The notes below the pieces were generated by a model. That model made no database searches and was not told the DNA's origin. It saw only the letters and a program-made list of their open reading frames with translations. This document shows positions 1 through 64,000 of a stretch of 64,000 nt of DNA, one piece after another. Within the stretch, counting starts at the first letter, position 1; each line of letters starts with the position of its first letter. The DNA is taken from NCBI GenBank assembly GCA_038087875.1, contig CM075977.1, forward strand, positions 353,586,001 to 353,650,000, read 5' to 3'. This DNA comes from Malacoraja senta. Taxonomy: Eukaryota. A program made the translations under genes and the position numbers.

Positions 1-2999
1 CTTCAATCCAACAATATCCATTGAAACTACAGGCCATCAGCAGCATAGACAAATTAATTCGGGGTTTGCTAGAACAAGGAATATTGGTGAAGTGCCAATC
101 TATCTGTAACACCCCTATTCTTGTCGTTCCGAAACCGGGAAAGGAAGGTCAATATAGACTCGTACAAGACTTGAGGGAAATCAACTCTGTTGTAGAACCA
201 CTTCATGCCCTGGTGCCAAATCCTGCCCATATCCTAGCCCAAATACCGGCAGAAGCCAAAGTTTTTTCGATAGTCGACTTACAACATGCATTCTTTTCTC
301 TTCCTCTTCATGAAGACAGACAATATTTGTTTGCCTTCACCTATAAGCGACAACAATATACCTGGGCCAGGTTGCCTCAAGGATTCGTCAACTCGCTTAG
401 GTTATTTTCCAGGTGTCTGCAGGATCAGCTATGTACTTTAAAGTTTAAAATGAATTCAACCTTAGTACAGTATGTTGATGACCTATTGGTGGCTAGTAAA
501 GATGAATCCAGTAATTGGGAAGACACTGCACAACTACTGAATCATCTAGCCGATCTAGGATATGTGGTTTCCCCATCAAAAGTACTGGTAGCTCAGGAGA
601 ATGTAAAATTTGTCCGGATTATAATTTCAGCCACCGAAAGAAGTCTTGAGAAGAGCAAACTCGAACTTATCTGCGAATTTCCAATCGCAAAAGAAGCCAA
701 ACAAATGAGGCAATGGCTTGGCATGGTCAATTATTGCAAACCCTGGATTCCAAATATAGCTCTAGAAACAAAGGAGCTAACACCCTATACCAGCAAGGAG
801 GGTGAATTTAAACTAACATAAGAGGCACAGGAAGCATTTGAGAACTTGAAAAGATCTTTGATGCGAGCCCCGGCATTAGGAAGGCCATTATACGATCGTC
901 CCTTCCAGCTGTATTGTACAATTCTATCTGATTGTGCCACTTCGGTATTAACACAAAAGCATGGGGATAGACATAGACCAGTTGCATATTTCTCCTCCAA
1001 ATTAGATCCAGTAGCTAGGGGACATCCTCTTTGCACTCAAATCTTAACTGCAATTTACAATAGTTTACAATCGGCTGCTAATTTGACACTCCAGCAGGAA
1101 ATTGTAGTGTACAGTTCACATTTGGTATCGGCATTGTTGGGGCAGCTTCAAACCCAGCATTTGACAATGGCCCGACAAAATAAGTATGAGATCTACCTGC
1201 TAAACAATCTGAAATTGCAATTTAAACACTGTACATTAATTAACCCAGCCTCCTTTCTTATTTCACCCCCAGAACAGCGAGCGGAAACAGGACACGACTG
1301 TCTATTTGTTATGGAGGAGGAAATGTCAGTGAGAGAGAACTTGAGTGATGTACCAATGGAAGACCCTGACATCACATTATATGTGGATTGGAGTGCATCC
1401 ATTGTCTGGGTATGCAATTATTAATCAAAAGACGGAAATTATGGAAGTAGCTGCCTTTGAATTACCCTATCCATCACATCAAGCTGAATTATTTGCTTTA
1501 ATTAGGGTTTGTATTATTGGGGAAGATTTAAAAGTAAACATTTACACTGATTCTCGATATGCATTTGGGGTGGTGCATGATTTCGGACAATTATGGAAAA
1601 ATAGGGGATTTCTAACTTCAGCAGGAACCCAAATATCACACAAACAATTGGTGACAAATTTATTAAAGGCCTTAATGGTACCCAGACAAATCTCTGTAAT
1701 ATAATGTAGTGCCCATACTAAAGGACAGACCCCAGTAGACATTTGAAATCGTAATGCCGACTTAGTAGCTAAAAAAGTATCATGGGAACGTAAGGAGGTG
1801 GTACCTAGAATGATGAGGCAGACTAAACGTGTAACTAACAGGTCCCTCTTGGAGAAACTGATGACGACCATCCAAGAAATCGTTTGATTACAAGAAGAGG
1901 CTACTGAAGGAGATAGGGAAAGATGGAGACAACTGGGATGTGTACTGGATTGTATGACTGGGCTGTGGACCACTCCAGCAGGGCAAACCTGTATGACAGA
2001 CTCATTGGCCGAATGGGTTATTGAGTGTATGCACTATGCAACCCATTGTGGTGCAAGAGCAGTAGGGGACACTCTATTAGCTACTTGGTGGCATCCAAAA
2101 TTACAATCTTTTGCTCAAAAGGTGAGCAGTAATTGCCTGTTCTGCCAGCAATACAATCCAGGGAAAGGAATAGGATGTGAAGCAGGGAAAACACCGTTGC
2201 CTATGGGTCCTTTTGAGACATTGCAAATGGAATATATTGAATTAGAAAGATGCCACGGATACAAATAAGTTCTTGTCATAGTCAATGTATTCAGCCGATG
2301 GATCGAAGCATATCCAACCCTTGACAATAAAGCGGCTACTGTTGTCAAGGTGCTAATGAGAGAAATAGTCCCGAGATTCGGCATTCCCATTCGACTTAGC
2401 TCAGATAACGGTCCACACTTTATTGGACAAATCAATAAAGAATTTGTGGACAGCTGGGGATCCAGCAGCAATTACACTGTGATTATCGACCACAGGCTGC
2501 CGGACTTGTAGAAAGGGCAAACCAGACCCTTAAAACCAAATTAGCCAAATTAAAGGCAGACTGGACTTGGATGGATTAAATTACTCCCAATAGCACTATT
2601 TCAGAGGAGAGTCACTCCTACAGGAAAGTCTAGATTAAGCCCAGCTGAAATTATTTACGGTAGACCCCTGAAAACCCCTTGGAACCAGAATGCAATAAAA
2701 ATAGTTAGTTTCCACCTGCAGAGATGACCGAATGTATCTTAGCCTTGACAAGAGCCTTAAGGGATTTACATTGTAGAGTAAGAGCAGCCTATGAGGTTAT
2801 GCCTTCACTAGTAACTCCCATTAAAGTAAAACCTGGAGACTGTCTTAGTGAAGAATTGGGTAAGGAAAGGGTCGAAGTTCATTGGGAAGGACCATACGAA
2901 GTTCTATTAATGACTCCGACCACAGTAAAGGTAGAAGGAAGAGATGCCTGGGTGATTCTTCATCATTGTAAAAGTATTAATGAAGGTATCAGTAGTTAA
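1..2999 (+). pseudogene. pol: Endogenous retrovirus pol remnant (RT-tether-RNase H-integrase), class I (epsilon/gamma-like), with stops and frameshifts; begins upstream of the window
   Basis: RT motifs LPQGF and QYVDDLL (ORF 21-821); tether RPVAYFSSKLDPVARG (846-1424); RNase H VNIYTDSRYAFGVVHDFGQLWKNRGFLT; integrase HYATHCG..CLFC, SDNGPHF, GLVERANQTLK and C-terminal WEGPYEVLL..VKVEG. Confidence 0.93.
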
Positions 3000-3264
3000 C
3001 TTGTTTTCTCCCAGGTTTTCTGAGGAATTCTAATCAAGGACCATTGGACTATCAAGACGGATGGAGGGAATTCGCGCCCACGAAAACTTGGGAGGTGAAG
3101 ATTCCTCAGACAGAACTTGTGAAGTTATGCCCATGAAAACTCGGGACGCTTGACAAGATTCTGGGAAGCTACATCAACATCTTCTTGTTAGAACATTGTT
3201 AAAGTATAGCAGTCATCATTGTATTCTGGAGTTATCATTTATGATGAGGGTTATCAAGAATGAT

Positions 3265-3276
3265 AAAATGGGGGAA
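3265..3276 (+). promoter_or_regulatory. ERV polypurine tract
   Basis: AAAATGGGGGAA immediately before the TG that opens the LTR. Confidence 0.75.
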
Positions 3277-4055
3277 TGTAAATATTGGCTAAATTAAAGA
3301 CACCATAAAATGGAGGATCCCTGCACTTGTCAGAATTGCTTAACCCTTGTCAGCTGAACTTTGCAGGCTTTGATTGGCACCAGCCAGTCTAGGCTCAGAC
3401 TGATATGCAGGATGGTAAGGAGTCCAGGTGTTCTCCATGTTTCTCTTAAATTGATAACATGTATTGTGGTTTTGCAAACTAATCTTAAATGCATCATTTC
3501 TATTCGGTCGCTGCAAAAACATTGTAAATAGTATAAATAATGTTGCAAGATGGTCATCTTGTTAATTGATGATTGGTCGAACTGTTGAGCCTTGGAGAAA
3601 TTGTTTGAATCTCGGGGCACATGTTTCAATGCTTGTTCTTATTAGCTTCCTTCGAGAGCTTTCTTTCTTATATAATGTATGAGCTGTTGTATTATTGGGT
3701 TAGGGAAATGCCTGTTATGTATGGGGTTAATCGATATTTGTAATTGGGTTATTAAGAGACCACCCCCGTGTGGTTCGGCCCCTCGAGGTCCCGGGACATA
3801 TAAAAGTCCGCGATCACGATGCTTAGGGTCGGTCTTCTGGAAGAACGCTCGGGACTGCGTGAACTTCTGGAGTGTCTCTGTCTGAGTGAGGCCTAGAGGG
3901 CTTGAACAGGCAAACACAAGGATCAAACCCGTGGTGGGATAGGTACAGTAGTTGATTTGTAACGCGCTTTTGGTAAAATAAAATGTAGTTGTTCAAGTGC
4001 TTGATTCAGTGTTTTTACTGAAACTAGGGGGAAGCTTAGAAACGAGCAATTATCA
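3277..4055 (+). mobile_element. ERV 3' LTR (~780 bp)
   Basis: Starts TGTA after the PPT; TATAAAA at 3799-3805; AATAAA at 3977-3982; ends ...TTATCA, after which unrelated Penelope-type repeat sequence resumes. Confidence 0.8.
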
Positions 4056-4357
4056 TTGCCTGTTCTGCTGAGTTACTCCAGCATTTTGTGTCTATCCAGG
4101 GATGACAATGCTGGTTTAGTGGAGATGCGGCATTTGTCATTGTTTAGCAGTCCCTGAACCAACTCATTTTCAAACTGCACTGTCACCTTGATGAAACCAA
4201 GGAATGGAAACCATTTTTGCATCTGGTTTCAGCCCTAAAACCAGCTATTTAGCCTTGAAAAATACTCACAATCCCCCGAGAAGGATTACTTCTCAAGGAA
4301 TCATGGAAATTTAGAGCAATGGAGGCTATTCAGCCCATCATATCCATAGCTGTTACA

Positions 4358-4530
4358 TAGAAACATAGAAACATAGGTGCAGGAGTAGGCCATTGGGCCC
4401 TTCGAGCCAGCACCCCCATTCAATATGATCATGGCTGATCATCCAAAATCAGTTCCCCGTTCCAGATTTTTCCCCATATCCCTTGATTCCTTTAGCCCTG
4501 AGAGCTAAATCTAACTCTCTCCTGAAAACT
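4358..4530 (-). mobile_element. CR1 LINE 3' end fragment
   Basis: Reverse complement of the CR1 3' UTR and (TTTCTATG)n tail seen at 14340-14470. Confidence 0.8.
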
Positions 4531-4532
4531 AA

Positions 4533-6380
4533 TGTTGGGGACTCATCCCAATTGCCAGTTGTTGATCTGTACTTTTGCACACTATGGCACATCAAGTGAC
4601 GAAGGTGTGGCAGGGACTGGCAGGAGCCCAGCCAAAAACTAGTTGGACACAAGTTGTGTGCTCTAGATGTGTTTATTCTTCTACATATAGCTCCCTACTC
4701 CTCAGCTGACACGGGCGCTGCCCAACTTAAATAACAACTCAGATACTGACCCAGTGACTCGCGCCTGCCCCACCAAGTCGCCACCCTCTAGAGCCCATGG
4801 TTTGTCGTGACCTTGGGTTGCCATCAGGTGGCGCCACATGACCCCCCCCCAGAACCAGAGGCACCGAACCACACAGGACGTCGCACAAGGCGTCCCGAAC
4901 GCGTAGATACTATCCCGCTCCCCAGGGGCTTGCTCGGTTCGGAAGAATCTCCGGGAGCCTGGGATGGTGGACGCCTGCGACGGGGAGGTTGAGCCACATG
5001 GACTGGCTCACTCAGGTCCAAGTGGGCCGGTTTCAAATGAGCCACAAACACCGTTTCACACCGGCCTCCCATGTCCAAATCGAATGTAGTAGGCCCATGC
5101 CGCAGCACGCGAAAGGGACCTTCATGCGGGCGCTGCAAGGGTGACTTGAGGGAGTCACGGCGAAGAAAAACGTATGGGCAGCCCATCAGTGGCAGTGGCT
5201 CATGGGAAGGGACCACTCCATGACGCGACGTTGGGTTGGGAGATAGGGCGCCGACCCTTTCCCGCAAGTGGATCAGCACCGATGACGGGGATTCCTGGGA
5301 CCCATCAGCAGCAGGGACAACTCCACGGAGGGCGTTGACAGATCCTCCTTGAGGGCCGTTCGAATCCCCAACAGGACCCACGGCAACTCGTCCATCCACC
5401 TAGGGCCTGTGAGATGAGCCTTCAGGGCGGCCTTCAGGCAGCGGTGGAACCGCTCCACCAACCCATTTGATTGGGGATGGTACGCTGTCGTGTGGTGGAA
5501 CTGCGTCCAAAACAGGAGGGCCATGGCAGACCACAGTTCAGATGTCAACTGGGCGCCCCGGTCGAATGTGATGTGCAGTGGAACCCCAAAGCGGGCAATC
5601 CAGGCTGCTACGAGAGCACACGACTGCATTGAAGTGTCCATGACCGGGATGGCCTCCGGCCACCGCGTAAAACGGTCGACCACCGTAAGCAGGTGTGAAA
5701 CCCCTTGGGACGGAGGCAGCGCCCCACGATGTCCACGTGTATGTGATCAAACCGCCGGCGTGGCACTGCGAATTCGTGAACAGGCGCCCAGACGTGACCT
5801 TTGATGTCTGGTCTGTGCCTCAGCCATCCTCCTCTCCTGTGACACTTGTCTTGTCTGCGGCTCCTGTGGGCATGGCCCTCTTGTGGGCGTGGTCCTGGGT
5901 TGCTGATCCTGCCAGGTCGTGGTCCTGGGTTGCTGGGCCAGCCTGGTCATTGAATCAATCTGATCCTGCGATTCCGGGGATTCCGGGGATTCCAGCGGCT
6001 TCAGGTATTCCAGCGCACCACCTGCTGCTGGTCAGAGATCCACAGCTCGTCAGCGCGGGCCGCTTGCTGGATGGGATCTTCAAAGCTCTCCCCCACGAGC
6101 TGCTGGCAGTGGTCTCGTGGCAACTGCTGCAGGTAGGTGAATTCAAAGAGCGGACAGGGCAGGTGGTCGCCCATGAGTGTGAGCATCTCGCTCATGAGGG
6201 GCGAGGGCATGTTTCTTCTTCTGCAATACAGCTCCCTAATCCTCAGCTGACACGGGCGTTGCCCGGCCTTAAATAACAACTCAGATACCAACCCCGTGAC
6301 TCGCGCCTCCCCCACCAAGTCGCCGCCCTCTAGAGCCGATGGTTCGTCGTGACCTTGGGTTGCTATCAGGTGCCGCCACA
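4533..6380 (-). mobile_element. Internally deleted Ty3/Gypsy LTR retrotransposon
   Basis: Direct repeats 4533-4838 (TG..CA, AATAAA, preceded by G9 PPT at 4842-4850) and about 6210-6380; integrase DRFTRWPEAIP..HHTTAYHPQSNGLVERFHR and GPF C-terminus; gag fragment MLTLMGDHLPCPLFEFTYLQQLP..ARADELW. Confidence 0.88.
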
Positions 6381-6521
6381 AAGGCTGAATACTTTAACAA
6401 CCTATGGGTTAAAAAAGATCTCCCTTCCCGCTGATTCATCGACAAATTATGTTAAATCAATTTCCCCCCAATTAGGATCTCTCCTTTTCACTCTATCTCA
6501 GCCTCTCGGCACGGTTGCCAA

Positions 6522-6846
6522 GGGCAGCACGGTGGCGCAGTGGTAGAGTTGCTGCCTTACAACACTTGCTGCGCCAGAGACATGCGTTTGATTCCAACTA
6601 CGGGTGCTGTCTGTACGGAGTTTGTACATTCTCCCCGTGACAGCGTGGATTTTTTCTGAGATCTTCGGTTTCTTCCACACTCCAAAGACGTACAGGTTTG
6701 TAGGTTAATTGGCTTGGAATAGGTGTAAAATGTCCCTTGTGTGTGATAGTGTTAATGTGCAGCGGTCGCTAGTCGGTGCAGACTCGGTGGGCCGAAGGGC
6801 TTGTTTCCGCACTGTATCTTCAAACTAAACTAAACGAAACTAAACT
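6522..6846 (+). mobile_element. tRNA-derived V-SINE (HE1-like)
   Basis: A-box-like GGTGGCGCAGTGG head, V-domain GGTTTCTTCCACACTCCAAAGAC, CR1-type tail with (CTAAA)n. Confidence 0.85.
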
Positions 6847-6914
6847 CTCAGAATTCTAAACCTCCCTTCAGCCTCCTCCACACCAAAACAAATGGCCCCA
6901 GCCAGGCCAATCTT

Positions 6915-8320
6915 TCAGAGTCAAAGAGTGATACAGTGTGGAAAAAGGATATTCAGCCCAACTTGCCCCCACCGGCCACCGGCTACACTAGTCCCACCTG
7001 CTTGCGTTTGATCCACATCCCTCCAAACTTGTCCTATCCATGTACCTGTCTAAATGTTTCTTAAATGTTGGGATAGTCCCAGCATCTACTACCTCCTCTG
7101 GCAGCTTGTTCCATACACCCACCACCCTTTGTGTGCAAAAGTTACCCTTCAAATTCCTATTAAATCTTTTCCCTTTCACCTTTGTCCTCTGGTCCTCGAT
7201 TCTCCAAGAGATTCTGTGCATCTACCTGATTTTTTCCTCTAATGATTTTATACACCTCTATAAGATCACCTCTCGTCCTCTTGCGCTCCAAGGAATAGAG
7301 ACCCAGCCTACTCAACCTCTCCCTATAGCTCAGATCCTCTAGTCCTGGCAACATCCTCATAAATCTTATCTGAATCCTTTCAAGCTTGACAATATCTTTC
7401 CTATAACATGGTGCCTAGAACTGAACACAATACTCTAAATGCGGTCTCACCAACGTCTTGTAGAACTGCAACATGACCTCCCAACTTCTATAGTCAATAC
7501 TCTGACTGATAAAGGCCAATGTGCCAAAAGCCTTTTTGACCACCTGATCTACCTGCGACTCGACCTTCAAGGAACCATGCACCTGCACTCCTAGATCCCT
7601 CTGCTCTACAACACTCTCCAGAGGCCCACATTCACTGTGTAGGTCCTGCCCTTGTTAGACGTCCCAAAATGCAACATCTCACATTTCTCTGTATTAAATT
7701 CCATCAACCATTCCTCAGCCCACCTGGCCAATCTATCCAGATCCTGCTGCAATCTTTCACAACCATCTTCACTATCTGCAAAACCACCCTCATTTGCATC
7801 ATCAGCAACTTGCTAATTTTGCCATGTATGTTCTCATCCAAATCATTGATGTCGATGACAAACAGTAACGGGCCCAGCACCAAACCCTGAGGCACACCAC
7901 TAGTCACAGGCCTCCAGTCCGAGAAGCAAACTTCCACCATCACCCCCCGCTTTCTTCCATGGAGCCAATTTGCTATCCATTCAGCTATCTCTCCTTGGAT
8001 CCCATGTCGAACGACTTACTGATGTCCATGTACACAACATCTACAGTTCTGCCCGCATCGACCATTTTGGTCACGTCTTCAAAGAACTCAATCAGATTTG
8101 TGAGACACGACATCCCACAAAACCATGTTGACTATCCCTAATCAGCCCTTGCCCATCCAAATGACTATAAAACCTATCCCTCAGAATACTGTGTAGTAAC
8201 TTTCCAACTGCAGATGTTAAGCTCACTGGCCTATAGTTCCCTGCATTTTTCCTGCAGCCCTTCTTGAAAAGAGGCACAACATTTGCCACTCTCCAGTCTT
8301 CTGGCACCTCTCCTGTATTC
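6915..8320 (-). mobile_element. CR1 (HER1-like) LINE, 5'-truncated and decayed
   Basis: [36 protein letters not shown] and FCTQRVVGVWNKLP on the minus strand. Confidence 0.92.
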
Positions 8321-8399
8321 TCATAATGAAATATTCCATGATGAAAAATTAGAAGATTCAATGTGAGGACAAATACTCTATTGAACAGGTGTATGAGAG

Positions 8400-9820
8400 A
8401 GAGCACTGGTTATATAAAGGCCTGGTTTGGTAACAAAAAGGAAAAGGATGACAGAATCTCATAGACACTGCACGGTCCATCATGGGTACTGGCCTTCACA
8501 CCGGGTTCAACCGGGTGGCGCCGCGAGTGGCAGCCTCGCCAGCAGCTCATGTGTTTTTTTGACTTTTTTTGTTATTTTTAGTGTGTCAAAATGTATGTTT
8601 TAATGTTTCTCAGTATGTCTGATGTGGGGGTTGGGGGCGGAATAGGGGGAAACCGTTTTCAATCACTTACCTCGACGGAGATGCGACTATTTTCCGTGAC
8701 GCATCTTTGCCCCCCTTGCAGCCTAACAACTGGTTTGGTGCGGCCTTTCCAGACCAGAGACAGAGCCAGAGCTTCAAGCAGCAGGCGCAGCGCGGACTTA
8801 CCATCGCGGAGTGGGTGATGGCATCCTTTGCCGAGGATCGCCAGTGTTGGAGCTCCGACCTCGGGTGCCTGCTGACTTTATCATCGTGGAGCAGCAGTCT
8901 GCGGAGCTTCTAGCCGCAGGCGCGGTGCGGACTTTAACATCGCGGAGATGTGATCCTTTGCCGAGGATCGCCAGTGTTGGAGTTCTGACCGTGAGGCCTG
9001 TGGACTTTAACATCGTGAAGCCGTAAGAAGCGGCCGATTCGGGTACTCCAAGCAGCGGAGTGTGTTCCGATCCGTCCCGACGTCAGAATTTCGATCATCC
9101 CGACGAGAGGGCCTAACATCTGTAGCGGCGACTGTGGAGGGTTTAAGGCCCCGACCACGGGTGAACAAAGGATGAAGATGGCTGAACTTTATTGCCTTTC
9201 ATCACAGTGAAGAATGTTGATTCCACTGTGGTGGATGTTTATGTTAAATTCTATTGTGTATTGTGTTCTTTTTACTTGTATGGCTGTATGGTAACTCAAG
9301 TATCAGTGTACCTTAATTGGTGCACGTGACAATAAAGTGAACTTGAACTTGAACACCATCAAAGGGATCTTTAGGAGGCGCTGCCACAAAAATGGTGCCA
9401 ATATGATCAAAGACCCACACCACCCAGTCCACACTCTCATTTCGCTTCTGTCATCGGGAAGAAGGTACAGGAGCCTGAAAACCATGACCACCAGGTTCAA
9501 GAATAGTTGCTTCCCAGCAACCATCAAGCTCTTGAACACTACATAACACTAAATTCAGAACTATGAACTTCTATGGACTGTGTCTTTGAATGTATTGCAG
9601 ACCTCAGCATTTTTTTCATAGTTGTTAAGTTATCAAAAAATAATATTTTATTATATTTATCTGTAATAGCCCCGTCCCACGGTACGAGTTCATTCCAAGA
9701 GCTCTCCCGAGTTTGCCCTGATTGCATTTACGGGCCTGTTAAGATGCAGCAAATAAGAATTTCATTGTTCTGTTGTCAGTACATATTACAATTAAACACT
9801 CTTGGCTTTCTTGACTCTTG
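8400..9820 (+). mobile_element. Rex1/Babar LINE 3' fragment, interrupted by the 8503-9352 insertion
   Basis: IKDPHHPVHTLISLLSSGRRYRSLKTMTTRFKNSCFPATIKLLN (ORF 9337-9546) is the typical Rex1 ORF2 C-terminus. Confidence 0.75.
8503..9352 (+). mobile_element. Unclassified CpG-rich non-autonomous retroposon, copy A
   Basis: TSD ACACC (8498-8502 and 9353-9357); GGCGCC..TGGCAGCC head; internal repeats; AATAAA plus (TTGAAC)n tail; related to four other copies in the window. Confidence 0.75.
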
Positions 9821-10250
9821 ACATCTGTAGAAATAATAGGAGTTGACCTTTGAGGCCAAAGAAACTTTGTCAGAACGGAGGAAGAACCCTACACGTCACA
9901 TCATTTCCATTCCTTTGCTTGTGTTCTCACTCATTCTAGTTGTTGAGTTTGTAGTCACATCGATGGATGGGTTTGAGTTTCCAGTGGTCTGACTTTGGTT
10001 AATGGCTGCCCGTATTTCTAGTCTAGTCTAGGTGATGTTTACAGGGGCTCAATATTTATGCAATTGTAACGCATTTTTAGTTTACTTGCGAATGATTATT
10101 CACACATTCTCTTTACCATTCTATTTTTTGTACTCAGGGTGTACCTGGAGAGTATACCAAGGTCCCTTTGTTCCTCAATGCTTCCTAGGGCCCTATAATT
10201 TTTAGTATATGTCCTACCTCTAATAACTTCAAAATGCATCATCTCGCACA

Positions 10251-11464
10251 TCTATATTACTAAAAGTAAGATCTTGACCGCTTTTGGCTCGCTGTGCTGT
10301 GATTTCCGAGAGATCGCCGCCACCTACGGCCGTCATTTTTGGCCACCTCGCTCAGAGCCCCCCTCCGCCTGCCTGGACTGGAGGATTTTTCCATCGATAA
10401 AAAATCAGAGATATATTAATGTTTTAAAAAATGTTGCCATTCTCTCTGCTGCCCCTGCTGGTGGGAGGGGGGAGGGACTATAAAACCCGGAAGTGGTGTG
10501 CCTCACTCAGTGTTTGCAAGATGGAGGAAGTGAGAGGTTCATGTCTCTCTGAGCTCTGAATAACACTGAACACATGTTTACTCAACTGTGAGTGCCCTTA
10601 ATGTGGTTTGAAAATGAAAATATGGTTGGTTTGAAGTAAAAAGGCAGTGCAAATGGTTGTTTGGGGGGTTTTTGGGTTGAAGTAAAAAGGCACTGCAAAT
10701 TGTTGTTTGGGTTTTTTTTGGGTTGAAATAAAAAGGCATTGCAAATGGTTGTTTGGGGGAGGTTTGGGTTGAAGTAAAAAGGCACTGCAAATGGTTGTTT
10801 GGTTTTTTTTTGTTGAAATAAAAAGGCATTGCAAATGGTTGTTTGGGGGGGTTTTGGGTTGAAGTAAAAAGGCAGTGCAAATGGATGTTTGGGGGGGTCT
10901 TGGGTTGAAGTAAAAAGGCAGTGCAAATGGTTGTTTGGGGGGGGGGTTGGGTTGAAGTAAAAAGGCAGTGCAAATGGTTGTTTGGGGGGGTTTTGGGTTG
11001 AAGTAAAAAGGCAGTGCAAATGGTTGTTTGGCTAAACTTGACAACTTCCTGTTTGCACTACATTGATTTTAGATGATGCTGAATTTGGTGGCCTTGCACC
11101 CTGCTTGAAATGGTAGGAAAATGGATTTGAATTTGGTGGCCTAGCACTCTGCTTGAAATGGAATTTCAAGGAATAGCCGTGAGTCAACTGCCAGCCCACC
11201 AGCCATGAGTGAGCTGCCAGCACATCAGGCTTGAGGGACTGAGCTGCCACACCAAGAATCCATTTGGCCCACAATGTCCATACTAGCCCTCTGGAAACCA
11301 GTAGTCCCTGCAGCCAACAACACCCATACCAGCACTCCAGAAAGCCCACCCCCCCCACCCCCCACTGGCCACCAATATTGGAATTGGTGGAGAGGTGGAA
11401 TATTGAGTTGGGGGACCAGCCCTCCCGCGTGAACATGGGACCCAACGGGTCCCACTTAGTATAG
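10251..11464 (+). mobile_element. Non-autonomous Helitron, copy 1
   Basis: A|TC start (TCTATATTACTAAAA); 3' hairpin GGGACCCAACGGGTCCC then TTAGTATAG|T; no TSD; splits a continuous CR1 fragment; same termini as 42291-42626. Confidence 0.85.
10620..11032. repeat. Minisatellite, ~46-bp unit x ~9, inside Helitron 1
   Basis: Unit GTTGAAGTAAAAAGGCAGTGCAAATGGTTGTTTGG(G)nTTTTGG repeated. Confidence 0.92.
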
Positions 11465-12689
11465 TATCAGGATTAAATTCTATTTGCCATTCCTGGGCCA
11501 GTTTAACCATTGATCATTATCATTCTGTAGCTTAAGGCTGTCGTCCTTGTTACCAGCAACACCATTAGTTAGGGTAAAAAAAAGTCAAGTTCTCTTTCTC
11601 AAATACCCTGAGCATCCCATTCAATACATGGGAAAGGAAAACGAGTTAAAGACATATGCAAAAAGATGAATGTGTGCACAGAGTAAATGCTGACACGGGC
11701 CGATGAGCTTAATGGTCTGATTCCATACTACATGTATTTCCTATGTTTAGTCGAATGCTATGAGACTTAGAGATCAAAATATCAGCAATGTTTCCTGAAT
11801 CCAAAATGTATTTCTGTCATCAGGAAAATAATTGAACTGTCAATCCAATCTTAAGTAAAATAGGAATTGAAATCTAGAAAATGATCACTGGTAATATATA
11901 GAAACAAGGCACTGCAAATGCTGGTTTATATAAGAAGACAGAGTGCTGGAGTAGTTCAGCAGGACAGGTAGCATCTCAGGAGAAGATGAATATCCATGTT
12001 CTCCAGAGACGCTGCCTGATCTGCTGAGTTACTGCAGGACTTTGTGTTATTGTTCTATTTTGTTATTCCTGGCAAAGAGCGCCATCTGCTGACTACACAA
12101 AGTCCCCTAAAAATGTGTGTTTTGAATTGTTATTATTATCGGACTGAAAGACGACAACTTCCATGATCATGGGACAGAATGACTTTAACAGAGGCACAAA
12201 GTGCTGGTGTAACTCTGGGTCATGCAACATCTCTGGAGAACATGGATAGGTGATGTTCCGGGCCGGGACCTTTCTTCAGACATTGCAGAGAGGGAAAAGA
12301 AGCTGGAAGAGTGGAGGGGCAGGACAAAGCTCGGCAGGTAATAGGGTAATACGGTTGAAAACCCCACTTGCCTGTGTTACCTGCCATGCATCCACTTTTC
12401 TTTTCAACATTGGTTCAATGGTAGTTTATTGTCACATGTACCTCGGTACAATGACATTCCTGTTTTGCATAGGAGCAAATGAGAGAGGCACGTATAAGAC
12501 ACAAAATGCTGGAGTAACTCAGCGGGTCAGGCAGGTCAGGCAGTATATCCGGAGAACATGGTTAGGTGATATTTCAGATCGGTACCCTTTGATCCTGCTC
12601 GATCTGCTGGGTATTTCCAGCATTCAATTGGACAGTGTTGAGGAGAATAATCTGCTGGTTCAATATCTGTGGCCAAGTAAGGTTCGAAA

Positions 12690-12749
12690 TGGAGTGAAGT
12701 GACCTTGTGACGGGTGAACTGGAGTGAAGTGACCTTGTGACGGGCGAGC
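12690..12749. repeat. 30-bp tandem duplication
   Basis: TGGAGTGAAGTGACCTTGTGACGGG present twice head-to-tail. Confidence 0.9.
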
Positions 12750-13238
12750 TGCCTCTGGAGGTCTTAGCATATTGTCAAGATTATTGCGATCAGATCTGTG
12801 GTCCGATTTAGGTCAGACTTTGTTCTCCTCAGTTGGGATGGGCGCTGAATGATTATGTACACAAGAAGGATCTATTGCCATCCTTCTCTTTTGTCAGATC
12901 GGAAATTATTTATTTTTGTCTGGCAGATATAAAGCAGAAATGTTGGCAGCAATTCATCTTGGGTGTTTCTTCGCAGGCAAATTCCCAGCTGCTGGCAAAG
13001 TGCCCCCTGCAAAGGTAGCATTGGCAGGACTTGACAGATAAAGTGCAGCTGCTCAGATTGCATAATTATATGCCATTGCAGGTGTTTGATAATGATACAG
13101 TTTACCTTCATTCAAGCTGCTCTTTTGTTAACCTTCTCAGTTCAGTAACTCACTTTTATATAAAGTAGATCAAGTGAGAACTGCAGATCAGTTGCTTTGT
13201 AATTAAATCAAATTAGTTTGCTTGCACGCAAACAAAAA

Positions 13239-13556
13239 GGAGTGACACAGTGGTGCAGCAATAGATTTGCTGTCTCACAGCGCCAGAGACCCAGGTTTGA
13301 TCCCAACTACAGTTGCTGTCTGTACAGAGTTTGTACAGACTCCCAGTGACCGCGTGGGTTTTCTCCGGGTGCTCTGATTTCTTCCCACACGCCAAAGACA
13401 CACAGGTTGGTAGGTTGATTGGCTTCTTTAAGAAAAATTGTAAATTGTCCTTAGGATGTGGGATAGTGCTATGTACGGGGTAATCGTGGTCAGCACAGAT
13501 TCAGTGGGCCAAAGGGCCTGTTTCCACACTGTATTTCTAAAGTGTCTAAAGTCTAA
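13239..13556 (+). mobile_element. V-SINE (HE1-like)
   Basis: Same head, V-domain and tail as 6522-6846. Confidence 0.85.
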
Positions 13557-13947
13557 AAAATAAATATTGAGTGTAACCACTGAGCAGTATGTTGTAAAAT
13601 ATTTTAGGCATATCTCAGTACTTACTTTTCATAAATGAATCTTAAGCAATTTAAATGGATTTTCTCTCAGGATTTGAATTTGCAACACAGTTGGAGTAAC
13701 TTTGATACATTAAGCTCCAATGATTTTTCATTTAAGACGTTTATCTTTTTTGGATGAGGGGCATTGAGTTCTTTGCAGAAGAATGGGGAGTGTCAAGGAG
13801 GATTGAAGTGTTTATGAACTTTGAAAAAGTATTTAATTATATATCATAATAACCTTGTTAGCCAAAGTGAAGCGCTGAGATGAAAGGGATGTGTGCATTA
13901 GCAGTGTGGATATGTAAGTGCCAAAGAGAGGAAGCAGAGAGTAGTTG

Positions 13948-14471
13948 ATATTCTTGCCATAGAGGGAGTACAGAGAAGGTTCACCAGACTGATTCCTGGG
14001 ATGGCAGGACTTTCATATGAGGAAAGACTGGATAGACTCGGCTTGTACACGTTGGAATTCAGAAGACTGAGGGGGGATCTTATAGAAACTTACAAAATTC
14101 TTAAGGGGTTGGACAGGCTAGATGCAGGAAGATTGTTCCCGATGTTGGGGAAGTCCAGAACTAGGGGTCACAGTTTAAGGATAAGAGGGAAGACTTTTAG
14201 GACCGAGATGAGGAAATCATTTTTTACACAGAGAGTGGTGAATCTGTGGAATTCTCTGCCACAGAAGGTAGTTGAGGCCAGTTCATTGGCTATATTTAAG
14301 AGGGAGTTAGATGTGGCCCTTGTGGCTAAAGGGATCAGGGGGTATGGAGAGAAGGCAGGGATGGGATACTGAGTTGGATGATCAGCCATGATCATATCAA
14401 ATGGCGGTGCAGGCTCGAAGGGCCGAATGGCCTACTCCTGCACCTATTTTCTATGTTTCTATGTTTCTATG
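13948..14471 (+). mobile_element. CR1 LINE 3' fragment
   Basis: ORF 14001-14372 [24 protein letters not shown]; (TTTCTATG)n tail. Confidence 0.93.
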
Positions 14472-15589
14472 ATAATAGCTGATTGCATTGCGAATCTCTC
14501 TAGATCCCAATTTCCACCAGACACATTTGGGCCCTCTACTTTTTCCTTGAACAGAAATCAAACTATTTAACACCCATCACTATCTCCTCTGCCTCTCTAA
14601 ACCTAATTTGACACAACAAAGGTCCTCTGAATAAAAAGGTTTTGATATAGGGGCCTGTCAGGTTCTAAGACACAAAGTGCTGGAGCAACTCAGCGTGTCA
14701 GGCAGCATCCCTGGAGAAAAAGGATGGTGACGTTTTGGGTCGGGCCCTTCCAGGGTATGCTTGTTTGTTTCAGGCATGTGTAGAACATATGCGTAGGAAG
14801 GAACTACAGATGCTGGTTTAAATCAAAGGTAGATACAAAATGCTGGAGTAACTCAGCAGGTCAGGCATTACCTCCGGAGAGAAGTAATGGGTGACATTTT
14901 GGGTCGAGACCCTTCTTCAGACTATGTGTCCTCGCTAACATCCAGCCCATTTTTCCTATTCGCACCAATCTCTTATCTCACTGTACCTGGTCAAGTAGAG
15001 CTCAGCAGCAAGAGAAAGTCCAATTTTATTCTGAGCTTAGCGGTGAGTTCATTAACTTCAGATATTTATCCCACCATTACCATTTACAGCTCCTTTGGAC
15101 CCAGCATTTGTTTATTGACTTGTTCACTTTTGCCTAACAATAATACCCATTTTGTCATTTAATCAATCCTGGTTTCCACATTATCCACAGGCCTTCTCTT
15201 CTATCCTTTAACCTTCCCTCCTCTGTATCTTAAAACTTATGTCTGACTTTTTCCAGTTATGCTGAACAATCATCAAAGTTGTTTATAAATATCACAAACA
15301 ATGGTGGTCCCAGCACAGATTACTGCCAAACACCACTGATCACTGACCCCCAGCCAGAATACCACCCTTCCAATAATACTCTGTCTTCCATGAATAAGCC
15401 AGTTCCAAATCTAAACCACCAAGACACCAGCTCTTCTAGACCCGCTACCATGAGGGACTTTATCAAAAATCACATCTTCTGCCCTACCCTCATCATTCAG
15501 TTTTGTTACCTCCTCAAAAACTCAATCAAGTTAGTAAGATCTTGCCATCCTTAATTCGCTTCTTTACTGTAACATGCCAGTCTTGAACT

Positions 15590-16270
15590 TAGTTTAGTAT
15601 AATTAATTATTGTCATGTACCAATGTGCAGTGAAAAGCTTTTGTTTGCATGTTATCCAGTCAAAGAAGACTATACACGATTACAATCTAACCTTCCATGG
15701 TACACAGATAAAGGATAAAGGGTAGAACATTTAGTATAAGATAAAGTCCGATGAAAGATAGTTCTAAGGTCTCCAATGAGGTAAATGGGAGGTCAGGACT
15801 GCACTCTAGCTGATGAGAGGACCGTTCAGTTGCCTGATAGCAGCTTGAATGCGCTGTCCACGGGCGCCCTGGAGGATTTCCATGACCGTTGGGCACCACG
15901 GGGGGTGGAGTGTATCCTCAATGAGGATGGGGAAATAGTGATTTAATATTCAATATTTAAGAATATTTGCTTTATTTTGTATTATGGTGGCGGGTTTGTT
16001 TATATTTTTGTACTGTACATATCATTTTTGTAAATATTTGATTACAATTATTTTTGTTAAAAAAATAAAAAGAAAAAGATAGCAGCTTGGAAGAAACACT
16101 TCCTGAATCTGAAGGTATGCGTTTTCAAACTTCTGTACCTCTTTATGCTGGGTGAGGGGAGAAGACAGAGATTGGATTGAGACTGGCCCTTGATTGTGTT
16201 GACGGCCTTGCCGAGGCGGCATGAAGTGTAGATGGAGTCAACGGAAGGGAGATTTCTGTCGGCGCACTGT
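15590..16270 (-). mobile_element. Rex1/Babar 3' fragment(s)
   Basis: LPSVDSIYTSCRLGKAVNTIK..KRYRSLKTHTFRFRKCFF on the minus strand. Confidence 0.65.
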
Positions 16271-16556
16271 GCTATTGGCTCAGCTGGTTTCCCGTTTTCC
16301 CCCCTATATTTTTCCAATTTTATCCTCTGGGAGTGGAGGACATTCCCAGCCTGACCATTTGGACACTTTTTTCGGCACTACGTTTCACAACTCCGAAAGT
16401 GCAACACCTCACACTAGCTTGGGTTAAACTCCATCTGCCATTTCTCCACCCATTTCTGCAGCTGATCTATATCCTGCTGTGTTTTCTGACAGCCTGCCTC
16501 ATTGCTTGCAGGTCCTTCAATTTTGGTGTCATCTTCAAACTTACCAACCAATCCAT

Positions 16557-16714
16557 NNNNNNNNNNNNNNNNNNNNNNNNNNNNNNNNNNNNNNNNNNNN
16601 NNNNNNNNNNNNNNNNNNNNNNNNNNNNNNNNNNNNNNNNNNNNNNNNNNNNNNNNNNNNNNNNNNNNNNNNNNNNNNNNNNNNNNNNNNNNNNNNNNNN
16701 NNNNNNNNNNNNNN
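16557..16714. other. Assembly gap (158 N) within a CR1 fragment
   Basis: Run of N flanked by minus-strand CR1 RT sequence (QGSVLGPLLF / KFEDDTK). Confidence 0.99.
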
Positions 16715-16897
16715 CAATCTTTCCACCACATCGCACAAGAAGGACAAGACAGACACCATTGTAGCAGATGCCGAGAAGTGCGTTCAGCTCTGGCTGAACA
16801 ACTTCTAATCTTGTGTGTGGACTCGACAAGAAGAAGACAAACAGCAGAGGTCCCAGCACAGATCCCTGCAAATCTCCACTGAACACAAACCTTAACT

Positions 16898-17982
16898 CAG
16901 AGGGAGAGAGAAAACTGGGAATAATAGACCAGTTAGCCTGACATCGGTGGTGGGGCAGATGCTGGAGTCAATCATAAAAGATGAAATAGCGGCACATTTG
17001 GATAGCAGTAACGTTCAGTATTTGAGGAAGTAACTTTGAAAATGGACAAGGGAGAGGCAGTGGATGTAGTGTACCTGGACTTTCAGAAAGCATTTGATAA
17101 AGTCCCACATAGGAGATTAGTGGGCAAAATTAGGGCACATGGTATTGCGGGGAAGAGTGCTGACATGGATAGAAAATTGGTTGGAAGACAGGAATCAAAG
17201 AGTAGGGATTAACGGGTCCCTTTCAGAATGGCTGGCAGTGACTAGTGGGGTACCGCAAGGCTCAGTGCTGGGAACGCAGCCATTTACAATATATATTAAT
17301 GATTTAGATGAAGGAATTACAAGTAACACTAGCAAATTTGCAGATGACACAAAGCTGGGTGGCAGTGTGAACTATGAGGAGGATGCTATGAGAATGCAGG
17401 GTGACCTCGACAGGTTGGGTGAATGGGCAGATGCAGTTTAATGTGGATAAATGTGAGGTTATCCACTTAGGTAGCAAAAACAGGAACAAGATTATTATCT
17501 AAATGGAGTCAGTTTAGGAAAAGGGTAGGTACAATGGGATCTGGGGGTCCTTGTTCATCAGTCAATGAAAGTAAGCATGAAGGAATTTAGAAGGGTGAGA
17601 GGTGATCTTATTGAAACATATAAGATTATTAAGGGTTTGGACACACTAGAGGCAGGAAACATGTTCCCGATGTTGGGGGAGTCCAGAACCAGGGGCCGCA
17701 GTTTAAGAATAAGGTGTATGCCATTTAGAACGGAGATGACGAAACATTTTTTCACACAGAGAGTTGTGAGTCTGTGGAATTCTCTGCCTCAGAGGGCGGT
17801 GGAGGCCGGTTCTCTGGATACTTTCAAGGGAGAGCTAGATAGGGCTCTTAAAGATAGCGGAGTCAGGAGATATGGGGAGAAGGCAGGAACGGGGTACTGA
17901 TTGTGGATGATCAGCCATGATCACATTGAATGCCGGTGCTGGCTCGAAGGGCCGAATGGCCTACTCCTGCACCTATTGTCTA
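16898..17982 (+). mobile_element. CR1 LINE, decayed with internal deletions
   Basis: [31 protein letters not shown] and 3' UTR. Confidence 0.92.
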
Positions 17983-19529
17983 TAATATCTATCTTCCACT
18001 ATAACCCTCTATATTCTATGACTAAGCCAGTTCTGAATTCATATCACCGAGTCATCATTAATTTATTTTTAGATTGCTAGTAATTTCTTTATTTTTGTTT
18101 TTTGACTAATTATATAATTTACATTGAAAGCAGATCAGTCATTTCAACTTAAAAGGGTGCTCGGTTAATCCTTCCAAGTTTTATACTTATTGAAGATCTG
18201 AAAAGCCACTATTGTTATGCTATTTCTTACAATTTAACATTTAAACATAGGACTTTGTAAAGTTTATCTGATCAAACCCTGCATCAAATGAAAAACACAT
18301 CCCTGACATGTAGACTAGCACGTTATGTAAAAATAATTCTTCCCACTTCCTCCAGATGGGAGCAGAGGACAGGAATACAATGCACATTGCCAGTGCACTG
18401 TAGAAATAAGGGACTGCAAAGGCCACTTTACAAAAAATGACACAAATTGCTGGAGAAACTCAGCAGGCCAGGCAGCATCTCCAGAGAACATGGATAGGGT
18501 CGGTACCCTTCCTTAGACTGATTGTGGTGGGGTGTATGGAGGAAGAAAGCTCCAGTGTGTTTTCTAGGTTACAAAATGTTAGTTATCTGCAGATTATATT
18601 GAATGCTCTCTCACAAAGCTTCTGCTAGGGTGATCCTGTCAGTTTTGTTCTTGTTATTCTTTCAATGAGTTTATTGCAACCTTGTGGCCTGCCAGAACAG
18701 TTAATATTTGATCATTGTTCAGACCAGAAAATCAAAACTATATTTCAAACTCTGAACGGATATCAATGACCTAGTTAGGTTTTAACACCAGTCTGCCAAG
18801 TTCAGTTAGCTTGGCAGCTAACTGACATCACCTATTTATTTCCCCTCATACCCTCTTTCTTTCTTGTGCTCCTCACCCGCGGCACTACCCCAGTACATTC
18901 ACATTTATCTCACCATCTCCCACCACCCCACTGTCACCCTGCTTATCTCCCTCGTTCACACACTCATCTCCCATCCCCAACTTCCCCTTTTCACCCCTCT
19001 TTCCCCTCAGACCTCCATCGTTCCCTCAAGCTTTACATTTCACTTCTCTTCTTATCTAACACTCTTTTGTCTCCTTTTCACTTTGTGACTTACTCCACCC
19101 ATCTTCCAATGAAATCCCCCTCACCTGTATCCTTCCATCAGGATTTGATCCACTCCCACCTCTTTTTCAGTGCTTTCCCCCTACCCAAATAAGTCTGAAG
19201 GGTCCCGACCCAATACATCTGTCCATTCTCTTTCCAAATGCTGCCTGACCAACTGTTCCTCCAGCACTTTGTATTTTGTTGAAGATTCCAGGATTGTAGT
19301 TCCTTCTGTCTATTTATTTCCAATGTTAATTTTATTTAATTTCAAACCATTAAACTCACAGTGTCTGGATCATTATTCCAAACAATCGTTCCCATTTTAA
19401 AAGTCAAGTGATCAATACTAATCATTGGTATCAATGACTTACACATTTATTATTTATTTTTTGTTGCCCCATAGAAGAGTTCTGTAATTGGGTTCATCAG
19501 TGTCATGTTATTGGCTTTCGTATCTTTTA

Positions 19530-19810
19530 ATAAAAAGGACAAGGGTAAATCATCTGGGCTTTTACCTATCCAGGTCGCCGGATGGAGATGAGGGAGGAGG
19601 TATAGGGACAGATGTTATCTCTCCTGCAATTGCAGGTGAAAATACCTGGAGAGGGGGCCAGATCTACAGGTAGAAATATAAACAAGGAGAACCAAGGAGT
19701 TGCAGATGGAGCAGTCTCTGCGGAAAGTGGAAAGGAGTGGGGACATGAAGTTATGATTGGTGGTGGGATCACATTGGTAATGTTAGAGATTGATGTGTTG
19801 AATGTGGAGA
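19530..19810 (-). mobile_element. Penelope-like element fragment
   Basis: Minus-strand PGIFTCNCRRDNICPYTSSL linker, matching the other PLE copies. Confidence 0.65.
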
Positions 19811-20764
19811 TTGGATATTATTATGCCTGTACACAGTGTAAAAAGACACTGTTCATTAGATTGGTCACTTGCTAATCTCCTTTATGAGTACCAATATTGT
19901 CAGAACAGATTTGAGTTAGAGTCATTTTACTGAGAGTGGAGCAGGCTGATAGGTTATAAAACAAACTGCTATAGGAGCTCAGCGCATCAGGCACCATCTG
20001 TGAGGGCAAAGGGATAGTCAATGATTTGAGGGGTTGATGGAGGCAGCTACTCACACATTTAATAAATATCTAGACGATCAACTAAATTGTCAAGGCACAG
20101 AAGGCTATAGACCAAGAACTGACAAACTTGATGGCATGGATATGGTGGGCTATGTTGTCGCATGGAAATGATCTTCTTTGGCAATTTAAGTGACAATGTT
20201 GGAAGGAAATGTCTGAAAAAGTGCGAGCAAGGAAGGAATAGTGAAACCTAAATTCTACACTCCCTTTAACCCCACAATCATCTGACCTAGATTCATTTTC
20301 GAATGCTCAGTAGTGCGTGGCAAGAACTCATTTTCCGATTACAATCTTTGAGGTCACGCTCTTTAATCTACTACCAAAATTAACCTTGTTGGACCTCACA
20401 CCTTTTCCTATGTATGCAACCACTGTGTACCACGATCACCGACTGTTTATCTTCCCTCTTCTGAATGCTGTGTTGCCCCTCTTTGACAACCTCAACGCTA
20501 GCACAAAGACAGTAGATACAATTTGAGAATCGCATTCACGACCATAGAAACACAAGTCTGCTCCCATTATACACAAGTCTCTTTTCACTATAATGTAGCA
20601 ACGCTAGCCTTTTTCCTCCACGGTGCCTTTTCTATCATCTCCTTCTCTCACACTTTTTTGTCTTGCATCTGTCCTTTGTCTACCCATCTGCCTACCAACC
20701 CCCTCCCTCACCTGTATCCACCTATCAATTGCCAAACTTTGTCCCACCCACTTCGCTTTCAGCT

Positions 20765-21205
20765 TTCGGAGCTTCAGCAGTTACTTGTGCAGGCCGCGCC
20801 TGTTCACCTCTTCGGCCCCACGCTCGACAAACTGCTCCCTTTCAGAGCTTTAAACGGAGGTTGCTGTGCAGGTCGTGCCTGCCAGCATCTCCGAGCCCGG
20901 TTCGACAGGCTGCTCCATTTCGTAGCCTTGGAGATTACTGTGCAGGCTGTGCCTGCCAGTTACTCAGAGACCAGACCAGGCTGGGCCACCTGCTCCCTTC
21001 CAGAGCTTTAAAGGCGGTTGCTGTACAGGTCGCGCCTGTCAGCATCTCCGAGCCCGCTGCACCGTTCCTGCAACAAAAAAAACCACCTTACCCGACGGAG
21101 CATTTCCGAATGCATCCGTATCTCGCGCCATGCGATGACGTATTAATGCGCATGCGGGCTGGCGAGTTCTTCACGTAGTCTCATCATGAGACTTCGAAAT
21201 AAAAT
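20765..21205 (-). mobile_element. CpG-rich element end with ~80-bp tandem repeats; possible DIRS1-like terminus
   Basis: Four ~80-bp units TGTGCAGGTCGCGCCTG..; terminal palindrome AGTCTCATCATGAGACT in TCACGTAGTCTCATCATGAGACTTCGAAATAAAAT, which I recall as resembling DIRS-type ends (unverified). Confidence 0.4.
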
Positions 21206-22139
21206 CAATCCTGGTTTCCACATTATCCACAGGCCTTCTCTTCTATCCTTTAACCTTCCTCTGTATCTTAAAACTTATGTCTGACTTTTTCCAGTTATGC
21301 TGAACTATCACAAACAATGGTGGTCCCAGCAGATCATCCAAGATCATCTTTGGCAGTCCCAGCAGTAATCCAAGATCATCTTTAATCCATATGCAGACTT
21401 TAGCAGTACAGTAGATTGTTAATTGTCACTGCGTCCTGATTGCTACCGTAACTGAGTAGTGTAGGAAGTGGGTGTTAATATAAATGATACAGTAAGGTGG
21501 GGTTAGTGATGCTAACCTCTATATGATTGGATGTCATGCATAAACCAATCTACGGACCCCCACTGATCCCCAGCCAGAATACCACCCTTCCAATTATACG
21601 GTCTTCCATGAATAAGTCAGTTCCAAATCTAAACTCAATCACGTTAGTAAGGCATGATCTTGCCATCCTTATTCCTCTTCTTTACTGGAAAGGGTGTTTA
21701 TAATTGAGCCTTAAGTCTAAATGATTCCACATACCCATTATATTTTCTTTCATCATTGGTTTGTCCTTTCTGTGTTTGTCAGCAAAAACATTTAAAAGAT
21801 CTCTTCAATTATGCCTCATTAGTGGATGTCCTAAATCACAAAATCAAGGCTCTCTCGTCTGACCAAGTGAACATATGAAAATTAATGACATTCAAAGTTT
21901 TACTTGGCCTTTGATTGCAGGTGTTTTAACATGGTCACTGTTTCCATTGAAAGATGGATATCACATGCATCTGATCAAGTACAAATGTAAATGCAAAGGT
22001 TTACACCTTGAAAGGGTGTTATTTATTGGTGGTTTGGATGAATATGATAAAGTTGTAATGTCCTCAAGTAGTTTGCTTTCAAATGCTAATTTCTCTCCAA
22101 CTCTAGTAATTACTCTTTTTATTTGACAAAGATGTCCTG

Positions 22140-23095
22140 TCTTTAGTAAAAGCAGCTTCCCCTGTTGTCATTGATGGATCCCTCACCCACAACTCTTCTA
22201 TGTCTTGTAGTTCTGCTCTCGCTCCTCCTCTCTTCAGACAGAACACACATAGGAGTTCTCTGGGACCTTACCTTTCACCCCACCAGCCACTGCATCCAAC
22301 ATATCATTGTCTGACATTTCCACCACCTTCCAAGCGATACCACCACCAGTCACATTTTCCCATTCTCGCCCCTTTCCACTTTCTGCAGAGACCGCTCCTT
22401 CTGCAACTCCTTGGTTCACTCATCCATTCCCTCCCAAACCATCCCCTTCCCAGTTACTTTACCCTGCAACTGCAGGAGATGCAACACCTGTCCCCTATAC
22501 CTCCTCCCTCACATCCATCCAGCAACCCCACCAGGGCTTCCAGGTAAGCAGAGGTACACGTGCATCTCCTCTATTACCATCTTCTGCATCCGGTGCTCCC
22601 AATGTGGCTTCCCTTACGCCAGCGAGACCAAGCAAAGACTAGGCAACTATTTTGCAAAACACGTGCTCAGTGCACCCAAGCCTGCTAGATCTCCTGGTTG
22701 ACAAATATTCTAGTTCCCTTCCCATTCCCATAATGACCCTTCTGTCCTAGGCCTCCGCCATTGCCACAGTGAGGCCACACATAACTGGCGGAACAGTACC
22801 TCATTTTCCAATTGGGTAGCATACAACCCAACTGTATGAACGTTGAATTCTCCTATTTTAGACAACAAATCTACAAACTTTTTGTCTTTTCATCTCTGGT
22901 CTTTGTCCAACCATCTGCCAATCTAATCCACTCACTCCCCTCACCTGTATCCAGCTGTCACTTGCTAGATTTTGCCAACCCCCCATCTCTCTTACCTCCC
23001 CACCCCACTACAATCAGTCTAAAGGGTCCAAACTGCTGAGTTACTCCAGCACTTAATGTCTTTTGTTTGTAAACCAGCATCTGCAGTTCCTTGAG
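22140..23095 (+). mobile_element. Penelope-like element 3' part (GIY-YIG endonuclease), decayed
   Basis: PCNCRRCNTCP..YTCISSITIFCIRCSQCGFPYASETKQRLGNYFAKH. Confidence 0.85.
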
Positions 23096-23367
23096 TTGAC
23101 ATAAGGAAAGAGAAAGTAGAATACAAGAGGAGGCCGAAAAGAAACACACAAAATCGTTAAAATTCTTAAAGATATGCAAAACAGAAAAGTTAACTGGAGA
23201 TAATTTTTTTATCTAGAGAGTTAACAGAGTCAGGAGAACTTATTTTTGGAAATTCTTCCATTCAGCTAAATAAGCTACCAGTGCACACATTTTGTGGGTT
23301 GTGGGAAGAAAACAATGTGGCTGGAGGAAACCTTCCAGTCACATGGTAAACATGAGAAAATATGGGT

Positions 23368-23920
23368 CTTTTACCCAGGGTAGGGTAATCAAAATCCAGA
23401 GAAATTTGTTTAAGGTGAGAGGGGTAAGGTGAATAGGAAGTTGTATGGAACCTTTCACACAGAGGGTGGTGGATGTATGGAACGAACTGCCAGAAGAGCC
23501 GGTACTACAACAGCATTTAAAAGTTACTTGGACAGATACATGGATAGGAAAAGTTTAGAAGGATATAGGCCAAATGTAGGCAAATGGGAGTAGCTTAGAT
23601 GATGTCTCTTGGTCAGCATGGACGAGATTGGCCAAATGACCTGTTTCCATGCTGTATGTCTCTATAAATTCACATAAACACTTCTTCACACAGAGTTGTG
23701 AGTCTGGCATTCTCTGCCTCAGAGGGCGGTGGAGGCCGGTTCTCAGGATACTTTCAAGAGAAAGCTAGATAGGGCTCTTAAAGATAGCGGAGTCAGGGGA
23801 TATGGGGAGAAGGCAGGAATGGGGTACTGATTGTGGATGATCAGCCATGATCACATTGAATGGCGGTGCTGGCTCGCAGGGCCTACTCCTGCACCTATTG
23901 TCTTTGTCCATTGTCTATAA
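23368..23920 (+). mobile_element. Two adjacent CR1 3' end fragments
   Basis: TQRVV..WNELP-type and WNSLP-type 3' ends, each with a CR1 tail. Confidence 0.8.
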
Positions 23921-24128
23921 ACAACACTGGAGATCAGGAGTGCACCTGTGGTTGCTGGAGCTGAAGCAGTAACTACCAGATTGCCACTATGCTGCCCGAC
24001 ACTTGATAAATATTTTCAGAATGTCTTTCATTTTTCAGGGGGAAAATACAATGTTGATTTACATTGTTCTAATAATTTTGATTTAGTACATATCATAACA
24101 AATAAAATGAATTTGCCTCTGCATCAGT

Positions 24129-24134
24129 TTTATT
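24129..24134 (-). terminator. TARS1: Likely TARS1 polyadenylation signal
   Basis: AATAAA on the minus strand ~290 nt after the stop codon, followed by a U/GU-rich tract. Confidence 0.65.
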
Positions 24135-24424
24135 GAGCACTTCTTTACATATAGTCATGAATCACAATAAATTTCACAAGGTGAATTTGAGAAAGCAAAG
24201 AAAATCCCAGGCGCTATTTTTAAAAGGTGTTATTTTCAAAACATTTATGCAAGATAGTGCCAATGTACACAAATTGACATTTGTGTCCCCTCAACCCACA
24301 TTCATGGCCACTGATTTCTATTGATTGCCCAGTAATTCGAATGTTAACTGAATTAGTTCTTTCTTCCCCCAATTTAAAAACCTTTGATCCATATTGTATT
24401 GCCGGATAAAACAAAAAAAAAAAT

Positions 24425-24573
24425 TCAGAACTCCTCTTCAGCTTGTTTAGTTCTGGACAGTTTGTGCTGCAAAAGCCTCTCGATGGTCGCAGATACTGTG
24501 CGCTCCCCATGCACCTTGTTGTCTCGTGTCCGCACATTGACCGTTTCACTGCTCATTTCTTTTTCACCAACAA
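24425..24573 (-). CDS. TARS1: TARS1 exon 19 (last coding exon)
   Basis: [48 protein letters not shown]; acceptor ttttcag. Confidence 0.95.
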
Positions 24574-27500
24574 CTGAAAATAAAATAGATCAATTGTTAA
24601 TGCACTGTATAATAAAAGCATGACAAAAGCAATTATGTGAAAATGTGGACACAAGGAACAACAGATGCTGGTTTACAAAATTACACACAAAAAGTGTTGG
24701 AATAGCTCAGTGGGTCAGGCATCTCTGGAGAATATGGATAGCTGATGGTTTAGGTTGGGACTGAACCAAAAGGCCAGGGTACCTCATGAGACCGAGTGAA
24801 AAGTGCTGATCCAAAACCTATCCATGTTCTTCATTAATGCTGCCTTTCTAAAACAATATGAAAATGTGATAATCCTTAGAATTATCAAGAACATCAATAT
24901 GTGACCATCAGTTAAAACATGACATACAAGAATATTTTGTAAATATTGAAAGGTTGAAAATTAGTTTTGAAAAGTAACTTAATGCTCTCATTACAGCCCT
25001 CCAATTAACAGCAATGATAAACACAAACGCTTTCCTGTTTTAATAAAAATGCAATAACTTATCACTGTTGCACAAATGTTTCTTTGAGCTAGACAGCCAA
25101 CAACCTGATGCCACATATGATTATAGACACAAAAAGCTGGAGTAACTCAGCGGGACAGGCAGCAAGGAAAGAAGGAATGGGTGACATTTCAGGTCGAGAC
25201 CCTTCTGAAGCTTACTCCAGCTTTTTGTGTCTAAATGCAGGTTTAAATCAGCATCTGCAGTTCCTTCTGCCACATATGATTGGTTGAAAAAAACTGGCCA
25301 TGTAGGTGTAACTGAACAACTTAAATTAAATTTGTGGAAATATTAGTGCAGTTGGCCAAATTATTTGTCCGTTACAATGAACACTATGCCTGACATGTCA
25401 TAGGAACCCAAAACAGTATAACACAGGAACATGCCCTCTAGCCCACAATATCCGTGCCAACCATGATGCCAAACTAATCATCTACCTGCACAGGGTCTAT
25501 ATCCCTCCATTCCCTGCCAGTCATGTGTTGGTCTAAAATGGTTCTTAAATGTTGCCATCATACTTCCACCATTGCTCTTGGCAACATTTTAGGCAACTAT
25601 CATTCTGTCTAAAAGAAAATCCTTCGAAAACTTCTTTACCTTTGAAATCTGAAGAAAGTCCCGCACCAAAACGTCATCTACTTCCCTCCACTGAGTTCCT
25701 CCAGCTGTTTGCTTTTTCGCTCAAGATTTCACCATCTCCAGTCTCTTGTGGCTCCTTTAAACTGTGCCCCTTAAACCCATTATTTCTAGTATGCGACATT
25801 TCGAACCTGGAAAAAAAGTCCATCTACACTATCTATGCCTCTCAATTATATTTAATGCTATCAGGTCACCCCTCAGCTGTCAGTACTCCAAATGTCTTAA
25901 TTCCCTGGGTCAGTGTACCATGAGGGACTTTGTTGAATGCTTTATGCCTTGTACATGTGGACAACATCCACTGCCCTCCCCTCATCAATCATCTTCATCA
26001 CCTTCTCAATAAAAGTCAATCAAATTTATAAGATACAATCTCCCCTGCGCAAAGCCATGCTGACTATGCCTGATAAATTCTTATTTTTCAAAATGCTAAT
26101 AAATCCTATCACCAAGATTCTATTCCAATTATTACCGTACCACTTTATGAAACGTTCACGGCCTCTAATTTCCTGCAATATTCCTATTACTCTTCTCAAA
26201 CAAAGTATCAGCATCAGCTATTCTTCAGATATCTAGGTCATCACCAGAGGTAAGAGGGCACAAAAGATCAAGACCTCCACAATCAAGCAGTATGTAGAGG
26301 CCCCCCCACATGTGAGAGGGCAACACTGGATCTAATATTGGGAAATTGGGACGGGCAAGTTAATGAAGTGTTTGTGGAGGAGCCTTTTGGGACGTGACTA
26401 CAGTTCGATTAGGTTTAAGATATTTATGGATAGGGAGAGGGAGGGCCCACGTGTTAAAATGCTCAACTGGGGTAAGGCTAACTTTGAGAGTACGAGAGAA
26501 GGTCTCACTCAAGTTGACTGGGGCAGATTATTTGAGGGGAAGGGGACATTAGCCAAATAGGATTTTTTTTTTTAATGTGTTGACAAACACTCAGGATATG
26601 TACGTCCCTGTTAGAGTGAAGGGCAAAGCAGGCAAACCTAAGGAAGCTTGGCTGACAAGAAAAATGGAGGCATTGGTCAAAAACAAGGATGCAGGGAACA
26701 GCTATAGGCAGCTGGGATCAAGTGCATCCCTGGAGGAGTTTTGGGAACTAAGGAGTAAACTGAAAAGGGAAATCAGAAGGACAAAAAGGGGCCAGGAGAT
26801 GCCAGGAGATAGCTCTAGTAGGTAGCATTAAGAACAATCTCAAAAGATTTTATAAATACAAAAGGGGGAAAAGGGCAACTAGAGAGAGAGTGGGACCTCT
26901 CAGGAATCAAAGCGGTCACCTCTGTGTGGAGCCAAGGTCGAAGTACTGAAGGTGATATCGTGTAGGAAGGTAGACAAATCTCCAGGGCCTGATCAGATAT
27001 ATCCGAGGACACTGTGGGGAACTAGAGAGGAAATTGCAGGAGCCCTGGTAGAAATTTACGAGTTATCCTTAAATACAGGTGCTGTTCAGGACAGGCAAGA
27101 CTGGAGCATGGCAAATGCTGTGCCTCTATTCAAGAAGGGCTGCAGGGAAAATTGTGGGAACTATTGTTCGGTGAGCTTAACATCTGTAGTTGGAAAGTTA
27201 TTAGAGGGTATTCTGAGGGATAGGTTATACAGGCACTTGGATGGGCAAGGGCTGATTAGGGATAATGTCGCACAAATCTGATTTTAGTTTTTTGAAGACC
27301 TGACAAAAAAGGTCAATGAGGGCAGAGCTGTAGACATTGTATAGTTAGATTTCAGTAAGGCATTCAACAAAGTTCTGCATGGTAGGCTGCATGGAAGGTT
27401 AGATCTCATGGGATCCAAGCAGAGATAGCTGATATCATAATATCCCTCCCTAATTTCACCATCTTCCATACATACATCTCCACAGGTAACAGCACTATGT

Positions 27501-30500
27501 AATGTTCGGACGAATCAATAAAAACAGTAATAATTTCCAATTTTTTAAAAAGTTTAGCACAGTACATCCTGTAGTATCATTTTATTCTGTACTGTTTGGG
27601 CAACAAAAGTAATATCTTGACTATTAATGGCCTTAAATGCAAAAACTCCAAAAACTAACAACCGAATAATAAACTGCTCAAAGTAAACAAGATTTTTTGC
27701 ACTCCTTCGCTCCTCCGGCCACATTTTCTCCTCCCCTCTTCTATCCAGTCCTTACCAAGAATAAAATTATACTGGGCAAGTTGTGCATTTCGGATCTTCT
27801 TGTTCAATGTGCAGCCTTGGTCAAGATCAACGTCACTCATTAATCCAGCTTCATGAAACTGCCGCTGAACCTAGACATTTATAAAAGAATCATTAGGGGA
27901 AAATAATTCTGAAAAAGGACAAAGATCATGACATTGGAAATGCCTCAGCGCAAGCCTCTGGAATTCATAATATATTCATATATTAAATTTCACTGTACCA
28001 ATTGGTGCATGTGACAATAAATGTCTCTTGTCTCTGAAAGGGCAGATCATTGGGGTCATTTAAAAAGTAAGTAAATGTTTCAAAGATCAGGGAATGGAAG
28101 AAATGGCTCAGAAAAGGAAATTAAACATGTGGCAGATCAAAATGATCATATTAAACAGCAGACGGGAATGATGGGCCAAATGGCCTACTACCGCCAATAT
28201 TTCCAATGTTCTTAGAGAAGTGTAGGTCATTGATTTCCACATCATGGAAACCTCAAATTTGTTGCAATCAGTTTTAGTGATCATGGGAAATGCTGATTGA
28301 TTCACAACATAATCTGGGCCAATATCAATACATTCAAGTAGTATAAAAGCAGGATAAGTTATTAGCTATAATACTAGAGTACAAATAGAGAAAGGTAATT
28401 TTGTACATTTTAAGAATTACAGATGTTAAATCTTGTGAGAAAATTCAGAGTGAAAGGATTTATCAAGATTACACCAAGAGTCCCTGTACAATTATGATGG
28501 ACTTCCACACCAACTAATTCATATTGATTTTCACACCTAATCAAAACATAAAGATCCTGCAATCCTGTTAAAAAGTAAAACAGGAATTACAAATGAGAAA
28601 TTGATTCAGAATACTTTTGTTTTATTACCACAAAGGAACGAATCTGCTGCTATACTTTGCTTGAAAATGTAAATTTTGAATTAGATTTAATATAACAAAT
28701 TGAGAATACTTTTCACACATCTACATGGAGAAAAGTAAGATAATAGTTTCCCAATTTCACCTTTTGTGCATATTCCTCAAATGCAGGTCCCACGGGTACA
28801 ACCATAACTTGACGCGGAGATATCCAAAGGGGCCTGTAAGGTAAAAAAATTGCAGCAATGCATGTCATTATTCGAAAGTGAAAACAAATTGATATTGGTT
28901 TATTATTGACATGTGTAACAAGATACAGTGAAAAGCTTTTTTTGCGTGCTATCCAGTCAAATCACATTGTACACACTGTTGGTGATATGTGCGCTTAAGA
29001 ACTTTTAAGAAGCCAGAGATACACGGCTGTGAAGCTCGGCGGACATTTAACATTACCGGTCGGTTATCCTTGGTTCTGAAAACTACTGCTTATGTTTTTT
29101 TCCCCGATGACCCAATGGAATTCACCGGTCAACAACGGCTACAAACTACGAGAACCTTCGACCTCCTGGCGACCCACCTACGGCATGAGAATTCTCGCTA
29201 CTCTCCATGGTGGTTTCATTCTGGTCGTCGCTAATTTTTCAACATGTTTTGCAACCATAATGAGGCCACGACTAGTTCCCAGAATACGGGAACTCCTCAC
29301 GACCATGAAGGTGCCTCCCCGGCAACCACCCGCAAACATGTGGCGACTGCATAGTCTCCTGCAGTCGCCTAAATAGTCGCCTAAGTGGGACAGGCCCATC
29401 AGGAATTCCTAAAGCATGTCATAGCAAGGAGAATACTTCAAAGCATCATTATGCTGGGACTTAGGAAATTCAGCAGCACGTAATGGGAATTTCCTACCTT
29501 ACATTCAGGTAGCAAAAACTCCCACATTTAACATTGTGAAAATGACAGGGTCACCATTTAAGTGAGATGTTAGTCATGGGTAAAATATTGATTAGCCTAC
29601 CAGGAATGTTTTTGTTTTCTTTTTATAAATGTGACATAGGACCTTGTGTCCTTTTGAGGGAGTAGCCAATATTTAATTTGCCTTGTCAACATAGTACCAG
29701 CGATTATGCACTCCTTCAAATCAAGTCTCAATCTGGATTTTGGGGCTCACTCAAAATCCCAGAATTCTAATGCAAAGTCACATCTGCTACACTTATTATT
29801 AGAAGCAATTATGTAACGGATTAGATTTCTGATATTAATAAGTCATTTTGCAATTCCATCTATTTTAAAGCTCCAAACTCCAAATATGTACTTTCTGATT
29901 AAGTTACAACTAATTATTGATCTATTTTCTGTGTAATCACTTTTAAGAATTAGATCAAACCAGTAGCATTGGATCATATCATTTCTTTCATCATGCTCTT
30001 TAAATTGTGTGTGTGCTTTCTCTTAATCTATATTGTTCATTGCAAAGGCATAATAAAGGCAACAAAAGATTCACCGGTTTTGGTTATTTTTTGTTTGCCA
30101 GAAATATCAACATGCTTGCATGTATTATTGCTTGTGACCAATCTGGCCTATTACAGGACAGAGTTGAACAAAAGTACTCAATACCTCTCCTGCTCCCATC
30201 AAGAAAGCAAAGTTGAACAAGTGTTTACCACAGCCAGCTCAAGGACAAGAATACCTGATAAAACTGCCATCTTCCTCAGTGACAGCATAGAAAACCAACA
30301 GACACTCCTTTCTGCAGCACTAGTCTAATATTTCAGTCAAGAACCACAATTCTGAGGAGCATTAATGAATTGTTGAACTGGAAATAAATGAGAGTCGCAG
30401 TGAGCGTATTGTCTCAGAGCTGACTGCATGCCAGATGCCACACAGATTTTTAAATCCCAGTTGCCAGATCAGTTTACAACAACAGGTGGTTCTTCTTAGG

Positions 30501-33500
30501 GGAGGCAAAGGTTAGATATTTGTCTAATAGTAACTCTGTTAACCACCGTAGAGAATAGATTAAAAAACATTAAAAACGGCTTACTTTTTTAATAAATATG
30601 GCAAGTATATTGATTTCAGAGACAGAAAAAGGATAACCTAAAAAAAACTGTACGTTTACTTATGCAAGTACATCAAATTATAAGGTATTCAAACACTGAC
30701 ACTCCCCGACTTATGTAAGAGTTACACTTCGTAAGCAAATCAGAATCACCTTAAAACTTGGTAGAAACAAAGAACTGCAGATGCTGGTTAATAACAAAAT
30801 TACACAAAGTGTTGGAGTAACTTAGCGGGTCAGGCAGCATCTTTGGAGAACATGGATAGGTGACATTTGGGTCGGGACCCTTCATCTGACTGATTCAGTC
30901 TGTTGAGTTACTCCAGCATTTTGTGTAGTTTTATCTTAAAACTAGGTACCGCTGCCACTGGTCTACACTATCAAGCCCTTCTTCAACAGCTGCCGCACTG
31001 TCTGGTTTACGCAACCGTGGTAGCCCCTGGTCAATGGCTTTTTCTTCAGGCTGCTCCACCGACAAGGCGCACTCAGCCAATGTGGGCTCCCTTCCCTCTT
31101 ACCCGCTGCCACTTCTTGTCAACCATTGTTTTGTCCACTATGCCACACCCTTCCAATGCCTCCTCCTGTCGCTTTGTCCACACAGCTGCCCCCCTCTACA
31201 CCACCGCATCCTCCTCCTCCTCCCCAGAGTCAATCTTCCACTTTGGTATAAGTCGGTGACTTGGGGAAGAAGGTGGAGGAGCCCACAGTAGAAGGGGAGG
31301 CAGCGGAGTGGACAAAACAACGGGAGTAGGAGGCGGCGGTAGCGTTGGAGGGGCGAGTGGACAAAGCGATGGCAGACAGGAAGAAGTGGCAACTGATGGG
31401 AGGTTAGGGAATCTGTTGGTGGCAGCATGAATAAAGAAGCATTGTCAGCCAGGAGCTGCAAAAACAGCCACGTCAACCAAACGGTTTTGCAGCTGGAGAT
31501 GAAGGGCTCACTGGTGCACCTTGTGGAATATGTTAGTGACTTGGCCAGGAGTTGCTCTCCTCTGTCTCCCTCGTCCTCGCTCGCCTTCCCAGTGTCGAAC
31601 AAACCGTGACCGAAACTTGAAGAGCAGCGAGTCCAGACAAAGCATTCATATCTACGAAGCGGATGGGAAGCCCGGAGTAACCCAGATCATTCAGGAAACT
31701 GGACCACCTACCGTGAATGGTTTACATAAGTGCGAGTTTATGTAACTCGTCTATCACACAAGTCGGGGAGTGCCTTACAATAAAACCATATTTGTGCACC
31801 CATTTTGAAATAAATTAACATTACAGCAGGAAATATGGTATTGATTATTCTTAATAAAATCTGAATACAATTAAAATAGAATTAAATATTACCATTTGCC
31901 TGCATAGTTTTCAGTCAAAATTGCAATCATTCGTTCAACAGAACCCAGGATGGCGCGATGAATGATAACTGGCCTATTATGGTCACCACCATCATGACTG
32001 TGAAATAAAGTGACACTAGGTCAGAACTCAGTCATTTCTAAAATAAAATTAATTGGGCTCTATAGACTATAAATCAAGACATGCAATTGAGCCCATAGAT
32101 GCATAATAAACTTACACAAGATATCAACATTTATTATTGGGGCTTCTCGTGCAGCTGAGAAACAGAGAGGTTCAGATGTTTACATCAATTTTTGTGAGTG
32201 CACTGTTGCAAATATTACTGCTAGAATACTGTTTTTATCATCTGAAATAAAGACTGAATATGTTTTTTAATAATAACTAATTTTTATTCAGCGGGAGCAA
32301 ATGCTTTTTTGCAGCGGTTGTCATGTCATTTTGCGATCAACCAAATCTGAAAAATCAGACATTTGTTTCACCATCCCGTAAAAATATATTAGTACTAACT
32401 TTGTAACGTTGAAATTAGAGCATTTATATTAATCACCCTTCCCATTCAACAAGTTTTACAAAATTATTTAGCCTAGCACATCACTATTTTATCCACTTAC
32501 ACTAGAGATATTTAAGCAAAAAACACAAAGTGCGGGAGTAACTCAGTGGTCAGGCAGCATCTCAGCTGACGTTTCAGCTCATGGACAGCTGACGTTTCAG
32601 GTTCGATTGCAGTAGTGGGGGAGAAAGCTGGAAAAGGGATGGGGGCAAGACAAATCCTGGCAAGTGATAGGTGGATACAGTCGAGGGGGGTTTGATTGGC
32701 AATTGGGTGGACAAAGGCAGGAGATGAAATGAAGAATCTGGGTCAGAACATGGTCAAAAAGCAGAACAGGAGGAATGACAGAGAAGGGTCTCACAGAACT
32801 CCCGGAGAGAGGAGAAGGACTTCTTCAAAGTATGCATTCCTTCAGGAAATTTTGCAGTGGAGCAGTAAAATAGAGACAAAGGGAAAGCCGGTTTACAAAA
32901 AACTTGACAAATTGTCAGAGTAACACAGCAGGTCAGACTGCTTCTCTGGAGGTTGTGTATAAATGACGTTTCAGGACAGGATCCTTCCATTGATTGTGGT
33001 GGGGGGAGAAAGCAGGGAAAGGGGCTTGGGCAGGACAAAGCAGTTTTTAAATTAGGTGAAGGGAGAGTACAAAATGATGCAACACAAACTTTGAAATGGA
33101 CTGTTCACAAATGAATAAGACCTTAATTGAAGTGCACTTTCGGAGGCTTACCTGACATAGGTCAAGTTAAATCTGATTGGCAACTGAAAATCCAATTGAA
33201 TTGTAGCACATTGATGATATCTACCAATAGCATCTTTGATTTTTATGTCAATCTGCAAGAGCATTTTCAAATATGTTAGAAATCCTTTGGTTGTCACACT
33301 GAATATTTTGGATGCGATATTCCATTTCAAATTACCTTCGGCCCATAAAAAGCTCCATCACCAGGGTTCAAAGTCCATTTCTCACCAAACTCATTGAGAC
33401 TGTTTTCTAGTTGCTGTTAGAAAAAAAATCATACAATTATTGGTCAGATTAAAAATGCACCAGAAAACAGAGCACTGTGCATTTCAGCATCACTCAAGAT

Positions 33501-36500
33501 GACAAACCTTCTCAGCAGTGTTCCACAATTCAATATCACCAAGAAATTTCTCTGGACGAGTAGAAAGCTCAAGTTTAAAAGTAAATCCGAAAATTTCATA
33601 GACAGCACGAAGAAAATCCAGGCAACCTTTAATTTCTGACTCAATCTGATAAAACAAAAATATCAAGCATTACATTTGAAATGATAAAATTACCATCAAC
33701 AGGCTGGCACTGAAACTATGAGAAGGACAAATGAGAGAAGCCATTTAATTGCCAGAAATGTGATACAATAAGAGTACTGCTAACATTGGTCTTATTCCCA
33801 TTTCATTTAAAATAGCACATCTGGTCAGGTCAGGGGGGGAGTTCCCCCCGCCACAGGTACCATGTAATCCTGTGCTACCTGCTCCATGGTCGGATAGTCG
33901 GCGACTAAACCGTCTCCCCCACCTGGTTGGCCAGGTGAGGAGGGGGCTGTGGACCCCAGCAGGACCAAAATCAAGACATGTCAAAGGGAGGATGAGCTCC
34001 TCGCGAGCCAATGGCCATCCACACCAGTAGAAGTTGCGATCACTGTCGTACAGAGCATTGTAAGGCACCGTGCCCGTTGATGTTTTCAACGATGATGACA
34101 TCCGCAAAAATGCAGTACACTTTCACAGAAAAACTTAACAATTCCAAAATATTGAAGCAGGGACAACTTCTGACAGAAAAAATACTTGCTCTTCTACGAT
34201 TAGAACCAGCACATCAAGAATATTTTTGCAACAAGCAGAACACTACATGATAGAAAATTACATGATAGAAAGCCTCACATCTATGTATGTTTATCTTTTC
34301 CAGTTCCGAGTTTACTTTCCAATTAAGAGATTCCCTTGAATTTTGACTGGACTGAAGTGATACTAAAACGAGTTTGGCATTCAGTAACTAAACCATTCCC
34401 CTGTCAATACTGTTTTCCTCATCAAAGTACTACATTTTCTTTGCAATTGTAAACTGAAAAGTATCAATTTACAGTTCTCTGAATTTCACAATTGAGCAAA
34501 CATTCATTGCACAACCATGCCCTTGATTAAAAATGAATTGTTCATTAGTTCTACTACTCTAATCTACCTACGCAAGTCATTCCTTCCTCTCTCCTAGAAC
34601 TTAAATGGTCCTTAAAATCCAAGCTTGCTGTCACAAAACCAGTTACTTTCAGTTGATTCCATCTTGGCTGCTGTAACCATATTATATACCTGTTCCATGG
34701 TGCAGAAAATGTGGGCATCATCCTGCTGAAACCTGCGCACCCGAGTCAAACCAGTCAACGCTCCTGACAGCTCATTACGGTGAAGTACACCAAAGTCCGC
34801 ATACCTCATTGGTAGCTCCCTCCAGGACCGAGGGCGATTGTCAAACATGAGGCTGAAACATGAACAATCAAATAAATGCCTTGCAAATTGAAAAAAAGTA
34901 TTACGTTCAACAAAAACTTCCGAAGCAGTAAATAAAGAAACATTCAAAGAACAGATAAGGAATACACACTTGAAGTTTTGTTTAGCAAAACAGTGCGGAT
35001 ACAGGCCCTTTGGCCCACTGAGTCCACGTCGACCATCAATACCTGCACACTAATCCCTGCTGACTTTAACATCGCAGTGCGGGGCGATTCCTTGCCGAGG
35101 ATCGCCAGTGTTCGAGCTCCATACAGCGGAGCCTGTGGTCGGAAGCCACGGTCTCTGGTAAGAAGCGGCCTATTCGGAAATTCCAAGCCGCAGAGTGTGT
35201 TCCGATCCGTTCTGACGCCGGAGTTTCGATCATCAAGGCGAGAGGGCCTGTACATTGGGCCGTCTGTAGCGGCGACTGAGGAGGGTTCAAAGGCCCCAAC
35301 CACAGATGAACAAAGAGGAAGATGACTATTGCCTTCCATCAGTGAGAAATGTTGATTCCACTGTGGTGGATGTTCATGTTAAATTCTATTGTGTATTGTG
35401 TTACTTTTATTTGTATGGCTGTATGGTAACTCACGTTTCACTGTACAAATTGGTGCATGTGACAATAAATGTGAACTTGAATTTGAACTATCCTACACCC
35501 ACCAGGGAAAATTTACAATGTTACCAAGCTAATTAGCCTACAAGCCTGTACATCTTTGGAATGTGGAAGGAAACCAGAGATTCCAGAGAAAATGAGGAGA
35601 ACGTACAAACTACGTACAGACAGCATCCATAATCAGGATCGAACCCAGGTCTTTGGTGCTGTAAGACAGCAACTCTACCACTGCGCCACCATGCTGCCCA
35701 GTCCTTATGCTAGAGTCAAATATTTAGCATAAGAAAATAGGAAGGGACTAATTGGCACTCGCACAACAGGCCTGATGTTTGTCGTAAGGGACTTGATAAA
35801 CTGAGGTTTGGGTAAATCACACAAGGCAATTTCAAGAGATTTGGTGACAAATTTGAGATTGAGGAAAGGGAAGGAGTAGGGAACAAGGTGGAGAATACCA
35901 GATAACACTCCATACAAAAAAAACAATGAACCCCATGTGACTGAATATTGGGAGAGGATCATTCAATAATATCTTTATTAGTAATCTTGTACAAATGTAT
36001 TCTGATGTTTTCTGGTGCAGTTTACCTTGACTATTTTGAATGAGACTGTTGTAAACACAATCAATTTGTATTAAAGATCAGTGAACTTTTGTTAGCAGTC
36101 CTTAATCCATAACTGCATTAGCCCAACAACATTCAATGTAATTGTGTTTAATTATCTATGTAGTGCCTTACCTAGGTATTCTGAAGGTTTAAATAACACC
36201 ACATCTTCAGGTTCTCCTTATCTAATCTGCCATTTACAACAAAAACTACTATTTTCCCATCTTGATTTTGGGTGCGTGCGCGTGTGCAGATATTAAATTT
36301 GATTGATCCCACTATTGTTTTTCAAGTGACCTTGTCATAGGCAAAGAATATCAAGACAGCTTTAGCCGCAATCGATGGCATCCACCTCCGTTCCCATCAA
36401 CTGTCCCCTAATTGTACGACTCACCTACACAATAGAAACGATTTACAGTCCCCAATTAACCTATCAATCCACACATCTGTGACATGCAGATTACTCGAGT

Positions 36501-39500
36501 ACACTGAGGAAACCCTCATGGTCACAGGCAGAATGTGCAATCTCTACACAGCACCCGAGGTCAGGATTGAAACTGGAATTGTTGGACGTGCAATAATACT
36601 GGAATGTATTCTTTAAAGAAATATTATTTAAAGATGGTGCAGTGACATAACCAGTTTTACTGGCTGTGTCATTGCACCATCTATAAATAATATATTTAAA
36701 TAATACATTCCAGCAATTTCCCCATCACTGATGTACTAGTGGCCAGAGGACCTAGGGTGATGGAGGAACTGAAGGAAATTCACATTAGGCAGGAAATGGT
36801 GTTGCGTAGACTGATGGGACTGAAGGCTGATAAATCCCCAAGGCCTGATGGTCTGCATCCCAGGGTACTTAAGGAAGTGGCTCTAGAAATCGTGGATGCA
36901 TTGGTGATCATTTTCCAATGTTCTATAGATTCAGGATCAGTTCCTGTGGATTGAAGGGTAGCTAATGTTATCCCACTTTTTAAGAAAGGCAGGAGAGAAA
37001 ACAGGAATTATAAGCCAGTTAGCCTGACATCAGTGGTGGGGAAGATGCTGGAGTCAATTATAAAAGATGAAATAGTGGCACATTTGGATAGCAGTAACAG
37101 GATCGGTCTGAGTCAACATGGATTTACGAAGGGTAAATCAAGCTTGAGTAATCTTCTGGAATTTTTTGAGGATGTAACTAGGAAAATGGACAAGGGAGAG
37201 CCAGTGGATGTAGTGTACCTGGACTTTCAGAAAGCATTTGATAAGGTCGCACTTTGGAGATTAGTGGGCAAAATTAAAGCACATGGTATTGGGGGTAGAG
37301 TGCTGACATGGATAGAAAATTGGTTGGCAGACATGAAACAAAGAGTAGGGATCAAATCCTTTTTCAGAATGGCAGGTAGTGACTAGTGGGGTAGCGCAAG
37401 GCTTGGTGCTGGGACCACAGCTATTTACAATATACATTAATGATTTAGATGACGGGATTAAAATTAACATTCGCAAATTTGCAGATGACACAAAGCTGGG
37501 TGGCAGTGTGAACTATGAAGAGGATGCAATGAGGATGCAGGATGACTTGGACAGGTTGGGTGAGTGGGCAGATGCATGGCCGATGTAGTTTAATGTTGGA
37601 TAAATGTGAGGTTATCCACTTTGGTGGCAAATACAGGAAGGCAGATTATTATCTGAATGGTGTCAAGATAGGATAAGGGGAAGTACAACGAGATCTGGGG
37701 GTCCTTGTTCATCAGTCGCTGAAAGTAAGCATGCAGGTACAGCAGGCAGTGAAGAAAGCGAATGGCATGTTGGCCTTCATAACAAGAGGAGTTGAGTATA
37801 GGAGCAAAGGGCTCCTTCTGCAGTTGTACAGGGCCCTAGTGAGACCACACCTGGAGTATTGTGCGCAGTTTTGGTCTCCAAATTTGAGGAAGGACATTCT
37901 TGCTATTGAGGGAGTTCAGTATAGGTTCACGAGGTTAATTCCAGGGATGGCGGGACTGTCATATGTTGATAGAATGGAGCAGATGGGCTTGTATACTCTG
38001 GAATTTAGAAGGATGAGAGGGAATCTTATTGAAACATAAGATTATTAATGGTTTGGACACGCTAGAAGCTGGAAACATGTTCCCGATGTTGGGGGAGTCG
38101 AGAACCAGGGGCCACAGTTTAAGAATAAGGGGTAAGCCATTTGGAACGGAGACGAGGAAAAACTTTTGCACACAGAGGGTTATAAATCTGTGGAATTCTC
38201 TGCCTCAGAAGGCAGTGGATGCCAATTCTCTGGATGCTTTCAAGAGAGAGTTAGATAGAGCTCTTAAAGACAGCCGAGTCAGAGGATATGGGGAGAAGGC
38301 AGGAACTGGGTGCTGATTGTGGATGATCAGTCATGATCACATTGAATGGTGTTGCTGGCTCGAAGGGCCGAATGGCCTACTCGTGCACCTATTGTCTATT
38401 ACTCCGCTTTCCTCCCACACTCCAAAGATGTACAGGTTTGTAGGTTAATTGGCTTGGTATAATTGTAATTTGTCACTAGTGAGTGTAGGATAGTGTTAGT
38501 GCTGGCTCGAGAGGCCGAATGGCCTACTCCTGTCTATTGATATCAGGATAAGTAGCTTACAACTTTGTTTTTTAAGTAATGACAATTTTTAATACACTTA
38601 AATATACTTTACCCTCTGTCTGCCAGAGTCTTGTGTCAAGTTTAGTTGATCTTTATTCATAAAATCTGTAGAATGCCTTTCCACCCCACTTTAGTTTCTC
38701 ATTTGCAGACACTTATATTTTACTTTCACTTTAGTATCACGTGTGCCAAGGTACAGTGAAAATATTTTGTTGCATGCTATCCAGTCAGCAGAAAGACAAT
38801 ACATGATTACAATCAAGCCGCTTACAATGAATAGATACACGTTAAGGGAATAACATTTAGTGCAAGGTAAAGCCAGCAAAGTCCGATCAAGGATTAGTCC
38901 GAGGGTAACCAACGATGTAGATAGCAGTTCAGCACTGCTCTCTGGTTGTGGTAGGATGATTCAGGTGCCTGATAACAGCTGGGGAAAAAATATCCCTGAA
39001 TCTGGAGGTATGCATTTTCACACTTCTATACCCGTTGCCTGATGGGAGTGTGGAGAAGAGGGAGTGGGCAGGGTGCGTCTCGTCCTTGATTATGCTTTTG
39101 GCCTTGCCAAGGCAGCACAAGGTATAAAGAGTCAACTTTCCTCTTCATTGCTTAGGTTTAGGTTTATTATTGTCACTTGTACCGAGGTACAGTGAAAAAC
39201 TGTTTTGCATGCTGCCCAATTAATTTAGAGAATACATGTACGAATACAATCAGGTCAAACTCAAGTACAATAGATGGTACGAAATGAAAGATAGTATATG
39301 CAGAATATAGTACTCAGAATCGTAGAGTAACAGTTCCAGAAAAAATGTCTAATGTCTGCAATGAGGTAAGTCGGAGATTTGGGACTGTATAACATATGGA
39401 AGGACTGTTCAGAAGCGTGATAATAGATGGGAGGAATCTGTCCCCCAGTCTGATGGTGCGCGCTTTCAAGATTTGGTATCTCCCGCCTAATGGGAGAACG

Positions 39501-42500
39501 GAGAATGAATGAGTGGGGTAGGAGACAAAAATACTGGAGAAACCCAGCAGGTGAGGCAAAATCTATGGAGCGAAGGAATAGGTGACGTTTCGGGTCGAGA
39601 CACTTCTTCAGACTGATGTAGGGGTGGGAGGGGCAGGAAACAGAATGGAAGAGGTGGAGACAGTACGCTGTGGGAGAGCTGGGAAGGAGGAGGGAGAAAG
39701 CAGGGACTACCTGAAATTAGAGAGGTCAATGTTCATGCCGCTGGGGTGTAAACTGCCCAAGCGAAATATGAGGTGCGGCTCCTCCAATTTGCGGTGCAAC
39801 TCACTCTGGAAGAGGCCCTGGACAGAAAGGTCGGATTCGGAATGGGATGGGGAGTTGGTGCTGAGCCACCGGGAGATCAGGTTGGTTAATGCAAACCGAG
39901 CGGAGGTGTTGGGCGAAGCGATCGCCAAGCCTGCGCTTGGTCTCACCGATGTAGAGCAGTTGACACCTAGAGCAGCGGATGCAATAGGTGAGATTGGAGG
40001 AGGTGCAGGTGAACATCTGCCGCACCTGGAAAGACTGCTTGGGTCCTTGGATGGAGTAAAGGGGGGGAGGTAAAGCGACAAGTGTAGCATTTCCTGCGGC
40101 TACAAGGGAAAGTACCGTGGGAGGGGGTGGTTTGGGTGGGAAGGGACAAATTGACCAGGGAGTTACGGAGGGAGCGGTCTCTGCGTAAAACCGAAAGGGG
40201 AGGAGATGGGAAGATGTGGCCAGTGGTGGGATCCCGTTGGAGGTGGCGAAAATGTCAGAGGATTATCTGTTGTATGTGACGTCTGGTGGGGTGGAAGGTG
40301 AGGACAAAGGGGGACCCTGTCCTTGTTACGAGTGTGGGGGGGGGGGGGGGGAGATGGGGAGTGAGAGCGGACCTACGGGATATAGAGGAGACCCTGGTGA
40401 GAGCCTCGTCTATAGTCGAAGAAGGGAACCCCCGTTCCCTAAAGAATGAGGACATCTCCGATGCCCTGGTACTCTAGTGCTCACATAATCACACATCTTA
40501 AACATTCCAGCTTTAGAAATGCATGTTAAAATAGAGGTAGGTTGAAAGTTTTGATATTTAAGAAATTCAATCACATACCAATGACCTGGACAATTCATAG
40601 GTTTTAAGGCAAAGATCTCCTTTTCCACTTCAAAGCAGAACATATTCTCACTGTAGTGCTGCCAGTGTCCCGAGGTTTGCCACAGCTTACTATTATAAAT
40701 GTTGGGAGACACTACTTCTGAAAAGCCCCTTTTCCTGTATTCACTCTAAGGACAAAACAGAGAAATGAATAAAGAACCATTGGATTTAAATTTACTAGAT
40801 TTAAAAACATGCATTTGTACCTAACCTCTAAATGCCTCCACATATCGTGCAAAAGGCCTACAGCAGTGAAAATAATACATTTATTCGACTTAAGAGGATG
40901 ATATCATCCGTCGCATTCTACTTCAAAGCTGAATACCAACAGTACCAAGAGTAAAATGGCACAGAACTAAAATAGCAAAGCTCAGTATGGGAATGGGAAG
41001 AGGAGTTAAAGTGTTTGGTAACTGGGAGATCACGTAGGCCCAGGCAGACTGAGCGAAGGCATTCAGCAAAATGTTCGCCCAGTCTACTTGGTTTTGCCAA
41101 TGTATAAGAAACCACACCTGGAACAGATACAGTAGATGAGGTTGGAGGAGGTGCAAGTGAACCTCTGCCTAACCTGAAAGGACTGTTGGGGTCCCTGGAC
41201 AGAGTCGAGGGAGGAGGTATAAGGACAGTAGCATCTCCTGCGGTTGCAGGGGAAGGTACCTGTGGAATGGGTAGTTTGGGTGAGAAGGGACAAGTTAACC
41301 AGGGAGTTGTAGAACGAACGGTCTCTGCGGAAGGCGAAAAGGGGTGTAGATGGGAAGAAGTGACCAGTGGTGGGAGAAAATGTTGGGGGATTATGTGTTT
41401 TATGAGCTGGCCGATGGGGTGAAAGGCAAGGACTAGGGGGATTCTGTACCTGTTGCATCTGGGGGAGGGGGAGCAAGAGCGGAGCACCTAGGAGACAAGT
41501 GTGAGGGCCTCATCTATGATTGAAGAAGGGAAGTATGACATCTCGGATGTCCTGGTATGGAACAGCTCATCTTGGGCGCAGATGCGGCATAGACGGAGAA
41601 ATTGAGTAGGGGATTGTCTTTGTAGGAGGCATTGTGGGACGAGGTGTAGTCTATATAGTTGTGGGAGTCAAAGAAACAATCACAATTATGGAAAATAATA
41701 TAGGTTTATCAAATAATCTAGCTAAATAAAATAGAGTGACAATAACACTGTTGGTGGTGTATTATAAATCTCATTACAATCAGAGACAGCTGGATGAGGA
41801 AATCTGTAGGGAAAATTCTGACGAGTGTCAAAGTAAGAGTAGCTAATTTAAATTGCCACTATATTAAGTCGAATACAATCAGAATATCTGGTAGGGAGGG
41901 CAGGGAATTCCGTTCACTATGTGGCACAACCGGAGGGATTGAAATTCTGGATATTTAAAGAATGAAATTGGCCAAGTGGTAAGTTTCAGTGGGAGAGTAT
42001 TAAAAATATTGAAACATAGAAAATAGATGCAGGAGCAGGCCATTCCTGCTTTTTTCCCCATATCCCTTGATTCCTTTAGCCCTAAGAGCTAAATTGGATT
42101 CACAACTCTCTGGGTGAAAAACTTTTTCCTCATATTTTTGTGCAAGTGATCATAACTAAATGATATTTAGCACAAGTATAGAAAAAGGGCATTTGATAAG
42201 ATCTATGTGTATTTAAAAGGCTTTTGACAAGGTCATACATGGCAAATGTGTCAGAAAGGTAGTCCATCAGAAGCAGGGGAGACAGACAAATCTATCTATC
42301 TATACTATTACTAAAACTCTCATCTTGACCATTTCCGGTCTGCGTTGAATTTAAATTTACGCAAAAACGACCCCCCCCCCCCAGCGCCACGAGCAGAGTG
42401 CAAGCTGCGTCTGCTGCGACCACCCTCTCTCCCCATCCCCCGTCCCCCACAGCCCCCCTTCCCCCTCCCCCACACCCTCTCCTCTGAGTGGTGGAATATT

Positions 42501-45500
42501 GCTTTGGGGGAATGGGATGCGTTGGGGGAACAGGTGTGTGGTGGAATATTGCGTTGGGGTATGGGTTGTGTTGGGGGGACCAGGCCTCCCGTGTGACTGG
42601 GACCCAACGGGTCCCACTTAGTCTAGTTGAATCTAAAGTTAGCATGGTGTTAATAAACAGAGGGAAAGTAATTGAAAAGCTATGACATGTGCAGTTCAAC
42701 ATGCCTTGGGACGCAGCCCCTTTGTTTTCTACAGTATTTATTAACGATTTAGGCTCAGTGGTAGTGGACACAATACAGAAGCCCGCAGATCATACAAAAG
42801 CTAGCCGTATGGTTGAAAGTGATAATAAAAGCTTCTAATTGTTGGTAGATTTAGGTAGTCCGGTCAATTGAGGAGCAATGGCGTGGAATTTAATCCCGAT
42901 AATGATAGATAATGCATTTGGGGAGTTGTAGCAAGGCAGGGGAATACACAATAAACAGCAAAATTATTTGAAGACAACTTTTATAATGTTGACTGTCAAT
43001 GTTTCACCATGATGAGCGATAATGATATGCTGCAGTCTGAAATATCTAATGATGGTAGATGAACTAATGTGAATGTTGCTTCCACCGTTTTCTCTTTCCC
43101 TTTTCCTACATTTCCTCATGATGCTTCCTTTGCCTAGTATATGATAGAAAATGCATGTTCTCATCCCAATAACCTTTGTGAAATCTAATTTGCAAATCTT
43201 TCACAATTAAATCTGTAACAAAAGCTTGAATAACACCTACCCTAATGAACTCAATCAGTGCGTTGTAGATGTAAGCTCCCTTTGGAAGGAAGAAGCAGCT
43301 TCCTGGGCTCAGTTCGTGGAAGAAAAATAATTCCTGCTCCTGAAAAAATAAAAACTCGCCATTTATTTAGTCTCAGAGAGCAGCTAAAAATAATCTTAAA
43401 TTGGCATTTATGCAGTGATATTCAAACATGAAGAAGTGAATGAAATTTTAGCACAACTTCCAATGTTAAGGATTCCCACACCTACGTCCACACATTTAAC
43501 GGGAATAATGTTCTAAAGGACAGGTTCATCTGCATTCCAATAGCAACTGCAGTCTTATGAAAACCAATACCAGAAAGGGTGTTATTGGCAGTAGTTGAAC
43601 AAAATAATTGTATGCAAGAAAGACTGGATAGCAATAGTTATACTAAATAAAGAGCCAAATATGCTTTGGAGACATTTCTCTACTAAAAGCTATAGATTTT
43701 GCATAATTTACCAAAAGGAAAAAAAGTAAAACAGAAGAGCGTTTCAGAAGGGATCCAGGATTTGTTATCAAGTATAATATATTATATGCATATAATTCCC
43801 AAGATTATTGTTTGAAGACTAACCCTCCCCAATTTCCTATGGTCTCTGTTTTTGGCTTCTTCCTGGAATTTTTCCCATTCTTTCAACATTTTGGAATCCG
43901 GAAAAGAAATCCCATAAATTCTCTGCAATGTCTCCATATCAGCCTTTCCTTCCCAGTAAGTGGAAGAATTCTGTAAAAAAAGTAAATGATATGATCTCAA
44001 AGATTTTAAAAAAACGATGTAGATTAATAACATTTCTCCTACTCAGCACAGCACAAAATGAAAACACCAAAGCATAAATATTTTGTCTATATTATTAGGG
44101 TTTTTTTTTTTTAAAAAGAGAAACAAGATGATTTATTTTATAAATTAAATTTGAAGTACTTACTTTATGCACTTTCATGGCCTTTATTTTACCAGTATGC
44201 TTGACATGAGGTCCTCTACACAAGTCAATTAATGGTCCACATCTGACATCAAGGAAAGAAAACAAGTGCTGCTAATATTAGAATACGCTCTCCTCCATTA
44301 AGGCAGTGTTCAAGGATCCACAATTAATATTTACCCAATGTACAATGAGTCTTCATGCTGTTAAACTAAAATGTATGATCAAGCAATTTCTGCATCTGCA
44401 TCAAGCACCCACAAATCAGGCACAGTTCAGTAAAAGAAAACATCCTTCTCTGCCCCAGCAAGTGTTCCTCGGCCTCAAATTTAAAAGCATCCGATGTCGT
44501 CAGCATGATAGTTTTCGATTTCTAGCATCATGCATCTTGGCAAAGGACAATGAACATTTTACGGCCAAGTCACGTTTTTTGTTATGATTCCGACCATTAC
44601 ACAAGGTCAAAGTCAAACTATATTTCTTTCACCCAAACACTCATGCCTATTGAGAAATTATGAAGTTATTTGACAATATCATGTCCAGCACATTGTGCCT
44701 ATATTTACCGTGAAGAATGAGAGAATATCTTGTCAAAATAGGCCATTTTATTTATAATACGGTTATGACAGGGCAGATGGGGAATCATTCCGCTCCACAA
44801 GGTAGCATCCAGAACCAGGGTTAAGAGTCTCAGAATAAACAGGATAAAAATAAAACCTTGACCCAGTGTGCAGCAAATGTTTCGAATTCCCCACCTAGTG
44901 GAACTGTGACTAAAGGGCCTGTCCCACTTACGTGTCCTTGGCACGCAAATTACGCGACCTCGTGGTCGCGTTGAGCCGCGACGGTCCCGCGAAGGTCGGG
45001 CGCGATTACGTGCATACGCACAGCAGTCTGGAGCGCGTGACGTCATTTGAAAATGCAGGAGCAACTCAGCGGGACCGGCAGCATCTCTGGAGAGAAGCAA
45101 TGGGTGATGTTTCGTGTCGAGACTCTTCTTCAGTCTGAAAAGAAGGGTCTTGACCCGAAACGTCACCCATTGCTTCACTCCAGAGATGCTGCCGTTCCGC
45201 TGAGTTACTCCTGCATTTTGTGTCCATCTTCAATTTTCTTGGCCCCGCTCTGGGAGTAGAAGTGGGGGCGGATCCGGACTGCAATGGCCGTGTGCCCCAG
45301 GCCGAGTTCGGCGATCGTTTGCCTGCTTCTGCCGCTGTTGGAGGTGAGACGTTGCTTCGCGCCAGGGTCTTGGGCCTGTCCCACTTTGGCCGTCAGTTAC
45401 GCGACAGGCCGTTGGCGCGTGAAGATTTTGTTCGCTACAAACATTTCGGATTCCCGCGCAATGTCGCGCACAACTACATACTCCTCTGCGCTTCTCAGTG

Positions 45501-48500
45501 GGACCGGCCCCGCGCGGCCACACGATGACCGTGCGCCTCAACGCGACCTCGAGGTCACGTAATTTGCGTGCCAAGGACACGTAAGTGGGACAGGCCCTTT
45601 AGTCATCAGGTATATGCAAAACTAATCAGTAGTTGTTTGGGGAAATCAGGGAATGTGGGATTAGAGTAGGAAACTGTTACTAAGGTAAAAGCTAAGCTAC
45701 GATTTAGAGACCACACATGGGGTCTAATAACTTCCTGTTTCTATGTTCCACTTAATACCAGTGCTTAATCCTTCATTGTATAACTTTTACTAAAAAAATG
45801 TGCATTCCTCATATCATAGATTAAAGACGCAAGGAACACTTCATAGTTCTCAAAGGAAACTTCAAAATCACAGCTCCTCACCTGTACACTGTTGTGGTTG
45901 GTGTATTCACCTTCTCATTCAGAATCCTGCACTTGAATTTGTTATACTAAAGAGAAAAGAAAATAGCGTTTGAGAACAATTACATAGAAGCATGACACTC
46001 TCAAAATTGTTAAAAATAAAAAGCAAGATCAGTTACACAATGTCAAAGATCAGTACATCTCTATTAAGTTCATTTTTTCTTAATAATGGTGAACAATCTA
46101 TGAAATTGAATTTCTATATCAAATCATTTTTGCAAGACTAACACCAATTCACCTAGAAAAATAAGTGAAAGTATCAGAATTCAGGATCTTTTAATATTTC
46201 CCCACAAGGCAGGTAACAATTAAAAAGCCAGGTAACAAATTCAAAAGTACAACACCATTTTAGGTTACATGTTATGTCAAGAAAATGGCACCTTATGCTT
46301 AGTAACGGAATTTTCCCAAACGTAAATTTTTTTTTGTCAACTATTGTCCCCGCAACTCACACTATCCAGGACAACTAGTGTTGTAAAATGCAGATCGTTT
46401 AGCATCAAGCACATTGTGCTACACTCGAATTTGTACTATTATAAATGGATGAATGTTCTTTTTGACTATTATAAATGGATGAATGTACTATTATTAATGG
46501 ATGAATGTACATTTAGATTAATCTATATAGAATTAAAAAAGTATACCAGACAGATATGATTAAATTACATATTATACAAACTCCGTATTAAATGTCTTAT
46601 ATTTTGCCTTAGTGACACTAAAAGCTTTATTTTTATTAATTAAACAAATATGTAAAATCTTTCTTATTATGGCAGACTATAAGTATCCAAATTTTATTAA
46701 CTGTTGTGGGATAAAATAAATTAAGAAATTTGTTAGATCCTTTGGATTCATCTGCAGGATGAAATAGACAATAGACAATAGATGCAGAAACAGGCCATTT
46801 GGCCCTTCGAGCCAGCACCGCCATTCAATGTGATCATGGCTGATCATCCCCAATCAGTATCCCGTTCCTGCCTTCTCCCCATATCCCCTGACTCCGCTAT
46901 TTTTAAGAACCCTATCTAGCTCTCTCTTGAAAGCATTCAGAGAACCTGCCTCCACCGCCCTCTGAGGCAGAGAATTCCACAGACTCACCACTCTCTGTGA
47001 GAAAAAGTGTTTCCTTGTCTCCGTTCCAAATGGCTTACTCCTTATTCTTAAACTGTGGCCCCTGATTCTGGACTCCCCCAACATCGGGAACATGTTTCCT
47101 GCCTCTAGCGTGTCCAAACCCTTAACAATCTTATATGTTTCAATAAGATCTCCTCTCATCCTTCTAAACTCCAGAGTGTACAAGCCCAGCTGCTCCATTC
47201 TCTCAGCATATGACAGTCCCGCCATCCAGGGAATTAACCTTGTAAACCTACGCTGCACTCCCTCAATAGCAAGAATGTCCTTTCTCAAATTAGGGGACAA
47301 AAACTGCACACACTACTCCAGGTGTGATCTCACTAGGGCTCTGTACAACTGCAGAAGGACCTCTTTGCTCCTATATTCGATTCCTCTTGCTATAAAGGCC
47401 AACATGCCATTCGCTTTCTTCACTGCCTGCTGTACCTGCATGCTTACTTTCATAGACTGATGAACAAGGACCCCCAGATCCCGTTATACCTCCCTTTTTC
47501 CCAACTTGACGCCATATAGATAGCTTGACTGCCTTCCTGTTTTTTATACCAAAGTGGATAACCTCACATTTATCCACATTAAACTTCATCTGCCATGCAT
47601 CTGCCCACTCCCCCAACCTGTCCAAGTCACTCTGCATTATCATAGCATCCTCCTCACAGTTCACACTGCCACCCAGCTTTGTGTCATCTGCAAATGTGCT
47701 AATGTTACTTTGAATCCCTTCATCCAAATCATTGATGTATATTGTAAATATCTACGGTCCCAGCACCGAGCCTTGCGGTACCCCACTAGTCACTGCCTGC
47801 CATTCTGAAAGGGACCCGTTAATCCCTACTCTTTGTTTCCTGTCTGCCAACCAATTTTCTATCCATGTCAGCACTCTACCCCCAATACCATGTGCCCTAA
47901 TTTTGCCCACTAATCTCCTATGTGGGACCTTATCAAATGCTTTCTGAAAGTCCAGGTACACTACATCCACTGGCTCTCCCTTGTCCATTTTCCGAGTTAC
48001 ATCTTCAAAAAATTCCAGAAGATTAGTCAAGCATGATTTCCCCTTTGTAAATCCATGCTGACTCGGACCAATCCTGTTACTGCTATCCAAATGTGCGGTT
48101 ATCTCATCTTTTATAATTGACTCCAGCATCTTCCCCACCACTGATGTCAGGCTAACTGGTCTATAATTCCCCGTTTTCTCTCCCGCCTTTCTTAAAAAGT
48201 GGGATAACATTAGCTACCCTCCAATCCACAGGAACTAATCCTGAGTCTATAGAACATTGGAAAATTATCACCAATGCATCCACGAATTCTAGAGCCACTT
48301 CCTTAAGTACCCTGGGATGCAGACCATCAGGGCCTGGGGATTTATCAGCCTTCAGTCCCATCAGACTTAGACTTAGACTTAGATTCCTTTATTGTCATTC
48401 AGACCTTTCGGTCTGAACGAAATTTCGTTGCCTGCAGTCATACATATAATAAATAACAAAACACACAATAAACACAAATTAACATCCACCACAGTGAGTT

Positions 48501-51500
48501 CACCAGGCACTGTGATGGAGGCAAAAGTCTTAAAGTCTCTGTCTCTTCCCTCTTTGTTCTCCCTCTGCGCTGAGGCGATCCAGGCTTCTGATGTTGTGAC
48601 CCCGCCGGGGGGATGGTAAGTCAGTCCCGCGGCTGAATCCGTGCTCCGTCCGCGACGGGCCGGTTCAAACTCCGCGGCCCAGTGTGGCCGAAGCTGCCGC
48701 CCTCCAGTCCAGCGGACGCAGCTGTAGTTGCTGGAGCCCCAGAAAAACAGGTCACCCACCTGTGACCTGCGAGCTCCCGACGATGTCGTCCACCGGGCCC
48801 GCGGCCGAGCCTCCGGAATCAGGTCGCCACCAGCGTCCTCGGTCGCCACCGCCGGAACGCCACCGCAGCCCTGAAGCCGGCCAGCCCCGCGCTGGTAAGT
48901 CCTGGCTCTGCCTCCGGAGCCACGAGGTCGGTCCGCCATTTTGGCCTCAGCGCAGACGGAGGCAGAGAAGGGGGATACGACAAGAAAAAGTCGCATTCCC
49001 CCGAAGGAAGAGACAACCATCAGTCTATCCAACACCATTTCCTGCCTAATTTCTTTCAATGAAACCGAAGTCCCACCTGCTGCTTCAATGTAATCATTAA
49101 TCTCCAATGGCCTATTGGCAAACTAGACCATACATTTTTTTAAATGCCACTATTTACATTGATGGTCTTCTGCGAAGATAATGTTCACAGTGTTGAGGTC
49201 AAAGCGAAGAAAATATTTTCAAAGAAAATGTTGCTAGTTGTTCAGAATACCTTTATTTCATGCAGGAAGATTTAGAGGCTGGAATAATAATAGAACACTT
49301 TTGTACCTACTTAGAAGCAACATGAAGACATTGTTTACTCTGATCGGTTCAGGCCTGTGACACTCCTTTATTAAATAAAAACTTTAAAAATATATTTTAC
49401 AGGAAAGGGGAGATCCTAAAAGTATTCTTAAAGGTTTGCCTGATCTGAATCTTCTGTTTCAACCACATGTACAAATATAACAGGCTGTTCAAAGCAATGA
49501 GCATGTGCCTAGAAACAAACTGCTCGTCTAATCTCCAGCATGATACAAAAAAAATCAGGATGCATACCTTGAACATCTCAAGAAGAGTCTCTTTCTTCAC
49601 TTCAAGTCTCTCAAATGGCTGTTTGTCCTTCATTATACGTTTACATAGGCTTTCCAACGCTGGGAAATCATTGCTGGAAACACCCCTGTTGTAACAGAAG
49701 GTTTGTATTAAAATATACAAAAAGTAATTTACCAATATATAGATCATTGGAACTAACAAAAAACATAATTAACAGAACCATACCCTTCTTCCAAGAACAT
49801 GTCATAATAAAATCCATTTTCAATGGGTGGTCCATAGCAGAGACATCCTCCAAAGATTCGTTCCATGGCCTCGCCCAATATATGAGCACTGGAATGCCAA
49901 TATACCTGGTACAGAAAACAAAGTTGTTGATATATGCAAAAATAATATGATGATACAAATACTTATTTACTGACAATTCTTGAATTAGTATCTGCATTGC
50001 ACATTACGCTCTTAAATTTGACTAGAACCTTACTCAGTGCTGCCTGGGTATTCCTGATCCCTCATTCAGAACAGCTTTGTACCTGCCTACACTATTGAAG
50101 AGATAACCAACTGCTCATGCTGTGAGATATTCCACCCTTCCCAATGCTGCACACTGCTGTGCTAGGTAACTGGCATGAATCTCACATGCGATGACTCACC
50201 CTGCAGATGGGTGTGGAGAAGCTGCCTGCAAGAACTGGTGCTGGGCAGACTTGACTGCTGAACTCTGAAATGTGGGACTCGGGTATGTGAACTGGCTTGC
50301 ATGGTGAGAGCAGGCCATTGCTGTGGGCTGGCAGCACCTCCTCCATGTATCAACAGACCAGCAGGATTTCATGGTGTCTCATTATCTCCTGTCTGCAGAT
50401 TTCTGTTTGGCAACTTGTTCAATGATGGACTCAGGCCTTTGGTCCTGCTATCATATCCTTATATCATATCATATCCCTGGTCTGGGGAGAGCTGCGCAGC
50501 CAAACAAAGAGAAGGGAGATGTCAGCTTCCATCATATTCAACAGAAGACCATTTGAGATACCCAAGGACATGGGCAGTCCACTAATGCATGGAGCAGATG
50601 CTGCAATAATCCAAATTTACAATGCCAGCAGAAGTGCAAACTCAGGCCCCAAACGTCAGTGCAAGCAGACTGACCATTCACTTGCCAGACTGAGCTGTTT
50701 GTGTCTGGCATCTGGCCCAGCAATATGGTCAGCAAGATACATCACAACACAATTTAACACTAACTCCACTTCCAATCTTGTTTGAAGAACAAGAAAGCAT
50801 CCTCAGCACTAATCACTTGTCCTGCTAATAGGCTTCTGATCTGCTGTAGAGGCCATCTTATTATTTCTCTAATTTAGAGCAAGTACTTGTGTAAAAATCC
50901 CACAGAGAACGGTGTCAAAGCAGAAATGCAACAAATAGTAAACATTAAAGGACACAAAGTGCTGCAGTAACTCAGCGGGTCAGGCAGTATCTCTGGAGAA
51001 CAGAGATAGGTGATGGTTTGGGTCAGGACCTTCTTCAGCTTGTTTGTTCACTGATGACTGCCAAATTTAGGCCTGTTATTTGTTGAATTGCAACAAAAGG
51101 CAAGATTTTATGGACACTTCAAGGGCCAACTCAGATGATTTGAAATAATAGTTTCCAAAGGACAAAGGACATTTATTTGTCACGTACACCAATTGGTGTA
51201 GTGAAATTTGTCTTGCCATGCAGCACACAGATAAAGATAAGACACAACATTAAAGAATTTAACAATAAACATAAAAAAACATCCCCCCACAATGGTTCCC
51301 ACTGTGAGGGAAGGCACAAAGTCTAGTCCCCATCCCCTTGTCCACCCATAATCGGGCCTATTGAGGCCTCCGCAGTCGCCGCCACGGGGCCCGATGTTTC
51401 AGGCCCTTCTTCGCCGGGTGATGGTGCTCCGGCGTCGGGAGAATCCTCTCAGCGGCTTGGGACACCTGGAGCAGCCGCTTCCTAACTGGAGACCGCGGCT

Positions 51501-54500
51501 TCCAAAGCTGACAGGCCGCGCTCGATGGAGCTTCACCACTGGCGATCTCGTCGCGAGATCCCAGGCTCCCGGTGAAAAGTTCAGCGGTGCCACCTGCAGC
51601 TGGCCGCTCCGCAGACCCGCAGCTCCGCGATGTTCACCTGCGGTCGCACCATTCCGGAGCTCCAGCGCGGCGACCCGGGCAAGGCATCGCCCGCCCCGCT
51701 CCGCGATAGCGCTCCAGCGCTGTGCCGCCGCCAAAGCCGAGGTTCTGGGCGGTCCCCGACAGGAAACGCCACTCCAGGCCCGCTGGTAGGCCGCGAGGAC
51801 GTTGCAGCCCGGAGAAAAGCTGCCTCTCCGACCAGGTAGGGACCCTAGAAAACAATTCCCCCCTTCCCTTTCCCCCCCCCTCCCCCACATAAAAAAGGCT
51901 AGAACTCCGAAAACAAAAAAACTCAACTAACTAAAAATTAAAAAAGAGAAAAAAAGACAGCTGCAGGCTGGGCAGCCATACCCATACAGGACGGCGCCGT
52001 AATTCCATTGAAGTACGATACAAATTAAAACAATGCACAAAATAACTTGGGTCAGATAGGCTGGGGATTTGGGTGGAGTTGAACTGTGCCTTATGATGGC
52101 GTGTTAAATTCAGGCCAAGAATATGCATGTTAAACTAGACAGTATTTATTTGTCAAACTAACTCGTTTGCCAAGAGGAATGCAGACAATTAAAACTGACC
52201 ACTGATGCTTCCCAATAGTTGTAAACAAGGATTACTTACTGCTTGAGCCTCTTCATCATCAAATGTGAGCAATTTTAGACTGCAGTCTCCTTCTAAAGGT
52301 CGATCCAAGTCCCATACCATTCCATTTATTTTGGCAACAACAACTTTATCGGCCAAACCCTGACTGCAGTAAAATATTAAATAAATGGGATTTTACAAAG
52401 TATTTTATTTTAAGTTAAATAAGAATATTTATTTCGTGCCTTCCACTTTGAAAGTCTTCACACAATCAAGTTTTTGAAATGCAATTTAGATAAACATTCA
52501 CACAAATACAAAATGTGGCAATTCAATTTAATTGCTCTGGAACAGGACAGGGCTAAAAAGGTGGGATCACATTGGTAAGCGGCAGATGAAGGAATACATG
52601 TCAGCACGACAGCATAGATGGTAAACTGAAACAAGGCCCCTAACAAATCTTGTGTAGGAACAACTGCAGATGTTGATTTAAACCGAAGGTAGACACGAAT
52701 TGGTGGAGTAACTCTGCGGGACAGGCAGCATCTCTCGAGAGAAGGAATGGGCGATGTTTCGGGTCGAGGCCCTTCTTCAAACTAGTCAGGGGAAAGGGAA
52801 ACAAGAGAGTCGAGGGAGAAGATATAGGGACAGGTCTTGGTAAAGGGAGGAGGTGTAAGAACAGGATAACTCATCCCTTCCCACCCAAACCACCGCCTCC
52901 CCAGGTACCTTCCCCTGCAACTGCAGGATATGCAACATCTGTCCCTGTACCTCCTCCCTCGACTCTGACCAGGGACAGACAGTCCTCAGATTAGGCAGAG
53001 GTTCACTTAAACCTCCTCCTCATCTACTGTATCCGTTGTTCAAGATATGGACATTTATACATTGGAGAGATCAAACGTAGACTGGGCGATCGTTTCGCTG
53101 AACACCTTCGCTCATGCCACCTGGACATACCCGATTGCCCGGTTGCCAAACACTTTAATTCCCCTTCCCACACTGACCTTTCTGTCCTAGGCCTCCTCCA
53201 TTGTCAGAGTGAGGCTAATCGCAAATTGGAGGGACAGAATCTCACATTTTGCTTGGGCAGCTTACAACCCAGTGGTATGAATATTGATTTCTCTCACTTC
53301 GTAACCACTGCACTCCCTCTCTCCATCCCTCTCCCATCCAAGTCGCACCAGGTTCCCGTTCACATCTAGCAAACAGCTAACAATGGCCTGTTTCCTTTAT
53401 CATTGTAGGTAGACAAAATTGCTGGAGAAACTCAGCGGGTGCACATCTATGGAGCGAAGGAAAGAGGCAACGTTTCGGGCCAAAACTCTTCTTCAGTCTG
53501 ATGCTCCCAGCAATTTTGTCTACCTTCGATTCTCCAGCATCTGCAGTTCCTTCTTCAACAATCCTTTATCATTGTTACTTCTTTCATTTATTTGTTCTAT
53601 ATCTCTCTACATCACTGTCTATATCTTTCTTTTCCCTTTCCCCTGACTAGTCTGAAGAAGAGTCTCGACCCAAAATGTCACCCATTCCTTCCCTCCAGAG
53701 TTGCTGCCTGTCCCGCTGAGTTGCCCTAATAAATCTTAGCACCCACAGAAAAATTTAACAGAATGTTTGCTAGTAATTATTGATACCAAATAGGTGAATA
53801 AAATGATAATTAATGGTGTGTCGTCAATCAGGTTAAAAACACCACAAGTTTACATACAGAACCAAAATTATAGCAACACAGAAAACTACTCATCTGGCCT
53901 TTGATACAAAGGAGAAAATCATTCTGCATTATTCTCAGTTATCAGCACACTGAAGGAAAGCATCATTATCAACTAGCGATCTCACCAACACCCTGCACAC
54001 AAATCGTCTGTTTGGGTTTCAACTAGACCACTTATACTCTAAACCTCATATCAGCTTCAGTTGAAACATAGAGCTTAATGTTAATGAGCCCTGGACATGA
54101 AAGCACCATTTAATTTAGCAAGACTAAAGAAGTCACGCAAAGTTGAAGTCAATGAAAGCCAAGGAGAAAACTCTCGTCTGGCTAATGTCATACAGAACAC
54201 ACACGGTATCAGCGACATTTGGGTGGTCAATTTTTATTCCTACCCTGCCAATGGAAACACTCAGCAGATCAGATAGTATCTGTGGAAAGAGAAAGAGTTA
54301 ACAGACCTAGTCATCCAAGTGTGACATTGGCTCAGGTCTCTGTGGTCTGACCAGCAGTACGTCTTGTAGCCCTGCATTTTAAAAATTTTGTGTTCTCATT
54401 CTCTTATTGCCCTCACTTCATAGCTTTTATGAACATTCACTTTTGTTATCCAAACTGCCCTAAATGCACAAGATGACCTACTTTATAACTTCAGATTTTG

Positions 54501-57500
54501 AGTCGGAAAGAGTCCCGAGCCCAAACCTCACCGATCCACGCTATCGAAAATTGCTGCCTGATCTGCTGAGTTACTCAAGCACCTTATGTCTTAATTTATA
54601 GCTTATTCCCCAAATAACCTTGGCCTTAGCCTTTCAGAGGTATTTTCATTGCTCTATTTATTTTCTCCCTCTCCAACTTCAAAACAATTTAATATTTACT
54701 CCTTCACTTTTCTGACGATATTGACATTATGTCCCCTGAATGACTTTCCAAATACTTCCAGCATTTTTTATTTTCATTTCAAATTTGCTGCATCTTGAGT
54801 TATTGTTTGACGTTTACAATGCTTGTGTCGTTAGATGGCGTTGAAGAATTATAGCACAATCTTCAACAGCTGGGCAAGGGGACTGACGAATGACAAATGG
54901 GAAGTCAAGCCAACGCAGGCCCTTCACAGTGAGTGGTGGGGACCTACAGCAGAGGGATATTGGAGTAAAAGTACATAGTTCCCTGAAAGTGGTGGCACAG
55001 GTAGATTGGGTGGTGAGGAAGCCTCAAACACCCAAGAGCTATGGCAATAAGAAATGGATAATAACTGCCAGCTTTGTTGACTTGATCTAAAAGAATTAAA
55101 CAATTAAAAACTTATAACAATCTAGGCATTGTTCTCAAAAGTCAACTGTGTAATCCGATCAACAGATATTAGAACCTTAGCTTTCTCCACTTTGGTGAGA
55201 AATGCCACATATTAAAAATATCCCTTTGCTCTCATTCGTCATTTTTTCTGTAATCTTACTATAACATTAATCTCTATGATATGACACCATAATAAGTTTC
55301 ATTGTAATAAAGCATCAACAGAGAATACGCCACCTGATTCCACAGGCAATCTTGTAGGGAGTGCTTTTCCAGGAGTCTCCTTGTACTTGTTTCCCGTCTG
55401 GCAAAGTAATCGTTATTTGTTTGCTCTCATTGCTTACACGCTCTGCTAGAATGGAGTCATTTTCTGCTTTGAGTTTGTTGTACAGTTCAAGTCGCTCATT
55501 GATGTAAGCTGGCCATGGATTCAACTAAACAGGAGCATAAAAAAGAAAAAAAATTATTAGGAATCTTCAATACCATATGTGTAGGAAGGAACTGCAGATC
55601 TGGTTTACACTGAAAATAGACACAAAATGTTGGAGTAAGTCAGCAGGATAGGCAGCACCTCTGGATAGAAGGAATAGTTGGGTGACTTTAATCTATATAT
55701 AGATTGGGCCAACCAAATTGGTAAAAACACTGAGGAGGAGGATTTCAGGGAGTGTATACAGGATGGTTTTCTAAGCCAATATGTAGAGGAACCAACTAGA
55801 GGGCAGACCCTTGAAGACTGAAAAAGGTGAATTTATTATGGGGAACAAGGAAATGGCAGATGAGTTGAACAGGTACTTTGGATCCGTCTTCACTAACAAT
55901 CTTCCTGATATAGTAGGGGTCAGAGGATCTGGGGTGACGGAGGAACTGAAGGAAATCCACATTAGGCAGGAAATGGTGTTGGGTAGACTGATGGGACTAA
56001 AGGCTGATAAATCCCCAGAGCCTGATGGTCTGCATCCCAGGGTACTTAAGGAAGTGGCTCTAGAAATCGTGGATGCTTTGGTGATAATTTTCCATTGTTC
56101 TATAGACTCAGGATCAGTTCCTGTGGATTGGAGGGTAGCTAATGTTACCCCACTTTTTAAGAAAGTCGGGAGAGAGAAAACAGGGAATTATAGACCAGTT
56201 AGCCTGACATCGGTGGTGAGGAAGATGCTAGAGTCAATTATAAAAGATGAAATATCCGCACATTTGGATAGCAGTAACAGGATCGGTCCGAGTCAGCATG
56301 GATTTATGTAGGGGAAATCATGCTCGACTAATCTTCTGGAATTTTTTGAGGATGTAACTAGGAAAATGGACAAGGGAGAGGCAGTGGAAGTAGTGTACCT
56401 GGACTTTCAGAAAGCATTTGATAAGGTCCCACATAGGAGATTAGTGGGCAAAATGAGGGCACATGGTATTGGGGGTAGAGTGCTGACATGAATAGAAAAT
56501 TGGTTGGCAGACAGGAAACAAAGAGTAGGGATTAACGGGTCCCTTTCAGAATGGCAGGCAGTGACTAGTGGGGTACCGCAAGGCTCGGTGCTGGGACCGT
56601 AGATATTTACAATATACATCAATGATTTGGATGAAGGGATTCAAAGTAACATTAGCACATTTGCAGATGACACAAAGCTGGGTGGCAGTGTGAACTATGA
56701 TAATGCAGAGTGACTTGGACAGGTTGGGGGAGTGGGCAGATGCATGGCAGATGAAGTTTAATGTGGATAAATGTGAGGTTATCCACTTTGGTATAAAAAA
56801 CAGGAAGGCAGTCAAGCTATCTATATGGCTTCAAGTTGGGAAAAGGGGAGGTATAACGGGATCTGGGGGTCCTTGTTGATCAGTCTATGAAAGTAAGCAT
56901 GCAGGTACAGCAGGCAGTGAAGAAAGCGAATGGCATGTTGGCCTTTATAACAAGAGGAGTATAGGAGCAAAGGGCTCCTTCTGCAGTTGTACAGGGCCCT
57001 AGTGAGACCACACCTGGGGTATAGTGTGCAGTTTAGGTCCCCTAATTTGAGGAAGGATATTCTTGCTAGTGAGGGAGTGCAGCGTAGGTTTACATGGTTA
57101 ATTCCCGGGATGGCGGGACTGTCACATGCTGAGAGAATGGAGCGGCTGGGCTTGTACACTCTGGAGTTTAGAAGGATGAGAGGGATTCTTATTGAAACAC
57201 ATAAGATTGTTAAGGGTTTGGACATGCTAGAGGCAGGAAACATGTTCCCGATGTTGGGGGAGTCCAGAACCAGGGGCCACAGTTTAAGAATAAGGTGTAA
57301 GCCATTTAGAACGGAGACGAGGAAACACTTTTTCTCACAGAGAGTTGTGAGTCTGTGGAATTCTCTGCCTCAGAGGGCGGTGGAGGCCGGTTCCTTGGAT
57401 ACTTTCAAGAGAGAGCTAGATAGGGCTCTTAAAGATAGCGGAGTCAGGGGATATGGGGAGAAGGCAGGAACGGGGTACTGATTGTGAATGATCAGCCATG

Positions 57501-60500
57501 ATCACATTGAATGGCGGTGCTGGCTCGAAGGGCTGAATGGCCTACTCCTGCACATATTGTCTATTATTGTCATCCTAGACTGGATATTGTGTAATGAGAA
57601 AGGATTAGTTAGCAATCTTGTTGTGCAAAGCCCCTTGGGCAACAGTGACCAAAATATGGTAGAATTCTGCAATAAGATGGAAAGTGACAGTTAATTCAGA
57701 GACAGGGGTCCTGAACTTAAAGAAAGGTAACTTTGATGGTATGAGACGGGAATTGGCTTGAATAGACTGGCAAACGATACTTAAAGGGTTGATGGTGGAT
57801 ATGCAATGGTAAAGATTTAAAGATCACATGGATGAATCGCAACAATTGTTCATCCCTGTTTGGCGTAAAAATAAAACAGGGAAGGTGCCTCAACCGAGGC
57901 TAACGAGGGAAATTAGGCATAGTGTTAAATCCAAGGAAGAGGCATATAAATTGGCCAGTGGAAGCAGCAAACCGGAGGACTGGGGGACATTTAGAATTCA
58001 ACAGAGGAGAAAGGGGATAATTAAGAGGGGTAAAATATTGCATGAAAGAAAGCTTGCAGGGAATATAAAAGCTGATTGTAAAAGCTTATTTTGATATGTG
58101 GAGAGAGAAGATTAAAGACAAATGTAGGTCCCTTCCAGTCGGAAACAGGTGAATTTATAATGGGAAACAAGGAAATGGCAGACCAGTTAAAAAAGTACTT
58201 TGGTGCTGACTTCATTAAGAAAGACACAAACAATCTCCCAGAAATACTATGGGACCGAGGATCTAGTGGGAGGGAGGAACTGAAGGAAATCCACATTAGT
58301 CAGGAAATGGTGTTAGGTAAACTGTTGGGACTGAAGGTAGATAAATCCCCAGGGCCTGATGATCTGCATCCCAGAGTACTCAAGGAGATGGCCTGAGAAA
58401 TCATGGATGCATTAGTGATCATTTCCCAATGTTCTATAGATTCTGGATCAGTTCCTGTGAACTGTAAGGTAGCTAATGTAACCCCACTTTTTAAGAAAGG
58501 AGGGAGAGAGAAAACAGGGAATTATAGACCTGTTAGCCTTACATCGATAGTGAGGAAGATGCTCGAGTCGATTATAAAAGATGTAATAGCAGCGCATTTG
58601 GAAAGCAGTGACAGGATCGGTCAAAGTCAACATGGGTTTATGAAGGGGAAATCATGCTTGACTAATCTTCTGGAATTTGCATGGTGCCGCAGCGCTCATA
58701 CTAGCAAGCTAGTCGCCATCCTCAACAACACCATGCGGATCATCACCGACTGCCTATTCCCTACTCCAACGGATCTTCTGCCGGTACTCGCAGGTATCGC
58801 ACCCGCCAACTTCACTCATAGGCTGGTGTGCAAGGCCCCATCGGACGCCAAACATCCTCTGCACCACCTCGCCTAGGACTCGCAGCAACTCAACGCCTGC
58901 CATCTCGTCGCCCTTACTCCCGTCGCACAGCGACACTCTGTGGCTCCGGTTTCAACACACTAGGAGCATGGAGAACCGGCTGGGAACAAACTTCACGACC
59001 TCCGCAATTCCCTGTTGCACCGAACACCACAGGCCCACCCGGCTTGGACGTGCCCCGCAAAGAGTGGGTCGCCCTGAACCGGCTCCGTACAGGGGGCGGC
59101 AGGTTCAATGCCAACATGTATCGCTGGGGGCTGCGTTCATCAGCAGCCTGCGTGTGTGGAGCAGACCAGCAAACAGCGCAGCACATCATTTTCGACTGCG
59201 CTGTCCTCCACCCCCCTGGTGGAGGGGTAGACCTCACGGCCCTCGACAACAGCACATTGAACTGGCTACAACGCCTGGAGGGCGTTACATAACTCTGCTG
59301 CCTCAAATGCAAGAAGAAGTGGTTGGCCATTTAGGACTGAAATGAGGAAAAACTTTTTCAGCCAGAGAGTTGTGAATCTGTGGAATTCTCAACAGGAGGC
59401 AGTGGAGGCCAATTCACTGGATGTATTCAAGAGTTAGATATAGCTCTTAGGGCTAATGGAATCAAGGGATATGGGGAGAAAGCTGGAACGGGGTACTGAT
59501 TTTGGATGATCAGCCATGATCATATTGAATGGTAGTGCTAGCTCAAAGGGCTGAATGGACAACTCCTGCACCTATTTTGTGTTTCTGTGTTTCAATGTTT
59601 CGGGTCGAGCCCCTTCTATGGACTGTCTGGTGTCTGAAGGATCTCAGCTCGAAACATCACCCATTTCTTCTATCCAGAGATGCTGACCACCCCCCTGAGT
59701 TACTCCTGCATTTTGCGTCTATCTTCAATACCGTCACAGCTGGATTAAGAACGCACTGATAATGCACTTGATGAAATAACACACTGTTAACAGCATTTCT
59801 ACCCATTTTCAGTTAAGACTGCAGGTTTGTAGTACTTGGCTCAAAATAAGTCAAAGTAAAATGAAACAATACCTCAATCACAATTATTTCTCACAAATAT
59901 TTGCAGTTAGTTACCAACTTATCTGTAGTAATTTATGACAATTACTTATTAAAGTTTGTTGAATCTGTTTACTGCATGATCCAGCATAAATATATTCTCA
60001 ATCTTTCCACAATATTCCCACCATTAAGCAATGTGTTATTTTGTGTCCAAGATGGCTGCCGGAGGGGAGAGTGGACGCTGGCGCGCTTTAGCAGCCGCTG
60101 CTCTCTCTTCCATATTGTGTTTTTCATTTAAATCTTTTTATTTGAATTTCACAGCAATTTGCATACATACTATAATAACAGACAGTGACAGTCAAGGCAT
60201 AATTGTACAACAGTATGTAAGCGATCCTCAAAACCCTTATCCTTACCCACCTTCAACCCACCCAAGTCAGGTCGGAACCAAACGGGGACAAACAACACTC
60301 ACATACGTACACGTCCACAATCAAATGGTAAAATAAACAAAACAAAATGTGCTATAAAAAAAATATTTAAAAAATGAAAAGGAAAAAAATATTTAAATAA
60401 ATAATTGTGGGGACGGTGGGATTAAGGGGAAAGCAGCTGCTGTAGAACAAAACAATGGTGGAGAACACTCAGTCCTCTTCCGAGTCCGGGGACAAGTTAA

Positions 60501-61370
60501 GAGAGTTAACCAGTTCAAAGAAAGGGTTCCATGTATCTAGGAATGTCTTGGTAGAGCCTTTGAGAGAGAACCTACGTTTTTCAAGTTTCAAATTGTAAAG
60601 CACCTCCTTAATCCAACGGGCGTGTGTCGGGGGACAGGTAAGCCTCCAGTTAAGCAAGATCAGTCTTCGGGCTAACAAGGTTGTACAAGCTAGGACACGT
60701 TTCACCGCAACAGAGAGGTTGGTGTTGGGAGGGGTACCGAAAATGGCTGACATTGGGTTTGGAGGAATAGTCTGGTCGTAAGCTCTGCTTATCAATTCGA
60801 AAGCACTCCTCCAAAAGGCTGCTAGCTTAGGGCAAGACCAAAACATATGGCTATGGTTGGCAGGAGATTGATTACATCTGTTGCAGGTGTCAAATATTGT
60901 TTTTGATTTTTGTTTTGGATTGAATTCTCTCTTTAATTTGTGTACTCGTGATGTCTTTACTATTTATTTCATTCCGCTTACATGTTTCACTATTTGTTAA
61001 ACTTTGTAAGGTGTCCTTGAGACTTTTGACTAACATTTATTATTATTATTATTATTATTATTATATGTATGCAAAAAGGTTTACTTTTACATAAGATCTT
61101 CTTTGCAATTATTTTCAAAAACAGTATGGAAATAGATGCAGCAAAATAAGCAAAATGTTTTAGAGCCGTTGCACACCCAAAATAATAAATAAAAGAACCA
61201 AAATGTCAGTTCAATGCTTGTTAAAAATATTTACGGTAATCCTGACGATTACCAATAGCTACATTCGACCAGTTTTGTACTTTAGAAAACAGCAATGAAT
61301 TAATAGTCACCTCAATTCTCTTTGTATCACCACTTTCTTTATTAGATGATTTCTTATGCACCCCTTTAAC
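24425..61370 (-). CDS. TARS1: Threonine--tRNA ligase 1, cytoplasmic (spliced, exons 2-19)
   Basis: 18 GT-AG exons, 2094 nt = 697 aa + TGA; N-terminal [28 protein letters not shown] and C-terminal KQAEEEF match TARS1 rather than TARS3/TARS2; [31 protein letters not shown] and [10 protein letters not shown] catalytic motifs. Confidence 0.97.
25400..26230 (-). mobile_element. Old CR1 fragment
   Basis: Degenerate CR1 3' UTR and RT segments on the minus strand. Confidence 0.6.
26310..27432 (+). mobile_element. CR1 LINE internal fragment
   Basis: [38 protein letters not shown]. Confidence 0.88.
27756..27870 (-). CDS. TARS1: TARS1 exon 18
   Basis: [38 protein letters not shown]; ag/gtaagg. Confidence 0.95.
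28761..28833 (-). CDS. TARS1: TARS1 exon 17
   Basis: [24 protein letters not shown]; ag/gtgaaa. Confidence 0.95.
29000..29397. mobile_element. Partial non-autonomous TIR DNA transposon
   Basis: CpG-rich stretch ending TAAGTGGGACAGGCCC, the same terminus as 44913-45599. Confidence 0.6.
30694..31777. mobile_element. Tigger/pogo-like non-autonomous DNA transposon
   Basis: Inverted termini CACTCCCCGACTT (~30700) and AAGTCGGGGAGTG (~31760); contains a nested PLE-derived repeat. Confidence 0.55.
31893..31997 (-). CDS. TARS1: TARS1 exon 16
   Basis: [34 protein letters not shown]; ag/gtaata. Confidence 0.95.
33152..33252 (-). CDS. TARS1: TARS1 exon 15
   Basis: [33 protein letters not shown]; ag/gtaagc. 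Confidence 0.96.
33336..33413 (-). CDS. TARS1: TARS1 exon 14
   Basis: [26 protein letters not shown]; ag/gtaatt. Confidence 0.96.
33508..33645 (-). CDS. TARS1: TARS1 exon 13
   Basis: [46 protein letters not shown]; ag/gtttgt. Confidence 0.95.
33820..34100 (+). mobile_element. Short GC-rich insertion, possibly an RTE-derived SINE
   Basis: GC-rich island in an AT-rich intron, ending in a (GAT)n-like tail; family not confirmed. Confidence 0.3.
34690..34852 (-). CDS. TARS1: TARS1 exon 12
   Basis: [54 protein letters not shown]; ag/gtatat. Confidence 0.97.
34975..35700 (-). mobile_element. V-SINE (HE1-like) interrupted by retroposon copy B
   Basis: SINE head at ~35700, V-domain, tail at 34975-35058. 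Confidence 0.75.
35059..35488 (+). mobile_element. Unclassified non-autonomous retroposon, copy B (5'-truncated)
   Basis: Colinear with about 8930-9352, including the (TTGAAC)n tail. Confidence 0.75.
36599..36713. repeat. Foldback hairpin (~56-bp arms, 3-nt loop)
   Basis: CTGGAATGTATT..GATGGTGCAGTGACATAACCAGT ttt ACTGGCTGTGTCATTGCACCATC..AATACATTCCAG. Confidence 0.85.
36740..38400 (+). mobile_element. CR1 LINE (RT to 3' end)
   Basis: [35 protein letters not shown] and tail. Confidence 0.95.
38720..39515 (-). mobile_element. Two Rex1/Babar 3' fragments
   Basis: [41 protein letters not shown]; [29 protein letters not shown]. Confidence 0.75.
39520..40470 (-). mobile_element. Penelope-like element 3' part with GIY-YIG domain and pseudo-LTR
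   Basis: [61 protein letters not shown]. Confidence 0.92.
39582..39614 (-). ncRNA. Minimal type I hammerhead ribozyme motif (best-preserved copy)
   Basis: Minus strand AGU-CUGAAGA-A-GUGU(CUCG)ACCC-GAAA-CG-UC-AC; conserved core intact, one stem II mismatch. Confidence 0.65.
40579..40745 (-). CDS. TARS1: TARS1 exon 11
   Basis: [55 protein letters not shown]; ag/gtatgt. Confidence 0.97.
40980..41668 (-). mobile_element. Penelope-like element fragment
   Basis: [36 protein letters not shown]. Confidence 0.88.
42291..42626 (+). mobile_element. Non-autonomous Helitron, copy 2
   Basis: A|TC start, 3' hairpin GGGACCCAACGGGTCCC, CTAG|T end, no TSD; inside an old CR1 fragment. Confidence 0.88.
43241..43339 (-). 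CDS. TARS1: TARS1 exon 10
   Basis: [33 protein letters not shown]; ag/gtaggt. Confidence 0.97.
43824..43970 (-). CDS. TARS1: TARS1 exon 9
   Basis: [49 protein letters not shown]; ag/gttagt. Confidence 0.97.
44164..44242 (-). CDS. TARS1: TARS1 exon 8
   Basis: [26 protein letters not shown]; ag/gtaagt. Confidence 0.96.
44913..45599. mobile_element. MITE-like DNA transposon with ~74-bp TIRs and TA duplication
   Basis: TIR AAGGGCCTGTCCCACTTACGTGTCCTTGGCACGCAAATTACG.. at both ends; TA at 44911-44912 and 45600-45601. Confidence 0.9.
45882..45946 (-). CDS. TARS1: TARS1 exon 7
   Basis: [21 protein letters not shown]; ag/gtgagg. Confidence 0.96.
46765..49052 (-). mobile_element. CR1 LINE, interrupted at 48365-49016
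   Basis: ORFs 46854-47309, 47371-47727, 47752-48210 and 48161-48361 are CR1 ORF2 pieces. Confidence 0.95.
48365..49016 (-). mobile_element. Unclassified non-autonomous retroposon, copy D
   Basis: TSD CCATCAG (48358-48364 and 49017-49023); AATAAA plus (CTAAGT)n tail; shared hairpins. Confidence 0.75.
49568..49685 (-). CDS. TARS1: TARS1 exon 6
   Basis: [39 protein letters not shown]; ag/gtatgc. Confidence 0.96.
49784..49905 (-). CDS. TARS1: TARS1 exon 5
   Basis: [40 protein letters not shown]; ag/gtatgg. Confidence 0.96.
51158..52002 (-). mobile_element. Unclassified non-autonomous retroposon, copy E
   Basis: GGCGCC..ATGGCTGCC head, T-rich then G-rich leader, CpG-rich body, 3' hairpin, AATAAA plus (GTCCTTT)n tail. 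Confidence 0.7.
52240..52363 (-). CDS. TARS1: TARS1 exon 4
   Basis: [41 protein letters not shown]; ag/gtaagt. Confidence 0.96.
52655..53722 (+). mobile_element. Penelope-like element 3' part flanked by inverted pseudo-LTR pieces
   Basis: [45 protein letters not shown]; pLTR repeat in opposite orientations at about 52655-52810 and 53630-53722. Confidence 0.85.
55334..55524 (-). CDS. TARS1: TARS1 exon 3
   Basis: [63 protein letters not shown]; ag/gtggcg. Confidence 0.95.
55772..57565 (+). mobile_element. CR1 LINE
   Basis: ORFs 55811-56311 and 56987-57481 are CR1 ORF2; 3' tail present. Confidence 0.95.
57570..59595 (+). mobile_element. CR1 LINE with its RT core replaced by a Vingi-like fragment
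   Basis: Endonuclease/linker to [10 protein letters not shown] at 58678; CR1 3' end resumes at about 59320. Confidence 0.88.
58679..59319 (+). mobile_element. Ingi/Vingi-like (I-group) LINE 3' fragment
   Basis: [31 protein letters not shown]; [31 protein letters not shown] zinc knuckle; AAGAAGAAG tail. Confidence 0.7.
60047..61043 (+). mobile_element. Short retroposon with CAAGATGGCTGCC head and L2-type tail, split by an L1 fragment
   Basis: Head at 60047-60120; tail TGTAAGGTGTCCTTGAG..(TTA)n at about 61005-61043; ATATTGT repeated on both sides of the L1. Confidence 0.5.
60125..60892 (-). mobile_element. L1-clade LINE 3' fragment
   Basis: [45 protein letters not shown], typical of the fish L1 ORF2 C-terminus, followed by a 3' UTR with AATAAA. 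Confidence 0.88.
61311..61370 (-). CDS. TARS1: TARS1 exon 2
   Basis: [20 protein letters not shown]; ttgctttcag acceptor, gtgact donor; phase 0 joins LNPWP. Confidence 0.8.
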
Positions 61371-61824
61371 CTGAAAGCAAAAATATAATAAAAATCTTAA
61401 GAATTAGCACATAATATAGAATAATCACATTATATATACACTAGCCTTAGTCTCAGAAGGAGCCTTAATAAGTAATATTACTGGAACTCCTGGTTACAAG
61501 GAGGAAATTGGAGCCCTACACATTTATGACTAATCACACATTCATCATTGTAGGCGAATTTTCAAAACTACTATTTCAGTGGTGGAATCCAATGGTTTAA
61601 GAATTTTCTGGTTGTCATGCTGCAAATTCCACCCCCCGCCCTCCCGATTATTTTTTTCTTCATAGACTTTGCCCGATTCTTGGAAGTCCTTTCCCAAGCA
61701 CTGGTATCAAATCGGGGTATTTAACTACAATGATCTAATCTTTACAAGGCAAATGCAATATCATTTGCTGACATCCAATTCTGGGACGAGCACCAGTAAG
61801 AATTGACAATCCGTTTTTTTTTTT

Positions 61825-62848
61825 TAATAGTTTCGAAAATCAGCGTGGGACAGGCCCTTCGGCCCACCAAGTCCGTACCGTCCCCGCACATTAACACTAT
61901 CCTACACACACTAGGGACAATTTATATTTATAGACCACCAGGGGCGCCGGGGAGATGGCTGCCCTACCATCTGTTAGTTTTTTCATTATTTTTGTTATTT
62001 TTTAGTTTGTTAAAAGTTTTTTGTTTTAATGTTCTTCGGTTTGTTTTATGTGGGGGGGAGGGGGAGGGGATCGGGGGAAACTTTTTTTCAAGTTCTTACC
62101 TTCCCAGAGATGTGATCAATTTTCAGATCACATTCTCCGGGCTCTGCTGCCTTTCATTGATGGAGCTGGAAGCCTCCTCGGACTGTCGTGAGCCCCACAG
62201 TGGGGCGCGGACTTAACATCGGAGCGGATCCCTTGCCCGGGATCGTTCCCACTGCAACACCAAGGGCTCGCAGTCTCGGGTGAGGACGAGTCGGGAGCTC
62301 CAACGTCGTGGAAGGTTCACCAGCCCCGACGCGAGGTTCGATCGCCCGGCGCGGGGAAGTTGACATCCCCCGGATGCGGGAGCGGATCGCCTTGACGCGG
62401 AGGGCGATCGAAGATCATCCCGTCAACGGGGGCTCGAGGCCCACAACCGAGGAAGGACTAAAGGAAGAGACCTGAACTTTATTTCACCTTCCATCACAGT
62501 GAGGAATGTGTGGGAGTCACTGTGGTGGACGTTCATGTTAAAATGTGTTTTTGAGTGATCTGTTACTTTTAATTGTATGACTGACCTGGCCAATGAAATT
62601 CCTCGTATGTTGCAAAACATACTTGGTGAATAAAGTGTGATTCTGATTCTGATATTTATGCCAAGTCAATTAACCTACAAACCCACACGTCTTTGGCGTG
62701 TGGGAGGAAACCGGGGCACCCGGAGAAAACCCACACGGTCATGGGGAGAACGCGCAAACTCCGTACAGACAGCACCCGTAGCCAGGATCGAACCCAGGTC
62801 TTTGGTGCTGTAAGGCAGTAACTCTACCGCAGCGCCACCGTGCCGCCC
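61825..62848 (-). mobile_element. V-SINE (HE1-like) interrupted by retroposon copy C
   Basis: Head GGGCGGCACGGTGGCGCTGCGG at 62848, B-box GGTTCGATCC, V-domain; tail at 61825-61931. Confidence 0.85.
61932..62651 (+). mobile_element. Unclassified non-autonomous retroposon, copy C
   Basis: TSD ATATTTAT (61924-61931 and 62652-62659); GGCGCC..ATGGCTGCC head; AATAAA plus (TTCTGA)n tail. Confidence 0.78.
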
Positions 62849-63307
62849 TCAGATCTTAATCAAGGCAGCTATGAGCAAACTAAAATTAATGCGTATAACT
62901 CGTTTCCAAAACAGGAAATAACAACCAGGACTGGATCCAAATTGACATCGCTCTTGGGGTGATGCCGCATTAATTGTTGGAATCAGCTGCGAACTGTCAA
63001 GGCACGAATAGTCAGAATATCCATCAGCGGTAATAATGGGGACACAAGGAACTGCAGATATGGAATCTTGAGCAAAACACAAAGTGCTGGAGTAATTTAG
63101 CATCCGTGGAGGATGTGGATGGTTGACGTTTCGGGTCTGACTACGGGGTGGGGGAAGCTAGAAGAGATGAGTGAGCAGGGCAAAGCCTGACGAGTGATGA
63201 TGAGTAGATACACGAGAGTAGCAGGAATCACGGAGGGGAAGCAGAGAAAGGGGATTTCACAGAACTCCCATTGGAGAGAGGAGGAGAACCTGCGGTTAGA
63301 AGCGTGT

Positions 63308-63690
63308 GCAGCAGCAGCACCACCACCACTACCAGTAGTACCATCAGCAGCAGCAGCACCAGCACTACCAGTAGTACCACCAGCAGCAGCACCACCAGCA
63401 CTACCAGTAGTACCACCAGCAGCAGCACCAGCACTACCAGTAGTACCATCAGCAGCACCAGCACTACCACCAGCAGCAGCACCAGCACTACCAGTAGTAC
63501 CACCAGCAGCAGTACCACCAGCACTACCAGTAGTACCACCAGCAGCAGTACCAGCACTACCAGTAGTACCACCAGCAGCAGCACCACCACCAGCAGCAGC
63601 ACCATCACCAGCAGCAGCACCACCACCAGCAGCAGCAGCAGCACCAGCAGCACCACCACCACCACCCAACCAGCAGCACCACCACCACCA
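63308..63690. repeat. Cryptic trinucleotide (CAG/CAC/TAC/TAG) array with a ~30-33-bp higher-order unit
   Basis: CAGCAGCACCAGCACTACCAGTAGTACCAC repeated about 8 times, then mostly CAG/CAC triplets. Confidence 0.92.
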
Positions 63691-63730
63691 GGTGGGACAG
63701 GGAGGCGGACGAAGGGACGACCCCCCCCAT
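63689..63730 (-). CDS. TARS1: Candidate TARS1 exon 1 (MGGVVPSSASLSHL)
   Basis: CAAGATGG start context in CpG-rich DNA; KMGG recalls the human N-terminus; phase-0 but weak GTGGTG donor. Confidence 0.25.
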
Positions 63731-64000
63731 CTTGACATTTGAGCGCAATTGGTTCCGCGCCGCCACGAAGCCGGATCTAAGACACAAAATGCTGGAATAA
63801 CTCAGCGGGACGGGCAGCATCTCTGGAGAGAAGGAATGGGGGACGTTTCGGGTCGAGACCTTCCCTTGTGTGTCTATCTTCGGTTTAAACCAGCATCTGC
63901 AGTTCCTTCCTACACTCTTCGTTGCCCGGCCCGGCCTCAGAAAGCCGGTGACCAGGGGCCGACAATGCCGAGAGGACAGCTCTACTGTGTCCAGGGCCGG

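What the first reader, a model, noticed from the sequence alone, without database searches (positions are those of the whole stretch)
8503..9352. Five-copy non-coding retroposon family with a covarying 3' stem-loop
Seen: copies at 8503-9352(+), 35059-35488(+), 48365-49016(-), 51158-52002(-) and 61932-62651(+). Bodies are CpG-rich and, apart from A and B, strongly diverged; three have clear TSDs (ACACC, CCATCAG, ATATTTAT); there is no tRNA A/B box or ORF. Tails differ: TTGAAC, CTAAGT, GTCCTTT and TTCTGA repeats after AATAAA. All keep a hairpin ~120 nt before the tail, UCCAUCACAGUG..CACUGUGGUGGA (9198-9235, 48485-48519, 62490-62529), with loops of 3-14 nt; copy B has a 2-nt deletion in the 5' arm. 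Copy E reads UUCCCUCACAGUGG-gaa-CCAUUGUGGGGGGA (51282-51312), an A-U to C-G compensatory change. Inference: a structured-RNA, SINE-like superfamily mobilised by a Rex1/Babar-type RT, since the tails resemble the Rex1 tails in this window. I do not recognise it as a described family.
Basis: partly seen in the sequence, partly recalled or inferred. Interest (0 to 1): 0.75.

Follow-up and report, generated by a model that had tools for sequence, protein, structure and literature searches.

The report
Rex1-dependent non-coding skate retroposon family

Summary
Five related non-coding repeats lie at the stated coordinates, and I found a sixth 51-nt stump at 27986-28036. Four have clean 5-8 bp target-site duplications. 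Three are cut short at the 5' end.

All share a ~225-nt head, a ~180-nt 3' domain, AATAAA and a 6-7-nt repeat tail. The CpG-rich bodies (CpG o/e about 1) are largely unalignable.

The last ~35-55 nt match the 3' ends of six LINE fragments in the window. These are a terminal hairpin (H3), AATAAA and the tail. H3 covaries strongly: 8 of 10 pairs change on both sides, and 0 of 500 shuffles reach that.

Relatives of that LINE's C-terminal peptide carry the Rex1 primer motif FSSAFNT, so the Rex1 reading is supported.

It shows only one compensatory pair, which 106 of 500 shuffles reach, so covariation is unproven here. H2 is absent from the LINE 3' UTRs in the window.

There is no tRNA, 5S, 7SL or snRNA head. 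T7 runs near the 5' end argue against Pol III.

Contigs of two organisms hold more than 20,000 matching pieces each. The scan has noted this family before on other DNA of this genome. Dfam and Repbase could not be searched.

The parts
8503..9352 (+). Copy A, full length (850 nt). It is inserted in the C-terminal coding part of a Rex1-like LINE fragment; TSD ACACC.
   Evidence: empty-site joint 8495->9356 in contigs of two organisms
8503..8727 (+). Head of A. It holds GGCGCC..GTGGCAGCC, T-rich runs (T7 at +52 and +62), G-runs, CTTACCT and hairpin H1.
   Evidence: head HMM hits only A, D and E
8676..8709 (+). H1 of A (5' hairpin, AGAUGCG/CGCAUCU). The family majority has T at 8699, which completes a 9-bp stem.
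   Evidence: (z -2.9)
8769..9021 (+). CpG-rich body of A: two ~130-135-nt tandem monomers carrying GGACTTWACATCGCGGAG motifs.
   Evidence: GC 0.59, CpG o/e 1.01
9198..9235 (+). The private C>T at 9199 gives a G-U pair.
   Evidence: (z -3.6)
9303..9329 (+). H3 of A, the terminal hairpin shared with LINE tails.
9331..9352 (+). AATAAA, then G(TGAACT)2.8 tail of A.
35059..35488 (+). Copy B, 5'-truncated inside the body and 80% identical to A. H2 at 35336-35366 has a 2-nt deletion; H3 at 35438-35462; tail (TGAACT)-like. It is nested in a SINE-like repeat.
48365..49016 (-). Copy C, 5'-truncated just upstream of H1 and inserted in the RT region of a CR1-like LINE; TSD CTGATGG. H1 48970-49002, H2 48485-48519, H3 48395-48420 (UUCAGACC/GGUCUGAA), tail (CTAAGT)3.5.
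51158..52002 (-). Copy E, full length; TSD TGGAA. H1 core 51804-51823, H2 51282-51312 (carries the one compensatory pair), H3 51180-51204, tail (TGTCCTT)2.
61932..62651 (+). Copy D, full length; TSD ATATTTAT; nested in a SINE-like repeat. H1 62107-62137, H2 62490-62529, H3 core 62605-62622 (GUAUGUU/AACAUAC), tail (TGATTC)2.7.
27986..28036 (+). Copy F, a stump holding only H3 (27990-28014), AATAAA and a (TGTCTCT)2 tail.
39162..39517 (-). Rex1-like LINE fragment a: ORF C-terminus (..[20 protein letters not shown]), 3' UTR, H3-type hairpin, AATAATAAA and (CCTAAA)2 tail.
38727..39114 (-). Rex1-like LINE fragment b: C-terminal ORF, 3' UTR, H3-type hairpin and tail.
9353..9810 (+). Rex1-like LINE fragment c, the host of copy A (its upstream part ends at 8502). 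ORF end ..LLSSGRRYRSLKTMTTRFKNSCFPATIKLLNTT*, then 3' UTR and a decayed H3.
12421..12500 (-). Rex1-like LINE tail d (H3 UCAUUGUACC/GGUACAUGUGA, then AATAAA).
28899..28960 (-). Rex1-like LINE tail e (decayed).
15606..15662 (-). Rex1-like LINE tail f (decayed).

Best explanation
This is a superfamily of 0.7-0.85 kb non-coding, non-autonomous non-LTR retroposons in a skate genome.

Each element has four parts:
- a conserved ~225-nt head (GGCGCC..ATGGCTGCC box, T-rich runs, G-runs, CTTACCT, hairpin H1);
- a fast-changing, CpG-island-like body, partly built of tandem monomers;
- a conserved ~180-nt AT-rich 3' domain with hairpins H0, H2 and H3;
- AATAAA followed by 2-3.5 copies of a lineage-specific 6-7-nt unit.

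The last ~35-55 nt (H3, AAUAAA and the tail) copy the 3' end of a Rex1-type LINE.

Most likely mechanism:
1. The element is transcribed from its own 5' region, probably by RNA polymerase II (inferred).
2. Its RNA 3' end presents the stem-loop and repeat tail that the Rex1 reverse transcriptase recognises on its own RNA (inferred, from the known stringent-type SINE/LINE pairs).
3. The LINE endonuclease and RT then copy the element into a nicked target by target-primed reverse transcription. This leaves 5-8 bp duplications and frequent 5' truncation (both shown).

H1 and H2 are family-specific modules that do not come from the LINE. They probably act as RNA hairpins, in RNA stability, particle formation or the promoter region. 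Their role is unknown, and for H2 the RNA-structure reading is plausible but not proven.
For: - Repeat family and domain pattern.
- TSDs and 5' truncation.
- Empty-site joint 8495->9356 in contigs of two organisms.
- No ORF in common, and the ORF of copy C has no relatives.
- No tRNA or Rfam head.
- Seven to ten T>=4 runs on the sense strand of each full-length copy, including T7 at +48 to +62. By established knowledge these would stop Pol III.
- AATAAA lies before the tail in all six copies.
- An HMM built from four LINE tails alone retrieves family tails F, B and A (E 6.6e-6 to 3.8e-4).
- H3 on 6 copies plus 4 LINE tails: 91% of cells paired against 79.5% in shuffles, 8 of 10 pairs changed on both sides, 0 of 500 shuffles as high, slid controls 18-50%.
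- H0, H2 and H3 are predicted without guidance by RNAalifold.
- Single-sequence folds give z-scores of -1.3 to -7.2.
- H1 inner stem reads GCGAC/GUCGC (A, C), GUGAUC/GAUCAC (D) and GCAGC/GCUGC (E).
- Rex1 assignment. The LINE C-terminal peptide has 1200 relatives. Every one of the best 150 that retains an RT domain-3 motif reads DFSSAFNT (4) or DFNSAFNT (1). FSSAFNT is the translation of the Rex1-specific primer RTX1-F1 (PMC4635592). The closest named relative is from Leucoraja erinacea.
- Abundance. 23,216 contigs were laid in organism A and 20,730 in organism B. Summed depth of the 3' domain is about 8e5 against about 1e2 in the neighbouring unique bins. Eight organisms hold 18-23% of the words.
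Against: - No full-length Rex1 lies in the window, so the RT and the tail are linked only through the C-terminal peptide and a primer-derived motif.
- Copies C and D have H3 stems with no matching LINE tail in the window.
- Transcription, its polymerase and its start site are not shown. The runs laid were contigs, and those guessed as RNA may be DNA.
- H2 covariation is not significant with five copies.
- A LINE lineage that carries the whole head or 3' domain may exist elsewhere in the genome.
Confidence: 0.7

Rival explanations
1. ORF-less deletion derivatives of a Rex1 LINE. The head would be the LINE's 5' UTR with its promoter monomers, and the 3' domain would be its 3' UTR, joined after loss of the coding region.
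For: CpG-rich tandem monomers in the body recall LINE 5' UTR promoters. The terminal module is LINE-like. No full-length Rex1 is in the window to compare heads.
Against: Upstream of the last ~50 nt, the 3' domain shows no significant similarity to any of four LINE 3' UTRs in the window. The head HMM hits only A, D and E. Bodies differ completely between lineages while head and 3' domain are kept.
Confidence: 0.15
2. A true Pol III SINE with an unrecognised head, derived from a small RNA that is not in Rfam.
For: SINE/LINE tail sharing is the classic SINE pattern (PMC3747384). The 5' 45 nt are conserved.
Against: There is no tRNA and no Rfam match. T7 and T6 runs at +47 to +62 and up to ten T>=4 runs lie on the sense strand. 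Length is 720-850 nt. An AATAAA is conserved.
Confidence: 0.05
3. Retrocopies of a host long non-coding RNA or mRNA gene family that happens to end in a Rex1-like tail. These would be processed pseudogenes, not a self-propagating family.
For: AATAAA, a CpG-island-like body and no ORF.
Against: Tens of thousands of matching contigs occur in two organisms. Several deeply diverged lineages each have young, CpG-intact copies and their own tail unit. The conserved head, which is retroposed with the element, points to an internal promoter.
Confidence: 0.05
4. H2 is conserved as a DNA- or protein-binding palindrome (CCATCACAGTG..CACTGTGGTGG), not as an RNA helix.
For: Nine of 12 pairs never vary and only one changes on both sides, so sequence conservation alone could explain the data.
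Against: The spacer between the arms varies from 3 to 16 nt and is 39% variable, against 5% in the arms. All three substitutions in the arms keep pairing: two G-U pairs and one compensatory pair. The family majority at 9199, and a variant consensus in another organism, turn wobble pairs into Watson-Crick pairs.
Confidence: 0.3

Closest known systems
Stringent-type SINE/LINE pairs, e.g. eel UnaSINE1/UnaL2 (PMC1636434, PMC3747384)
   Same: The non-autonomous element shares the LINE's 3' terminal stem-loop and short repeat tail. The stem is kept by compensatory changes. There are TSDs and 5' truncation.
   Different: There is no tRNA-derived Pol III head. The element is three to five times longer, has a CpG-island-like variable body, and carries extra family-specific hairpins (H1, H2). 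The partner is Rex1-type, not L2. The tail unit differs between lineages.
Rex1/Babar LINEs (PMC6274825, PMC13343379, PMC4635592)
   Same: A conserved 3' end is followed by an oligonucleotide tail of variable sequence and length. Rex1 is abundant in rays and skates. LINE fragments with this tail in the window belong to a family whose relatives carry the Rex1 RT motif FSSAFNT.
   Different: The element encodes nothing. Only the last ~35-55 nt resemble the LINE.
Hominid SVA elements (own knowledge)
   Same: A LINE-dependent, non-coding, presumably Pol II-transcribed retroposon with simple-sequence 5' region, a GC-rich variable and tandem-repeat centre, a conserved 3' part and AATAAA. Size is 0.7-1 kb or more.
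   Different: SVA is a mosaic of known repeats, ends in poly(A) and uses L1's relaxed recognition. Here the pieces have no known source, and the tail is a hairpin plus microsatellite of the stringent type. This is an analogy only, with no homology.
HE1 SINE / HER1 LINE of elasmobranchs (Ogiwara et al. 1999, cited in PMC3747384; own knowledge)
   Same: A SINE-on-LINE parasitism already documented in sharks and skates.
   Different: HE1 is a tRNA-derived V-SINE.

Membership tests
SINE in the strict sense (SINEBase definition, PMC3531059) | Head derived from tRNA, 5S, 7SL or another Pol III-transcribed RNA with an internal promoter | tested here: not met
   ARAGORN finds 0 genes. Rfam has no hit at gathering score, and only one chance lncRNA hit at E<=5.
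SINE in the strict sense (SINEBase definition, PMC3531059) | Transcribable by Pol III over its whole length (no internal T-run terminators); short (about 80-600 nt) | tested here: not met
   There are 7-10 runs of T>=4 on the sense strand, with T7 at +48 to +62. Full-length copies are 720-850 nt.
SINE in the strict sense (SINEBase definition, PMC3531059) | Non-coding, dispersed, with TSDs and a LINE-type or simple-repeat tail | tested here: met
Non-autonomous partner of a stringent-type LINE | 3' terminal sequence shared with an autonomous LINE of the same genome | tested here: met
   An HMM from LINE tails alone retrieves F, B and A, and alignment A2 agrees. E is visibly the same type. C and D have the same architecture but different stems, and no matching LINE lies in the window.
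Non-autonomous partner of a stringent-type LINE | Terminal stem-loop maintained by compensatory changes | tested here: met
   8 of 10 pairs changed on both sides, 91% paired, 0 of 500 shuffles as high, slid controls 18-50%.
Non-autonomous partner of a stringent-type LINE | Mobilised in trans by the LINE's proteins | not testable with these tools
   Needs a retrotransposition assay.
Rex1/Babar as the partner LINE | RT of the Rex1 lineage | tested here: inconclusive
   No partner RT lies in the window; only CR1-type [11 protein letters not shown] occurs. Relatives of the LINE's C-terminal peptide that keep an RT carry DFSSAFNT, the RTX1-F1 primer motif. No phylogeny with named references was possible.
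Rex1/Babar as the partner LINE | Conserved 3' UTR end followed by an oligonucleotide tail of variable unit | tested here: met
   LINE tails: (CCTAAA)n, GTGAAA/GTAAAA, ACTCTTG-like. Element tails: TGAACT, CTAAGT, TGTCCTT, TGATTC, TGTCTCT. Description in PMC6274825.
ORF-less LINE deletion derivative | Head and whole 3' domain identical to the LINE's UTRs | tested here: inconclusive
   For the 3' domain this is not met against four LINE 3' UTRs in the window. The head cannot be tested because no full-length LINE is present.
SVA-like composite retroposon | Mosaic of identifiable older repeats, with a poly(A) tail | tested here: not met
   No part matches another repeat of the window apart from the LINE tail. 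The tail is a microsatellite, not poly(A).

The most novel reading that the evidence does not exclude
A batoid-wide superfamily of Pol II-transcribed structured-RNA retroposons. The elements keep their own functional RNA modules (H1, H0, H2) under selection. They replace the CpG-island body at will and swap the terminal hairpin and tail to follow different Rex1 lineages. This would be a modular, partner-switching parasite of LINEs that fits neither SINE nor SVA.
Probability: 0.3. Interest if true: 0.6.

Novelty: new variant of a known kind. Interest (0 to 1): 0.4.

Why it matters
If the reading holds, skates carry tens of thousands of copies of a LINE-dependent element with three notable properties. 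It has no Pol III head. It keeps CpG-island-like sequence in a methylating vertebrate genome. It shows cleanly which part of a Rex1 RNA the enzyme needs: a ~35-nt hairpin, AAUAAA and a repeat tail.

That gives a natural data set for the little-studied template recognition of Rex1, the CR1-group lineage most prone to horizontal transfer (PMC13343379). It also offers a marker system for batoid phylogeny. For genome annotation it explains many CpG-rich 'unknown' repeats in skate introns. It is not a new class of element.

Tried and rejected
1. Getting more copies for a covariance test.
- Exact-pattern scans of genome contigs (twice), metagenome contigs (twice) and viral contigs found nothing.
- A protein search with the open frame of copy C found nothing.
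- So no covariance model on a large sample and no R-scape-like test could be made. I did not build a model from five sequences.

2. A coding reading. A 242-aa frame in C and a 175-aa frame in E are not shared between copies and have no Pfam domain or relatives. Rejected.

3. A small-RNA head. Rfam and ARAGORN were negative. A faint likeness of CTTACCT to the U1 5' end, and of the body to 7SK, was not borne out by Rfam.

4. Whole-3'-UTR homology with the LINE. My by-eye alignment was not significant. Rejected.

5. CR1 as the partner. The CR1-like LINEs of the window end in GGCC..GGCC plus (TATTGTC)n, unrelated to the family's end.

6. Expression. All runs were contigs, and those marked 'RNA?' may be DNA. 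No statement on expression can be made.

7. ESM Atlas and Pfam on the LINE C-terminal peptide were uninformative.

8. Dfam and Repbase were not available. Paper searches, including searches for the motifs themselves, found no description.

The depth ratios are summed contig depths, so they give an order of magnitude only, not a copy number.

Full report
**What is there.** A blastn self-search of the window with the five stated intervals recovers each of them. It shows that A and B are 80% identical over B's whole length. The other pairs match at 65-78%, and only in two regions, the first ~200 nt and the last ~130-190 nt. The search also finds a sixth, 51-nt copy at 27986-28036, which holds only the terminal hairpin, AATAAA and a (TGTCTCT)2 tail. 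Profile HMMs of the head and of the 3' domain find no further copies in the 64 kb. The only N run is at 16557-16714, away from all copies, and I left it alone.

**Anatomy.** The alignment and domain-wise comparison give a four-part plan.
- The head, about 225 nt, is present in A, D and E. It has 68-73% matches against 56-58% for shuffles.
- The body is 230-430 nt, with GC 0.58-0.69 and CpG o/e 0.93-1.09. Only A-E and A-B are alignable. The bodies of C and D are at shuffle level against the rest.
- The 3' domain is about 180 nt, with GC about 0.39. All pairs give 65-85% matches against about 58% for shuffles.
- The element ends in AATAAA and, 0-5 nt later, 2-3.5 copies of a 6-7-nt unit that differs between lineages.

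In A the body consists of two ~130-135-nt tandem monomers, and the H1 motif recurs in them.

**Evidence for retroposition.** Clean target-site duplications flank A (ACACC), C (CTGATGG), E (TGGAA) and D (ATATTTAT). B's duplication is imperfect. B, C and F are truncated at the 5' end at different points.

C interrupts the open frame of a CR1-like LINE precisely. A interrupts the C-terminal frame of another LINE. B and D sit in copies of a SINE-like repeat.

Contigs of public runs from two organisms contain the joined form 8495->9356, which is that LINE without the insert.

**Not coding, and not a Pol III SINE.** No frame is open in all copies. The 242-aa frame through C starts in the host LINE, has no Pfam domain and no relative among 5.8 billion proteins.

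ARAGORN finds no tRNA-like sequence in the window. Rfam finds nothing at gathering score, and only one chance hit at E<=5 in copy A.

Each full-length copy has 7-10 runs of four or more T on the sense strand, including T7 or T6 runs 47-62 nt from the 5' end. By established knowledge of Pol III termination, these would end a Pol III transcript long before the tail.

With the CpG-island-like body and the invariant AATAAA, Pol II transcription is the likelier source. This is an inference. No usable RNA data were obtained, because the runs were contigs and those guessed as RNA may be DNA. An ATGGC box 20-35 nt from the 5' end resembles, from my memory, the YY1 box of the L1 promoter. That was not tested.

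**The LINE-like end.** Six LINE fragments in the window end in the same module as the family. They are at 39162-39517(-), 38727-39114(-), 9353-9810(+), 12421-12500(-), 28899-28960(-) and 15606-15662(-). The shared module reads ..GCATGCAA..TTTCACTGTACC-loop-GGTACAnGTGACAATAAA, followed by a short repeat.

An HMM built only from four LINE tails retrieves the family tails F, B and A over the last ~33 nt, with E from 6.6e-6 to 3.8e-4.

Upstream of the last ~50 nt, the family's 3' domain has no significant similarity to the LINE 3' UTRs. So the element is not simply a LINE with the middle deleted, at least not of these LINEs.

The CR1-like LINEs of the window have a different end, (TATTGTC)n.

**Which LINE.** The fragments retain only an ORF end of the form ..LLPSGRRYRSLKT.TTRFKNS.FP..I.LLN. 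Pfam does not recognise it.

A full HMMER search with the 63-aa peptide found 1200 relatives. Among the best 150, every protein that still has an RT domain-3 motif reads DFSSAFNT (four proteins) or DFNSAFNT (one). FSSAFNT is the exact translation of RTX1-F1, the primer described as specific for the Rex1 RT (PMC4635592). The second Rex1 primer translates to SRLFLLR, close to the RL(F/Y)FLR motif found in 25 of the 150.

The window's own RT fragments are all CR1-type, [11 protein letters not shown]. The closest named relative of the peptide is a Leucoraja erinacea protein.

[quoted passage not shown] It is said to lack ORF1 and to reach its highest genome coverage in rays (PMC13343379).

It is not supported by a phylogeny.

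**Hairpins.** Four helices are predicted.

*H3* is the terminal helix before AATAAA. On six copies plus four LINE tails, 91% of cells pair against 79.5% in shuffles. Eight of ten pairs change on both sides, no shuffle of 500 reaches any of four measures, and slid controls give 18-50%. C (UUCAGACC/GGUCUGAA) and D (GUAUGUU/AACAUAC) replace the whole stem. No LINE with these variants is in the window.

*H1* is in the head. Its inner stem is GCGAC/GUCGC in A and C, GUGAUC/GAUCAC in D and GCAGC/GCUGC in E. That amounts to three compensatory pairs and one inserted pair among four copies, counted by hand, with z-scores of -1.3 to -6.8.

*H0* is a 4-bp helix about 50 nt upstream of H2. RNAalifold predicts it together with H2 and H3.

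- All cells pair, but nine of twelve pairs never vary.
- Two pairs vary on one side to G-U, and one pair, in E, changes on both sides.
- 106 of 500 shuffles do as well.
- In its favour, the arms vary 5% and the loop 39%, with loop lengths of 3-16 nt.
- The family majority has C at 9199, restoring a C-G pair that copy A lost.
- A variant consensus in another organism reads CCACCACAGUG, turning the U-G pair into C-G.

I rate H2 as probably an RNA hairpin (about 0.6), with covariation unproven.

**Abundance and range.** Laid at 80% likeness, contigs of the best run of organism A gave 23,216 pieces, and those of organism B gave 20,730. Summed depth was about 8e5 over 9183-9329, 1e4-1e5 over the body, and about 1e2 in the adjoining unique bins 8350-8447. 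This is not a copy number, but it indicates thousands to tens of thousands of copies. The 3' bias is what 5' truncation and body turnover would produce. Runs of eight organisms hold 18-23% of the words of copy A.

**Limits.**
- Scans of the three DNA collections found no copy.
- The structural statistics therefore rest on the window alone.
- Dfam and Repbase were not available, and the paper library holds no description and none of the motifs.
- Earlier notes of this scan describe the same family elsewhere in this genome. I treated them as leads only.

**Verdict.** This is a real, abundant, Rex1-dependent non-coding retroposon family with an unusual non-SINE build. It is a new variant of a known kind, of moderate interest. 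The headline claim of a covarying H2 is not established. The covariation is in H3 and H1.

Noticed in passing
9203-9209 and 9224-9230 (also in copies C, D, E): The H2 arms contain CACAGTG and CACTGTG. From memory these are the consensus V(D)J recombination-signal heptamer and its complement. There is no nonamer or 12/23 spacer nearby, so this is probably coincidence.
   Followed up: no
39560-40110 (-): Fragment of a Penelope-like element lying directly upstream of a Rex1-like LINE tail. It has a GIY-YIG-type frame (..[19 protein letters not shown]..) followed by a minimal hammerhead-like motif (CTGAAGA..GAAAC) at about 39582-39625.
   Followed up: no
46765-48364 (-) and 55800-57570 (+): Two copies of a CR1-like LINE (RT motif [11 protein letters not shown]) in inverted orientation, both ending in GGCC..GGCC plus (TATTGTC)n. 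Copy C is inserted in the first. Further CR1-type RT pieces lie at about 17080, 27350 and 37230.
   Followed up: partly
34960-35058 + 35489-35650; 61850-61931 + 62652-62850; 13250-13400: A SINE-like repeat (..GGCCCTTCGGCCCAC.. / ..GATCGAACCCAGGTCTCTGGCGCTG..) occurs at least three times. Copies B and D are each nested in one. ARAGORN does not call a tRNA in it.
   Followed up: no
21-1424 (+): Ty3/gypsy-type RT and RNase H frames (Pfam RVT_1 2e-27, RT_RNaseH_2 4e-12). The best named relative is from the ray Mobula hypostoma (55%).
   Followed up: partly
10626-11031: A 46-nt tandem repeat, 8.8 copies, 87% matches.
   Followed up: no
63308-63691: A long imperfect (CAG/CAC)n array, open in several frames. 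It may be a low-complexity coding exon or a simple repeat.
   Followed up: no
proteins P0034 and P0085: Short contigs filed under the bacterium Aeromonas cavernicola encode a CR1-type RT up to 74% identical to the window's LINE. This is probably vertebrate DNA contaminating that assembly.
   Followed up: no
62052-62077 (D) and 51857-51886 (E): G-quadruplex-type runs (four or more G3+ tracts) lie about 120 nt from the 5' end of D and E. A has three G5 tracts at the same place.
   Followed up: partly
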